A DNA stretch of 64,000 nucleotides from contig JANWWQ010000001.1 of assembly GCA_025055635.1 (NCBI GenBank), positions 61,768-125,767 on the forward strand. Direction: 5' to 3'. This stretch comes from Flavobacteriales bacterium (GTDB lineage: Bacteria; Bacteroidota; Bacteroidia; CAIKAF01). The position numbers were made by a program, and so were the translations under genes. The notes under the pieces are model-generated. The model worked only from the letters and a program-made list of their open reading frames with translations. It did not search any database and was not told where the DNA came from. This document shows, in pieces, positions 1 through 64,000 of the stretch (its first letter is position 1; each line of letters starts with the position of its first letter).

Positions 1-2527
1 TAAAGGGATTCCACTATTTCATCGTTTTTCTTTAGGGCAGTCATCTGAAGCCCGCGGAGCGTGCCACAGTCTTCCTCTGTGATGATGACGTCTTGGGCTA
101 CATCCACCAGGCGGCGGGTAAGATAACCGGCATCGGCGGTTTTGAGGGCAGTATCGGCTAAGCCTTTGCGCGCACCGTGCGTGGAGATGAAGTATTCCAG
201 GATGGAGAGTCCTTCTTTAAAGTTGGAGAGGATGGGATTTTCAATGATTTCATTACCCACATCACCTGATTTTTGAGGCTTTGCCATAAGGCCCCGCATG
301 CCGCAGAGTTGACGAATTTGTTCCTTTGAGCCTCGGGCTCCTGAGTCCAGCATCATGAAAACAGGATTAAATCCCTGCTTGTCTTCGCTGATGCGTTTCA
401 TCAGTATTTGGGTGAGGCGGGTGTTGGTATGGGTCCAGATGTCAATTATCTGGTTATAGCGCTCGTTATTGGTGATAAACCCATTGGCATAGTTGGCCCA
501 CACTTCTTGGACCTGTTCCATGGCCTCGGCAATGAGATGATTTTTTTCCTCCGGCACAATCACGTCTTCCAAATTGAAAGAAAGGCCGCCTTTAAAAGCT
601 TGGTAGAAGCCTAGGTCTTTGATGTCGTCCAGAAATTTTGCGGTGCTCACGATATCGGTTTTTTTGTAAATGTCTCCGATTATGTCGCGCAATGATTTTT
701 TCGTGAGCAATTGGTTAATGAAACCATATCCTTTGGGTGTCACTTGGTTAAATATCACGCGGCCCACGGTGGTTTCAATCATTTTATTTTCCAGGGTTCC
801 ATCTTCGTTGCGCACATCCACCTTCACATAGATGTAGGCATGAAGATCCACTTTACCTTCATTATAGGCGATGATGACTTCTTCTGGTCCGTAAAATTTC
901 ATGCCTTCCCCACGGACCGGATTATCTTTGGTTGACCGGCGACCTTTAGTGAGATAATACAGGCCCAACACCATGTCCTGGGAAGGAATAGTGATGGGGG
1001 ATCCGTTGGCTGGGTTCAGGATATTGTGGGAGGCCAGCATTAATATTTGAGCTTCCAAGATGGCAGCGTTGCTAAGCGGCACATGTACAGCCATCTGGTC
1101 GCCGTCAAAGTCGGCATTAAAGGCAGTGCACACCAAGGGATGGAGTTGGATGGCTTTACCTTCCACTAACTTAGGTTGAAAGGCCTGGATACCGAGGCGA
1201 TGGAGTGTTGGAGCGCGGTTCAGCAGCACAGGATGGCCTTTGAGCACGTTTTCAAGTATTTCCCATATAACGGGTTCTTTGCGCTCTATGAGTTTTTTGG
1301 CCGACTTGACAGTTTTCACGAGCCCTCTTTGTATGAGCTTTCGGATAATGAAAGGCTTGAAGAGCTCGGCAGCCATGTCTTTAGGCAAACCACATTCGTG
1401 CAGCTTGAGTTCGGGGCCCACAACAATTACTGACCGTCCTGAGTAGTCTACTCGTTTACCTAGGAGGTTTTGGCGGAAACGGCCCTGTTTGCCTTTCAGG
1501 CTGTCTGAAAGGGACTTGAGAGGTCTATTGGCCTCAGTTTTGATAGCACTGGATTTGCGGGAATTATCCAGGAGGGAGTCCACAGCTTCCTGAAGCATGC
1601 GCTTTTCGTTCCGCAGGATCACATCTGGGGCCTTTATTTCTATTAAGCGCTTAAGACGATTATTGCGGATGATCACCCTCCGATAAAGGTCATTCAGATC
1701 TGATGTTGCAAAGCGGCCACCATCCAGCGGTACCAACGGCCGCAATTCCGGAGGAATTACGGGCAGCACTTTCAATACCATCCACTCCGGTCGGTTTTTT
1801 ATGCGGGTATTGGCCTCCCGGAAGGCTTCCACAACTTGCAGGCGTTTTAAAATTTCGGACTTCCGTTGTTGGGAAGTCTCTTTACTAGCCTGGTCTCTTA
1901 ACTCATAAGAGAGTAAGTCCAAGTCCAGACGGCGAAGCAATTCGTATAGCGCCTCGCCCCCCATCTTGGCAATAAATTTTTTGGGATCGTTGTCGTCCAG
2001 AAAAGCATTTTCTTTCGGCAATTGGTCTAGAATTTCCAGATACTCTTCCTCAGTCAGAAATTGCATTTTTTCCACCTTGCCCTCCATCACGCCGGGCTGG
2101 ATTACTACGTACCGTTCGTAGTAAATAATAGCCTCTAATTTTTTGGTGGGAAGCCCCAGGAGCATCCCAATTTTATTCGGTACAGATCGGAAATACCAGA
2201 TGTGGGCCACGGGCACAGTCAGGTTGATATGCCCGCACCGTTCCCGGCGCACTTTTTTCTCGGTCACTTCCACGCCACAGCGGTCGCAGGTTATGTTTTT
2301 ATACCGAATTCCTTTATACTTCCCGCAGCCGCACTGATAGTCCTTAGTGGGGCCGAAAATCCGTTCACAGAACAGCCCGTCGCGTTCGGGCTTGTAGGAG
2401 CGATAATTGATGGTCTCCGGTTTAAGCACCTCTCCGTTGGAGCGGTCTAGGATATCTTCCGGAGAGGCCAGCGAAATGGTGATTTGGCTGAATTCTGTTT
2501 CGCTTTTTGGTTCGGTTTTCAGAGCCA
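1..2527 (-). CDS. rpoC: DNA-directed RNA polymerase subunit beta' (N-terminal ~840 codons; 3' end runs off the window start)
   Basis: The reverse-strand ATG at 2527 gives [26 protein letters not shown]...[25 protein letters not shown], the canonical beta' N-terminus with the Zn-finger CxxC...CxxC. It is continuous to position 1 without a stop. It lies immediately downstream of rpoB, as in the conserved rpoBC operon. Confidence 0.93.
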
Positions 2528-2557
2528 TGTGAGTATAGGGTTTTTTAGAGTTTTTGA

Positions 2558-5500
2558 TTATTCCAGTGTTACTTTTAGTCCAAGACCCCGGAGTTCGTGC
2601 AGGAGCACATTGAATGATTCCGGGATACCTGGGGGTGGAATGGGGTCACCTTTCACGATGGCTTCATAGGTACGGGCCCTTCCGACCACGTCATCGCTTT
2701 TGACTGTGAGCAGTTCTTGTAGGATGTGGGCAGCCCCAAAAGCTTCAATGGCCCACACCTCCATTTCTCCGAAACGCTGCCCACCGAATTGGGCCTTACC
2801 TCCCAGGGGTTGCTGGGTGATCAGGGAGTAAGGGCCTATGGAACGGGCGTGCATTTTGTCGTCTACCATGTGGTGCAACTTCATCATATAGATGACCCCC
2901 ACGGTGGCCGGTTGGTCAAATCGCTCACCCGTACAACCATCGTAAAGATACGTTTGACCCAATTCAGGCAATCCCGCTTTTCGCATCCATTCTTTAATAT
3001 CCTCCAAGGTGGCTCCGTCAAATATGGGAGAAGAGAATTTTACCCCCAGTTTTTGACCCGCCCAGCCTAGGATGGATTCGTAGATTTGGCCGAGGTTCAT
3101 GCGGGAAGGTACACCCAGAGGATTTAACACGATATCCACCGGGGTACCGTCTTCCATAAATGGCATGTCCTCCTGACGGACAATTTTTGCCACAATACCC
3201 TTGTTTCCGTGACGGCCAGCCAGTTTGTCACCCACTTTAAGCTTACGCTTTTGAGCTATATATACTTTGGCCAGCTGCACGATACCCGGTGGCAATTCAT
3301 CCCCCACCGTTATGTTATAACGCTTGCGCTTAAGGACTCCATAGAGGTCATTGTATTTTATCGTGTAATTGTGGAGGAGATACTTAATTTTTTCATTGAT
3401 TTGGGGATCTTTTGTCCAGTCGGTGGGTATGAGATTTATGAAATTTAATTTTTCAAGGACCTTTCGGGAGAACTTGGTGCCTTTCTTGACCACTTCTTCC
3501 CGAAGATGCGTGTACACCCCGTTGCTTACCTGACCTTCTAAAATCGTAGTGAGCTTTTCCACCATTTTGGCTTTCAGGTCACCGAAGAGTTTGTCATACT
3601 CAGCTTCTAGTGCTTTGAGCTGCTTTTCCTCTTCGGCTTTAGCCTTTTTGTCCTTTACACTACGAGAAAACAGCTTTTTATCAATTACTACTCCGTAAGC
3701 AGAGGGTGAGGCTTTCAGGGAAGCATCTTTGACATCACCGGCTTTGTCACCAAAGATCGCGCGCAGGAGCTTTTCCTCTGGGGTGGGATCTGATTCTCCT
3801 TTGGGGGTGATTTTACCAATAAGAATGTCGCCGGGCTTCACTTCAGCACCCACCCGGATGATGCCGTTTTCATCCAGATCTTTGGTGGCCTCTTCACTGA
3901 CGTTAGGGATGTCCGCAGTGAGCTCTTCCACACCTAGTTTGGTATCACGGACTTCCATGACCTGTTCATCAATGTGGATAGAAGTGAAGAGGTCTTCACT
4001 GACCACTCTTTCGCTGATTACGATCGCGTCCTCAAAGTTGTAACCTTTCCAGGGCATGAAAGCCACTTTCAGGTTGCGGCCCAGAGCCAGCTCACCATCT
4101 TTAGTAGCGTAACCTTCACAGAGGACATCTCCCTTTTTCACTTTCTGCCCTTTCTTTACGATGGGCCTCAGGTTGATGCAAGTGCCTTGGTTGGTACGGC
4201 GGAATTTGGGAAGTTGATAGGTTTTGACATCTTCGTCGAAGCTCACTAATTTTTCATCTTCCGTCCGATTGTAGCGGATACGAATGGTGGTGGAGTCCAC
4301 GTATTCCACAACTCCGTCGTACTCAGCGTTGATGAGCATTCGTGAATCGCGGGCCACCCGTTCTTCCAAACCTGTACCTACGATGGGCGCTTCAGGAATG
4401 ATTAGGGGCACCGCTTGGCGCATCATGTTGCAACCCATCAGGGCACGGTTAGCGTCGTCGTGTTCTAGGAAAGGTATAAGCGAAGCGGCAATAGATGCGA
4501 TTTGGTTGCAACCGACGTCAATGAGCTCCGCTTCCGTGGGATCTATTTCGGGATAGTCAGCTTCTTTACGGGCCTTAACCTTAGGATTTAGAATCTTTCC
4601 ATCCTTATCAAACTGGACGTTGGCCTGGGCAATGACCTTATTTTCTTCTTCTTCGGCGCTGAGGTAAACCAGATCCCCCTCAAGGTCAATTTTGCCATTA
4701 ATTACCCGGCGGTACGGGGTTTCTATAAAACCTAGGCTATTGATTTTGGCGTACACGCACAGGGAAGATATGAGCCCGATGTTGGGTCCTTCAGGAGTTT
4801 CAATGGTACAAAGGCGTCCGTAATGGGTGTAGTGCACATCGCGCACCTCAAAACCCGCCCGATCTCTAGAAAGCCCGCCTGGTCCAAGGGCCGAAAGACG
4901 ACGTTTGTGAGTGATTTCCGAGAGTGGGTTCGTTTGATCCATGAACTGGGACAGTTGGTTAGTCCCGAAGAAGGAATTGATTACGGAAGAGAGCGTTTTT
5001 GCATTAATGAGATCTATTGGGGTGAACACCTCATTGTCGCGCACATTCATACGTTCCCTGATGGTGCGTGCCATTCGGGCGAGCCCCACTCCAAACTGGT
5101 TGTACAATTGTTCGCCCACGGTGCGGACGCGGCGGTTACTCAGGTGATCAATGTCGTCCACCGTGGCTTTATTGTTAATGAGCTGGATCAGATATTTAAT
5201 AATGGCGATAATGTCCTCTTTGGTGAGCACACGCACATTCATCGGAATGTCCAGCTGCAGCTTTTTATTGATCCGGTAGCGGCCTACTTCTCCTAAATCA
5301 TAGCGCTTATCGGAGAAGAAAAGCTTTTCCAAAACACCACGGGCGGTCTCCTCATCCGGAGGTTCAGCGTTCCTCAGCACGCGGTATATGTATTCTAGGG
5401 CTTCCAATTCAGAGTTGGTAGTATCTTTCTGAAGAGTATTAAAGATGATTTCATAGTCAGAGGCCTGCGTGTCTTCTTTCCGGAGTACTATAGTTTTAAC

Positions 5501-6400
5501 ACCCGATTCTAAAATAATATCAATGTGTTCTTTTTCAAGGATTATGTCCCTTTCCAGCACCACTTCGTTCCGACGCACAGATACCACCTCCCCTGTAGCC
5601 TCGTCTGAGAAGTCTTCCTGCCAGGTCCTAAGAATGCGAGCGGCCAGTTTACGACCTATGGCTTGCTTCAAATTGGCTTTTGTAACCTTTATCTCATCGG
5701 CCACTCCGAAGATTTCCAAAATATCTTTATCAGTTTCGTACCCGATTGCCCTCAACAAGGTGGTGACAGGAAGTTTCTTTTTCCGGTCAATGTATGCATA
5801 CATCACATTGTTGGTGTCGGTGGCAAATTCAATCCAGGAACCTTTGAAGGGAATGACCCGGGCCGAATACAATTTGGTACCATTGGCATGGCGGCTCTGC
5901 CCGAAAAACACTCCAGGGGAGCGGTGGATCTGACTCACCACCACGCGTTCGGCACCGTTGATGATGAATGTGCCTTTAGGCGTCATGTAAGGTATGGTGC
6001 CCAGATAGACGTCTTGAACAATGGTCTCAAAGTCCACATGTTCAGGATCCGTGCAATAGAGTTTTAGCTTGGCCTTGAGGGGCACGCTGTATGTAAGCCC
6101 CCGCTCAATACATTCCTCTATGCTATAGCGCGGGGGATCCACATAATAATCCAAAAATTCCAGAACAAATTGATTGCGCGCGTCTGTAATAGGAAAATTC
6201 TCGGCAAACACGGCATACAACCCTTCTTTTTTGCGGTTGTCTGGGGTAGTTTCCAACTGAAAAAAGTCCCGGAACGATTTTAACTGCACCTCCAAAAAAT
6301 CGGGATAATCTGCCGTGTTTACGGAGCGTGCAAACGAGATCCGTTGCTGGCTTTTAGGTTTTGTGCTCAAGGTATTCTTATTTTTTGGGTTGTTAATCAT
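2558..6400 (-). CDS. rpoB: DNA-directed RNA polymerase subunit beta
   Basis: This 1280-aa ORF carries hallmark beta-subunit motifs (e.g. [39 protein letters not shown] and, toward the C-terminus, ...NKGIVAKI). Confidence 0.97.
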
Positions 6401-6425
6401 ATAATGAACAGGTCACAAATGGCTT

Positions 6426-6457
6426 AAGGCTTGCGCCCGAGAAAGGGGCGAAGCCTT
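6426..6457 (-). promoter_or_regulatory. Stem-loop (12 bp with one bulge, 7-nt loop) in the rplL–rpoB intergenic region; possible attenuator/processing site
   Basis: aaggcttgcgccc gagaaag gggcgaagcctt. The position corresponds to the known partial terminator / RNase III site between rplL and rpoB in other bacteria. No U-tract follows. Confidence 0.3.
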
Positions 6458-6479
6458 TCAGCCCAATGGGTGCGGGGCC

Positions 6480-6866
6480 TTACTTAATTTCAACCTCTGC
6501 GCCGGCTTCCTCCAACTGTTTTTTAATGGATTCGGCTTCCTCTTTGGAAACCCCTTCCTTTACAGTTTTCGGAGCGTTGTCCACCAATTCTTTGGCCTCT
6601 TTAAGTCCCAGGCCGGTGATTTCTTTAATGAGTTTCACCACGCCCAGCTTAGCCTGGCCTCCGAATTTGAGTATCACATCAAAGGTGGACTTTTCGGGAG
6701 CCCCTCCACCTTCGCCGCCGGCTCCCCCAGCTGCCGGAGCAGCTACGGCTACGGCGGCAGCGGCGGGTTCAATACCATACTCAGACTTAAGGATGTTGGC
6801 CAGTTCCTGTACCTCTTTCACGGTGAGGCCTACCAGTTGTTCTGCGAGAGCTTTTACGTCTGCCAT
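6480..6866 (-). CDS. rplL: 50S ribosomal protein L7/L12
   Basis: [34 protein letters not shown], an Ala/Gly-rich hinge, and a C-terminal ...[41 protein letters not shown]. Confidence 0.95.
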
Positions 6867-6910
6867 AGTTGTGGGTATTTGATTTGTGTGGTTGAACTAT
6901 AAAGGGTTAA

Positions 6911-7438
6911 TTAAGATTTTTTTTCCTCCAAGCTTTTTAGCAATGCAGCAATTTTCTGAGGTCCCTGGAATTGAAGAGCGGAAAGCACATTACGGAGGGG
7001 GCTTTGCAGAAGACCTATAACCTCTCCAATGAGTTCTTCACGGGACTTCAGTTTTTCCAGTATATCCAGGTTATGTTCACCCAGATACACCGATTCAGAA
7101 ATATAGGCACTTTTGAGTACGAAATGGGGCGTTACTTTTTTAAATTCCTTAATCAGCCGGGCTGGTGCATTAGCTGTTTCTGAAACAAGAATGGCAGTGG
7201 TGGCTCCTTTGAGGGTGTCGTACATCCCGTCAAAGTTTTTGCCACTTTTCTCCATGGCCTTTTTCAGCAAGGTCTTTTTAACCACGCGCATGCGCACTTG
7301 GCGCTCAAAACACAATTTGCGCAACTTCACCGCATATTGAGCTGTCATTCCGGTCGAATCGGCCAGATAAATATTATTGTGAGTATTAAGCAATTCCGTC
7401 AATTCGTCAATGATGACTTTTTTTTCCTCCTTTTTCAC
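6911..7438 (-). CDS. rplJ: 50S ribosomal protein L10
   Basis: 175 aa, placed between rplA and rplL. The composition is L10-like. Confidence 0.85.
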   Translation of the reverse strand: MKKEEKKVIIDELTELLNTHNNIYLADSTGMTAQYAVKLRKLCFERQVRMRVVKKTLLKKAMEKSGKNFDGMYDTLKGATTAILVSETANAPARLIKEFKKVTPHFVLKSAYISESVYLGEHNLDILEKLKSREELIGEVIGLLQSPLRNVLSALQFQGPQKIAALLKSLEEKKS

Positions 7439-7450
7439 GGCTTTAACAGA

Positions 7451-8146
7451 TTAGACGTTTAACGAGTTCACATCCAGCGGAATGCCAGGACTCATGGTGC
7501 TTGAAAGAGTGACACTGCGCAGATAGGTTCCCTTGGCAGAGCTTGGTTTAAGCTTCACAACGGTACCTAAGAATTCCCTGGCATTCTCTACTATTTTATC
7601 TTTTTCAAATGAAATGCGCCCTATGGAAGAGTGGATTATCCCGGCCTTATCTACCTTAAAATCCACTTTTCCACCTTTGGTATCTTCTACGGCCTTGGCT
7701 ACGTCTGTGGTGACAGTGCCTGTTTTAGGATTAGGCATAAGCCCGCGGGGGCCGAGGATGCGCCCTAAAGCTCCTACTTTACCCATGACATTGGGCGTGC
7801 AGATAATTACATCCACATCCGTCCAACCCTGTTTAATTTTTTCAATATATTCATCAAGACCCACATAGTCTGCGCCCGCTTTCCGGGCTTCTTCCTCCTT
7901 ATCGGGGGTACATAATACCAGGACACGAACCGTTTTGCCTACTCCATGCGGAAGCTTCACGGAGCCTCTGACCATTTGGTCTGACTTGCGTGGATCTACG
8001 CCCAACCTGACGCTTAAGTCCACCGACTCGTCAAACCGAGCATAACTGATTTTTTTCAACAGTTCTACGGCTTCCGGAAGAGTGTAAAGCTTTTTGGGCT
8101 GAATTTGCTCCAGGGCTTTTTTCCTTTTTTTACTAATTCTAGGCAT
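7451..8146 (-). CDS. rplA: 50S ribosomal protein L1
   Basis: 231 aa; ...[35 protein letters not shown] is the L1 signature. Confidence 0.93.
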
Positions 8147-8172
8147 TATCCTTCAGGATTTTTTATTCACCA

Positions 8173-8610
8173 TTAAAAGGGAGGCTGACCTTCAATGACT
8201 ACGCCCATGCTTCGGGCCGTGCCAGCAATCATTTTCATGGCCGATTCCAGCTTGTAACAGTTGAGGTCGGGCATTTTTTCTTCGGCGATCTTACGTACCT
8301 GATCCCAGGTGATGGTGCCCACTTTTTTCCGATTTGGCTCCGAAGAGCCTGATTGGATTTTAGCCGCTTCCTTAATGAGCACCGAAGCCGGCGGGGTTTT
8401 CACCACGAAGTCAAAGGACTTGTCGGCATAAACTGTTATGACAACCGGGCAAATTTTGCCTGCTTTGTCTTGGGTTCTGGCGTTGAACTGTTTGCAGAAT
8501 TCCATGATGTTCACCCCCTTGGCTCCGAGGGCCGGCCCCACAGGGGGAGAGGGGTTGGCAGCTCCTCCCTTGATTTGCAATTTGATTATTGCAGCCACTT
8601 CTTTAGCCAT
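8173..8610 (-). CDS. rplK: 50S ribosomal protein L11
   Basis: 145 aa; [43 protein letters not shown] is the L11 N-terminal signature. Confidence 0.95.
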
Positions 8611-8616
8611 AGGTCA

Positions 8617-9168
8617 TCAAATTTCTTTTGATACTTGCATAAAGCTAAGTTCCAGCGGGGTTTTGCGTCCAAAAATTTTCACGCTCACCTTAAGTTTCTT
8701 TTTTTCTTCATTGATCTCTTCAATGACGGCTGTTAGATTGTTAAATGGCCCGTCGATAACCTTTACGGTTTCTCCTACGTAAAAGGGAATCACCATTTCT
8801 TCCTTTCCCATCAGTTCTTCGTCCACTTTACCGAGAATCCTGTTAAGCTCTTGGGGCCGCATCGGAAGAGGGGGGCCGCCCTTTTCAGCCCCCAGGAAAT
8901 TGAGTACACCCGGAGTGTTCTTAATCACATGGGGCAATTCCCCGGACAGATCAGCTTCAATAAGAATGTAACCCGGATAAATGGGCTTCTCTTTGCTGAT
9001 CTTTTTACCTTCTCTGAGTTGCACCACTTTTTCGGTAGGCACAAACACTTGACCCACCTGGTTTTCAAGGTGGTTGCGCCGGATTTCCAGCAGGATCTGA
9101 TCGCGCACTTTTTTTTCCTGACCGCTAATGGCTCTTACCACATACCACTTTTTTTGAGCCGTTTCCAT
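8617..9168 (-). CDS. nusG: Transcription termination/antitermination factor NusG
   Basis: 183 aa; a [18 protein letters not shown] domain and a C-terminal KOW ([21 protein letters not shown]). It sits at the expected secE-nusG-rplK position. Confidence 0.92.
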
Positions 9169-9192
9169 TCCCAGAGCCAGTTAGAATAAATT

Positions 9193-9387
9193 TTAGAATA
9201 AATTGTTGTAAATTAATTCCATAATATTTTTAAAGGCCGAGTCCATCAGAAAAATGATGATGGCTATCAGTAAAGAAGCCACCAGCACAATGATGGCGCT
9301 GTTCTGAAGCTCCTTGTATGGCGGCCACGACACCTTATGCATCAGCTCGTTGTAGCTTTCGCTGATGTAGGTTCTTATTTGTTTCAT
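9193..9387 (-). CDS. secE: Preprotein translocase subunit SecE
   Basis: 64 aa with a single C-terminal TM helix, located between tRNA-Trp and nusG as in the conserved operon. Confidence 0.85.
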   Translation of the reverse strand: MKQIRTYISESYNELMHKVSWPPYKELQNSAIIVLVASLLIAIIIFLMDSAFKNIMELIYNNLF

Positions 9388-9416
9388 TTCCCCTTTTAAC
9401 CCTATATTCTAATATG

Positions 9417-9487
9417 CACGGGCGGAGAGATTCGAACTCCCATCAACGGTTTTGGAGACCGCTATTCTACCCTTGAACTACGCCCGT
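9417..9487 (-). tRNA. tRNA-Trp (anticodon CCA)
   Basis: The reverse complement reads ...GGTCTCCAAAACC... (a CCA anticodon in a 7-nt loop) with a T-arm GGGAGTTCGAATCTCTC. The ACGGGCG/CGCCCGT acceptor stem pairs. It sits at the canonical position between tuf and secE. Confidence 0.85.
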
Positions 9488-9509
9488 AGCCTTTTATCTA
9501 AAATTCTAT

Positions 9510-10697
9510 CTACTTAATGATTTCGGTTACTTGCCCGGCTCCCACGGTGCGACCGCCTTCCCGGATGGCGAAGCGCAGGCCTTTATCCATGGCTACCGGA
9601 GCAATTAATTTGACATTAATGGTGACATTATCGCCTGGCATCACCATCTCGCGACCTTCTGGTAATTGGATTTCACCGGTCACATCAGTGGTACGGAAGT
9701 AAAACTGGGGACGGTACTTATTGTGAAAAGGTGTGTGGCGACCACCTTCTTCCTTTTTCAGAATATACACTTCGGCTTTGAACTCTGTGTGAGGGGTGAT
9801 GGTACCAGGCTTGGCGATCACCATGCCCCGCCGAATGTCCTTTTTATCAATGCCGCGCAGCAGCAGGCCAACGTTGTCTCCAGCTTCCCCCTTATCCAGA
9901 ACTTTGCGGAACATTTCAACCCCCGTAACCGTGCTTTTCAGTTTTTCTTCCTGCATACCTACGATTTCTACTTCATCGCCTACCGCTACGACACCCGTTT
10001 CAATCCTTCCCGTAGCTACTGTACCACGGCCCGTAATGGAAAATACGTCTTCCACAGGCATGAGGAAAGGCTTATCAATGTCGCGCGGGGGAACCGGAAT
10101 ATAATTATCCACAGCATCCATTAATTCCAAAATTTTAGCTTCCCATTTGGGATCGCCATTGAGCGCACCAAGGGCAGAGCCACGAATTATGGGAGTGTTT
10201 TCGCCATCATATTCATAAAAAGTAAGCAGGTCGCGAATGTCCATCTCCACCAGATCCAGAATTTCTGGATCGTCTACCATGTCCACCTTGTTCATGAACA
10301 CTACGATTTTGGGTACACCTACCTGGCGGGCCAGCAGAATGTGTTCGCGGGTTTGGGGCATGGGCCCGTCGGTGGCCGCCACTACCAGGATAGCGCCATC
10401 CATCTGGGCTGCACCTGTCACCATGTTTTTCACGTAGTCGGCATGGCCAGGGCAGTCCACGTGGGCGTAATGCCTCTTTTCAGTTTCATACTCCACGTGG
10501 GAAGTGTTAATTGTGATACCACGTTCTCTTTCCTCCGGAGCATTGTCAATAGAGTCAAAAGAACGTTCCTGGGCCAGACCTTTTTTGGCCAACACCTTTG
10601 TTATGGCCGCAGTCAGGGTGGTTTTACCGTGGTCCACGTGGCCAATGGTCCCCACATTAACATGGGGCTTCGTACGTTCAAACTTCTCTTTTGCCAT
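9510..10697 (-). CDS. tuf: Elongation factor Tu
   Basis: 395 aa; [33 protein letters not shown] with [17 protein letters not shown] and NKVD GTPase motifs. Confidence 0.98.
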
Positions 10698-10743
10698 GGT
10701 GTAATGTGTGTTTAATGGTAGTTATACAGGTTGTTGTTTTCAG

Positions 10744-10815
<72 letters not shown>

Positions 10816-10856
10816 TAAACAAAAACAAGGACAGGAAAGCCCGCTGTGACCTTGTG

Positions 10857-10929
<73 letters not shown>

Positions 10930-10964
10930 TGGGCTGCCTGTTAAAGGTTTGTATCCCGAAGCGG

Positions 10965-11050
10965 TGGTGGGGAGAACAGGATTCGAACCTGTGAAGGCAT
11001 ACGCCACTTGATTTACAGTCAAGCCCATTTGACCGCTTTGGTATCTCCCC
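10965..11050 (-). tRNA. tRNA-Tyr (anticodon GTA), long variable arm, CCA encoded
   Basis: The reverse complement is GGGGAGATACCAAAGCGGTCAAATGGGCTTGACTGTAAATCAAGTGGCGTATGCCTTCACAGGTTCGAATCCTGTTCTCCCCACCA with anticodon loop ACTGTAAAT. Confidence 0.88.
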
Positions 11051-11067
11051 GCTTTTCAAAGAACAGG

Positions 11068-11140
11068 AGCCGACGAAGGGACTCGAACCCCCGACCTGCT
11101 GATTACAAGTCAGCTGCTCTACCAGCTGAGCTACATCGGC
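11068..11140 (-). tRNA. tRNA-Thr (anticodon TGT)
   Basis: The reverse complement is GCCGATGTAGCTCAGCTGGTAGAGCAGCTGACTTGTAATCAGCAGGTCGGGGGTTCGAGTCCCTTCGTCGGCT with anticodon loop ACTTGTAAT. Confidence 0.88.
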
Positions 11141-11298
11141 CATAACGTTTCTCAACCCTCCTTAAAAACGGGGTGCAAATGTACAAAAAATTTCAATTCC
11201 AACTTTATTAACCAGGAATTTTTGAAACTTTTTGTTTTAAGGAACATACAAATATAAAATGCCTAATTTAAATTAGATGGCGTTAATATTTTGTTATT

Positions 11299-11862
11299 GT
11301 GTTAAGCAGATATAAACTTACCTCCAAGGGCAAAGTAACTTTGCGGCCGCCTGTTGTGAGCATTTCCCTGGTATTTTCTCTTTATTTGGTGGCCTGCAGC
11401 ACAGCCGAAAAGGCCATAAAAGCAAAAGCTAAGACAGAGTCAGCCGATTTGCGCTATTATTCCGAAAGGCTGGGAGTGGATTTAGACCATCGATCTAACC
11501 TTAAGTTGGCGGCCGCAGTAGTGGACTGGCTGGGCGTACCCCATCACCAAGGGGGCCAGTCAAAAAAGGGTACCGACTGCAGCGGGTTTGCCAACTACAT
11601 TTACCGCACTGTCTATGGTGTTGAAATCCCTCGCTCATCCTCTGAGATATATGAGAGGTGCCAGCCCAAACGTAAGGAACAACTGCAAGAAGGGGATTTC
11701 GTTTTCTTTAAGGTGGGTTCTCGCCACATAAATCATGTGGGCATATATTTGAAAGACGGAAAGTTTGCCCATGCCAGCACCAGCCGGGGTGTCATCGTGA
11801 GCAGTCTGGACGAACCTTATTGGCAGAAATACTGGTTTTCAGGTGGGCGTCTAAGGAATTAA
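11299..11862 (+). CDS. NlpC/P60 (C40) family peptidoglycan endopeptidase, lipoprotein
   Basis: Carries ...HQGGQSKKGTDCSGFANYIYRTVYGV... with the catalytic Cys of the NlpC/P60 family, and a downstream ...HINHVGIYL... with the His. A lipobox-like LVAC sits near the N-terminus. The ORF begins with GTG at 11299, but the true start could be an internal TTG or GTG (11341 or 11356). Confidence 0.8.
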   Translation: MLSRYKLTSKGKVTLRPPVVSISLVFSLYLVACSTAEKAIKAKAKTESADLRYYSERLGVDLDHRSNLKLAAAVVDWLGVPHHQGGQSKKGTDCSGFANYIYRTVYGVEIPRSSSEIYERCQPKRKEQLQEGDFVFFKVGSRHINHVGIYLKDGKFAHASTSRGVIVSSLDEPYWQKYWFSGGRLRN

Positions 11863-13031
11863 TGTTCAGGTTTGTAGTATATTTTTTCAGCATCTTCTTG
11901 GGGGTAAGTTGGAGCCTTGATACATGTCGCGGCCAAGAGGAGGTGCTTCGCCAATGGCAGAGGATGTTCATAGAGGCCGAGGATGGAGATACCATCACTT
12001 TACCGGCCGGACGTTTTCACTTCCCCCGTAGTCTTTCACTAGACGGCAAGCACGGCGTGGTGATCCGAGGAGCAGGGCCCTACGCCACGATCCTTTCATT
12101 CAAGGGTCAGAAAGACGGAGCAGAAGGTATTAAAATTAATCATTGCTCCCAAATGGAACTGCGCGATTTTACAGTAGAAGATGCCCGTGGGGACGGCATT
12201 AAAGCTTCTTTTTGTAGAGAGATAACGTTCCGTAACGTCATAACACGCTGGAGGGGCAGGCCCTCCAAAAAGAACGGCGCCTATGGATTGTATCCGGTCT
12301 CCTGCGACGGGGTTCTCATTGAAGGCTGTATGGCAGAGGGTGCCAGCGATGCCGGCATCTATGTGGGCCAGAGCCGACGGGTTGTGGTACGGTATTGTGT
12401 GGCCCGCCATAATGTGGCCGGCATCGAAATAGAAAATTGTGTGGATGCCGAAGTGGTGGGTTGTCTGGTCACTGAAAACAGCGGAGGAATTTTGGTTTTT
12501 GATTTGCCCGAATTGCCTGTGAAAGAAGGAAGCCACATTAAGGTCCATCACAACCACATAGTGGCCAACAATTTCCGCAATTTTGCCCCCCGCGGTAACA
12601 TAGTCGGCCAAGTGCCTCCGGGTACTGGTGTGATGGTACTATCGGGCCGAAGGGTAACCGTAGAGTACAATCTGGTGGCGGAAAATAAGACGGCCTCCTG
12701 TGCCATTGTTAGCTTTCACATTTCAGGAAGACCCTACAAAGACACTTTATACAACCCATATCCAAGAGAAGTGTTTGTGGCTCATAATATCTTCCGACGA
12801 AGGCTCAGAATGCCTGCTGTCAATTACCAGCTGGGATTGTTAGCTTTTTTGAAGTTTGGCCGCAGGACGCCGCACATATTATACGATGGTATCTGGCCGC
12901 CGGATATCCCAGGGCCGAATCCTTTTCAAATATGCATTGGGCCTAATGAGAACGGTACCTTTGTAAGGTTAGATGCCGGAAATCGGTTCAGGGGGCTAAC
13001 CCGAGATGTGACGCCTTACCTCTGTCCTTAA
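11862..13031 (+). CDS. Right-handed parallel beta-helix (pectin-lyase-fold) repeat protein, secreted; possible polysaccharide lyase/glycosidase
   Basis: Repeated PbH1-like turns appear (ARGDGIKA..., NVAGIEIENCVDAEVVGCLVTENSGGILVF, HIKVHHNHIVANN). The ATG at 11862 overlaps the stop of the upstream gene (TAATG) and gives the signal-like MFRFVVYFFSIFLGVSWS. The longer ORF from 11820 is probably not used. Confidence 0.7.
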   Translation: MFRFVVYFFSIFLGVSWSLDTCRGQEEVLRQWQRMFIEAEDGDTITLPAGRFHFPRSLSLDGKHGVVIRGAGPYATILSFKGQKDGAEGIKINHCSQMELRDFTVEDARGDGIKASFCREITFRNVITRWRGRPSKKNGAYGLYPVSCDGVLIEGCMAEGASDAGIYVGQSRRVVVRYCVARHNVAGIEIENCVDAEVVGCLVTENSGGILVFDLPELPVKEGSHIKVHHNHIVANNFRNFAPRGNIVGQVPPGTGVMVLSGRRVTVEYNLVAENKTASCAIVSFHISGRPYKDTLYNPYPREVFVAHNIFRRRLRMPAVNYQLGLLAFLKFGRRTPHILYDGIWPPDIPGPNPFQICIGPNENGTFVRLDAGNRFRGLTRDVTPYLCP

Positions 13032-13473
13032 ATACCTGGGCATTTGTTAGCTTTCATAATAGCTTTCTTTAAAGAGCCCATAATTTAAATTAAATATTGA
13101 GATTTTATTTTTGTATGGCTTTTAAGATGATTTAAAAAATGTAAACTTTATTCCAAATTATTCCACAGGAGGGTTTTGTACTTTATTATCTTATTTAAAC
13201 CCTCATTAAGTGGTGAGGATGACAATGATATGACAAAAGAGCGTGGTATCCCAATGGAAGAGATTTTTTCAGTACCCCTCTTAATGTTCTCATCATTCCT
13301 TGAATTTAACATATTTTGCATTTTTTAAAGGTCGTTATCATGTTGATAAAGTTTTGTATCTTTCGGAATGTAGGTGCAGCCTTTGAGGAATTACGTGAAT
13401 CTTAATATGATGGCAATATCAAAAACGGCTATATTTTCCATAAAATCGTATTCTTAAAATCATACTTTCTCTT

Positions 13474-16400
13474 ATGAAAAGTAGAGGTATGAAAAAATTT
13501 TTTATCACCCTATCAATTATAGGATCGGCGTCAGCCGTAAGGCAGGGGGCATGGTCGCAGCTCACCTTGACTACACAGACCGCCAACCAGTATGTCGCCA
13601 ACCTGGTGGGTAACGGGATTACCTACTCCAACGTGGTGTTCAATGGTGATCCAGCGGCTATCCGTGCTTTTTCCAACGGGAATACCACCAACCTGGGGCT
13701 CACGAGCGGGGTTGTGATGAGTACGGGCCTCTTGAATGGTACAGGGACCCAAAGCTTATCAGGTCCCTCTTCAAACTTTCTCAGCGGTAACAATGGCGGA
13801 GGCAGTTACCCCGAATTGAATGCTATAGCCGGATCGGCTACCTACGATGGATTGGTGTTGGAATTTGACTTTGTTCCGGTTACAAACCAGCTCAATGTGG
13901 AGTTTGTGTTTGGTTCGGAGGAATATAATGAATATGTGAATTCTGGCTTTAATGATGCCTTCGCATTTTTCATTAGTGGACCCGGGATAGTAGGTCAACA
14001 AAACATTGCTTTGGTGCCCAATACTTCTCTTCCCGTAACTATTGATAACATTAACAATGGAAACTGGTGGTGGTGTTCGTTCGGCCCTTGCTTCAATTGT
14101 GCATATTATATTGATAATTGTAATGGGACCACCTTAGCCATGGATGGGTTTACGACTGTGCTGACTGCCAGTCGAACAGTAATTCCTTGTTCTACTTATC
14201 ACATTCGTCTCATGATTGCTGATGGAGGAGATGCCGCCTATGATTCATGGGTATTCTTAAAGCAGGATGGTTTTTATTCAGTAGGAGCCACAGGTGCCAG
14301 TGTCACAACTACCACGCTAATTCCAGGGGGTACGGCGTTTGAAGGCTGTGGCAATAATGTGAATTATTTCACCTTCAGTATCCCCGCCCCTGTTTCTACC
14401 AATACAACAATTAACTTTACGATAGGAGGCACGGCCACCAATGGCCTAGATTATCAGGCCATTCCCAACTCTATCACCATACCGGCAGGTCAGACCTCTG
14501 CTAATTTGTTTATTAATGCCATCAACGACGGGATAGTAGAGCCCAACGAAACGGTAATTCTCACAGTACCTTTAAATGCCTGTTCTACACAAACTTACAC
14601 CCTTACTATTGCTGATCCGGTACCTTTGAATGTGAATGTGCCCCCTAACGTTAGTTATTGTGCTGGGGGGCCGCCTGTATCCATCACAGCCACTCCTTCT
14701 GGAGGACTGGGTAATATCTCCTACTCGTGGAGTAACGGGGCGGGCACAGGGCAAACTATTAGCGTCAATCCTGGATCTACCACCACCTATACCGTAACGG
14801 CCACGGATGCCTGTGGTACCACAGCCACCGCCCAAACCACAGTGGCCGTAGTGCCGGCCCCAAGTTCTGCTTTCAGTATGCCTTCCACAGGATGTGTGGG
14901 GCAACCTGTAACCATTACCTATACAGGCAACGCCCCGCCAGGAGCCACATATAATTGGAACTTTGGGGCAGCCACTGTCCAGAGCGGCAGCGGGCAGGGC
15001 CCTTACACGGTAACATTTCCTAACACGGGCTCTTTTAATGTGAGTCTCACCGTTATCCATAACGGCTGTACGTCGGCCACTACTACGCAAAACATACAGA
15101 TCAGCAACGCATTTACTTCAACGTTTTCGGCACCAGCCAATATCTGTGCAGGTCAGACGGCTACCATTACCTATACAGGCAATGCGCCTGCCAACGCCAC
15201 TTACAACTGGAATTTCGGTGGAGGTACGGTGCTTTCCGGTTCAGGACAAGGTCCCTATCAGGTACAGTTCAATACTCCAGGAACTCCCACCATTACCTTG
15301 AGTGTCGCCAGTGGCAGCTGCACATCGTCCACCACATCTGTACCCATCACAGTCAATCAAATTCCCACCTCCACCTTTACCGTCACCTCCCCAGTGTGTG
15401 TGGGTCAGAATGCCACTGTCACCTACACGGGTAATGGTGGCAACGCCTCTGTATACAACTGGAATTTTGCGGGGGGCAATGCGGTGCCAGGATGGGGTAT
15501 GGGTCCTCATCAGGTCAGCTGGAATGCACCAGGCACGTACACCATAACGCTTACCACTAACCTAAATGGTTGCATTTCGCCTCCCACTTCCGTTAATGTG
15601 GATGTAATTTCTGCACCAACAAGCACTTTTTCCATCAGTCCTAATCCACCCTGTGCGGGCCAGAATGTCACTGTAACCTACACAGGGAATGCATCTGCAG
15701 GTGCTACATATTCCTGGAATTTTGGGGGAGGGGTAATTGTCAGTGGCAGCGGACAGGGTCCTTATGTAATTAACTTTCCGAGTGCCCAGAATTACAATAT
15801 CTCACTTCAAGTAAATCAGGGAGGCTGTATATCCACTACCACAACGCAAACCGTGGCTGTGACACAACCTCCAACCAGCTCATTTACCACATCCAGCCCT
15901 ATATGTTTTGGTCAGAATCTCACGGTCAATTATACAGGCAATGCACCCCCTGGAGCTACCTATAACTGGAACTTTGGGGGTGCTACGGTGGTTTCGGGAA
16001 ATGGGCCGGGGCCCTATAACTTAAGCTTTCCCAGCCCAGGTAGTTATACCCTTTCCCTCCAAGTAAATAATAATGGTTGTCAGTCTAATACCACTACGCA
16101 GAATGTGGTGGTGAATCCGGGTCCTTCGGCCTCCTTCACTGTGAATCCTGGCACTCTTTGTGAAGGTCAGGCGGCTACGGTTACTTATACGGGAAATGCT
16201 GGAGCTGGGGCCACATACACCTGGAATTTTGGTGGGGGTACAGTGCAGAGTGGTTCTGGTGCGGGTCCCTACCAAGTGAGTTGGGCAACGGGGGGCAATT
16301 ACACGGTTTCCCTGACGGTCACACAGAACGGATGCACGTCCACGCCAGCGACTCAGGCGGTGACGGTTAATGCTATTCCTACGGCTTCTTTTAGCCTCAA

Positions 16401-19400
16401 TCCTGCTACGGTGTGTGCGGGACAGCCTGTCACCATTACCTACACGGGCAGTGCGGGTGCTGGGGCGGTGTATAACTGGGATTTTGGTGGGGGTACGGTG
16501 CAGAGTGGTTCTGGTGCGGGGCCCTATCAGGTGAGTTGGACAGCTGGGGGTAGTTTTTCGGTTAGCCTTTCCGTAACGGCTAACGGTTGTACATCACCGC
16601 CTAACAATCAAAATGTTACGATAAACTCCATTCCTACTTCTTCATTTACTGCCACTTCAGGAATTTGCCCTGGGCAAAACAGCCTCATTACCTATACAGG
16701 AACAGCTGGTCCGGGAGCAACGTACAATTGGAGCTTTAGCGGGGGCACCGTAGCTTCTGGTTCAGGTCCTGGCCCCTACCAGGTAAATTGGCTCGCGCCT
16801 GGTACCTATACTATATCACTAACTGTCATAGAAAACGGCTGTACCTCTTCCTCCACCACCCAACAAGTGGTGGTTTCCAATCTTCCCTCAGCCGCTTTTT
16901 CTATCAATCCCAACCCTGTATGTGTTAATCAGCCTGTTACAATAACCTATACTGGTGGCGCCAATAATGCCACTTTTAGCTGGAATTTCGGAGGTGGAAT
17001 CGTTCAAAGTGGGTCGGGGGGTGGCCCCTACACTGTCATTTATAATACGGCCAACACCTTCACGGTTTCCCTTCAGGTCAATGTAGGGGGGTGTCTTTCC
17101 CCTCCGCAAACCCAGACCATCACCGTAAATCCGATCCCCACCTCTAGTTTTTCTATGCCGGTGATCGCCTGTGCTCAAAATCCTGTGACCATTACCTATA
17201 CCGGCAATGCGGGAGCTGGAGCTACCTACAATTGGAGTTTTGATATGGGGACAGTGGTAAGCGGTTCGGGTCAAGGCCCTTACCAGGTGGAATGGTCTCA
17301 AGTTGGGGTGTACATCGTTTCCTTGCAAGTGATTGAGAACGGTTGTGTGTCTGCCACTACGGCCCTATCTATTGGTATAAATCCGACGCCGGTGGCCTCC
17401 TTCTCAGTAAATCCTTCCCCAGCCTGTGTGGGGCAGCCTGTCACTATTACTTATACCGGAAACAGCCCACCCAATGTGAGCTACACATATAACTTTCCTG
17501 GAGGTAATATTATCTCCGGCATTGGACAGGGACCTTTTCAAGTGATTTGGCCCAACGCCGGCACGTACAACCTCACGCTGATGGTGATTGCATCCGGGTG
17601 CACTTCCCAGGTGTTCAATTATCCTCTTACAGTTAATAACCCTCCCACTTCGTCTTTCACGGTGAACCCGAATGCAGTTTGCGCCGGACAATCCGTTACT
17701 ATCACCTACTCTGGTAATGCGGGTGCAAACGCTTCATTTAACTGGGATTTTGGAGGAGGGACCATCATTTCTGGAAGTGGTACAGGTCCCTACCAGGTGC
17801 AGTGGCCCTCGGCAGGCGCTCCCAATATAACGCTTACCGTCACGGAGAATGGCTGTACATCTACCCCCACTTCTTTGCCTGTTACGGTTTATCCCATTCC
17901 TTCGGCTTCTTTTACGGCAAGTTCCCCCTTGTGTCCTGGCCAACTAGGTACTATTAGCTATACGGGAACAGCCTCACCCGTTGCCACATATGCCTGGAAT
18001 TTTGGTGGTGGTACAGTGGTTTCAGGGACGGGTCAAGGGCCTTATCAGGTGCATTGGAACTCACCAGGCAACTATTCCGTATCCTTGACAGTAACAGAAA
18101 ATGGTTGTATATCTCCTCCTTACACCCAGAATGTCGTGGTCCACAGTACACCCCTTTCCACTTTTTCTGTGCCTAATGCTGCGTGTGAAGACCAGCCCGT
18201 GACCATTACCTACACCGGCACTTCGTCGCCAGGAGCCATATATTCTTGGAACTTTGGAGGGGGTACAATCCTTTCAGGAAGTGGTCAGGGCCCCTATCAG
18301 GTCAGCTGGTCTAATCCTGGTACAGCAACGATTTCTCTCACTGTCATTGAAAATGGTTGCCAATCGCTACCCACATCTCAAAGCCTTCTCATCCATCCTA
18401 TACCTTCCGCAACTTTCACTTCTGCGACTCCTGTATGTGCGGGGGCTAATTCTATAGTAACCTATACTGGCACTGCGAGCGGAAATGCCCTGTATCAATG
18501 GGATTTTGGAAATGCCACACTCATCAGTGGAAGCGGACAAGGGCCATATCAAATCAGTTGGAATAACCCGGGGCAATACACGGTTTCACTTGTAGTAACA
18601 GAGAATGGTTGTACCTCTCCCAGTTATTCTCAGGCTATTACTGTCAACCCCATTCCAACGGCCTCATTTTCCCTGCCTTCTTCTCTCTGCGAAGGGCAAC
18701 CCGGGAATATATCCTATAACGGAACTGGGGGTGCAGGGGCTACCTTCCAGTGGAACTTTGGAGGGGGAAATGTGGTATCTGGCAGTGGAGCAGGACCTTA
18801 TCAAGTGAGTTGGAATGCCGCAGGCACATATAATATCTCTCTTACAGTGACTGAAAATGGCTGCCAATCCAATCAGGTCACTCAATCTCTCACTGTCTAT
18901 CCGATTCCCACAGCCAACTTTTCCGTTGGAGGACCCGTCTGTCCGGGGGATGGAATCTCTGTCACCTATACCGGTACCGCAACTGCAGGAGCTATATACG
19001 ATTGGAATTTTGGTGGAGGCAGCATTCAAAGCGGATCGGGACAGGGACCCTTTCAAATACTATATCCTGCCCCGGGTCAATATAATATCAGCCTAACGGT
19101 GTCAGAAAATGGATGTGTATCCCCTGTCTTTTCTCAGGTGGCCACTGTTTTACCGAGTCCTTCAGCTCTTTTCACCGCCACCCCTGCGGTGTGCGAGGGC
19201 CAGGCGGCTACTATTAATTACACCGGTGGAGCGGGAGCGGGGGCTACCTTCATCTGGAATTTTGATAATGGGACCATTCTTGCGGGAAGTGGTCCCGGAC
19301 CTTATCAGGTGTCATGGAATACTCCCGGAACGCATCAGATTTCCCTTACGGTGGTGGAAAATAACTGCTCTTCTCCCCAGGAAGTTCAACATGTTGTAGT

Positions 19401-21699
19401 ACACGCTATCCCCACAGCCGATTTCACAGTGATGAGTCCTGTGTGTGAGGATCAGGGGACTATCCTCACCTACACAGGCTCCGCAAGTGCTGCCGCTACA
19501 TACGTTTGGTTCGCGGACGGCGGGCAGATAGTGGCCGGGTCCGGTTCTGGCCCTATTACAATGGTTTGGAACACAGCGGGGACTTACAATCCCTCCCTCA
19601 CCGTCACGGAGAATGGATGCACGTCTCAGCCTTTCGTGGCAAACGTTACGGTTCAGCCTATCCCCACGTCTTCATTCACCCTTACCCCATCCGCGTGCGT
19701 TGGTCAGAATGCCGTAGCTACTTATACGGGCACGGCTTCACAGGCCGCCACATATTCCTGGACGATAACAGGAGGGGGACAAGTGCAGTCGGGAAGTGGA
19801 CCAGGCCCCATCGCCATTTCCTGGTCTAATGCTGGCAATTACAGTGTAGAACTGGTGGTACAGGATGGAGGGTGTGTCTCGCAGCCTACAATTCAAAACA
19901 TTACGGTGCACCCAATACCTACAGCTACATTCAATATCAATCCCGCTGCGATATGTTCAGGACAAGCTACCACCCTCACGTATACGGGCACTGCAGGCCC
20001 GGGGGCAACGTACTCTTGGAATTTTGGAGGAGGCACGGTGGTCAATGGCGGTGGAGCGGGGCCCTATCAAGTTCAATGGAATACACCGGGCAGTCACACG
20101 GTGACATTAACAGTCACGGAAAACGGCTGTACTTCCCAGCCTCAGTCCATAAATGTGACGGTGTATGATATTCCTACCTCTTCATTTACGGTTGCCAACG
20201 CCTGCCAAGGACAGGCTTCGGCCGTCACCTATACAGGAACAGCCTCCCCCGCCGCATCTTACCAGTGGAATTTTGGGACAGGTGTTGTACAATCAGGAAG
20301 CGGTGCCGGGCCCTATCAAATCCTTTGGAACGTGGCGGGCAATACGCAGGTCACTCTGGTTGTCACTGAGAATGGTTGCTCCTCAACGACCACTGTGGTA
20401 CCTGTGACCGTTTATCCGCTGCCAGTGGCTTCCTTCACATACAGCAACCCCTTGTGCGTTGGAAATACTACCAGTTTTTCCTTTACGGGTACCGCCGGTC
20501 CTACGGCCACCTATAACTGGAACTTTGGAAACGGGGTTGTGCAAAGCGGAACGGGAGCTGGACCTTATCAGGTGCTTTTCCCCAATGTGGGTTCGCAACA
20601 GATCAGCCTCATTGTCTCCGAGAATGGATGCACCTCAGCACCTTATAACCAGACCATAACCGTAAATCCGATACCTTCCGTTTCCATTGCACCGGTAAGC
20701 CCACAATGCGTGGGGATGAATAGTTTTGATTTTAGTGCCCAAGGAAATTGGGGTCCAGGAGCCACTTTCCAATGGTTCTTCCCCAACGGTAATCCTTCCT
20801 CATCCACCCAGCAAAATCCTCAGAATATTAGCTGGAATACACCGGGGATTTATGGCGTACAATTGATGGTGACAGAAAATGGGTGTTCAGGCTCTGCTCA
20901 GGAAGAGGTGACCGTGTACGCTGACCCTGTCCCTCAGTTTACAGCTTCTCCGTTGTCTGGTTGTGAACCGCTGGATGTCCAGTTTAGCAATACCACCAAT
21001 GGCTACAGCCCAATGCAGGCAACCTGGAATTTGGGCAACGGTGTTAACGCCTCAGGCGATCAGGTATCTACCACGTACACACAGCCGGGCAGTTACACTG
21101 TTTCCTTGACGGTGACAGACGCCTATGGCTGTGTGGTGACTACTTCTATGCCCGGCCTTATTCAAGTTCATCCTAGGCCGGTTGCAGGTTTTGCGGTTTC
21201 GCCAATGGTGATGGACATCCAAGAACCGAACGTGGTCGTGACCGATCACTCCCAGTTTGCCACCCAATGGCATTACACATTTGGCGATGGAGCCCAATCG
21301 TGGCAGCAAAATCCTGCCCACAACTACCAAAATATAGGTGGCTACACAATTACGCAGGTAGTATACAATGCATTTGGTTGTTCTGACACGGCCAGTCTGA
21401 ATGTGGTGGTGAATCCGGTCAGTGAAATTTTTGTTCCTAATTCATTTTCGCCAAACGGAGATGGTGTCAATGATGTATGGCTGCCAATAGCTTCCTATGT
21501 TCGGCAAGTAGATATTTGGGTTTTTGATCGTTGGGGCCAAGTGGTATTCCACAGTGATGATGTCTACCACGGATGGGACGGAACCTACCGCAATTCAGGG
21601 GAGCCGATGAAGCAGGATACATACGTATATCTAATTGAATATAAAAACTATGCAGGAAAGCTGATGACTTTGCGGGGAAGCGTCACCTTGGTGAGATAA
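13474..21699 (+). CDS. Giant (2741-aa) cell-surface adhesin-like protein, probably a T9SS cargo. From N- to C-terminus: signal peptide, a domain resembling choice-of-anchor L, a Ca-binding/beta-sandwich region, an SprB-like repeat, about 24 tandem ~84-aa Ig/PKD-like modules, two canonical PKD domains, and a gliding-motility-associated (T9SS type B) C-terminal domain
   Basis: A single uninterrupted ORF. The N-terminus is MKSRGMKKFFITLSIIGSASA. The modules repeat with the pattern P.S.F...C.GQ..TITYTGNA..GATYNWNFGGGTV.SGSGQGPYQVSW...Y..SLTV.ENGC.S....Q.V.V. The C-terminus ...FVPNSFSPNGDGVNDVWLPI...YVYLIEYKNYAGKLMTLRGSVTLVR matches the CHU_C / TIGR04131-type C-terminal domain. PKD-like segments ...YTVSLTVTDAYGCVVTT... 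precede the C-terminal domain. Confidence 0.9.
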   Translation: MKSRGMKKFFITLSIIGSASAVRQGAWSQLTLTTQTANQYVANLVGNGITYSNVVFNGDPAAIRAFSNGNTTNLGLTSGVVMSTGLLNGTGTQSLSGPSSNFLSGNNGGGSYPELNAIAGSATYDGLVLEFDFVPVTNQLNVEFVFGSEEYNEYVNSGFNDAFAFFISGPGIVGQQNIALVPNTSLPVTIDNINNGNWWWCSFGPCFNCAYYIDNCNGTTLAMDGFTTVLTASRTVIPCSTYHIRLMIADGGDAAYDSWVFLKQDGFYSVGATGASVTTTTLIPGGTAFEGCGNNVNYFTFSIPAPVSTNTTINFTIGGTATNGLDYQAIPNSITIPAGQTSANLFINAINDGIVEPNETVILTVPLNACSTQTYTLTIADPVPLNVNVPPNVSYCAGGPPVSITATPSGGLGNISYSWSNGAGTGQTISVNPGSTTTYTVTATDACGTTATAQTTVAVVPAPSSAFSMPSTGCVGQPVTITYTGNAPPGATYNWNFGAATVQSGSGQGPYTVTFPNTGSFNVSLTVIHNGCTSATTTQNIQISNAFTSTFSAPANICAGQTATITYTGNAPANATYNWNFGGGTVLSGSGQGPYQVQFNTPGTPTITLSVASGSCTSSTTSVPITVNQIPTSTFTVTSPVCVGQNATVTYTGNGGNASVYNWNFAGGNAVPGWGMGPHQVSWNAPGTYTITLTTNLNGCISPPTSVNVDVISAPTSTFSISPNPPCAGQNVTVTYTGNASAGATYSWNFGGGVIVSGSGQGPYVINFPSAQNYNISLQVNQGGCISTTTTQTVAVTQPPTSSFTTSSPICFGQNLTVNYTGNAPPGATYNWNFGGATVVSGNGPGPYNLSFPSPGSYTLSLQVNNNGCQSNTTTQNVVVNPGPSASFTVNPGTLCEGQAATVTYTGNAGAGATYTWNFGGGTVQSGSGAGPYQVSWATGGNYTVSLTVTQNGCTSTPATQAVTVNAIPTASFSLNPATVCAGQPVTITYTGSAGAGAVYNWDFGGGTVQSGSGAGPYQVSWTAGGSFSVSLSVTANGCTSPPNNQNVTINSIPTSSFTATSGICPGQNSLITYTGTAGPGATYNWSFSGGTVASGSGPGPYQVNWLAPGTYTISLTVIENGCTSSSTTQQVVVSNLPSAAFSINPNPVCVNQPVTITYTGGANNATFSWNFGGGIVQSGSGGGPYTVIYNTANTFTVSLQVNVGGCLSPPQTQTITVNPIPTSSFSMPVIACAQNPVTITYTGNAGAGATYNWSFDMGTVVSGSGQGPYQVEWSQVGVYIVSLQVIENGCVSATTALSIGINPTPVASFSVNPSPACVGQPVTITYTGNSPPNVSYTYNFPGGNIISGIGQGPFQVIWPNAGTYNLTLMVIASGCTSQVFNYPLTVNNPPTSSFTVNPNAVCAGQSVTITYSGNAGANASFNWDFGGGTIISGSGTGPYQVQWPSAGAPNITLTVTENGCTSTPTSLPVTVYPIPSASFTASSPLCPGQLGTISYTGTASPVATYAWNFGGGTVVSGTGQGPYQVHWNSPGNYSVSLTVTENGCISPPYTQNVVVHSTPLSTFSVPNAACEDQPVTITYTGTSSPGAIYSWNFGGGTILSGSGQGPYQVSWSNPGTATISLTVIENGCQSLPTSQSLLIHPIPSATFTSATPVCAGANSIVTYTGTASGNALYQWDFGNATLISGSGQGPYQISWNNPGQYTVSLVVTENGCTSPSYSQAITVNPIPTASFSLPSSLCEGQPGNISYNGTGGAGATFQWNFGGGNVVSGSGAGPYQVSWNAAGTYNISLTVTENGCQSNQVTQSLTVYPIPTANFSVGGPVCPGDGISVTYTGTATAGAIYDWNFGGGSIQSGSGQGPFQILYPAPGQYNISLTVSENGCVSPVFSQVATVLPSPSALFTATPAVCEGQAATINYTGGAGAGATFIWNFDNGTILAGSGPGPYQVSWNTPGTHQISLTVVENNCSSPQEVQHVVVHAIPTADFTVMSPVCEDQGTILTYTGSASAAATYVWFADGGQIVAGSGSGPITMVWNTAGTYNPSLTVTENGCTSQPFVANVTVQPIPTSSFTLTPSACVGQNAVATYTGTASQAATYSWTITGGGQVQSGSGPGPIAISWSNAGNYSVELVVQDGGCVSQPTIQNITVHPIPTATFNINPAAICSGQATTLTYTGTAGPGATYSWNFGGGTVVNGGGAGPYQVQWNTPGSHTVTLTVTENGCTSQPQSINVTVYDIPTSSFTVANACQGQASAVTYTGTASPAASYQWNFGTGVVQSGSGAGPYQILWNVAGNTQVTLVVTENGCSSTTTVVPVTVYPLPVASFTYSNPLCVGNTTSFSFTGTAGPTATYNWNFGNGVVQSGTGAGPYQVLFPNVGSQQISLIVSENGCTSAPYNQTITVNPIPSVSIAPVSPQCVGMNSFDFSAQGNWGPGATFQWFFPNGNPSSSTQQNPQNISWNTPGIYGVQLMVTENGCSGSAQEEVTVYADPVPQFTASPLSGCEPLDVQFSNTTNGYSPMQATWNLGNGVNASGDQVSTTYTQPGSYTVSLTVTDAYGCVVTTSMPGLIQVHPRPVAGFAVSPMVMDIQEPNVVVTDHSQFATQWHYTFGDGAQSWQQNPAHNYQNIGGYTITQVVYNAFGCSDTASLNVVVNPVSEIFVPNSFSPNGDGVNDVWLPIASYVRQVDIWVFDRWGQVVFHSDDVYHGWDGTYRNSGEPMKQDTYVYLIEYKNYAGKLMTLRGSVTLVR
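14851..20925 (+). repeat. In-frame tandem array of about 24 copies of a ~252-bp (84-codon) coding module inside the giant adhesin gene
   Basis: The protein-level periodicity (TYTG..A.Y.WNFGGG...SGSG.GPYQV.W...NGC.S) is counted by eye, and the nucleotide periodicity is visible. The repeats are diverged (roughly 50-70% aa identity), so they are not assembly duplicates of a single unit. Confidence 0.85.
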
Positions 21700-21736
21700 T
21701 TTCTGTGATAAAAGAGCTGGGGGACGGGCTTTACTT

Positions 21737-22486
21737 TTGCGGGGGCGGATGGGGTCTATCCATGTCCTGTATGGGCAAATTGAAAAAGTTGATATTCTAG
21801 CCTTTGGCGCCCATCCCGACGATGTGGAGTTGGGATGCGGAGGACTTTTGGCTCAGGAAATAAGAAAAGGGCGCCGTGCCGCTATTTGCGATCTTACGGC
21901 CGGCGAAGCTGGAACGCGCGGCTCGCCAGAAATCCGACGGGAAGAATCCCGTCTGGCTGCACGCATTTTGGGCCTTTCCTGCAGAATCCAGTTAAACTTT
22001 AAGGATGGCTTCCTTCTTTATAAGGAAGACTACTTAAAGGAGCTGATCGAAGTCATTCGACTTTTCCGTCCCAGAATCGTTTTGGCAAATGCTGTGCAAG
22101 ATCGGCACCCCGACCATGGCCATGCCGCCAAGCTGGTGCGCGATGCGGCCTTCTTGGCGGGGCTTCCGAAAATCGCTACTCAAAGTCCGGCCCACAGACC
22201 TCAGCTGGTGTGGCATTACATTCAGTTTTACGAATTTTCTCCTCAAGTGTATTATAGCTTGGAGCCAGCTTCTTGGGAGGTGAAAATGCAGGCTGTCCGG
22301 GCCCATTCCTCCCAGTTTTACAATCCGGAGTCCCCGGAGCCACAGACGCTTATCTCCCGCCCAGAATTTTTAGAGTTCATTGAAGCGCGCGGTCGTCAAT
22401 ATGGACTCAGGTGCGATAGTGTTTATGCTGAAGGTTTTCTGGTGGAACGGGCTCCTGCGGTTTGGGCCTTGGAGAATGTGAAGTAA
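21737..22486 (+). CDS. bshB1: Bacillithiol biosynthesis deacetylase BshB1 (LmbE/PIG-L family N-acetylglucosaminyl-malate deacetylase)
   Basis: ...VDILAFGAHPDDVELGCGGLLAQEIRKGRRAAICDLTAGEAGTRGS...EESRLAARILG...NAVQDRHPDHGHAAKLV...GVLYAEGF aligns closely with B. subtilis BshB1 (ILAFGAHADDVEIGMAG...CDLT...DRHPDH). Confidence 0.8.
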   Translation: MRGRMGSIHVLYGQIEKVDILAFGAHPDDVELGCGGLLAQEIRKGRRAAICDLTAGEAGTRGSPEIRREESRLAARILGLSCRIQLNFKDGFLLYKEDYLKELIEVIRLFRPRIVLANAVQDRHPDHGHAAKLVRDAAFLAGLPKIATQSPAHRPQLVWHYIQFYEFSPQVYYSLEPASWEVKMQAVRAHSSQFYNPESPEPQTLISRPEFLEFIEARGRQYGLRCDSVYAEGFLVERAPAVWALENVK

Positions 22487-22495
22487 AAACTTAAT

Positions 22496-23314
22496 ATGAT
22501 CAACGATCCATCTTTAAAAAAAGTAGCCCTAATTACGGGTGCTGGTTCTGGAATTGGAAGAGCATTAGCCATCCAAATGTCCCGAAAGGGATATCGGCTG
22601 GCCATATGTGCCCGTACAAAAGAGGCAGTGTTGGAAACAAAACATCTTTGCGCCATTCCGGATGAAGTACTGCCCCTACAGGCCGATGTGACGCGCCGCA
22701 AGGATTGTGAAGCCTTTGTAACCCAAGCCTTCAATGCCTTTGGTCGGATAGATGTTTTAGTTAACAACGCCGGCATCAGCATGCGGGCTCTTTTTGCACA
22801 TGCTTCCCTGGAAGTCTTGGAAAAAGTGATGAACACCAACTTCTGGGGTACGGTGTATTGCACCCATTACGCTCTTCCCCATATATTAAAAACTGGTGGC
22901 TCTGTAGTAGGCATTTCCAGCATTGCTGGGTTCAAGGGGCTACCAGCCAGAACGGGATATTCTGCCTCCAAATTCGCAATGGACGGCTTCCTGGAAGCCC
23001 TGCGGATTGAGAACCTTTATACAGGCCTCCATGTACTTATCGTGCATCCAGGGTTCACTGCGAGCAACATCCGCAACACCGCCCTGGCTGCAGACGGTAC
23101 TCCTCAGGGGGAAAGCCCGCGCAACGAAAGCTCCATGATGTCGGCTGAGGAATGTGCTCGTCATATTCTTAAAGCCATTGAAAAAAGAAAAATTATCTTA
23201 ACTCTCACTACTGAAGGGCAACTTCTGCGATGGGTGAATTTCCTATGGCCTAAAATGGCGGACAAATTGGTATACGCAACCCTCAAAAAGGAAAAAGACA
23301 GCCCTCTGCCATGA
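22496..23314 (+). CDS. Short-chain dehydrogenase/reductase (classical SDR)
   Basis: Carries an ITGAGSGIGRALA Rossmann motif, NNAG, and the catalytic YSASKFA (YxxxK). It starts 9 nt after bshB1. Confidence 0.88.
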   Translation: MINDPSLKKVALITGAGSGIGRALAIQMSRKGYRLAICARTKEAVLETKHLCAIPDEVLPLQADVTRRKDCEAFVTQAFNAFGRIDVLVNNAGISMRALFAHASLEVLEKVMNTNFWGTVYCTHYALPHILKTGGSVVGISSIAGFKGLPARTGYSASKFAMDGFLEALRIENLYTGLHVLIVHPGFTASNIRNTALAADGTPQGESPRNESSMMSAEECARHILKAIEKRKIILTLTTEGQLLRWVNFLWPKMADKLVYATLKKEKDSPLP

Positions 23315-23877
23315 AGGCCCCGTCCGTCCAGATAGAGCGTCTGCGGTACTACTATCGAAAATTTATCCTTCTTTGGATACCCGTACGAGTTTATGTGTTA
23401 CACACCCCCCTTTCTCCCGATGAAATCGTTCTCAAACTTTCGCAAGTAATATTTCCCTTTAGATGGTATTTTTTGTTTTCTCCAGCAACGCAGCTTCCCT
23501 ACAGCGGACGTTTTGAGGGCGATGGATTTGTGGCCATTAAAAATGCTTATAATAAATATATTAGAAGTATAAAAGTTATAGGTAAATTTTACATAGTGAA
23601 TAATAAAATTTATGTGCGGCTTATTTTCTCCAATCCCTTCTCAATCATTAATATAGGTATTGTTTTATTTTTTTATGTATTCCTTTATTTACTAAGAATA
23701 CCTTTCTTTCCCTCAGTCCTTGCAAATGTCCTGGTATACTCTGTTCCTTTAATTTTGGCATATCTTGCTACTAATCTATCATTCCAGAAAATTTATAAAA
23801 AAGAAAAGATGTTTTTTTTTAGGCTTTTTGAAGGGCGGCGTTTAAAAGAAGATGAAATAAGTATCTTAGGTATTTAA
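23311..23877 (+). CDS. Hypothetical membrane protein (188 aa); AT-rich C-terminal two-thirds with 2-3 predicted TM helices
   Basis: The start codon overlaps the SDR stop (ATGA). The C-terminal half is hydrophobic (IINIGIVLFFYVFLYLL...VLVYSVPLILAYLA). I recognise no family. Confidence 0.5.
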   Translation: MKAPSVQIERLRYYYRKFILLWIPVRVYVLHTPLSPDEIVLKLSQVIFPFRWYFLFSPATQLPYSGRFEGDGFVAIKNAYNKYIRSIKVIGKFYIVNNKIYVRLIFSNPFSIINIGIVLFFYVFLYLLRIPFFPSVLANVLVYSVPLILAYLATNLSFQKIYKKEKMFFFRLFEGRRLKEDEISILGI

Positions 23878-23966
23878 GAGACATTGGCATAATATAAAAT
23901 TAAAATAAAACGACGATTTGAAAAGTCAAGGCTAGCAAATTTCTTGAATTGTACTTTTGAGCCCTC

Positions 23967-25121
23967 ATGTTTATACCTTACAGAATTTACGAAGAAGAAC
24001 ACGAGATTTTCCGCCAATCGGTTGCAGAATTTGTAGCCCGAGAGATAGCTCCTTACCACAAGCAATGGGAAAAAGACCACCAGGTGCCCCGCGAGGTGTG
24101 GCGCAAACTAGGAGAGGCTGGATTTCTTTGCATGGATGCTGAAACAGAATACGGAGGCCTCGGCATCGATGATTTTCGCTTCAGCGCCGTATTGAACGAA
24201 GAAATAGCCAAAGCTGGGTATGCAGGGCCTGCCATTGGATTTTCACTACATAATGATATTGTTTTTCCTTACCTTAAACATTACGCCACAGAAGATGTAA
24301 AAAGAAAATATTATCCCGACCTCATCACCGGCAAAAAAATACTTGCCATCGCCATGACCGAGCCAGGGGCCGGCAGCGATCTTCAAAATATTAAAACGAC
24401 GGCTGTGCGTCAGGGAGATGAATACGTGGTGAATGGCACGAAAACCTTTATCACCAACGGATATCTGTGTGACCTGGTGGTGGTAGCTGTGAAGACGGAT
24501 CCCTCCAAGGGCGCCAAAGGCATTTCCCTCCTTCTTATTGAAGCCAACTCTCCAGGTTTCACGAAAGGTTTGCCGTTTGAAAAGGTAGGTCTCCATGCCC
24601 AGGACACTTGCGAGTTATTTTTTGACAATGTGCGTGTTCCGGCGGAAAATCTTTTGGGCAAAGAAGGCGAAGGTTTTAAATACCTGATGACAGAGTTGGC
24701 TCAGGAACGCCTGGTGGTGGCCATCGGCGCCGTGGCAGCTGCCGAAGGTGCCCTGCTGGACACCATTCGTTATTGCCAAGAAAGGGAGGCTTTTGGTAAG
24801 CCGCTCTCAGCTCTACAGAATACCCGCTTTCGCCTGGCTGAGTGCTTCACTGAGGTACAAATGGGCCGCATTTTCTTAGAGCGCTGCATAGAACTTCACC
24901 TTCAGGGCAAGCTGGATTCGGCTACGGCCAGCATGGCTAAATACGCTCTAACCGATATGCAATGCCGCGTGATTGACGAATGCGTGCAGCTGCATGGAGG
25001 CTACGGCTACATGTGGGAATACCGCGTGGCTAGAGCCTGGGCCGACGCTCGTGTGCAGCGCATTTATGCCGGCACCAATGAAATTATGAAAGAGCTTATT
25101 GCCCGTAAAATTTTTGTCTGA
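23967..25121 (+). CDS. Acyl-CoA dehydrogenase
   Basis: 384 aa with ...AMTEPGAGSDLQNIKTTA..., ...YAGTNEIMKELIAR and the overall ACAD architecture. Confidence 0.9.
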   Translation: MFIPYRIYEEEHEIFRQSVAEFVAREIAPYHKQWEKDHQVPREVWRKLGEAGFLCMDAETEYGGLGIDDFRFSAVLNEEIAKAGYAGPAIGFSLHNDIVFPYLKHYATEDVKRKYYPDLITGKKILAIAMTEPGAGSDLQNIKTTAVRQGDEYVVNGTKTFITNGYLCDLVVVAVKTDPSKGAKGISLLLIEANSPGFTKGLPFEKVGLHAQDTCELFFDNVRVPAENLLGKEGEGFKYLMTELAQERLVVAIGAVAAAEGALLDTIRYCQEREAFGKPLSALQNTRFRLAECFTEVQMGRIFLERCIELHLQGKLDSATASMAKYALTDMQCRVIDECVQLHGGYGYMWEYRVARAWADARVQRIYAGTNEIMKELIARKIFV

Positions 25122-25150
25122 TATTTGCTAAACAACAAAGGACTTATTAG

Positions 25151-25930
25151 GTGACCGATTCGCTGGTAATTATTCCTACTTATAATGAAAAGGAAAACAT
25201 AGAGCGCATGGTGCGCTTTGTGTTTTCTCTGGAATATCCATTTGACCTGCTAATCATTGACGACAACTCCCCCGACGGCACGGGGGATATTGTGGAACGC
25301 CTTCAGGAATCTTATCCCGGTAAATTGCACCTGCTGCGTCGCCCCGGTAAGCAGGGTTTGGGCACTGCTTATGTAGCCGGTTTTCAGTACGCTCTGGAGC
25401 GCCACTATGAGTTTGTATTCGAGATGGATTGTGATTTTTCTCATAACCCCGAAGATCTTATTCGTCTGCGGGAAGCTTGCGTGCAGCAAGGGGCTGATCT
25501 GGCTATTGGCAGCCGCTATGTGACCGGTGTCAATGTGGTCAATTGGCCCATGTCCCGCGTACTCTTGTCTTATTTTGCCTCTAAATATGTGCGTTTTATT
25601 ACGGGGCTTCCTGTCCATGATGCCACGGCAGGTTTTAAGTGTTACCGGCGTCGTGTCTTGGAGCATATCCCCTTTGATAAGCTACGTTTCAAAGGTTATG
25701 CCTTCCAAATTGAAATGAAATTCCTGGCCTGGAAAATGGGTTTTCGCCTTGTGGAAGTGCCCATCATTTTCACGGAAAGGCTAGAAGGACACAGCAAAAT
25801 GTCGTCTTCCATCGTGCGTGAAGCAATGGTTGGGGTAATATGGATGAAGCTGCGGAGTTTAATCAAACCTATTCCTAAGGTAGCTTTCCAGAATATCGTG
25901 CCGGAAACCACCAAGGTTCTGGCAGGATAG
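25151..25930 (+). CDS. GT2 family glycosyltransferase (polyprenol-phosphate mannosyl/glucosyl transferase-like, DPM1-like)
   Basis: GTG start. Carries LVIIPTYNEKENIERMV...LLIIDDNSPDGTGDIV...DCDFSHNPEDL...GFKCYRR, the GT-A DxD/ED architecture typical of dolichyl-phosphate mannose synthase-like enzymes. Confidence 0.85.
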   Translation: MTDSLVIIPTYNEKENIERMVRFVFSLEYPFDLLIIDDNSPDGTGDIVERLQESYPGKLHLLRRPGKQGLGTAYVAGFQYALERHYEFVFEMDCDFSHNPEDLIRLREACVQQGADLAIGSRYVTGVNVVNWPMSRVLLSYFASKYVRFITGLPVHDATAGFKCYRRRVLEHIPFDKLRFKGYAFQIEMKFLAWKMGFRLVEVPIIFTERLEGHSKMSSSIVREAMVGVIWMKLRSLIKPIPKVAFQNIVPETTKVLAG

Positions 25931-25935
25931 GCTTC

Positions 25936-26997
25936 ATGCGACCCGTGAAAAAAGTGATTTTTGGGGGGAGGATTTTTGCCAGTCTTATTCTTTTTTGGGG
26001 GGCAAGCTCCTGCCGCCGTAGTGTATCGGTGCCAATGCATGTTTATAGTGGTTACGCCCAAGGCACCACATTCCAAGTTACTTATGATACATTGGCCGGT
26101 ATCTTAGATCGGGAAATATCAGACATATTCTCCAAGATGGATAAAGCTTGCTCCCTTTACGACAGTAATTCTGCTATAGTGCGTTTCAACAGAGCCGTTG
26201 AGAAGGCTGAAGTAGATACGTTGATGGCTTCTGTTTTAATGCTGTCCAAAAAAATTTACCAGGAGACGCATGGAGCTTTCAATCCTGCCGTGTTTCCGTT
26301 GGTTAAAATGTGGGGGTTTGGGCCGCAGGGTAGCCAGGGGCCGCCTATATCATCTGTGGTTGTACCTACTGGCGATTCTCTAAAATCGCTTATCAACCTA
26401 GAAGGCATTTTTTTAGATACCACAGAGGATGGAAAAATTTGGTGCCATAAAAAAGTGCCCCACTTGCAATTAGATTTCAACGGTATAGCGCAGGGATATA
26501 CTGTAGATTTAATCTGTGGATTATTAGAAAAAAAAGGTGCCCGCAACTACCTGGTGGAAGTGGGAGGGGAGGTGCGTGCCAGTGGGCTCAATCCCCAGGG
26601 CCAGCCTTGGCGTATTGGAATCGAAAAGCCCACCGACCATAACTTAGAACGTCAACTGTACGCAGTGGTTAATCTCAGCGATATGGCCATGGCCACAAGT
26701 GGCAGTTACAGGAAATTTTACATACAGGAGGGTGTGCGTCGCTCCCACACCATCAGTCCTTTTACGGGACGGCCTGTTACCCACAATTTGCTAAGTGTTA
26801 CTGTATTTTGTTCTACTTGTGCGCGAGCCGATGCCCTGGCTACAGCCTTCATGGTGATGGGCAACACAGGGACGTTGAGTTGGCTTAGGCAACATCCCGG
26901 CTATGAGGTATTTATGATCTCCTCTGGATATCAGCAATCGTATATCACTTATGCTTCGGAAGGCATTAAATCACGCCTTGAAGCCATCAGACCGTAA
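25936..26997 (+). CDS. apbE: FAD:protein FMN transferase (ApbE family), lipoprotein
   Basis: Carries ...FNGIAQGYTVDLICGLL... and the C-terminal ...CARADALATAFMVMG (ApbE DA-ATA motif), with an N-terminal signal/lipobox (ASSC). Confidence 0.85.
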   Translation: MRPVKKVIFGGRIFASLILFWGASSCRRSVSVPMHVYSGYAQGTTFQVTYDTLAGILDREISDIFSKMDKACSLYDSNSAIVRFNRAVEKAEVDTLMASVLMLSKKIYQETHGAFNPAVFPLVKMWGFGPQGSQGPPISSVVVPTGDSLKSLINLEGIFLDTTEDGKIWCHKKVPHLQLDFNGIAQGYTVDLICGLLEKKGARNYLVEVGGEVRASGLNPQGQPWRIGIEKPTDHNLERQLYAVVNLSDMAMATSGSYRKFYIQEGVRRSHTISPFTGRPVTHNLLSVTVFCSTCARADALATAFMVMGNTGTLSWLRQHPGYEVFMISSGYQQSYITYASEGIKSRLEAIRP

Positions 26998-27195
26998 TTA
27001 CTGGGTGGAGGATCCGGCACATGGATCACCCGGTTGTGCACCGCACAAAGTGCAGGAGCCTCCATCATTTAAATAGGGATTTTTGCTGGCACAGGTACCG
27101 GAAAACTGGCCGTTTTTTCTGAAAATAAGCTTTACGGCAATACCTGCAAAGGCAATAGCGATCAGTACCACGGAGACGAGAATGAGTTTAGCCAT
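26998..27195 (-). CDS. Small Cys-rich single-TM protein, NqrM-like ((Na+)-NQR maturation factor / DUF539-like)
   Basis: The 65-aa product is MAKLILVSVVLIAIAFAGIAVKLIFRKNGQFSGTCASKNPYLNDGGSCTLCGAQPGDPCAGSSTQ. It has an N-terminal TM helix, then a basic stretch, then 4 Cys (C..C pairs), as in NqrM. It is convergent with and directly abuts apbE. Confidence 0.45.
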   Translation of the reverse strand: MAKLILVSVVLIAIAFAGIAVKLIFRKNGQFSGTCASKNPYLNDGGSCTLCGAQPGDPCAGSSTQ

Positions 27196-27224
27196 GCCGA
27201 TACAAAGGTAAATTTACCGCTGCA

Positions 27225-27635
27225 ATGGCCCTGCTTTTTGTGGAACATATTGGCATCGCTGTGGCCCATTTAGAGGAGGCTGTTACGCGCTACACAAAGC
27301 TTTTAGGAGTGCCTCCCTACGCCGAAGAGGAGGTGCCTTCGGAAGGAGTTAAAACTGTTTTTTTCCGTTGCGGCTCGCATAAAATTGAATTATTAGGGGC
27401 TCTCCATCAAAACAGTCCTATTGCCAAATTTTTAGCAAAACGGGGCGAAGGTGTTCATCACATCGCCTACCGCAGTTCTGATATCCGGGCAGACATGGTC
27501 CGTTTGAAAAATGAGGGCTTCCAGTTGCTTAGCGAAGAGCCCCGACCGGGGGCTGAGAATATGTGGGTGTGTTTCGTACATCCCAGGGATTGCCAGGGGG
27601 TGCTCACGGAACTTTGCCAACCTAGGGAGGAATGA
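27225..27635 (+). CDS. Methylmalonyl-CoA epimerase (VOC/glyoxalase family)
   Basis: 136 aa; MALLFVEHIGIAVAHLEEAVTRYTKLLGV...HHIAYRSSDI...GVLTELCQ is the typical MCE pattern. Confidence 0.85.
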   Translation: MALLFVEHIGIAVAHLEEAVTRYTKLLGVPPYAEEEVPSEGVKTVFFRCGSHKIELLGALHQNSPIAKFLAKRGEGVHHIAYRSSDIRADMVRLKNEGFQLLSEEPRPGAENMWVCFVHPRDCQGVLTELCQPREE

Positions 27636-27667
27636 TTCAGGAAGCCTTAAATCTTATGATAAGTCCT

Positions 27668-28150
27668 TCAAAGTACTTGGTTCTCCTCAACAAAGGAAAG
27701 GTTTTTTCCCAGCAGGAGGTGAACTACATGGCGGTCGATTGGAAAGGTAAGCATGTCAGGTTGAAGGTCTGAAATGGGGAATAATTCAAACTTTTCATTT
27801 TTTGATGAGGTCGGCTTTAGTGAAACTAAAGCCTTTTCTAATTCATCATGGGGAAAAGCTTCCGGCCAGCGATAATAAACACTGATTACCTGATGGCGGG
27901 AATTGAAGGCAGAAGGCTGAAAAAAGTCGGTGGTATAGAAGTGCACCCATCTCTCCGGTTGCAGGGAAAGCCTAAGTTCTTCCTTGATCTCTCGGCTGAG
28001 AGCCGTGCGCAGACCTTCTCCGAATCGCAGGCCTCCGCCAGGAAACTTAAGCATGGATATCCCCTTGTAAGTTTCTCGGGACAAAATCACACATTCACGG
28101 TTGGAAAAAATCAATGCATAAACACGAAGAAGGAAGCGGCCTGCGGCCAT
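27668..28150 (-). CDS. Nudix hydrolase
   Basis: A Nudix box is present (GGGLRFGEGLRTALSREIKEELRL). The start is taken at the internal MAAGRF Met (28150), because the longer ORF from 28294 would overlap tlpA. It lies 5 nt downstream of the tlpA stop. Confidence 0.75.
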   Translation of the reverse strand: MAAGRFLLRVYALIFSNRECVILSRETYKGISMLKFPGGGLRFGEGLRTALSREIKEELRLSLQPERWVHFYTTDFFQPSAFNSRHQVISVYYRWPEAFPHDELEKALVSLKPTSSKNEKFELFPISDLQPDMLTFPIDRHVVHLLLGKNLSFVEENQVL

Positions 28151-28155
28151 TGGAC

Positions 28156-29328
28156 TCAGCGGAAAATCTCGGCTAGCTTGGCCTCCAAGGCAGGTCCCCG
28201 CAAATCGGTCGCCACAATTACACCGTTCGGATCCAGCAAAAAGGATTTCGGTATACCCGTGACGTTGTAGAGCTTGGCCGGTTCGGAATCCCACATCTTT
28301 AAATCACTGACGTGATGCCAGTTGGAAAGGCCGTCGTTTTGAATAGCTTGAATCCAGGCATTTTTATCTCTGTCCAGCGACACCTGAAAAATGTCAAACC
28401 CTTTCTCTTTATATTTCTGATAAGCGTGAACAAGGTTTGGATTTTCGGCCCTGCAGGGCCTGCACCAGGAAGCCCAAAAATCCAAAAGCACATACTTACC
28501 ACGCAGACTATGTAAAGAACGGATCTTTCCCTGCGGATCGGGCAGGCGAATATCAGGAGCCACAGCTCCGATGGCTGTCCGGGCCCGAACTTCCACATTA
28601 CTTACAAGCATTTTTACGTATGGATTATCCGGATGCTTTTGCTTCAGAGCCTCGCTCACTTTTTTGAAAAGCGGAAAGTCTTCTTCCATTTTCAGGAAAC
28701 CCAATCCTTCTAAAGCTACCAGACTGCTAGGATTGAACTCTGCCGTTTGCCGGGCCAGAGCTTTTAAGGATTGTTCACTGTAATAAAAAAGGCTATCAGC
28801 CACGCGGGCCCGTTGGGGAAAATCAGGCGCGTAGGTAAAGGTGTTCAATGCTGTACGTAAGGAATCGCCTAACCGTTCATGGCGCAATTTGCGTTGCAGA
28901 AGCGCCAGCAAAGCCTGGGACTCTGGTGAACCCTCCAAATTGCAACGCAGCACAAAATCCGGGGCTTTTGTGGAGAGGCGCAGCTTCTCGTTTCCGCTGG
29001 TAATCAGGAAAATTAAATTTTGGTAAGGAGCTAGGCGCGCTGTTCCTGCAGTGCCCCCAAAGCGTATACGATAATGCCCATATTGATCAGGTTTTTTATA
29101 GAAGAAAAAGCCCCCCGTATCATTAACCACGGCCGAATCTATGAGAAGTATTTTATCGGGGAAGATTTTTTCTAAGAATACATGTTTACCGTTAAAATTT
29201 TCCACTTTTCCTATTAGAAACGGTTCACCAGCCGGTAAGCGCTGACAGGAAAAGGCCCACAGAATCCAAAAACACAAACCAAACCTCAAGATCCGAAACG
29301 GAAAAGTGGAATTTACAATGCCCTTCAT
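28156..29328 (-). CDS. TlpA-like thiol:disulfide oxidoreductase (thioredoxin fold; AhpC/TSA-redoxin family) with N-terminal extension
   Basis: The C-terminal domain carries ...GKYVLLDFWASWCRPCRAENPNLV... (a WCxxC active site). The start is taken at MKGIVNSTFPFRILRFGLCFWILWAFSCQ (signal peptide) rather than the upstream Met at 29367. Confidence 0.85.
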   Translation of the reverse strand: MKGIVNSTFPFRILRFGLCFWILWAFSCQRLPAGEPFLIGKVENFNGKHVFLEKIFPDKILLIDSAVVNDTGGFFFYKKPDQYGHYRIRFGGTAGTARLAPYQNLIFLITSGNEKLRLSTKAPDFVLRCNLEGSPESQALLALLQRKLRHERLGDSLRTALNTFTYAPDFPQRARVADSLFYYSEQSLKALARQTAEFNPSSLVALEGLGFLKMEEDFPLFKKVSEALKQKHPDNPYVKMLVSNVEVRARTAIGAVAPDIRLPDPQGKIRSLHSLRGKYVLLDFWASWCRPCRAENPNLVHAYQKYKEKGFDIFQVSLDRDKNAWIQAIQNDGLSNWHHVSDLKMWDSEPAKLYNVTGIPKSFLLDPNGVIVATDLRGPALEAKLAEIFR

Positions 29329-29400
29329 GGAAAGCTGCAAAATTAGCGCCGATTTGCCATCCCCCACACGGGTATTATCTTTGACGGCCTTTTCTTCAGA

Positions 29401-30756
29401 ATGACAAAAACTTTGCCATCATCATCATCCTTAACAGAAAAGGACCCCGGCGTACAGGTTGTGGATATCGTGGTGGAAGCCCATGAATATATACAGGAAT
29501 TAGAGAAAGAATTAAAAACCCTTAACCACTCAGTGAAGATTTCGGGATTTAGGCCCGGTAAAGTGCCTCGCGATCTTCTATTGAAACGGTTTGGTAAGGC
29601 CATAGTACGCGACCTTACTTTGCAAAAAGCCTTTGAAAAACTCCAACAACATATTCAAACCGAAATAGGGCCATTCATTTTTAATCCGGTCCTGGTTTAC
29701 GACAGCAGTGTGAACGCGGATGCTTTCCAGCCCCTTGATTACCAATTCACCTTTGAAGTGGCCCCTTTACCGCATTTTGAGGTGGCTCTTCCGCCCTTGG
29801 GGGCAATCGTATGGGATGTGGAAACCGTTGATGACGAAAAAGTTGATAAAGAAATTAACCGGTTGCGCCACACATTTGGAAAAGTAAAACTACTTGATCA
29901 AGCCGAACTGGAAGAAGACATTATTTCAGGCTCCGTAAAACCCTTAACTCCGGAAGAATCCAGCCCTTCTGTAAATAAGCACATCTCCTTTAGGGTTAGG
30001 GATATCCAGAAAGGAGCTCTTTCGCAGGTGTTGCCAGTGCTGAAGCAGGGTAATACTATAAGCTTCCAACCCACAGAATGGTTTGTTATCTCTGAGGAAA
30101 ATTTTTCGCAGATTTTTAAAGAAATTGACAGAACCCTACTGGAACGTCCGAACATAAAATGGGAATTGACAATTTCACAAATTATTAGGCACTTTCCCGC
30201 TCCGCTGTCAGAGGAATTTTTCAGGGAGGTTACTCAGACCAATGATGTGAAAACAGAAGAAGAATTCAAAACCTTCATTCGCCGAAGGCTGGAAAGGCGA
30301 AATTTCATTCAAGCCCGCAGAAAGGCTCATCTGGCATTGAAAGATTGGCTGATGGCCCATAACATGGGGCGGTTTACCCTTCCCGTTAAATTTATTAAAA
30401 GGAAAATAAGCTCCATGAGCAACGGTCCCCTCAGTGAAGAAGAGATGGAAGCGAGAATAAAGAAGCAACAGGAGATCATCGCTTGGGAAGTAATTCTGGA
30501 AAACTTAAAAAATGACCTGAAACTAATAATAACTCCTGACGATGTTGAAAAAGTTATTGATGAATTGGCCGTTATTGAAGCGTTCAAATATTCGGGTTTT
30601 TGGGTTAAAAAAGACATAATAGATAAATTTAAAGAAAATATACGAGCTGAAAATAGTATTAAAGGTTTTGCAGATTTTATGGTATTAGAAGCAAAAGTCA
30701 TGGACCGGCTTTTGGAAACCGTCGTGCAGGGCTATGTTCCATATTTTGAAGAATAA
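29401..30756 (+). CDS. tig: Trigger factor (ribosome-associated PPIase chaperone)
   Basis: 451 aa. The N-terminal ...ISGFRPGKVPRDLLLKRFG... matches the trigger-factor ribosome-binding signature (GFRxGxxP). It lies upstream of clpP-clpX, the conserved arrangement. Confidence 0.85.
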   Translation: MTKTLPSSSSLTEKDPGVQVVDIVVEAHEYIQELEKELKTLNHSVKISGFRPGKVPRDLLLKRFGKAIVRDLTLQKAFEKLQQHIQTEIGPFIFNPVLVYDSSVNADAFQPLDYQFTFEVAPLPHFEVALPPLGAIVWDVETVDDEKVDKEINRLRHTFGKVKLLDQAELEEDIISGSVKPLTPEESSPSVNKHISFRVRDIQKGALSQVLPVLKQGNTISFQPTEWFVISEENFSQIFKEIDRTLLERPNIKWELTISQIIRHFPAPLSEEFFREVTQTNDVKTEEEFKTFIRRRLERRNFIQARRKAHLALKDWLMAHNMGRFTLPVKFIKRKISSMSNGPLSEEEMEARIKKQQEIIAWEVILENLKNDLKLIITPDDVEKVIDELAVIEAFKYSGFWVKKDIIDKFKENIRAENSIKGFADFMVLEAKVMDRLLETVVQGYVPYFEE

Positions 30757-30803
30757 AATTATTGTTAATAAATAAAATAAATTAAAGAAATTAAATTTAA
30801 ATT

Positions 30804-31493
30804 ATGGCATCCGAATTTGAAAAATACGCTGTAAAGCACTTAGGCCTTAGCAGTGTGTGGCTTGAAAAATATGCGGACCATCTGGTAGGCCTCACGCCCA
30901 ATATCATTGAGGAACGCAAGCTCAATGTGATTGCCATGGATGTATTTTCCCGCCTCATGATGGACCGCATCATTTTTCTGGGCACGGCCATAGACGATTA
31001 CGTGGCTAATGTGATTCAGGCTCAGTTGCTCTTTCTGGAAAGTGTGGACGGCTCGAAGGACATTTATATCTACATGAATTCTCCCGGGGGTTCCGTGTAC
31101 GCGGGTTTGGGGATTTACGACACGATGAATTATATAAGCTGCGACGTGGCCACAATTTGCACTGGCCTAGCCGCCTCCATGGCGGCAGTGCTGCTGTGTG
31201 CCGGCACCCGGGGCAAACGCTCAGCATTGCCACACGCCAGAATCATGATCCATCAGCCTCTAAGTGGTGCTCAAGGCCAGGTCGCCGACATGGAAATTGC
31301 TGTGCGTGAAACCATTAAAGTGCGCGACGAACTGTATAAAATAATTTCAGACCATACCGGACAGCCCTTCGAAAAAGTATTCAAAGACAGCGACCGCGAC
31401 TACTGGATGCGCGCCCATGAAGCTAAAGAGTATGGCATGATTGACGAGGTCCTGGAAACCAAGAAATCCAAGCCCACCACCTCCCTTTTATGA
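30804..31493 (+). CDS. clpP: ATP-dependent Clp protease proteolytic subunit
   Basis: Carries ...IIFLGTAIDDYVANVIQAQLLFLES...IYMNSPGGSVYAGLGIYDTMNYI...TICTGLAASMAAVLLCAG...IMIHQP, with the catalytic Ser/His/Asp context. Confidence 0.95.
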   Translation: MASEFEKYAVKHLGLSSVWLEKYADHLVGLTPNIIEERKLNVIAMDVFSRLMMDRIIFLGTAIDDYVANVIQAQLLFLESVDGSKDIYIYMNSPGGSVYAGLGIYDTMNYISCDVATICTGLAASMAAVLLCAGTRGKRSALPHARIMIHQPLSGAQGQVADMEIAVRETIKVRDELYKIISDHTGQPFEKVFKDSDRDYWMRAHEAKEYGMIDEVLETKKSKPTTSLL

Positions 31494-40736: not shown

Positions 40737-42373
40737 GGCTGAAGGTTGAAATTACGCTGCAACACAAAGGGCTGTGGGCCTTCTTTTTTGGAAATATAGA
40801 TAGACTCCTCCCACTTACGAAAGCCTTCAGCTGTAACGGAAACTTTGTACCGGCGCCCCCCTTCCAGGGTGGCAAAATAGCGGCCGTCCTCATCGGTATC
40901 CACGCGCAGCACCTCTTTGCCGGTGCGCTCGTCCAGAAAAACTACCTCGGCAGCCAGCGGCATTCCATTGCCTGTGACCTGGCCTTTTATGACTGAAAGA
41001 ACGGCCCCTGAGGATGTAGAAGCTCTCTCTGCGTCCTTACTGATCTCGGAAGCCACGAGAGGATATTCAGATAGGTCTAGCTCGTAAATGTTGAGCTCGT
41101 TTTCATCGGCTTCGCGGCGCGAGGCCAAATAGGCTGTCTTCCCGTCGGCCGTCATGGTGAAGTGTATTTCGTCATCGGGGGTGTTGATGGGATATCCTAA
41201 GTTGACGGGCGGCGTCCATTGCCCGTCTTTTTTTTCAGTTTTAAATATATCGTAGCCTCCCATGCTGTCATGGCCCTTTGAAGCGAAGAAAAGCGTACGG
41301 CCGTTAGGGTGCATCCACACGGAAATTTCGTCGTAGGGTGTATTGATTTGCGGTCCTAGATTGACGGGCTTGGCCCATTCGCGGCGTGAGATGCGCTGGC
41401 ACATCCAGATGTCGCCATTGCCCAAGGCTTTACCATCGGGACGCTCGCTGATGAAATACAAGGTTTTGCCGTCGGGACTTAGGGCCGCCGAAGTCTCAAA
41501 ATAGGATGTGTTAAAGGGTCCCTCCCATTCACGGGCCTTAGTCCATTCGCCGTTTTTTTCGCGGCTTACCCATATATCCCCACTGCCGGTTTTGCCCTTT
41601 ATGTTTTTGTAGATAAAAAGAAGGGAGCCATCTGGGGAGATGTTCATGTTGGCGTCATGTTCCGGCGTGTTCACGGCCTTGAGAGGCTCGGCCTCCATCC
41701 ACCGGCCCGAGAGGCTATCTCGTCGACTGATATAAATATCTTGAAAAAATTTTAAATCGAAAGGATCGCGTTGGCCTCCCGTGGTAGTGGGTCGGCGCGA
41801 GGTGAACACCAGCATATTTCCTTCGGCATTGATGGTAGGGCACGCCTCTTCAAACTCGGTATTGATCTCAGGACCCAGCTTTCGCAATTTTACGGGCACA
41901 GGCTTTTCACGAAAAGCCTTAAAACGTTCAGCCTGACGGATATAATAATCCACATCATAGGGATCTATACCAAATTTTTTTAGGGACTTTTTATACCGAT
42001 TAAACCAGGCTAGGGCGCTGTCTGGTTCGTGGAGTTGTTGCCATACCCTTCCGTACCAAAAAGGCGCATCCCTGAACTTGCGCTTGCCGCTCAGAATCAC
42101 AGAACGCAACTGTTCAAAGGCCTCACCGTAATGCTTTAATTCAAGGTTGGCTCTGCCGGCATAATAGTTCACATCGGCATGGGAAGGCCATTTTTTCAGC
42201 AGAGGTTCCAAGGTATATACAACTCCGTTGTAGTTGGCTTCATTAAAAAGGCTTTTGGCTCTTGCTAGTTTTTGTCTATCGCGAAGAGGACGCCCCTCAT
42301 CGGTCTTTTGGCCTTGGAGGAGAGGGATGACCAGTATACTGGCCAGGATGGATTGTATGAATCGTGTATGCAT
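40733..42373 (-). CDS. Periplasmic/outer-membrane-associated multidomain protein: TPR-like N-terminus + TolB-like PD40 beta-propeller repeats + carboxypeptidase-regulatory-like (CarboxypepD_reg) C-terminal domain
   Basis: The reading frame at the start is verified (ATGCATACACGATTC = MHTRF). The N-terminus is a signal peptide followed by TPR-like helices (...YYAGRANLELKHYGEAFEQL...). Repeated WD40-like beta-propeller (PD40) motifs follow (ISPDGSLLFIY, LSPDGKTLYFISERPDG...GDIWM, MTADGKTAYLASRR). The C-terminus ...GQVTGNGMPLAAEVVFLDERTGKEVLRVDTDEDGRYFATLEGGRRYKVSVTAEGF is CarboxypepD_reg-like. Confidence 0.7.
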   Translation of the reverse strand: MHTRFIQSILASILVIPLLQGQKTDEGRPLRDRQKLARAKSLFNEANYNGVVYTLEPLLKKWPSHADVNYYAGRANLELKHYGEAFEQLRSVILSGKRKFRDAPFWYGRVWQQLHEPDSALAWFNRYKKSLKKFGIDPYDVDYYIRQAERFKAFREKPVPVKLRKLGPEINTEFEEACPTINAEGNMLVFTSRRPTTTGGQRDPFDLKFFQDIYISRRDSLSGRWMEAEPLKAVNTPEHDANMNISPDGSLLFIYKNIKGKTGSGDIWVSREKNGEWTKAREWEGPFNTSYFETSAALSPDGKTLYFISERPDGKALGNGDIWMCQRISRREWAKPVNLGPQINTPYDEISVWMHPNGRTLFFASKGHDSMGGYDIFKTEKKDGQWTPPVNLGYPINTPDDEIHFTMTADGKTAYLASRREADENELNIYELDLSEYPLVASEISKDAERASTSSGAVLSVIKGQVTGNGMPLAAEVVFLDERTGKEVLRVDTDEDGRYFATLEGGRRYKVSVTAEGFRKWEESIYISKKEGPQPFVLQRNFNLQP

Positions 42374-42462
42374 CGGGTTGACAGGTGCAAAGCTACATTC
42401 CACAGTCCAGTGCCATTGAGGTTTTATTAATTAACGTTGCTCATGGTTGCACATTATTTTCT

Positions 42463-42470
42463 TACCTTTG
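42463..42470 (+). promoter_or_regulatory. Candidate Bacteroidetes sigma-A -7 box (TAnnTTTG: TACCTTTG) for tRNA-Ser
   Basis: An exact match to the Bacteroidetes -7 consensus lies 10 nt upstream of the tRNA 5' end, with TTG-containing sequence about 20 bp further upstream. Confidence 0.4.
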
Positions 42471-42480
42471 CAAAGACTTC

Positions 42481-42568
42481 GGAGAGATGCAGGAGTGGTT
42501 GAACTGGCACGCCTGGAGAGCGTGTATACCCCTAAAGGGTATCGAGGGTTCGAATCCCTCTCTCTCCG
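42481..42568 (+). tRNA. tRNA-Ser (anticodon GGA), long variable arm
   Basis: GGAGAGATGCAGGAGTGGTTGAACTGGCACGCCTGGAGAGCGTG...GGGTATCGAGGGTTCGAATCCCTCTCTCTCCG with anticodon loop CCTGGAGAG. The acceptor stem GGAGAGA/TCTCTCC pairs. Confidence 0.88.
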
Positions 42569-42663
42569 CTCATTTTTTGACTTATTCTCGGCGTTGAATC
42601 CTCATTTTAAAATTTTCTCTTTCTTCTTTTAATTTTTCTTTTTTTTGTTCAAGTTTTGAAATT

Positions 42664-44373
42664 ATGCTCGTTGTTAGAAAAATTGCTTGTTTATTATCAA
42701 CGTTTTTTATTTTTATATGGAATGCTAGTGGCCAAATCCGGCCAATTGAACTCTTCAAAAAACAATTAATTAGAAACAATCCCAGTTCCTCTTTTCATCC
42801 CAGAGGTGGGGGTCCCATGATCCATGAAACTTGCGAACAGGCTTTACCGGTGTCTCTGGGTGCCAATTATACGGATGGCCCTAGCACAGGAAATGGTTGC
42901 TACTATTGCGACGGGGCTAATCATGCCGACTGGTTTGTATTCGTGCCCACGTCCCCCGGAGTGGTCCATGTGTACAGTTGTTATGAAAACGCTGATACGC
43001 GCTTGTGGATATACCGCACTACAACAGACTGTAGCAATCTTGAACTGATTGCCGGATTTGATGATGAATGCCCCATTAATCTTGACCCTACAGCCGAATT
43101 GTATAGTACCGAAGGCTATTTTCAGGCTTGCCCGGGCTACACCTATTACTTGGAATGGGATGATATGTGGGATAGCAGTCCCTTCACTTTTTACTTTGAT
43201 TTCTATCCTTATACAGGAACTAACGTGACTGTTGGCAGGGGCGTGGTTTCCGAATATTCCCACATGCCCCCCACGGCTTCAGGTGTGCGGGGATACCTCA
43301 CGGCTTTCAACACTGGAAATGTGGATCTAACCCACCTGAAAGCACGCATAAAAGTCAGCCAGGGCGCCTCCCCTGTCCTAAATCAAGTGGAATATGCAGT
43401 ACCTAACCTTCAGGTGTGCGGCGATCCCATAAATCACTTCACTAATTATTATCCTCTTACCTCTCCCGGTGTCTACTCTGCCGAACTGAGCCTGGAAGTG
43501 GATGAAACCGAAGATATCACCTTAGATAACATTCTCACTCAGACGGTCGTGGTGGACACGGTATTTGCCCGCGATAGCGGCGGTCCGTTCTGGGATTTGC
43601 CTGTAGATGATCCGGTTATTCTGGGCCACAACTTCACGTTGGCTTTTCCAGATAAGCTTACCAGCCTCTCTTTCAGACTGGGTACCGATATGTTTGCCAC
43701 TCCTATTCCGGTCGGATTCAAAACACGTCTGTATGTTTATTCCACCCAGCCTGCCAGTGGCCGTCCCATCACACCTCTGGATTCAACCGAAGATTATTTC
43801 ATTGGTTTGGAAGACACAGGCTGGGTGACCGTGCCCCTCCGCCACGGGCCTCTCCCTTTGCCCTCGGGAACCTTTTTCGTGGGCTTCAGGCAGTTTGACT
43901 TTCCTCACACTTTAGTTTGGGCAGTAACACCTCAATATTACTACCCCGGAAAAAATTTGTGGGTGAAGCTGGACAACGTTCCTTTCTTTTTATCGGTGGA
44001 TTCGGTTTTAATCGGCAATAACTGGGACGACGGCTTTGCACTGGCCTTAAGGGCCAACTTTGGAGAAGAGCCGAGTGTAAACCTTAAGGGTGCCTTTCCT
44101 GCTCCGGATTTCTCAGTATTTCCTAATCCCTCTGGGACGCTGGTGTGGCTCCAGCCTCCTCCGGGTTATGAGGTGGTTCACCTCACCCTGTTAGATGCCT
44201 CCGGACGTTGCGTTTGGAGCCAGTCCGGAATTTCTAGCACTGGTGGCCGGATACCGTTAGATGTCACTCCAGTGGATCAAGGGGTTTACACTTTAAGGAT
44301 TGCGGGCTACTCCTCAAACTTGGACAAAATGGAGTCAAGGATTTTACAGGTGAAGGTTGTAGTAGCCCGTTAG
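42664..44373 (+). CDS. Secreted protein with T9SS type-A C-terminal sorting domain (Por_Secre_tail); N-terminal region of unknown function
   Basis: A signal peptide (MLVVRKIACLLSTFFIFIWNASGQ). The C-terminus ...FPNPSGTLVWLQPPPGYEVVHLTLLDASGRCVWSQ...GVYTLRIAG... follows the classic FPNP...L...G..V.....G.Y Por-tail pattern. Confidence 0.75.
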   Translation: MLVVRKIACLLSTFFIFIWNASGQIRPIELFKKQLIRNNPSSSFHPRGGGPMIHETCEQALPVSLGANYTDGPSTGNGCYYCDGANHADWFVFVPTSPGVVHVYSCYENADTRLWIYRTTTDCSNLELIAGFDDECPINLDPTAELYSTEGYFQACPGYTYYLEWDDMWDSSPFTFYFDFYPYTGTNVTVGRGVVSEYSHMPPTASGVRGYLTAFNTGNVDLTHLKARIKVSQGASPVLNQVEYAVPNLQVCGDPINHFTNYYPLTSPGVYSAELSLEVDETEDITLDNILTQTVVVDTVFARDSGGPFWDLPVDDPVILGHNFTLAFPDKLTSLSFRLGTDMFATPIPVGFKTRLYVYSTQPASGRPITPLDSTEDYFIGLEDTGWVTVPLRHGPLPLPSGTFFVGFRQFDFPHTLVWAVTPQYYYPGKNLWVKLDNVPFFLSVDSVLIGNNWDDGFALALRANFGEEPSVNLKGAFPAPDFSVFPNPSGTLVWLQPPPGYEVVHLTLLDASGRCVWSQSGISSTGGRIPLDVTPVDQGVYTLRIAGYSSNLDKMESRILQVKVVVAR

Positions 44374-44790
44374 CGCCTCCATCGCAAGAAGATAGCCGTC
44401 CAGTCCGAAGCCAATAATTACACCGCAACAATAGCGAGCCGTGAGGCTACGGGCTCGCCACTCTTCGCGTCCAAGGATGTTGCTGATGTGTACTTCTACC
44501 ACGGGGACCTGGACCGCGGCCAGGGCGTCCGCCAGGGCATAAGAGGTGTGGGTGAGGGCGGCCAGATTCAGGATGATAGGGATGCCCTCCGCGTTGGTTT
44601 GATGAATTTTTTCAATCAGTTCTCCTTCATAGTTGCTTTGAAACAGGAGGATTTCAATATCAGGGAAGCGTTCGTGGCATCTGCTCAGGAGGTCCTCAAA
44701 AGTTTTTGTTCCATAGATCTCCGGCTCGCGGATGCCCTGTAAGTGGAGATTGGGGCCATTGATGATTTGGATTTTTTTTACTTTAGCCAT
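44344..44790 (-). CDS. aroQ: 3-dehydroquinate dehydratase, type II
   Basis: MAKVKKIQIINGPNLHLQGIREPEIYG...SNYEGELIEKIHQ...INLAALTHTSYALADAL...VVEVHISNI are the type II DHQase signatures. The start is taken at the Met at 44790. Confidence 0.9.
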   Translation of the reverse strand: MAKVKKIQIINGPNLHLQGIREPEIYGTKTFEDLLSRCHERFPDIEILLFQSNYEGELIEKIHQTNAEGIPIILNLAALTHTSYALADALAAVQVPVVEVHISNILGREEWRARSLTARYCCGVIIGFGLDGYLLAMEALTGYYNLHL

Positions 44791-44811
44791 AGCAAAACCA
44801 CAGCTAATATA

Positions 44812-45741
44812 ATGGGTTTGAGGGCTGGTGAGCTCCTTGGGGGCTTTAAAGAGTATTTGACCTTGGAAAAAGGCCTTACGCCGCATACCGTAGAGGCCTA
44901 TCAGAAAGACGTGGAAAAATTTTTCCAATTCTTGGAAAGTAAGGGTTTTAATGGTTCCCTGCAGGATATTTCATTGGCATTGCTGCGGGATTTTGTGAAA
45001 GTGCTATATGATTTGGGGCTTGAAGCCTCATCCCAGGCCCGCATATTGAGTGGACTACGGGCTTTCTTTAAATACCTTCAAGCCGATCAGTATATCACTT
45101 CCAACCCCGCTGAGTTTCTGGAAATGCCTTCGCCCCGGCGCAAATTACCGGTGGTGCTTACCGTAGAGGAAATAGACGCAATGGTCGCTACAATTGATTA
45201 TTCTAAGCCCGATGCCCTACGCAATAAGGCTATCATTGAATGCCTCTACGGTTGCGGACTGCGAGTGTCAGAGCTGGCCTCGTTGCGTATCAGTCACCTT
45301 CATTTTCAGGACGGCTATATTAAAGTAGTGGGAAAGGGGCGTAAGGAGCGGCTGGTGCCTTTAGGATCTTACACCCAAAGTCACATTCAGGAATACATGC
45401 AGCGAGAAAGATCCCGCATCCATCCTGTACCTGGCCATGAGGATTTTCTGTTTCTCAGCCGACTGGGGCGGGCCATCAGCAGAATTTCGGTGTTTGTGAT
45501 AATAAAAAATCTGGCCCGTGCAGCGGGCATCAAAAAAGTCATTTCCCCCCATACCTTTAGGCATACATTCGCCACCCATCTGTTGGAAAACGGGGCCGAC
45601 TTACGAGCTGTTCAGGAAATGTTGGGCCATTCCTCTATAACTACCACTGAAATTTATACCCACCTGGATCGTAGCTTCCTAGCTGAAACTATTCGCCGCT
45701 TTCATCCCCACGGCCGTCTTGATGAGGTATTCAGTGGGTGA
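44812..45741 (+). CDS. xerD: Tyrosine site-specific recombinase XerD (chromosome dimer resolution)
   Basis: A core-binding N-domain, then ...RNKAIIECLYGCGLRVSELASL..., ...HTFRHTFATHLLENGADLRAVQEMLGHSSITTTEIYTHL (R..HxxR..Y catalytic residues). It is adjacent to and divergent from aroQ, as in many Bacteroidetes. The start is taken at the Met at 44812. Confidence 0.88.
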   Translation: MGLRAGELLGGFKEYLTLEKGLTPHTVEAYQKDVEKFFQFLESKGFNGSLQDISLALLRDFVKVLYDLGLEASSQARILSGLRAFFKYLQADQYITSNPAEFLEMPSPRRKLPVVLTVEEIDAMVATIDYSKPDALRNKAIIECLYGCGLRVSELASLRISHLHFQDGYIKVVGKGRKERLVPLGSYTQSHIQEYMQRERSRIHPVPGHEDFLFLSRLGRAISRISVFVIIKNLARAAGIKKVISPHTFRHTFATHLLENGADLRAVQEMLGHSSITTTEIYTHLDRSFLAETIRRFHPHGRLDEVFSG

Positions 45742-46249
45742 AAGCGCCTCAAAGGTCTGCAATGGCTTCAAACAGCTTATCTCAATTGGGTTCATAACCT
45801 GCAACGGTAAATTGTATCAGAACGCTCTAAGCCGGGCCTGCCACCTGCCAGGTGCGCAGGGATCACGTGCCATCTATGAGCAAGTAGAGGTCATATACCC
45901 CTTCTCCCACCTCAACAACAAATTCCAAAAGGACTTGCCGTGCCACCATGTGACGGCTATTGGGATATCGGTACCCTAGGTATGTGTTGTTATTGGTTAT
46001 GAAAAGGAGGGCCGCCTTTCTAAGCCACTGAACCAGCTGGGAATAGTTTTCCCGGAAACGCGTGGAACGGAACCCTGGTCCGTGGGCAACGCTTACTACC
46101 AAGGAAAGCACCATAAGGTCAGGCTGAAGGACTTTGAAGTGGGGTATGAAATTTTCACAACCTGAGAAGGACGAGCTTGCTGCCCTCTTTACACCCACAC
46201 TGTGCCAGATGACACCTGGATCGTCGTTGAGAAATTGCACACCGAAAGG

Positions 46250-46952
46250 CTTAAAAGTGCAGCCATTCTGCGGTTTTGGAGACAGGTAAAAAGTGAGGGT
46301 AATTCAGAGGCTCTCGGATGCGATACTCCGTGAAGCCCAGGAGAGGTTGGGTCCAGGCCTTATCCCCGGGGAGGGAGGCCAAACTTCTACCTGCATATGG
46401 ATGCTGTCGGTAAGATGGAATAGCTGCACCCGACTGAAGAGAAAGGGCCGAAGGACGTCTCCCAGCGGAATTATGCGCATCCAGGCAGTTGGGTCCCTGG
46501 TGGTGACACTCATACCGGAACGCCCCAATCGGCCATTTTGAGCCGAAACGTTCCGCCATGCAGGCTATTCACCTCCCAATTAGACGACGTAATTAGCAGG
46601 GATGTGGGTGACAGCCCCCCTATTGAGGAAAAACGAATCCCCCAGCCCCCTCCAACCCGGTAAAGAGAGCGCACAAGCGCTGTGGGATACAGTGAGAGTA
46701 CACATCGGCCTGAACATGGGAGTCTCCCAAGAGGACGACATTTACCTTGTTTTTGCCAAAGCGAATCAGAGAATCCAAACCGCTGAACAAGCGCCGAAAA
46801 GCTGCGCTATAGGGCGAAAGCAGAATCTGGTTACTCACACTTCGTATTAAGAGTGAGGCTTGAGTTTTCACATTCCCTCCAAACAGTCCTATCAAAAGAA
46901 CGGGGAGTCCCAACCACCGGGATTTTGTCATGGCTTTTGTCCGGAGAGCCAC
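46250..46952 (-). pseudogene. Probable frameshifted/truncated SGNH (GDSL-like) hydrolase gene, a paralog of the upstream 473-aa gene
   Basis: The ORF 46620..46952 encodes an intact signal peptide plus SGNH block I (MALRTKAMTKSRWLGLPVLLIGLFGG...NVVLLGDSHVQ) but stops after 110 aa. A different frame (46304..46528) carries a block-V-like ...LFHLTDSIHM... Between the two pieces the reading frame is broken. Confidence 0.3.
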
Positions 46953-48349
46953 AGGTTAAAATCGTCCACCAATGCGGCGGTAAACATACCGGCTATTTTC
47001 TCGGCTCCGGCTGGGGTGAAGTGGATGAAATCGGGGGCCGCCAACGGAGGCGAAGCGGCTGCCCAGACGGGCATGGACCGGGGTCCTCCCATGGCCGCGT
47101 ACATATCCCAATAAACTCCTCCAGCCCGCAAAGTGGCTGAACGCAGCTCATCGCGCAAGGCTTCCAAGAATGGGTGCGTCTCCAAACGACCGTTTATTCG
47201 GACTGCCATGTCTGCTGGTCCAATCACCACCAGGCAGGCCTGGGGACGTAATCGCAATAAGAAGCGAAACTGGTCTTCCATGGTACGGGCATAACGGGTC
47301 ACTTCCTCGGGCGATTGGATGTGGGGCAAAGTATTGCCCCCAAATTCCAGAATGAAAAGGCACACGTTCAGTTCTTGTAATTGATGGCTCAATAGGCGAG
47401 CATCCCCAGCCCGAAAAAAGGTACCTGAGGCACCACGCATAGGGATATTGTCCACCTGAAGACCTGGCTCTCCTTCTAAAGAGAGGCCATATACTTCCGG
47501 CGAGGGGCCCTTGAAAAACAATTTCAGGCCATTTGCATTCCATCGAACAGGTACCTCCAGCGTCCGGCTTTGCCTTGCTGAGTCGGCCTGCAGGGTAAAG
47601 GTTTGTATGCCGTCTGCATCTTGGATGGTGAGCTCGCAGGCGCTGTCAGGTCCGGAATAGAAGAGACGTACAAGCTGTAGCTTGCGTACCCCTGGGTATC
47701 CAGTAGCCGAGCGAAAGAGGTGTAATGAAGCGGTATCTCCGATGTACTGGCTGCGGGACATAAGGACCCCGTAACGCTTGTCTGGGGCCCGGTTTTCGGC
47801 TGGTCCATACAGCGTGTAGCGATACCAGTTATTACTAGCAATTTGGCGGACATTGCGTGCTGGTACTGTTTGTACCGCAGGAATAAGACCTGCCCCGCTT
47901 CCTCCAAATAATCCTTGAAGCCTATGGCGCAGATATCCGCTGATGCGATCACCTTCAATCTGCGAATCCCCATAATGTAAAATGTGGAACACCGAATCAG
48001 CGGCGTTTCCGAGATTTTCAGCAAGCCTGGCCAGCAGGCGGAAGAAAGGCTCCAAAGCCGAAGGATTATCATCGGGATATTGCAAGCGCCCCGGTTCGGC
48101 AGCCTTCCAGCGTCTTCCAACCAAGCGTTCTGGGGCGAGCCTTGTAATTCGGGCTGTATCTGTGGCCGTACTTATAACCTGACGAGCTGCGGAGGGCTTC
48201 TGACGCTCAGGCCAAATATCCTCCGGTTTAAAAAATCGCCATACTCCTAAAATTCCCAAATCTATCCCTTCCTTGGGAAATAGCAGGGCCATCCCCAGCA
48301 GGGTTCCCATCACAATCCACCAGCGCCACCAAACCCGATAGCCCGACAT
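46928..48349 (-). CDS. SGNH/GDSL-like hydrolase family protein with N-terminal TM anchor and large inserted beta region
   Basis: An N-terminal TM segment (MSGYRVWWRWWIVMGTLLGMALLF), block I ...ILHYGDSQIEGD..., block II ...LFILEFGGN..., and block V ...PDFIHFTPAG... Confidence 0.6.
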   Translation of the reverse strand: MSGYRVWWRWWIVMGTLLGMALLFPKEGIDLGILGVWRFFKPEDIWPERQKPSAARQVISTATDTARITRLAPERLVGRRWKAAEPGRLQYPDDNPSALEPFFRLLARLAENLGNAADSVFHILHYGDSQIEGDRISGYLRHRLQGLFGGSGAGLIPAVQTVPARNVRQIASNNWYRYTLYGPAENRAPDKRYGVLMSRSQYIGDTASLHLFRSATGYPGVRKLQLVRLFYSGPDSACELTIQDADGIQTFTLQADSARQSRTLEVPVRWNANGLKLFFKGPSPEVYGLSLEGEPGLQVDNIPMRGASGTFFRAGDARLLSHQLQELNVCLFILEFGGNTLPHIQSPEEVTRYARTMEDQFRFLLRLRPQACLVVIGPADMAVRINGRLETHPFLEALRDELRSATLRAGGVYWDMYAAMGGPRSMPVWAAASPPLAAPDFIHFTPAGAEKIAGMFTAALVDDFNLWLSGQKP

Positions 48350-48446
48350 TTGCAGGAAGAGTACAGCAAAGAAAGCCTGGTAGGACTGAACATCATACTT
48401 TCCTGAAGTGGTCTTTTCCCTCTTACTTTTGAAAATTCTTCATTCT

Positions 48447-49763
48447 ATGAGAATTTGTGTCATCGGGGCCGGTTCCTCTGGTATTGCCGTCTGCAAAGTG
48501 CTTCACCAGCATCAAATGGATTTTGACTGTTACGAAATGGGTAGCGGAATCGGAGGTCTGTGGCGGTATAACAACGACAACGGCCTCTCAGCGGCGTATA
48601 AATCTCTGCATATCAACACCAGCAAGTATATCATGGCCTATTCCGATTTTCCAATGCCTGACGAGTATTCTGATTATCCTAGCCACGAGCAGATCCTGCG
48701 GTATTTTGAAAATTACGTAGAGCATTTTGGCTTTCGTAATAAAATTCAGTTTAAAACCACTGTGCTTTCTGTGAAGCCTTACCCCGAGGGGGGGTATCGG
48801 GTGGACACTTCCGCGGGCACTGGCCGATACGATGCCGTCTTTGTCTGCAACGGCCATCACTGGGATAAACGATATCCTGATTTTCCTGGCACCTTTTCAG
48901 GAAAAGTGATGCATTCCCGCGATTACCGGTCGTTTGAAGGTTTTGAAGACTTACGCGTACTCATTGTGGGCATAGGCAATTCGGCTGCAGATTTGGCCGT
49001 GGAGCTAACCCGCGTAGCCCGTAGCGTCACCATTTCTACGCGCAGCCGGGCCTATATTATCCCGAAGTATATCATGGGAATTCCCACTGATCAGTTCGCC
49101 CATCCCTTCCTCTTTCGTCTCCCCTTGCCCTTGCAGCGCCTCTTCAGCCGCATAGCGCTCACCATAGCTCAGGGACGTCAGGAACGCTACGGCGTGCCTG
49201 TGCCCAACCGTCCCTTGCTCACCGAACATCCCACCATTTCCCAGGATCTTTTGAACTGTGCCGGCCACGGCAAAATCACCTTCAAGCCTAACATCAACCG
49301 GCTGGATGGTTTCACCGTGCATTTTGAAGATGGCTCTTCGGCTGAATACGACGCTCTCATTTATTGCACCGGATATAATATCTCTTTTCCCTTCTTTGAA
49401 AAAAACTTTATTCCGTTCAAGGACAACGATATCCGTCTCTACCGGCGCGTAATCCACCCCGATCATCCGAATTTGTTTTTTATCGGTTTGGTGCAGCCTT
49501 TGGGAGCTGTGATGCCATTGGCTGAACGCCAGGCTGAGTGGGCCACGGCCATCTTGCAAGGGAAACTGAAATTGCCTTCCCGGGAAGCCATGTGGCAAGC
49601 TATTGAAAAAGACCGCCGTGCCCTGGAGAAACGCTACAACGTCTCTCCCCGCCATACTATTCAGGTGGACTTCTGGCCTTATAAGTGGCAACTGGAAAAA
49701 GAAATGCGCCGGGCTGGATTCCGCTACGCCGGAAGGAAAGGAGAACGGCTAAAGTTGATATAG
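48447..49763 (+). CDS. Flavin-containing monooxygenase (class B FMO-like)
   Basis: MRICVIGAGSSGIAV (FAD GxGxxG), the FMO-identifying motif FSGKVMHSRDY (FxGxxxHxxxY), a second Rossmann VLIVGIGNSAADLAVEL, and ...YCTGY... The start is taken at the Met at 48447 within the ORF from 48408. Confidence 0.85.
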   Translation: MRICVIGAGSSGIAVCKVLHQHQMDFDCYEMGSGIGGLWRYNNDNGLSAAYKSLHINTSKYIMAYSDFPMPDEYSDYPSHEQILRYFENYVEHFGFRNKIQFKTTVLSVKPYPEGGYRVDTSAGTGRYDAVFVCNGHHWDKRYPDFPGTFSGKVMHSRDYRSFEGFEDLRVLIVGIGNSAADLAVELTRVARSVTISTRSRAYIIPKYIMGIPTDQFAHPFLFRLPLPLQRLFSRIALTIAQGRQERYGVPVPNRPLLTEHPTISQDLLNCAGHGKITFKPNINRLDGFTVHFEDGSSAEYDALIYCTGYNISFPFFEKNFIPFKDNDIRLYRRVIHPDHPNLFFIGLVQPLGAVMPLAERQAEWATAILQGKLKLPSREAMWQAIEKDRRALEKRYNVSPRHTIQVDFWPYKWQLEKEMRRAGFRYAGRKGERLKLI

Positions 49764-50367
49764 CTTTGAATGTATCGTTTTTGAAGTCCTTATATCCACT
49801 CGTTGAACATCAATTTAATTCAAATCTAGAAAGCATAATGAATACATGCTAATTTTATTTAATTTTTTCACCGTAAAAAAAGAAATGTTGCTTCAAAACT
49901 TCTTATAAATGACTTTTTCGGCAAAAGGCTATTGGATGGGAAGCGTCGCAGGCTTATGAGATATTTTAATTCTCAAAAAATATCAGACGAAAAAAGGTAA
50001 TTTCGTATTAATTTAAAATGCTCCGTATATCTACCTTTTCAGGATATTATTAAATTATAAATTTATTGCAAATCTTGTTTAAAAACGATTGAATAAAAAA
50101 CTTTTGGGATATTTAAAATTGGGGAGTTACGAACATATTACAATAGAAATTACTTCTTTATCATGACACGTTTTGAATTTATTGATAATTAATATGAAGA
50201 TATTAAAATTCTGAGAATGCTGGTGAAAGATGGAATTATTTAAAATAAACTCTAAATAATTCCTAAGAAGCTAGTTAATATTTTAATCTAATAAAAAGAT
50301 AATATTGGACATTGAATCATTTAAAATGAAGTTGATTTTAATATGAAACAAAAAATTTTTAATTTAT

Positions 50368-50817
50368 TTAATTCCTTTGTTCCACGCGCAGGTGTCTGCC
50401 TCCCCCTTCTTCCTGAGAAATCAAAATATGTAAGTGAGGTATATCCAGAAAGAGACCAGGAGCATGGGAAGGCCATTCCACCAGAATGGCCCGATGCGGT
50501 TCGGCGATAACTTCAGATAGCCCAGCTTCCTGGGCTTCTGCTTCTGAATGAATCCTGTATAAATCTAAGTGGGCAAAAGATTGTCCCAGGTCGTTATGAT
50601 AAGTATGGACCAGGGTGAATGTGGGGCTGGTGACAGGTTCGGAAACGCCCCAATGCTTTAGAAAGGCCTGAACCAGAGTAGTTTTTCCGGCTCCGGGGCC
50701 ACCTTCCAACAACACCAAACGGCTCTGAGGAAAATGATTAAGGATGCAGCGTGCCACCTCCACACAGTGTTCCGGAGAAGGGCATTGAAGCTCCAGGGGC
50801 TCGGGTTTAAGAGTCAT
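50368..50817 (-). CDS. tsaE: tRNA threonylcarbamoyladenosine biosynthesis protein TsaE (YjeE)
   Basis: ...LVLLEGGPGAGKTTLVQAFLKHWGV...SPTFTLVHTY... is the P-loop ATPase of the YjeE family. Confidence 0.85.
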   Translation of the reverse strand: MTLKPEPLELQCPSPEHCVEVARCILNHFPQSRLVLLEGGPGAGKTTLVQAFLKHWGVSEPVTSPTFTLVHTYHNDLGQSFAHLDLYRIHSEAEAQEAGLSEVIAEPHRAILVEWPSHAPGLFLDIPHLHILISQEEGGGRHLRVEQRN

Positions 50818-52205
50818 TGTCCGGGATGGGCCAGATGGGGGCGTAGTTTCAGGCGGTTCAATGGTATTTCATATTTCCAGAGCACACGACCTTGTCGGTC
50901 CAGGTGTTCCATCCGGAGTAGGCGTGAATCCTTTGGGCCCAGGACGGTGAGTCGTGAAAAATTATTCTCTTGTACAAGTGAACCGGACACCCGCAGAGGG
51001 TTGTTTTTCTCCCTTTCACTGCGAATGTCATGAGGCGTGGAAAGTACGGCGCTACAAGTGAGTTCGTACAGAGGATAACCCAATAAGGTGGAATCGCAAA
51101 GCAATTCGGCGTAGTGCCTGTCGCCGCTCAGAATCACCAAACCTTCTATGCGTAGAGCCCGCAGATTTTGAAAAAATTTATGAAACTCACCGCTGTAGCT
51201 GCGATAGCATTCTTTGCTGCCCGTGGGATTAAGCACCTGATTGCCACAAACCAGGAATTTCCAAGGTTTATCACAGCTTACAAGGCTTTCCAAGAGCCAT
51301 TTGAGCTGGGGTTCGCCTAGGAAAGGTTTGGAGGTGTCCGGAAGTCGATTAGGGGCACGCCACCAGCGGTCATCCAGCATAAAGAAAGCGCAATCGCCGT
51401 ATTCAAATGAAAAACAGATGCCCTCCGTCAGGGCTGAGGGCGGGTTACTCCAATAATCACGAAATAATTGAAGGGCTTCATGGCGGAGAGCGAAGGTGCG
51501 ATCGCCGTCATTGGGGCCGTAATCATGGTCGTCCCAGATGGCGTAGTTGCCCCGTGCTGCCAGAAGCCGCCGCATCAGGGGCTGCCGGAAGGCGTGTTCG
51601 TAGCGATAGACCATGCCACTGCGCGAATCCCAATCAGGCTCCCGCAAATAAATATTATCACCAGCCCAGATCATGAAATCGGCTGACAAAGAGGCCATCG
51701 TAGACAGTATGGAAGAGTCCTTGCCGTAGGGTGGGCCAGGCCGGTCATAGGGTTTATCGTTCAGGTAAAAGCAGGAGCCAATAAGGAAAGTAAAATCCGG
51801 GGGTGGCCCGGGGGACCAATTACCATAGACAGGCCTCGTACGGAAAGTGGCCTCATCTCCTACAGGTTGGCCTTGGAATTTGGCCCTAAGCCTGTAGGCT
51901 CTTCCTGGTTCCAGAAGGCCGACGCGAAGCTTCAGAATGTGAGGTAGGGAAGTGGGTACTCTCTCCACGCGCAGCTGCCGGATGGAGGGTTCACATTGAA
52001 TTTCTAAGAAGCGCCAGAGGGAATCCGTGAAAGGACCACTCCAGCCCCAAGAAACTGTGACTTCTCGGTGGGCTACATGACCCACAACCGGCCCCCACAT
52101 CACGTGCACAGGGGATGCCTCCATTCCCAACAAAACATGCGTCCCCCGCACCCATTGAAAAATAAGAAAAATAAACAGCCTATTCATCCGTGTTCGCTGG
52201 GTCAA
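50814..52205 (-). CDS. Alkaline phosphatase D-like (PhoD family metallophosphatase), secreted
   Basis: ...DFMIWAGDNIYL..., ...IWDDHDYGPNDGD..., ...LSGDRHYAEL... are metallophosphoesterase/PhoD motifs. A signal peptide is present (start possibly at the MNRLFIF Met at 52187). Confidence 0.85.
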   Translation of the reverse strand: MTQRTRMNRLFIFLIFQWVRGTHVLLGMEASPVHVMWGPVVGHVAHREVTVSWGWSGPFTDSLWRFLEIQCEPSIRQLRVERVPTSLPHILKLRVGLLEPGRAYRLRAKFQGQPVGDEATFRTRPVYGNWSPGPPPDFTFLIGSCFYLNDKPYDRPGPPYGKDSSILSTMASLSADFMIWAGDNIYLREPDWDSRSGMVYRYEHAFRQPLMRRLLAARGNYAIWDDHDYGPNDGDRTFALRHEALQLFRDYWSNPPSALTEGICFSFEYGDCAFFMLDDRWWRAPNRLPDTSKPFLGEPQLKWLLESLVSCDKPWKFLVCGNQVLNPTGSKECYRSYSGEFHKFFQNLRALRIEGLVILSGDRHYAELLCDSTLLGYPLYELTCSAVLSTPHDIRSEREKNNPLRVSGSLVQENNFSRLTVLGPKDSRLLRMEHLDRQGRVLWKYEIPLNRLKLRPHLAHPGQ

Positions 52206-52238
52206 TTTTAAACGAAGAGCAGGAATTTAACGTTAAAT

Positions 52239-53591
52239 TTGTTCCATATCATGATTAAGAACTTAAGATTTTTACCCACTTTAGTACTTCTCGTTATATT
52301 AGAAAATGTTTCTTCTACAGCCCAAGGCCAAAAAGACGCTTTAGATGCAGTGTTGGTGACAGCCTCTGGCGACACGGTGAAGGCACAGGTGAAACCCGAC
52401 AGGGCTGAGCGCCTGAGCAGCTACATCCAGGTTTTAGATCCGGCTACGGGGACCTTCAAACGCAAGACCCCCAGAGACATCAAATATTTTCGTCTGGGGC
52501 AGGATGAATATTTTGCCAAAAAAGATAAAGAAGGTAATTCAGTATTTATGATGGCGGTGGTGCGGGGGGAGGTATCCCTTTTCCGCCACACTTATCGCCG
52601 GAAAAAAGCAGGAGGCTATGAAACCGAAGAGCAGGACTACTTTGAGAAAAAAAATCAGAACCTGATTCCTGTACCATCGGGCCGAAAATTCCGGGAAACT
52701 ATGTCCGAATATTTTTCAGATTATCCGGACTTAGTTCAAAAAATTCATTCCAAGGAATATACAGAGGCCAACACTGAGGACATAGCCTTGGACTATAACG
52801 AGTGGGTGAAGGCGGGACGCCCCCGCAAAGGTCCCCAACTTAGCCAAGGACCCATGCTGGTTCAGAATATCTATGAGCCCAACGCGCCTGATTTAGCGGT
52901 GGAGTTTCCTCTATATGGGGTTTACAATTTTGTGAATTATCCTAACCTGCTTAAAAGCGTGTATCGTAGTGATAACGGGGGAGTCGGCTTTGATGTGGGG
53001 GTTGGTTTGAAAATTCGGCTTAAGAGGGGCTTTGTGATGCGCACCGGATTTAACTTCCGGGACAAGGGATACAAAGCCACAGGTGAAAAAACGCCCGTCC
53101 AGGTGGCCGGTGATTCTACGAATTTCTACTATTTATCTTTTCAGGAAAAGGCCACTTTGTTTTACCCCGGAGTTTATCTAAATTTTGGGCATGAATGGAA
53201 GTATTTTTTCCTGAGTGGGGGGCTGAACCTATCTCCTTTCAGCTTTTTTAGAGGTTCCTACAGTTATGAGCTAACCAATTTTCAGGGGCTTATAATGGCA
53301 AAAGAGACAGTAAACGCTGCCCGGCATTCCTTCCTGGTGCACGATTTGATATCCACTTCGGCAGAACCCCGCAATTTCAATATGCAGGCTGATGTCCAAT
53401 TTATGTTTGGAGGCAATTTCAGGATAGGCGACCGGATAGCCCTAAAACCCTGTATGCAATACACCGTTCCCTTAGTGCCCTTATATTTTTCCAGCCAATA
53501 TGTGCAATACGGAGAGGGCCAGAAATCCATGCTCAACGTGAGCGGTTACCAGCTTAAGGTGGGTTTGATCGTGGAGCTAGGAATTCACTAA
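52239..53591 (+). CDS. Hypothetical secreted protein with C-terminal outer-membrane beta-barrel-like domain
   Basis: A signal peptide (LRFLPTLVLLVILENVSSTAQG). The C-terminal ~200 aa has alternating-hydrophobic strand patterns ending ...GYQLKVGLIVELGIH. No enzymatic motifs are present. Confidence 0.45.
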   Translation: MFHIMIKNLRFLPTLVLLVILENVSSTAQGQKDALDAVLVTASGDTVKAQVKPDRAERLSSYIQVLDPATGTFKRKTPRDIKYFRLGQDEYFAKKDKEGNSVFMMAVVRGEVSLFRHTYRRKKAGGYETEEQDYFEKKNQNLIPVPSGRKFRETMSEYFSDYPDLVQKIHSKEYTEANTEDIALDYNEWVKAGRPRKGPQLSQGPMLVQNIYEPNAPDLAVEFPLYGVYNFVNYPNLLKSVYRSDNGGVGFDVGVGLKIRLKRGFVMRTGFNFRDKGYKATGEKTPVQVAGDSTNFYYLSFQEKATLFYPGVYLNFGHEWKYFFLSGGLNLSPFSFFRGSYSYELTNFQGLIMAKETVNAARHSFLVHDLISTSAEPRNFNMQADVQFMFGGNFRIGDRIALKPCMQYTVPLVPLYFSSQYVQYGEGQKSMLNVSGYQLKVGLIVELGIH

Positions 53592-53723
53592 ATGATCGGG
53601 ACAAGAAGGGGCTTAAAGAACCTTATTTGTAAAATTACGCTAAAGAATTTTGATTTTAGTTACGTATAATTAAATTTTAAAATTATTTATCCTTCCCTAG
53701 CCTTCCCTGTCTCTTAATGAGGT

Positions 53724-54803
53724 TCAAAGGGTGGCATTTTGCTTCATCAATCCTCGGCCGGCGCTGCGGGCAATGGCTTCAACCTGGAACACATAGGTGC
53801 GTTTTTGAAAATTGGGCGCATACACATAAGCAAAAATTGTGACGAGCTTTTTGCGCATTGTATGAAAAAATCGTAGACCCACGAAGGGCCCCCCCTTGAA
53901 TTCTCCATGCAGGCGCCACAAGCCGCGTATTTTCATGGCGTAATGACCTGCCAGGGAGATGGCTGTGCTGTCGCAAGGCACGCGGGGCTCCACTTCCATC
54001 CAGGTGTTATCCTTAAAACCTTGAATAGTGGTGCGAAGTAAGGGACCGATATCGTCCAAAAATGACCGCACAGAAAATTGTTTTTGTTTTTGATAGGGAG
54101 CCGTAATCACCACGAGTCCCCGCTCAATGGTGCCCTTATGGCCGCCGGGAAGGCTCCGTTCGGCCACATGCCTCACGTAGGCCCAGCCTTGGCCCGTATC
54201 GGCACAAAAGAATCCACTAGGCAGGGATAACGTAATACCAGTGGCTTGCTTTACCCATTGACGGGTTTCAGAAGCCGGACTACGATCAAAGTCCTCAGCC
54301 AATCTTTCCATGTCTTTCTGGTAAAATAACTCTTCTATTTCGGCTCTTTTTTGTGGAAAAATTTCAAAAAAAGCATTCTCATTTTGTACATTCAATTGCA
54401 GCACGCGTTGACGCTTGGCCCATTTATCGTCCTGCATACTCAGCGTGGGTGCATCGGGTGGGGCGCCTATATTCAACAAAAGCACGTTACGGTGGTATTT
54501 GAATATGCTTCCAAAATGGGCATCGTCAATCTTGAAAATTTTAAAGAAGGATTCCGGCTGAGGCAGGATACGCATGGGCCTTTCAAACCATGCTTTAAGA
54601 GTGTCCATGACAGGGTGAGCCTCTCTGACATAGCGTGGATCAGCAACAACAACAATCTCGCCTGGTTGTCCGGTGGCGTCTTTGATGAATAGACTGCCAT
54701 CAGACTGGCAACCGGAACCAGTCATAAGTATGGCTCCGATAAAAAAAATATTCACGTTAAAAATCGGAGAGAAGGCTTTAAGATAAAATTCTTTAATTTT
54801 CAT
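53724..54803 (-). CDS. Hypothetical lipoprotein (Bacteroidetes-restricted family, unknown function)
   Basis: A signal/lipobox (ILMTGSGCQSD). The 359 aa carry no recognisable catalytic motif. Confidence 0.5.
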   Translation of the reverse strand: MKIKEFYLKAFSPIFNVNIFFIGAILMTGSGCQSDGSLFIKDATGQPGEIVVVADPRYVREAHPVMDTLKAWFERPMRILPQPESFFKIFKIDDAHFGSIFKYHRNVLLLNIGAPPDAPTLSMQDDKWAKRQRVLQLNVQNENAFFEIFPQKRAEIEELFYQKDMERLAEDFDRSPASETRQWVKQATGITLSLPSGFFCADTGQGWAYVRHVAERSLPGGHKGTIERGLVVITAPYQKQKQFSVRSFLDDIGPLLRTTIQGFKDNTWMEVEPRVPCDSTAISLAGHYAMKIRGLWRLHGEFKGGPFVGLRFFHTMRKKLVTIFAYVYAPNFQKRTYVFQVEAIARSAGRGLMKQNATL

Positions 54804-55106
54804 TTTTACAGATTAATCATCAAATTAAAGATGGTTCTTTAAAACATTGCATAAATTATTCTTGTTAGAATTCATAGAAAAATAAATTTTTGCATAGAAC
54901 AAATTTTGCAAGTCCGCTATTGTAATAAGGATAACTGTAAGAGTAGAATTTTTCCACATATGAAATAATTTTAATATTAATATTCATTTAATTCTTTCCC
55001 GCAACATCGGAAGTTTTATTATCACTAAAATGCCTACTTTTTGGTTCCTAATTTCTAGTGTTTTTTGTGGAGGGAATATTCTAGGTCAGTTCTGGCATAG
55101 TTTAAA

Positions 55107-55991
55107 TCACGATTTCCTTTCCAGCCATGTATTGAGCACTACCGCCAACAGCACGAGCGCGGAGCCGGCATAAAACTTGACCGACAGCGTTTCGTGTTCA
55201 TGGAAAATAATGGCTGCCAGAATCATACCATACACCGGTTCCAGGTTCACAGCCAGGTTTGAGGCAAAAGCCGACACATGCCGTAAGGCTAACAATGAAA
55301 GAATGAAAGGCAGGGCGGTGCATCCGGCCGAAAGCAAAAGGAGCCAAAGCCAATCTGAAGGGACCGGCGTCCAGGTCCTAGGAGGAGAAAGGAGAACGAG
55401 AGGCGTAAGGCACACAAAACCACTGAACAGTTCTACGAAGGTAACGGCTGAGGCAGCATGGTCGGAGAGGTATTTTTTATTAAGTGAAGAGAACAGCGCG
55501 GCCAGCGCGGCTGCGGCCACTCCTAATACAAATCCTTTGCCCAGCCCCGAGGTCTCAAGGAAGATGACTATTAGACCGGCTAATCCCACAAACCCTGTGA
55601 CCAACCGCTGCCAGCGTACCCTGGTTTGGGTGAGGAAGGGTTCCATTATCGCAGCAAACAGGGGCCCCGTGGCCAACGCAACAAGCGCTACAGAAATGTT
55701 GGCTACCTTGATGGCCTCGTAAAAACACAACCAATGTGTAGCCACTATAAGCCCTATGAATCCGAAACGCAGGTAGTCGGGCCTTTTCAGGCTTTTCAGC
55801 CCCCGGCGACAACCACTAAAAAAAATTAATACCGTACAAGTGAGCCATAACCTGTGCCACACTAGCGGCAGTGCCTTCAGTGTAATGAGCCGGCCCAGAA
55901 TGGCTGTAAATCCCCACAGAAACACAGCCGTGTGAAGAAGAACCAGCGCGCCCTTCGGTGTGGCACCTAGTCGTCGTATGTATTTTCCCAT
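55107..55991 (-). CDS. EamA/DMT superfamily transporter (10-TM permease)
   Basis: 294 aa forming two 5-TM EamA-like halves. It is the last gene of the long minus-strand operon and overlaps the upstream gene by 25 nt. Confidence 0.75.
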   Translation of the reverse strand: MGKYIRRLGATPKGALVLLHTAVFLWGFTAILGRLITLKALPLVWHRLWLTCTVLIFFSGCRRGLKSLKRPDYLRFGFIGLIVATHWLCFYEAIKVANISVALVALATGPLFAAIMEPFLTQTRVRWQRLVTGFVGLAGLIVIFLETSGLGKGFVLGVAAAALAALFSSLNKKYLSDHAASAVTFVELFSGFVCLTPLVLLSPPRTWTPVPSDWLWLLLLSAGCTALPFILSLLALRHVSAFASNLAVNLEPVYGMILAAIIFHEHETLSVKFYAGSALVLLAVVLNTWLERKS

Positions 55992-58393
55992 TCGGGTCCC
56001 CTCAGTTCCTTATCATCTTGTCCTTTCTGGTGGAGTTTCAGGAGAATGTTTAGCATGAGAATTTGGGTTTCGTTTTTGCGCATGTTGTATTGGGTAAAAC
56101 CGGCGTTGCGGGTAGTGGAATAATTATAAAAAGAGTTCAGCACATCGGTGAGGGTGAGGGTACAAGAAATTCTTTTTTTCCACAGGTCGGCACGCAGCGA
56201 GGCATCGGCAAAGTACCGACTCCGGTACGTGGTCTGCACAGTGGCCTGAGGAAGTTGGTACTGGGCAGCCACGAAAAAAGTCCAAAATTTCCAGCGGACT
56301 TCGGGGATCACTTTAATAAGACCTCCGATGGCGCTATTATTCAGGTCGCTCTGGAGATTTTGACCACTTACGTGAAAGTAAAACAAATTCACATTGGCCA
56401 GAAGGTGGAACCAGGGAGCCGGCTCCAATTGAGCCGCCCACTCTACGCCCGCTGACCAGGCCGTTTGCAGGTTGCGGTAGGTTTGTAGGGCGGTGCCGTC
56501 CGAAGCAGCCGTCACAAAGCGACCCATCACACTGCGGATATGACGGCCGTAGAGGGTACTAGCCATGGAAAAATTTTTAATTTTTATTTCATGAGACAAT
56601 TCTGCAGTTTCGCTGATTTCAGGATTTAGGTAGGGATTGCCATAGCGCACCGTGAGAGGGTCTGACACGTCAGGAAAGGGGTTCAACCAGCTGGGGGAGG
56701 GGCGGTTGATGCGCCTTGCGTAGCCCAGCCGCACGTTGCTATGAGGACCAGTATTTAATACAAAAGATAAAGAGGGAAACCAGCGCAAATAGCTGTTTCT
56801 AAAATCCTGGTTCTGGGTGACCTGGCGCACCCAGATTTGGGTCCACTCGGTGCGCAGGCCGGCCTTAAATGTCCAGCGTTGCAGACGATAGCGGAGCGAA
56901 ACATAAGCTGCGGGCACCCATTCGTGATAAATGAACCTGTTGGTAAGAGCGGGATTCACAATCCACCGGCTACTGTCGTAGTTCAGATCTTCCACTCGGA
57001 AATCGCTGTCCAGACGGCGCAGGGTATTTTTCACCCCGGATTCCATAAGGAGGTTTTTGTGGGCTTTCCACTCATAATCCACACGGCCCTGTATAATTTG
57101 CCAGATTTCGCTCAGATATTGGAGGCGCCACTCGGGTCGTGGGTCCACTACCACAAATTTTTCATTTAAGGTCTGCGTGAGAAAGCGGTCAAATTCCCTA
57201 CCTCTTCTTTCTGAGAAACTCACTTCGCCCTTGAGAAGGTGTTTATCGCCGGCAGGCTTTAATTGAAAGCCAGCGGCCGTTTCGGCGTTTCGGTCATTCT
57301 GGGCTTCGCTATTCAGGCGGTCGCTGTAGCTTGATTGTCCCTGACTATTCCGATCTGTATTAAGAAAGTAGCGGCTCTCCACCTTATGGCCTTCGCGGAA
57401 GGTGCCTTCTACGAAGAAATGGAGTGTTTTCATCGGTTGATATCGTAGACGGAGGCGGGCGTTGTGCTGGGCACCATTTTCTAACCAGTGGCGCTTCTGG
57501 TGCCTTTCGCTAGAGTCACCATGCAGGTATCGGTCCAGTGTACCGCGAGCCCATAAGGCCGTGTAACGAAAATTGTAGTTGGTAGACAAGTTAAGGCGAG
57601 GACCAGTGTAGAACAGAAAAGCCCCGGCATTGTACTTGTTGTGGGTGCCGGTCATAAGTTGACCCCCGTACGTGAGGCCCCTTCGTGCCGACTCTTTCAT
57701 CACGATATTTATTATGCCACTCACGCCTTCAGCGTCGTAGGCGGCACCGGGTTGGGTGATCACCTCTATCCGTTCAATCTGGTCGGCTGGTAAGGCCTGC
57801 AACAAGGCACGTCGGCCGCTCCCTGTCAGAGCCGATTGGCGCCCATCAATGTAAAGCAGGACGCCCCGTGAACCTCTAAGAGCGATGCGGCCGCTAGGCT
57901 CTACTTGAATACCCGGTATGTTGCGCAGCACGTCCAACACCGAGCCCCCAGCAGCATTAGGAAATGCCTCCGTCCTGTACACTTTTCTGTCGGCTTCCAG
58001 AAGCACCGTTGCGGATTGATCTTCTATGATGACGGGTTTCAATTGCGAGGAATCTGGCTCCAGGTAAAAAGTGGCTAATGAAATGTGATGGTTCACGTTA
58101 AGGGAATCCTTTTTAAGAGTTTTATATCCCACATGGGAGATTTTAAGTTTATACCAGCCTATGGGCACAGCTTTCAAAGTGAATTCGCCCTTCTCATCAC
58201 TGACGGTAGAGTAGCTTATGCTGCTTTTTTCGTAGGTTACTAGCTCAACGTGAGCTCCTGGGAGATTGGCCCCGGAATTTTTGTCAGCCACTCGTCCGCG
58301 TAACGTTTGTTGGGCATTTAGGACGCTTACAATCAGTCCTGTGTTTAAAATGGCTACCAGATTACTCCGCACTGCGCGTAGGGTCCTCTTCAT
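55967..58393 (-). CDS. Outer-membrane beta-barrel receptor, TonB-dependent-receptor-like (N-terminal CarboxypepD_reg domain + plug-like region + large barrel; OMP_b-brl_3-type)
   Basis: A signal peptide, then ...LRGRVADKNSGANLPGAHVELV...GEFTLKAVPIGWYKLKISHVGY (CarboxypepD_reg), ...DVLRNIPGIQVEPSGRIALRGSRGVLLYIDG (plug-like), then ~550 aa of beta-strand repeats. Confidence 0.7.
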   Translation of the reverse strand: MKRTLRAVRSNLVAILNTGLIVSVLNAQQTLRGRVADKNSGANLPGAHVELVTYEKSSISYSTVSDEKGEFTLKAVPIGWYKLKISHVGYKTLKKDSLNVNHHISLATFYLEPDSSQLKPVIIEDQSATVLLEADRKVYRTEAFPNAAGGSVLDVLRNIPGIQVEPSGRIALRGSRGVLLYIDGRQSALTGSGRRALLQALPADQIERIEVITQPGAAYDAEGVSGIINIVMKESARRGLTYGGQLMTGTHNKYNAGAFLFYTGPRLNLSTNYNFRYTALWARGTLDRYLHGDSSERHQKRHWLENGAQHNARLRLRYQPMKTLHFFVEGTFREGHKVESRYFLNTDRNSQGQSSYSDRLNSEAQNDRNAETAAGFQLKPAGDKHLLKGEVSFSERRGREFDRFLTQTLNEKFVVVDPRPEWRLQYLSEIWQIIQGRVDYEWKAHKNLLMESGVKNTLRRLDSDFRVEDLNYDSSRWIVNPALTNRFIYHEWVPAAYVSLRYRLQRWTFKAGLRTEWTQIWVRQVTQNQDFRNSYLRWFPSLSFVLNTGPHSNVRLGYARRINRPSPSWLNPFPDVSDPLTVRYGNPYLNPEISETAELSHEIKIKNFSMASTLYGRHIRSVMGRFVTAASDGTALQTYRNLQTAWSAGVEWAAQLEPAPWFHLLANVNLFYFHVSGQNLQSDLNNSAIGGLIKVIPEVRWKFWTFFVAAQYQLPQATVQTTYRSRYFADASLRADLWKKRISCTLTLTDVLNSFYNYSTTRNAGFTQYNMRKNETQILMLNILLKLHQKGQDDKELRGPEWENTYDD

Positions 58394-58396
58394 CCC

Positions 58397-59668
58397 TCAT
58401 AGGGCAGATTTAAGAAGGGCCTGCCCGATGGAACATTCCATACATCCCTTCCTGCCACACAGGGTGCTATTCAGTTCTAGGATACCCTGGGATTCAAAAG
58501 CATTGGATGGAGCATAACCTAACTGGTGCCATTGTTTTACATAGCGGTTGTGTTCTGGAGGGAGTCGTTCTAACCAATGGACGGCTTTGTCAAAAAAACT
58601 TGGCTGCTGGTATTTTTCACCCAAATAAGCCAGGAAGGGGGCTACGGAATTAATCACGAGAAGGTGAAGCGATTCTGTACTTAAGCGGTGGCCTGGCAAA
58701 TGGCTTTCCAGCGGTTCTGGAAGCGGGGTGGGCATGAAAAATTTTTTGAGTTCCTCAAGGCTTTGAGCCTTTATTAAATAATCTCCCACGCTGTCAATAT
58801 TGCGGTGTATCCACCGAAGAAAAAGATGGATACGATGGGTAGGAAAGTTGCCTGGTCGGGTGCCTCCAAACCGCCACACCACGGGCTCCAAGGGAGGCGA
58901 AGAGATATCATTCCGGTAAAAGGAGAATTCGTTTTTAAGGGATTCAGCCAGAGAGGTGTTTTTAAGAAAATCTAAAAGACCGGCCATGCCATAGATGAGG
59001 GCAGCGAGGGTGAACGGTTTATCCCTATGCCGGGCCAGGAGGGACCATGGCATTCGGGCAGCTAACATTTGAAAGGGTTCAGAGTTCACGCCAAAGCCCA
59101 GGGCTCGGAGCAGAGCTGCCCAGGCCACTTCATTATCGGTAAGTCCGGTATGGCGTGCCAGTTCGGCCAGGCGTTGAGCCCTGGCCTGCAGACGGGCTGC
59201 GGCGCTACTATGCCATTGGATAACGATGCGATCAGGAGGCCATTTTCTTTCCGAGAGCAACCCACCACAAGGAAGCAAACCATCCCGTTGTATTAGAAGT
59301 CCATAGCTGGTCACCACCGCCGGCGAAATCAAAGGACCTATAACTGCGCAGGGAATCATTCGCCCCTGGCACTCCGTATCAACAGGTTGGCTTTCCACCA
59401 CGTGCAGAATAACGCTCCCATAAGCAGGGTCAGTGTGATGCCCATGATCATACCACTCCTTTCCATTTACATGGATTTCCACGTTTCCGGCCAGTGTGAG
59501 ACCACCTATTGATAGACGGGCATGGAGAAAATCAGGTCCGGGCGCTGTATTGGGCCGCCCCCGATCCAACACTACTACCGGTTCTCCTTCCAAAGTGACG
59601 AGCTGTGAGCTATCAAACCAACCGTTTTGCCAGACCAGGTGAATGAACTTCTCTGTGGTTTTCATCAC
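58397..59668 (-). CDS. DUF2851-like protein of unknown function
   Basis: The N-terminal ...EKFIHLVWQNGWF... resembles the conserved DUF2851 start (E.F.H..WQ..F). It is translationally coupled on both sides, with an ATGA overlap to the upstream gene and 3 nt to the downstream gene. Confidence 0.45.
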   Translation of the reverse strand: MMKTTEKFIHLVWQNGWFDSSQLVTLEGEPVVVLDRGRPNTAPGPDFLHARLSIGGLTLAGNVEIHVNGKEWYDHGHHTDPAYGSVILHVVESQPVDTECQGRMIPCAVIGPLISPAVVTSYGLLIQRDGLLPCGGLLSERKWPPDRIVIQWHSSAAARLQARAQRLAELARHTGLTDNEVAWAALLRALGFGVNSEPFQMLAARMPWSLLARHRDKPFTLAALIYGMAGLLDFLKNTSLAESLKNEFSFYRNDISSPPLEPVVWRFGGTRPGNFPTHRIHLFLRWIHRNIDSVGDYLIKAQSLEELKKFFMPTPLPEPLESHLPGHRLSTESLHLLVINSVAPFLAYLGEKYQQPSFFDKAVHWLERLPPEHNRYVKQWHQLGYAPSNAFESQGILELNSTLCGRKGCMECSIGQALLKSAL

Positions 59669-60852
59669 CTTACAAAATCGGCTGTCAACAGGGCTCCGGT
59701 TGACGGATCGTAGGTGACCCTTATCTTGCGCAGGTCTTTTACATATAACTTTCCAATTTCTCCTTGCTGGGGAATTACAACATCTGCTTCCAAAAAGACC
59801 GTTTCATCCTGCACAAGGCGTATATGGGCGTGTAAAGGAACTCGGTAAGGGATATAAGCACGTCTTTTTTTACTATTACTTTTTAATAAAGCCATGGATG
59901 CTGTAAAAGGCTGTAGCTGGCCTTTGGAAGGAGTAAATTTCATCACCACTGTTTCAATGCCCCGCACGGATTTCGTATTGAATTGGATCCCCTTGTCTCG
60001 CGTGAAGTTAAACAAAGGTTGCTCTAGTTCAGCAGAGGGCTCATATTCAAAGACCAGAGTTTTATCTGAATAAGTTACATAGCCGAAGAAGAGCTCCAGG
60101 ATTCTTTTTTCCATTTTATCCAGTTCATTCAGTAAGAGCGTTAATCCGGCCCCATCCAGGTTGAGTTCTGAGGGATCGGAGAGAAAATCATATCTGCGTT
60201 TGCGGATGTCTTGAAGCTTATCAAAGGCCTCCCTCGCATAGTCCTCAAGGCTTCTTTCCACAAGTTTTTTAGTTACGTAACGGCGTTCTATAATGGTGCT
60301 GTCCCGAGTGAATTCGCGATTAATCACGGTATCGGCCTTGAAGCCAAAGCGGGGCTGAATGTTTTGGGAGAGGGCAGGAGTTTCAATGGGCAGGCGTACT
60401 TCAGAAGGCACAAAAGCTTTGGCTTTCACATCGTAATTAGTATTGGCATTTAAATTTCGGATAATTCCCTTTTCGTCCACCTGTATGGAAATTCCTTTTA
60501 GGTCTTTTGCTGAAAGAAAATATAATTGTTCTTCATCGGCTATGCTTACGGTATTCAAACGAATCTGTTTTATATAATATTCTCTAGAATCTGATTTTAT
60601 ATAATCTGTTACATCAAAATATTTACTTGTAAAAGGAGAATAAACACCCCTGCGCTTTTCCACAATACGTATATCCACCTCAAACCGAAAACGAACTTTT
60701 GGAAGGGCAAAAAGGATTCCACCCTTTTCAAGAGCCCGGGCTGGGAAAGGGGCTTTATAAACGGGACCTTTCTGGGCATTTAAGAAAGGTAGCTGAATAA
60801 AAAAAATTATTAAATTGAGAATAAAATTAAGAATAAAAATAAAAACGCGCAT
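59665..60852 (-). CDS. Hypothetical secreted protein (~395 aa), unknown function
   Basis: A signal peptide (MRVFIFILNFILNLIIFFIQLPFLNAQ). The mature start Met at 60852 lies 1 nt after the SSS-transporter stop, and the stop overlaps the DUF2851 start. The protein is charged and Lys/Glu-rich, with no recognisable motif. Confidence 0.5.
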   Translation of the reverse strand: MRVFIFILNFILNLIIFFIQLPFLNAQKGPVYKAPFPARALEKGGILFALPKVRFRFEVDIRIVEKRRGVYSPFTSKYFDVTDYIKSDSREYYIKQIRLNTVSIADEEQLYFLSAKDLKGISIQVDEKGIIRNLNANTNYDVKAKAFVPSEVRLPIETPALSQNIQPRFGFKADTVINREFTRDSTIIERRYVTKKLVERSLEDYAREAFDKLQDIRKRRYDFLSDPSELNLDGAGLTLLLNELDKMEKRILELFFGYVTYSDKTLVFEYEPSAELEQPLFNFTRDKGIQFNTKSVRGIETVVMKFTPSKGQLQPFTASMALLKSNSKKRRAYIPYRVPLHAHIRLVQDETVFLEADVVIPQQGEIGKLYVKDLRKIRVTYDPSTGALLTADFVR

Positions 60853-60853
60853 T

Positions 60854-62293
60854 TTATTTTGAGTGATAAGAAGATAAATGCAAGATGGCAAAAGTAATTA
60901 GCCCATTAATGAGCAACAGCTCGTAACCAAAATGGTAGCCCCCCAGCCAGTGCGAGCCATAAAAATCCAACAAAGCCGTGACCGCTGGCCCTATAAGACT
61001 GATCCAGGGTACCCATTTATCGGGGAGGGAACGCCCCATGAGCAATCCATAAAAAAACAAGCCTAGCAAAGGACCGTAAGTGTATCCAGCCGATTTTAAT
61101 ATAACATCAATCAGAGACCTGTCTGCAAAGCGGCGGGCCACCAGAATGATGGCCGCAAAAAGCAAGGAAAATCCTAGATGTACAAGTGTCTTTATGCGTT
61201 GTTTGCGTCGTTCGTCAGTTAGGCCACGAAAGCCCAACACATCAACACAAAAGGAGGTAGTAAGAGCGGCCAGGGCTGAGTCGGCGCTTGCATACGAAGA
61301 AGCCGTAATGCCAAGGAAGAAAAACACCGATGCCCAAAGACCTAGGTGATTTAAAGCTAGAGTAGGAAAAACTTCGTCCGCCGCAGGTGGTAAGAGGATT
61401 TGGCGCTTGGCAGCTAATTCATACATCAGCCCCCCCAACAACAAAAAGACCAGATTGACAAATACCAATAGGATGGTGAAGGAGAACATATTTTTCTGTG
61501 CATCACGGACGGTGCGGCAGGTTAGATTTTTCTGCATGAGATCCTGATCCAGGCCGGTCATGGCGATGGTGATGAACATCCCCCCAATAAATTGTTTTGG
61601 GAAAAATACAGGGCTTTTAAAGTTTTCAAATTCCCACCAGGAATGTAAACAAAAGGCAGCCCTAAGGCTATCCTCAGGTGCTCCCAGTTGACGGGCTATG
61701 CTCCACAGACATAGAGCGGCGCCTCCCACCAGGAATGCGGTTTGAAAAGTATCCGTAAAAACGATGGTTTTGATACCTCCCCGAAATGTATAAAGCCAAA
61801 TCAAAACCAGCGCAAAGACCACCGTGAGCTCAAAAGGGATGCCCCAAGCTGAGAAAATGAACACCTGGAGCACTCCTGCCGTCAGCATTAGTCGTAAAGC
61901 TGAGCCCAGGGTCCTCGAAAGCATAAAATAAAACACCCCCGTTTTGTAGGTGACACGACCAAAGCGTTGTAGCAGATATTCGTAAATAGAAATAACACCA
62001 AGCCGGTAGTAAAGAGGCATTAGAACTGTGGCCACAACCACATATCCCACTACATAGCCCAGAACCACCTGGAAATAGGTGTAGCCCGTACGGGCCACCT
62101 GGCCAGGTACGGAAATAAATGTAACCCCTGAAATGGAGGCCCCTATCATTCCGAAGGCCACTAGCATCCAGGGCGCCGAATGGCGGGCAGTGAAAAAAGT
62201 GTCCGTATCGGCATGGCGACCTGTGTGCCAAGCAATAATTATTAGTATTAGGAAATAAGCGCCCAAAAGGGCGAAGGCCAGCCAGGGTGTCAT
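60854..62293 (-). CDS. Sodium:solute symporter (SSS) family transporter
   Basis: 479 aa with ~13 TM helices. The N-terminus ...HTGRHADTDTFFTARHSAPWMLVAFGMIGASISGVTFISVPGQV... is typical of SSS transporters. The start overlaps the dipeptidase stop (ATGA). Confidence 0.75.
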   Translation of the reverse strand: MTPWLAFALLGAYFLILIIIAWHTGRHADTDTFFTARHSAPWMLVAFGMIGASISGVTFISVPGQVARTGYTYFQVVLGYVVGYVVVATVLMPLYYRLGVISIYEYLLQRFGRVTYKTGVFYFMLSRTLGSALRLMLTAGVLQVFIFSAWGIPFELTVVFALVLIWLYTFRGGIKTIVFTDTFQTAFLVGGAALCLWSIARQLGAPEDSLRAAFCLHSWWEFENFKSPVFFPKQFIGGMFITIAMTGLDQDLMQKNLTCRTVRDAQKNMFSFTILLVFVNLVFLLLGGLMYELAAKRQILLPPAADEVFPTLALNHLGLWASVFFFLGITASSYASADSALAALTTSFCVDVLGFRGLTDERRKQRIKTLVHLGFSLLFAAIILVARRFADRSLIDVILKSAGYTYGPLLGLFFYGLLMGRSLPDKWVPWISLIGPAVTALLDFYGSHWLGGYHFGYELLLINGLITFAILHLSSYHSK

Positions 62294-63072
62294 GGAATAA
62301 TTTTAAATTTTTCTAACGCCGTCTGGCGGGAAACGGCATTAAAGTGCCACCATTCATGAGGAATAGGATGAAATCCTGATGCCACCATGACACGGCGTAA
62401 GATTCTTCGGTTTTTCAAGATGGAATCACTCAGAAGGCCTTGAGCTCTGAGATTTTCTTCCATTACGGGCTGGGCTTCGGGGCCAAAATGATCAAAATCG
62501 GTGCCCATGTCTAAAGCGCGTCCCAGGGAGTCAGCCAGTGTTAAATCCACGGCCAACCCGAAGTTATGTACCGATCCCCACCTGGGATTGCTGACATATT
62601 TGCCCTTTTCAAGGCGCGGTACTTTTAACCCTTGCCAAAGGCTATGTTGTACGCTAAGTGGACGGGCACAATCCCAAATGAGCAGCCTCAGGCCAGGATA
62701 TTCCCGAGCCAACATTTGCACGGCTTTCTTCAAACGGCTGGCAGCCAAGGGATGTAAATAACACCGGGAGAGTCCTACATAAAGGGGACGACCAGCGAAA
62801 TTATTGCTGTCTGCATAACGCAGGTCCACAAAGACATCTAAACCCTCTTGCTGAACGTCCACCAAACCGAAGGATTGCATAACCGAATCTAAGTTGAAAG
62901 AAAAAGGGCCTTTGTCCTTGGACCTTTCGGCCTCTGAGATCAGTACCCTTGAGCAGGAGGCGCCTAACATATTTGTACTAGGAAGAATAAGTTTTTTCTC
63001 CTCTTTCTGACATCCTTGAAAGCTCCAAGCCGTGCAGACCAACCACATTGTGTGAATCAGGCGGCTCATCAA
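62290..63072 (-). CDS. ddpX: D-alanyl-D-alanine dipeptidase (M15D, VanX/DdpX family), lipoprotein
   Basis: VDLRYADSNNFAGRPLY, LLIWDCARPLSVQHSLW, GSVHNFGLAVDLTLAD, DMGTDFDHFGPEAQ and SGFHPIPHEWWHFNA each match the corresponding block in E. coli DdpX/VanX. A signal peptide with a Cys (QGC) is present. Confidence 0.88.
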   Translation of the reverse strand: MMSRLIHTMWLVCTAWSFQGCQKEEKKLILPSTNMLGASCSRVLISEAERSKDKGPFSFNLDSVMQSFGLVDVQQEGLDVFVDLRYADSNNFAGRPLYVGLSRCYLHPLAASRLKKAVQMLAREYPGLRLLIWDCARPLSVQHSLWQGLKVPRLEKGKYVSNPRWGSVHNFGLAVDLTLADSLGRALDMGTDFDHFGPEAQPVMEENLRAQGLLSDSILKNRRILRRVMVASGFHPIPHEWWHFNAVSRQTALEKFKIIP

Positions 63073-63146
63073 GGGGGCAAAGTTGCATTTCCGTAATTAA
63101 AAGGATTTTGGAAATTATGAAGTTTAAACCAGGGAAAGAAAAGCCG

Positions 63147-64000
63147 TTAGGAAAGAGGATGATGCTTCTCTTCCAGGTATCGTGCTGATGCATTGCACAA
63201 GGCAATCAGGGCAATGAGGCATAGGGTGGGAAAGAGGGAGAGCCACCAGGCTTCTGGGGCCTGGCGGGCCATCATTAGCTGACGCCCCCATGTAATTTGG
63301 TCTTGAGGGAGTCCCAAGCCCAGGAAAGACAGGGAAGCCTCAGCCAAAATGATACCTGCCACGCCATTGGCAATAGCCACAGCCACAGGCCCGCCCGTAT
63401 TCGGAATGATATGGCGGAACAAGATGCGCCAGGGCGAATATCCCAGAGCCTTGGCCGCTAACACATAATCCTTTTGGGTTTCAGAAATTAAGGTATTGCG
63501 GTACAAGCGAGCTAGCGAAGGCCACCACAGAAGGCCAATAAGCAGTACCACTCCCCACCATCCCGGCTGCAGCACAGAAGCCAAAGCCACAAGTACGAGC
63601 AAACGGGGAAAAGCTGTAAAAGCCTCCGCAAGGCGCACCACCAGCGTATCTAACGGGAAGCCAATAAGGCGTGGATTACGAACCAATAAGTAATTCAGCT
63701 TGGTCGCTATCCAGGTACCGCTCATCACCACGCCTATGAAGATGCAAATACCGGCTAGTAAATAAAAGGCCAAGACCGGACCCCCTTGACGAAAAGCCTC
63801 CTGCCATGCCGGTTCCCATACCGTGAACCCCCAAAACCAACCCACTAGGACCCAAAGAGGAAGTGTTAGCACTGCAAACCAAGGCAAAAGGATCCCATTA
63901 TTTCCCCAAAATCCGGCGGCACCACCGAGCAGCACCCCGAGAACTAAAGCAATTGACAAAGCACTTACCGCAATACCAAGCCCTGTGTTTAGGCCTGCCA
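63147..64000 (-). CDS. ABC transporter permease, DppC/OppC-like (peptide/nickel family); N-terminus beyond window end
   Basis: An EAA-loop region (...ILAEASLSFLGLGLPQD...) and 5+ TM helices. The ORF stays open upstream of the TTG at 63959 to the window edge, so the true start is outside the window. Confidence 0.75.
   Translation of the reverse strand, partial: AGLNTGLGIAVSALSIALVLGVLLGGAAGFWGNNGILLPWFAVLTLPLWVLVGWFWGFTVWEPAWQEAFRQGGPVLAFYLLAGICIFIGVVMSGTWIATKLNYLLVRNPRLIGFPLDTLVVRLAEAFTAFPRLLVLVALASVLQPGWWGVVLLIGLLWWPSLARLYRNTLISETQKDYVLAAKALGYSPWRILFRHIIPNTGGPVAVAIANGVAGIILAEASLSFLGLGLPQDQITWGRQLMMARQAPEAWWLSLFPTLCLIALIALCNASARYLEEKHHPLS

Follow-up and report, generated by a model that had tools for sequence, protein, structure and literature searches.

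The gene at positions 13474..21699 of the window (the whole stretch of 64,000 nucleotides analysed here, whose host was assigned to Bacteroidota from RpoB) probably specifies a fibrillar adhesin that is a monomer and holds its head out from the cell. Its open reading frame is complete (2,741 aa plus stop), lies on the plus strand, as do all features given below, and is unbroken across 8.2 kb. [quoted passage not shown] HMM matches were obtained for choice-of-anchor L, Calx-beta, SprB, PKD and TIGR04131, and an exact-sequence look-up of the whole protein returned no record. The sequence-only reading that preceded this analysis had already described a single open reading frame with this order of parts, including a choice-of-anchor-L-like domain, an SprB-like repeat, two canonical PKD domains and a gliding-type C-terminal sorting domain. 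All of these assignments hold in the searches reported below, although the SprB-like repeat does so marginally. The true start of the adhesin is likely Met6, at 13489: this is the start in the NCBI gene call of an independent, 99.8% identical assembly of the same organism (L086), and the alignment to the orthologue P0123 begins at the same residue.

The first 28 residues (13474..13557) were identified as a Sec signal peptide by heuristic inspection of hydropathy and charge, with an n-region rich in K/R and the hydrophobic core FFITLSIIGSASA. Cleavage of this predicted peptide probably occurs at AWS|QL and would leave an N-terminal Gln; the junction is conserved, Q29 and L30 being near-invariant among 47 relatives. 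AF2 places a low-confidence helix at aa 9-20. The choice-of-anchor-L domain follows at aa 40-267 (13591..14274) and matches positions 3-219 of the 219-position NF038133 profile with 234.5 bits (cut-off 27). AF2 folds it into a jelly-roll-like beta-sandwich with pLDDT above 90 for the most part, and its structural neighbours are generic lectin/MAM-type sandwiches and nothing more specific. We presume that this domain is the distal binding head. Behind it are a Calx-beta domain (about aa 276-380; 14299..14613), recognised by an HMM match and the motif NDGIVEPNETV, and an Ig-like domain containing an SprB repeat (aa 383-461; 14620..14856), with Cys396 and Cys447. This repeat is present in one copy, which scores 28.2 bits and thus passes the cut-off of 28 only marginally.

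Tandem PKD-type modules, each with a pair of cysteines, then extend from aa 462 to 2483 (14857..20922) with a period of 83-86 aa. Their number had been estimated at about 24 and is exactly 24, of which 23 are canonical and the last, M24, is diverged. The module consensus, xPTASFT...C.GQ..TITYTG.A..GATY.WNFGGGTV.SGSG.GPYQV.W...G.Y..SLTV.ENGC.S, agrees with the motif first quoted for the repeat, and the Cys pair noticed at that time, Cys13 and Cys71, occurs without exception in the 24 modules. Each module is probably stapled by a disulfide. Protein identity between modules averages 49% in pairwise comparison and the whole adhesin scores 429 and 406 bits with the PKD families used (PF00801 / PF18911), which places the repeat structure far above chance.

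The same early reading held that the module was not a textbook PKD repeat and might represent a distinct Ig-like family. Our results contradict this suggestion. When isolated modules were compared with Pfam, 23 of the 24 matched PKD_4 and 22 matched PKD (E<=1e-3), and the alignments typically ran from about position 4 to position 84 of the 85 in the profile, so that most modules match an existing Pfam repeat at nearly full length. Among 10 modules examined individually, eight reach a gathering score, with M19 and M23 just below. Alignment of the module with the adhesin's own canonical PKD domain by hhalign gave a probability of 94.9% with both Cys positions aligned, and the module profile matches the crystal structures of ColH/ColG PKD (E 9e-9). 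An AF2 model of two consecutive modules, the structural check proposed at the outset, consists of two serial beta-sandwiches of 7-8 strands each (pLDDT 97.2, pTM 0.82). The module signature WNFGGG...GxYxxSLTV likewise fits the PKD pattern WxFGDG...GxYxVxL. Relative to the PKD domains of the clostridial collagenases ColH and ColG, the modules share the fold and the signature W-x-F-G-D/G-G ... G-x-Y-x-V-x-L, but they add the invariant Cys pair, the SGSGxGP insertion and the 24-copy array. On the strength of the Pfam, hhalign and ColH/ColG matches we reject a new Ig-like repeat family. The module is a putatively Cys-stapled subtype of PKD with WNFGGG in place of WDFGDG and a short SGSGxGP insertion. 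This subtype is extremely widespread: with the module profile as query, a word-indexed search of proteins returned two fragments only, but the exhaustive HMMER search used instead detected 44,549 representative proteins, many of them bearing long arrays. Proteins with a strong module array number 3,432. Since the modules are a common PKD subtype, no new family has to be defined, and the apparently exotic 84-aa repeat is a common building block for the stalks of tens of thousands of surface proteins in Bacteroidota.

The array is followed by two canonical PKD domains (aa 2484-2649; 20923..21420; PKD_4 86.4 bits in two stretches) and by the T9SS type-B C-terminal sorting/anchoring domain (aa 2650-2741; 21421..21696). 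Two models detect this last domain above their cut-offs: TIGR04131 (56.7 bits against 35; aa 2654-2741, profile positions 3-85 of 85) and CHU_C (PF13585; 59.7 bits against 27). Proteins with a type-B CTD bind PorP-like proteins and retain the CTD (PMC9143113). In the account given in PMC12618676, secretion requires five conserved CTD motifs (A-E), and 9 of the 12 type-B cargos of F. johnsoniae adjoin a cognate PorP/SprF-like gene, while the other three are unlinked "orphans" sharing one shuttle. As a stand-in for these five motifs we take the HMM match over the whole CTD of the adhesin. No PorP/SprF gene was found in the 64-kb window with a regular expression for an N-terminal signature of the family and with NCBIfam and Pfam searches of 16 candidate ORFs, nor was a PorP/SprF-like gene found flanking P0123 or the relatives P0001 and P0009. 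We therefore read the adhesin as an orphan type-B cargo, which adds such a case beyond F. johnsoniae. The window also presented no unambiguous T9SS core gene. The ORF at 40733-42403 was rejected as PorE, since its resemblance is weak (148 bits where the cut-off is 600) and it lacks an OmpA domain. One weak type-A tail was detected in the window (Por_Secre_tail, 19.1 bits, under the gathering score of 27); together with what is known of the phylum, this sub-threshold match suggests that the host is competent for T9SS secretion.

We then compared the adhesin with its relatives. More than 2,156 proteins carry a related choice-of-anchor-L head, and nearly all of them consist of this head, 1-3 PKD domains and CHU_C over ~700-800 aa. 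Choice-of-anchor L is not among the experimentally validated adhesive domains. In the choice-of-anchor-L/CHU_C proteins of Bacteroidota that we compared directly (P0001-P0120), the head is 40-57% identical to that of the window adhesin. These proteins share with it the Calx-beta, SprB-like and terminal PKD domains and the type-B CTD, their passenger is likewise low in K+R (median 1.2%), and their genes stand alone amid housekeeping genes, as does that of the adhesin. These best 120 relatives are 342-805 aa long with 1-3 PKD domains each, whereas the adhesin has 24 further PKD modules and is 3.5 times longer. The window adhesin is the design of this family with a lengthened stalk.

Metagenomes (JGI 3300020567 and others) yielded a 3,073-aa orthologue, P0123, whose head and tail are 83% and 71% identical to those of the adhesin and whose modules are collinear with it. 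P0123 has 28 modules against 24, and the extra four are confined to the M6-M7 zone, where it has six modules and the adhesin two. Modules 6-7 of the adhesin (16123..16629) are the most similar pair of its array (69% identity). The ~780-aa relatives, the 2,741-aa adhesin and the 3,073-aa orthologue with its one-zone indel provide a natural example of stalk-length evolution. Another protein, P0128, presents a homologous stalk and CTD under a different head; such a head swap is typical of modular adhesins and exemplifies the exchange of heads on a conserved stalk/CTD cassette.

A fibrillar adhesin of this kind would reach the periplasm through its N-terminal signal peptide. Its type-B domain would there be bound by an outer-membrane shuttle of the PorP/SprF family, the gene of which would lie at another place in the genome. 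After passage through the SprA translocon, the complex between CTD and PorP-like protein would keep the adhesin non-covalently attached to the surface. A stalk some 100 nm long would be built from about 28 Ig-like domains in tandem (one Calx-beta, one SprB-like Ig, the 24 PKD modules and the two canonical PKD domains), and it would keep the choice-of-anchor-L head off the cell surface; a glycan or a surface is the probable ligand of this head. The architecture resembles that of the fibrillar adhesins of Monzon et al. (PMC8286594), with an adhesive-type domain distal to an Ig-like stalk and a recognised CHU_C anchor. CHU_C is accepted as an anchor domain of fibrillar adhesins (PMC8286594), and here it terminates a tandem-repeat stalk of 28 Ig-like domains.

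Alternatively, the T9SS could secrete the protein into the medium, where it would act in soluble form as a binding or aggregating protein. Release does occur for some T9SS cargos, CTD-shuttle pairs have been proposed to set the final destination of a cargo, and the adhesin gene has neither a cognate PorP nor a cognate PorE gene linked to it. The type-B cargos that have been studied are, however, known or predicted surface adhesins, and both PG1035 and SprB retain their CTD and remain bound to PorP-like proteins. In addition, a 100-nm stalk is functionally sensible mainly when one of its ends is anchored. These arguments make release unlikely.

If the protein is anchored, it might still be a mobile gliding adhesin of the SprB type, driven along the surface by the gliding machinery. 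We find this quite improbable from the composition of the stalk, which is built of PKD domains and contains SprB repeats only as the single marginal copy mentioned above. The sprF, sprC and sprD context is also absent from the window, with BshB1 lying downstream in the place where sprF would be expected for SprB. The protein does share with SprB of Flavobacterium johnsoniae the type-B CTD, the SprB repeat, the nature of a giant repetitive surface protein and, as predicted here, anchoring through a PorP-family protein, and SprB anchoring needs SprF alone, without PorE. SprB differs, however, in its length of about 6,500 aa, made up of SprB repeats, and in a gene that adjoins sprF. The name "gliding motility-associated-like protein" that JGI gives to the relatives, which might be taken in favour of gliding, derives from an old name of the CTD model. 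We therefore reject an SprB orthologue.

The closest solved tandem structure is that of GhpA from Aureispira sp. CCB-QB1 (PDB 9flp and related entries), which raises the alternative of a multimeric rigid filament, a "grappling hook" made of several parallel protomers joined by hydrogen bonds and inter-domain disulfides, that catches prey or partner cells. GhpA heads the PDB matches of the module profile, with a total of 117.9 bits from about 45 repeats, and segments of its stem are the best solved tandem structural matches of the di-module model (TMq 0.49-0.64, 21-28% identity), which also matches other Ig/PKD rods. GhpA is also a T9SS substrate with a long Cys-containing Ig-like array and a distal N-terminal functional domain, and the regular spacing of 26 residues between Cys71 and Cys13 of the next module would be compatible with inter-domain bonds. 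On a per-repeat basis, however, the matches to GhpA are weak (<=18 bits), and the two proteins differ in most other respects. GhpA is heptameric, has 5,898 aa and 52 repeats and carries a 1,400-aa hook, against a 230-aa choice-of-anchor-L head in the adhesin. The porP/porE homologues ghpB/ghpC lie directly downstream of GhpA, whereas BshB1 occupies this position both here and in the orthologue. The GhpA stem is glycosylated and the adhesin has a single Bacteroidota O-glycosylation motif. Finally, most members of the adhesin's family have 1-3 PKD domains and are thus too short for hooks. We consider a hook of this type very improbable, and retain the monomeric fibrillar adhesin as the probable reading.

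The count of 24 modules could itself be questioned, and a risk of assembly collapse or expansion had been raised for the array. The hazard proved real, but the window array shows no sign of either. The independent assembly L086 is gapless relative to the window through module 13, and its contig ends inside module 14, with 25 of its 34 mismatches within the last 355 nt; the array does therefore trouble assemblers. The divergent tail of L086 is nonetheless module 14 in place and not a different module. A literature search turned up no paper on the accession GCA_026418395 / JAOABJ. DNA identity between modules averages 52.5% with a maximum of 69%, the longest exact DNA word common to two modules is 23 nt, and TRF reported no tandem repeat on the array because the module DNA is too diverged. 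P0123 has the same assembled form on 10 contigs, and its modules are collinear one by one with those of the window adhesin, the four additional modules being the sole difference. Given this divergence, the agreement of L086 and P0123 and the intact reading frame, we reject assembly collapse, hold it scarcely conceivable that the count is an artefact, and regard a copy number of 24 as credible.

The two genes upstream encode an NlpC/P60 protein (101.9 bits) and a parallel beta-helix protein (TIGR03805, 341.8 bits), in agreement with the domains first assigned to them. The idea that they form an adhesion or polymer-degradation locus with the adhesin finds no support. Upstream of P0123 is rpoA-rplQ-carA, without an NlpC/P60 or beta-helix gene, the only genes shared between the two loci being the downstream BshB1, SDR and 188-aa ORF, and the adhesin is surrounded by housekeeping genes. 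A functional NlpC/beta-helix/adhesin operon is thus rejected. Genomes scanned with the beta-helix gene next to the adhesin yielded zero relatives. RpoB placed the host at phylum or class level only, and no syntenic adhesin was found at 80 RpoB loci of Bacteroidia/Flavobacteriales MAGs (RpoB identity 76-77%). Scans for sigma-70 promoters, which do not cover the promoters of Bacteroidota, and for terminators performed no better than on shuffled controls.

The one feature of possibly wider interest is the near-absolute and conserved exclusion of Lys and Arg over the 2,600-residue passenger. As a probable consequence of this depletion, the exposed stalk withstands trypsin-like proteases and/or does not stick to anionic surfaces. 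More tentatively, and with more doubt than confidence, we propose that selection has kept the passenger as a "Lys/Arg desert" and that this reflects an adaptive design rule for the exposed stalks of T9SS type-B adhesins. If this were true, such a desert could confer immunity to trypsin-like or gingipain-like proteases, including those secreted by the cell itself, and could avoid electrostatic sticking to anionic LPS or polymers, leaving binding to the head alone; the rule might hold widely enough to tell which surface proteins are long-lived. A literature search for Lys/Arg-free regions in T9SS cargo or adhesins returned only papers on the ubiquitin "lysine desert". In the adhesin, 2,304 successive residues are free of Lys and Arg, the module array containing none, and only five such residues occur in the 2,616 of the passenger. 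P0123 is similar, with five in 2,948 and a longest K/R-free run of 2,685, although divergence between the orthologous modules amounts to 14-47%. Of the possible single-nucleotide changes in the array, 10.4% would yield a K or R codon. By comparison, K+R content is normal in the CTD of the adhesin, at 8.7%, and in the window's cytoplasmic proteins, at 10-15%.

The adhesin is encoded by a single 2,741-aa ORF at 13474-21699 (+), as the sequence-only reading had proposed. The domains which that reading assigned to its two ends were likewise recovered, all on the + strand: a choice-of-anchor-L domain forms the head (aa 40-267; NF038133, 234.5 bits), two canonical PKD domains follow the repeat array (86.4 bits together), and the protein ends in a T9SS type-B C-terminal sorting domain (CTD; aa 2654-2741; TIGR04131, 56.7 bits for a cut-off of 35 bits, profile positions 3-85 of 85). 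CHU_C also matched the C-terminus with 59.7 bits. Translation could start at the first ATG at 13474 (MKSRGM...) or at Met6 at 13489 (MKKFFITL...). The true start is probably Met6, which would give a 2,736-aa product, since the NCBI call in a near-identical assembly and the orthologue alignment both begin there.

We delimited the repeated modules with a regular expression keyed to the first conserved Cys and then aligned them with MAFFT. This yielded exactly 24 tandem modules (M1-M24) with a period of 83-86 aa at aa 462-2483 (14857-20922, +), which turns the initial estimate of about 24 into a count; the first 23 are canonical, whereas M24 has diverged further. The alignment consensus (TITYTG.A..GATY.WNFGGGTV.SGSG.GPYQV.W) contains the repeat motif originally described, and five positions are invariant across the 24 rows: Cys13, Gly24, Pro49, Leu64, and Cys71.

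The module had been thought to differ from textbook PKD repeats and possibly to represent a new Ig-like family. Scanned singly, 23 of the 24 modules matched PF18911 (PKD_4) and 22 matched PF00801 (PKD), while Ig_7 (CHU_C-associated) was matched by 10 and PKD_6 by 5. Single-module scores of 20-35 bits lie around the gathering scores, which eight of the 10 modules examined individually pass, and the whole adhesin reached 429 bits for PKD_4 and 406 bits for PKD. Alignments usually spanned positions of about 4-84 of the 85 in the PKD profile; an existing Pfam repeat is therefore matched at typically near full length, a result that the sequence-only reading had itself named as contrary to its proposal. 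In a profile-to-sequence comparison, the module profile aligned to the adhesin's own canonical PKD domain, including both Cys positions (94.9% probability, E 4e-8), and it also matched the crystallised PKD domains of the collagenases ColH and ColG (E 9e-9 and weaker). These matches rule out a new Ig-like family. AlphaFold2 modelled modules 6-7, using the other di-modules of the array as input alignment, as two beta-sandwiches in series (pLDDT 97.2, pTM 0.82). The best solved tandem structures for this model were stem segments of GhpA, the Aureispira grappling-hook protein (TMq up to 0.64), followed by generic Ig, PKD, Big, and cadherin rods. Together, the sequence-profile, structure-profile, and AlphaFold2 results place the module in the PKD clan as a particular subtype, marked by WNFGGG in place of WDFGDG, an insertion of three residues (SGSGxGP), and the invariant Cys pair. 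The most parsimonious pairing would be an intradomain disulfide, since such a scheme leaves one unpaired Cys after the head, as opposed to three under an interdomain scheme. Nor is this Cys-pair subtype rare. When 1.84 billion representative proteins were searched exhaustively by HMMER with the module profile, 44,549 matched at E<=1e-3 and 3,432 at E<=1e-30, many of them with arrays of 10-79 copies.

Repeat arrays of this kind had raised the concern of assembly collapse or expansion. DNA identity between modules averages 52.5% and peaks at 69% (M6/M7), no two modules share an exact word longer than 23 nt, and TRF detected no tandem repeat in the array. An independent NCBI assembly of a near-identical organism (GCA_026418395.1, JAOABJ010000010.1) presents the same gene order (rpoB ... 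tuf, NlpC/P60, beta-helix, adhesin) and aligns to positions 3489-18417 with 99.77% identity and no gaps, its contig stopping within module 14. Most mismatches (25/34) fall in the final 355 nt (14574-14929 of that locus, 18062-18417 of the window), and the first ~14.5 kb are 99.94% identical. This divergent tail is 93% identical to module 14, whereas in-phase comparison with the other modules gives no more than 61%. Because it best matches module 14 in place, it is not a mis-join and probably reflects strain variation at the contig end or a break in the assembly inside the array. The assembly hazard is thus real, as this break illustrates, but the window gives no indication that the array collapsed or expanded, modules 15-24 lying beyond the comparison.

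A full-length metagenomic orthologue of 3,073 aa, P0123, was assembled identically on 10 contigs and shares 83% identity with the adhesin in the head and 71% in the tail. Its 28 modules (Q) are collinear with the 24 of the window (W): W1-5 align with Q1-5, and W8-24 with Q12-28. The additional four are confined to the W6-7/Q6-11 zone, which also holds the adhesin's most similar module pair. Orthologous modules are 53-86% identical, above the paralogous mean of 49%. This collinearity and the higher orthologous identity show that the array is old, that its modules keep their positions, and that a single zone is locally dynamic.

More than 2,156 proteins are related to the head domain. The best 120 are short (342-805 aa) and combine the head, Calx-beta, an SprB-like Ig domain, one to three PKD domains, and the CTD. 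From its sequence, we assign the adhesin to this choice-of-anchor-L/type-B-CTD family and its repeats to the PKD family, and it follows the design of its short relatives with a greatly extended stalk. The 1,617-aa protein P0128 is 53% identical to aa 1297-2741 over the stalk, terminal PKD domains, and CTD, and its N-terminal head differs and is devoid of choice-of-anchor L. A third head type is common to P0124, P0125, and P0127. The different head of P0128 on a homologous stalk and CTD points to modular head swapping on a conserved cassette. At the locus of another short relative, P0009 (L082 8226-10385, L083 6449-8608), the choice-of-anchor-L/CHU_C gene is directly followed by a second gene encoding a 719-aa PKD + CHU_C protein, so that some members form tandem pairs of type-B cargos.

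The adhesin is noteworthy as a stalk-length outlier in its family, for the clean evidence of orthologous repeat evolution, and for a conserved Lys/Arg desert. Neither Lys nor Arg occurs anywhere in the 2,022-aa array, which has 10 His, 15 Asp, and 24 Glu. Of all single-nucleotide changes in the array, 10.4% would create a Lys or Arg codon. The mature passenger, preceding the CTD, holds five such residues in 2,616, and 2,304 consecutive residues lack both (aa 264-2567; 14263-21177). By contrast, K+R is normal in the CTD (8.7%) and in the cytoplasmic proteins encoded in the window (10-15%). In the substantially diverged P0123, five of the 2,948 passenger residues are Lys or Arg, and an uninterrupted stretch of 2,685 lacks both. 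A low K+R content is typical of the family (median 1.2% in 119 head relatives). The fold does not impose it, since K+R varies from 0.9% to 11% among other proteins built on this module type. We found no literature tying Lys/Arg-free regions to T9SS cargo; evading proteases or avoiding electrostatic self-adhesion could plausibly explain the depletion. The general O-glycosylation motif of Bacteroidota, D(S/T)(A/I/L/V/M/T), occurs only once in the entire adhesin (aa 2638). The stalk is therefore unlikely to be glycosylated as the stem of GhpA is.

Type-B cargos stay bound, with the CTD intact, to an outer-membrane barrel of the PorP/SprF family, as for PG1035 held by PorP and SprB by SprF (PMC9143113). 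In F. johnsoniae, a shuttle gene adjoins nine of 12 type-B cargos and the remaining three "orphans" use one unlinked shuttle, Fjoh_1677 (PMC12618676). No PorP/SprF gene was detected within the 64-kb window or adjoining P0123, P0001 (another short head relative), or P0009, and we read the adhesin as a putative orphan type-B cargo whose shuttle would be encoded elsewhere in the genome. As a probable giant T9SS type-B surface filament, the adhesin resembles GhpA and SprB. However, no porP/porE or sprF lies beside the adhesin, its head differs from both, and its stalk is made of PKD domains where that of SprB consists of SprB repeats; it thus lacks the features that define either protein. It probably works like a fibrillar adhesin, in which the repeat stalk would project the distal head outward from the C-terminal anchor. 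The layout, family design, head exchange, and CHU_C anchor fit this model, CHU_C being on a published list of fibrillar-adhesin anchors (PMC8286594). We estimate a stalk of about 100 nm (28 Ig-like domains of roughly 4 nm each).

The window also encodes a possible second T9SS cargo of 569 aa (42664-44373, +) with a signal-peptide-like N-terminus, a type-A tail, and 5.8% K+R; its Por_Secre_tail match is weak (aa 485-550; 19.1 bits, below the gathering score of 27). Its neighbor at 40733-42403 (-) combines TPR, a PD40 (TolB-like) propeller, and CarboxypepD_reg. It weakly resembles the OmpA-like models PorE and CHU_0125 (148-156 bits for cut-offs of 600-620) and has no OmpA domain; the ORF downstream of it (39969-40736) matched no family. 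At the P0123 locus (L084), a full PorE-like gene with an OmpA domain is found ~10 kb downstream of the orthologue.

Upstream on the + strand, the NlpC/P60 (101.9 bits) and parallel beta-helix (TIGR03805, 341.8 bits) genes were correctly recognized from the outset; a gap of 443 nt lies between the pair and the adhesin. The inference of an adhesion or polymer-degradation locus drawn from them is unsupported, since neither gene is present at the P0123 locus (rpoA, rplQ, carA, then adhesin) and the settings are housekeeping ones. What is conserved instead is the downstream run of BshB1 (PIG-L), an SDR, and a 188-aa ORF matching no family (21737-23877; L084 19251-21376), with no evident adhesion link. 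Short head relatives likewise stand alone amid housekeeping genes. Among the representative genomes sampled, identity to the window's RpoB peaks at 76-77%, in Bacteroidia and Flavobacteriales MAGs, which places the organism in Bacteroidota without a close reference. The opposite strand further upstream carries the conserved cluster rpoB, rplL, rplJ, rplA, rplK, nusG, secE, and tuf, preceded by tRNA-Thr, Gly, Tyr, and Thr. A 147-aa ORF at 10712-11155 (-), upstream of tuf, was rejected as spurious: it overlies these four tRNA genes (Thr-GGT, Gly-TCC, Tyr-GTA, and Thr-TGT), and this explains why it seems conserved at many rpoB-linked loci.
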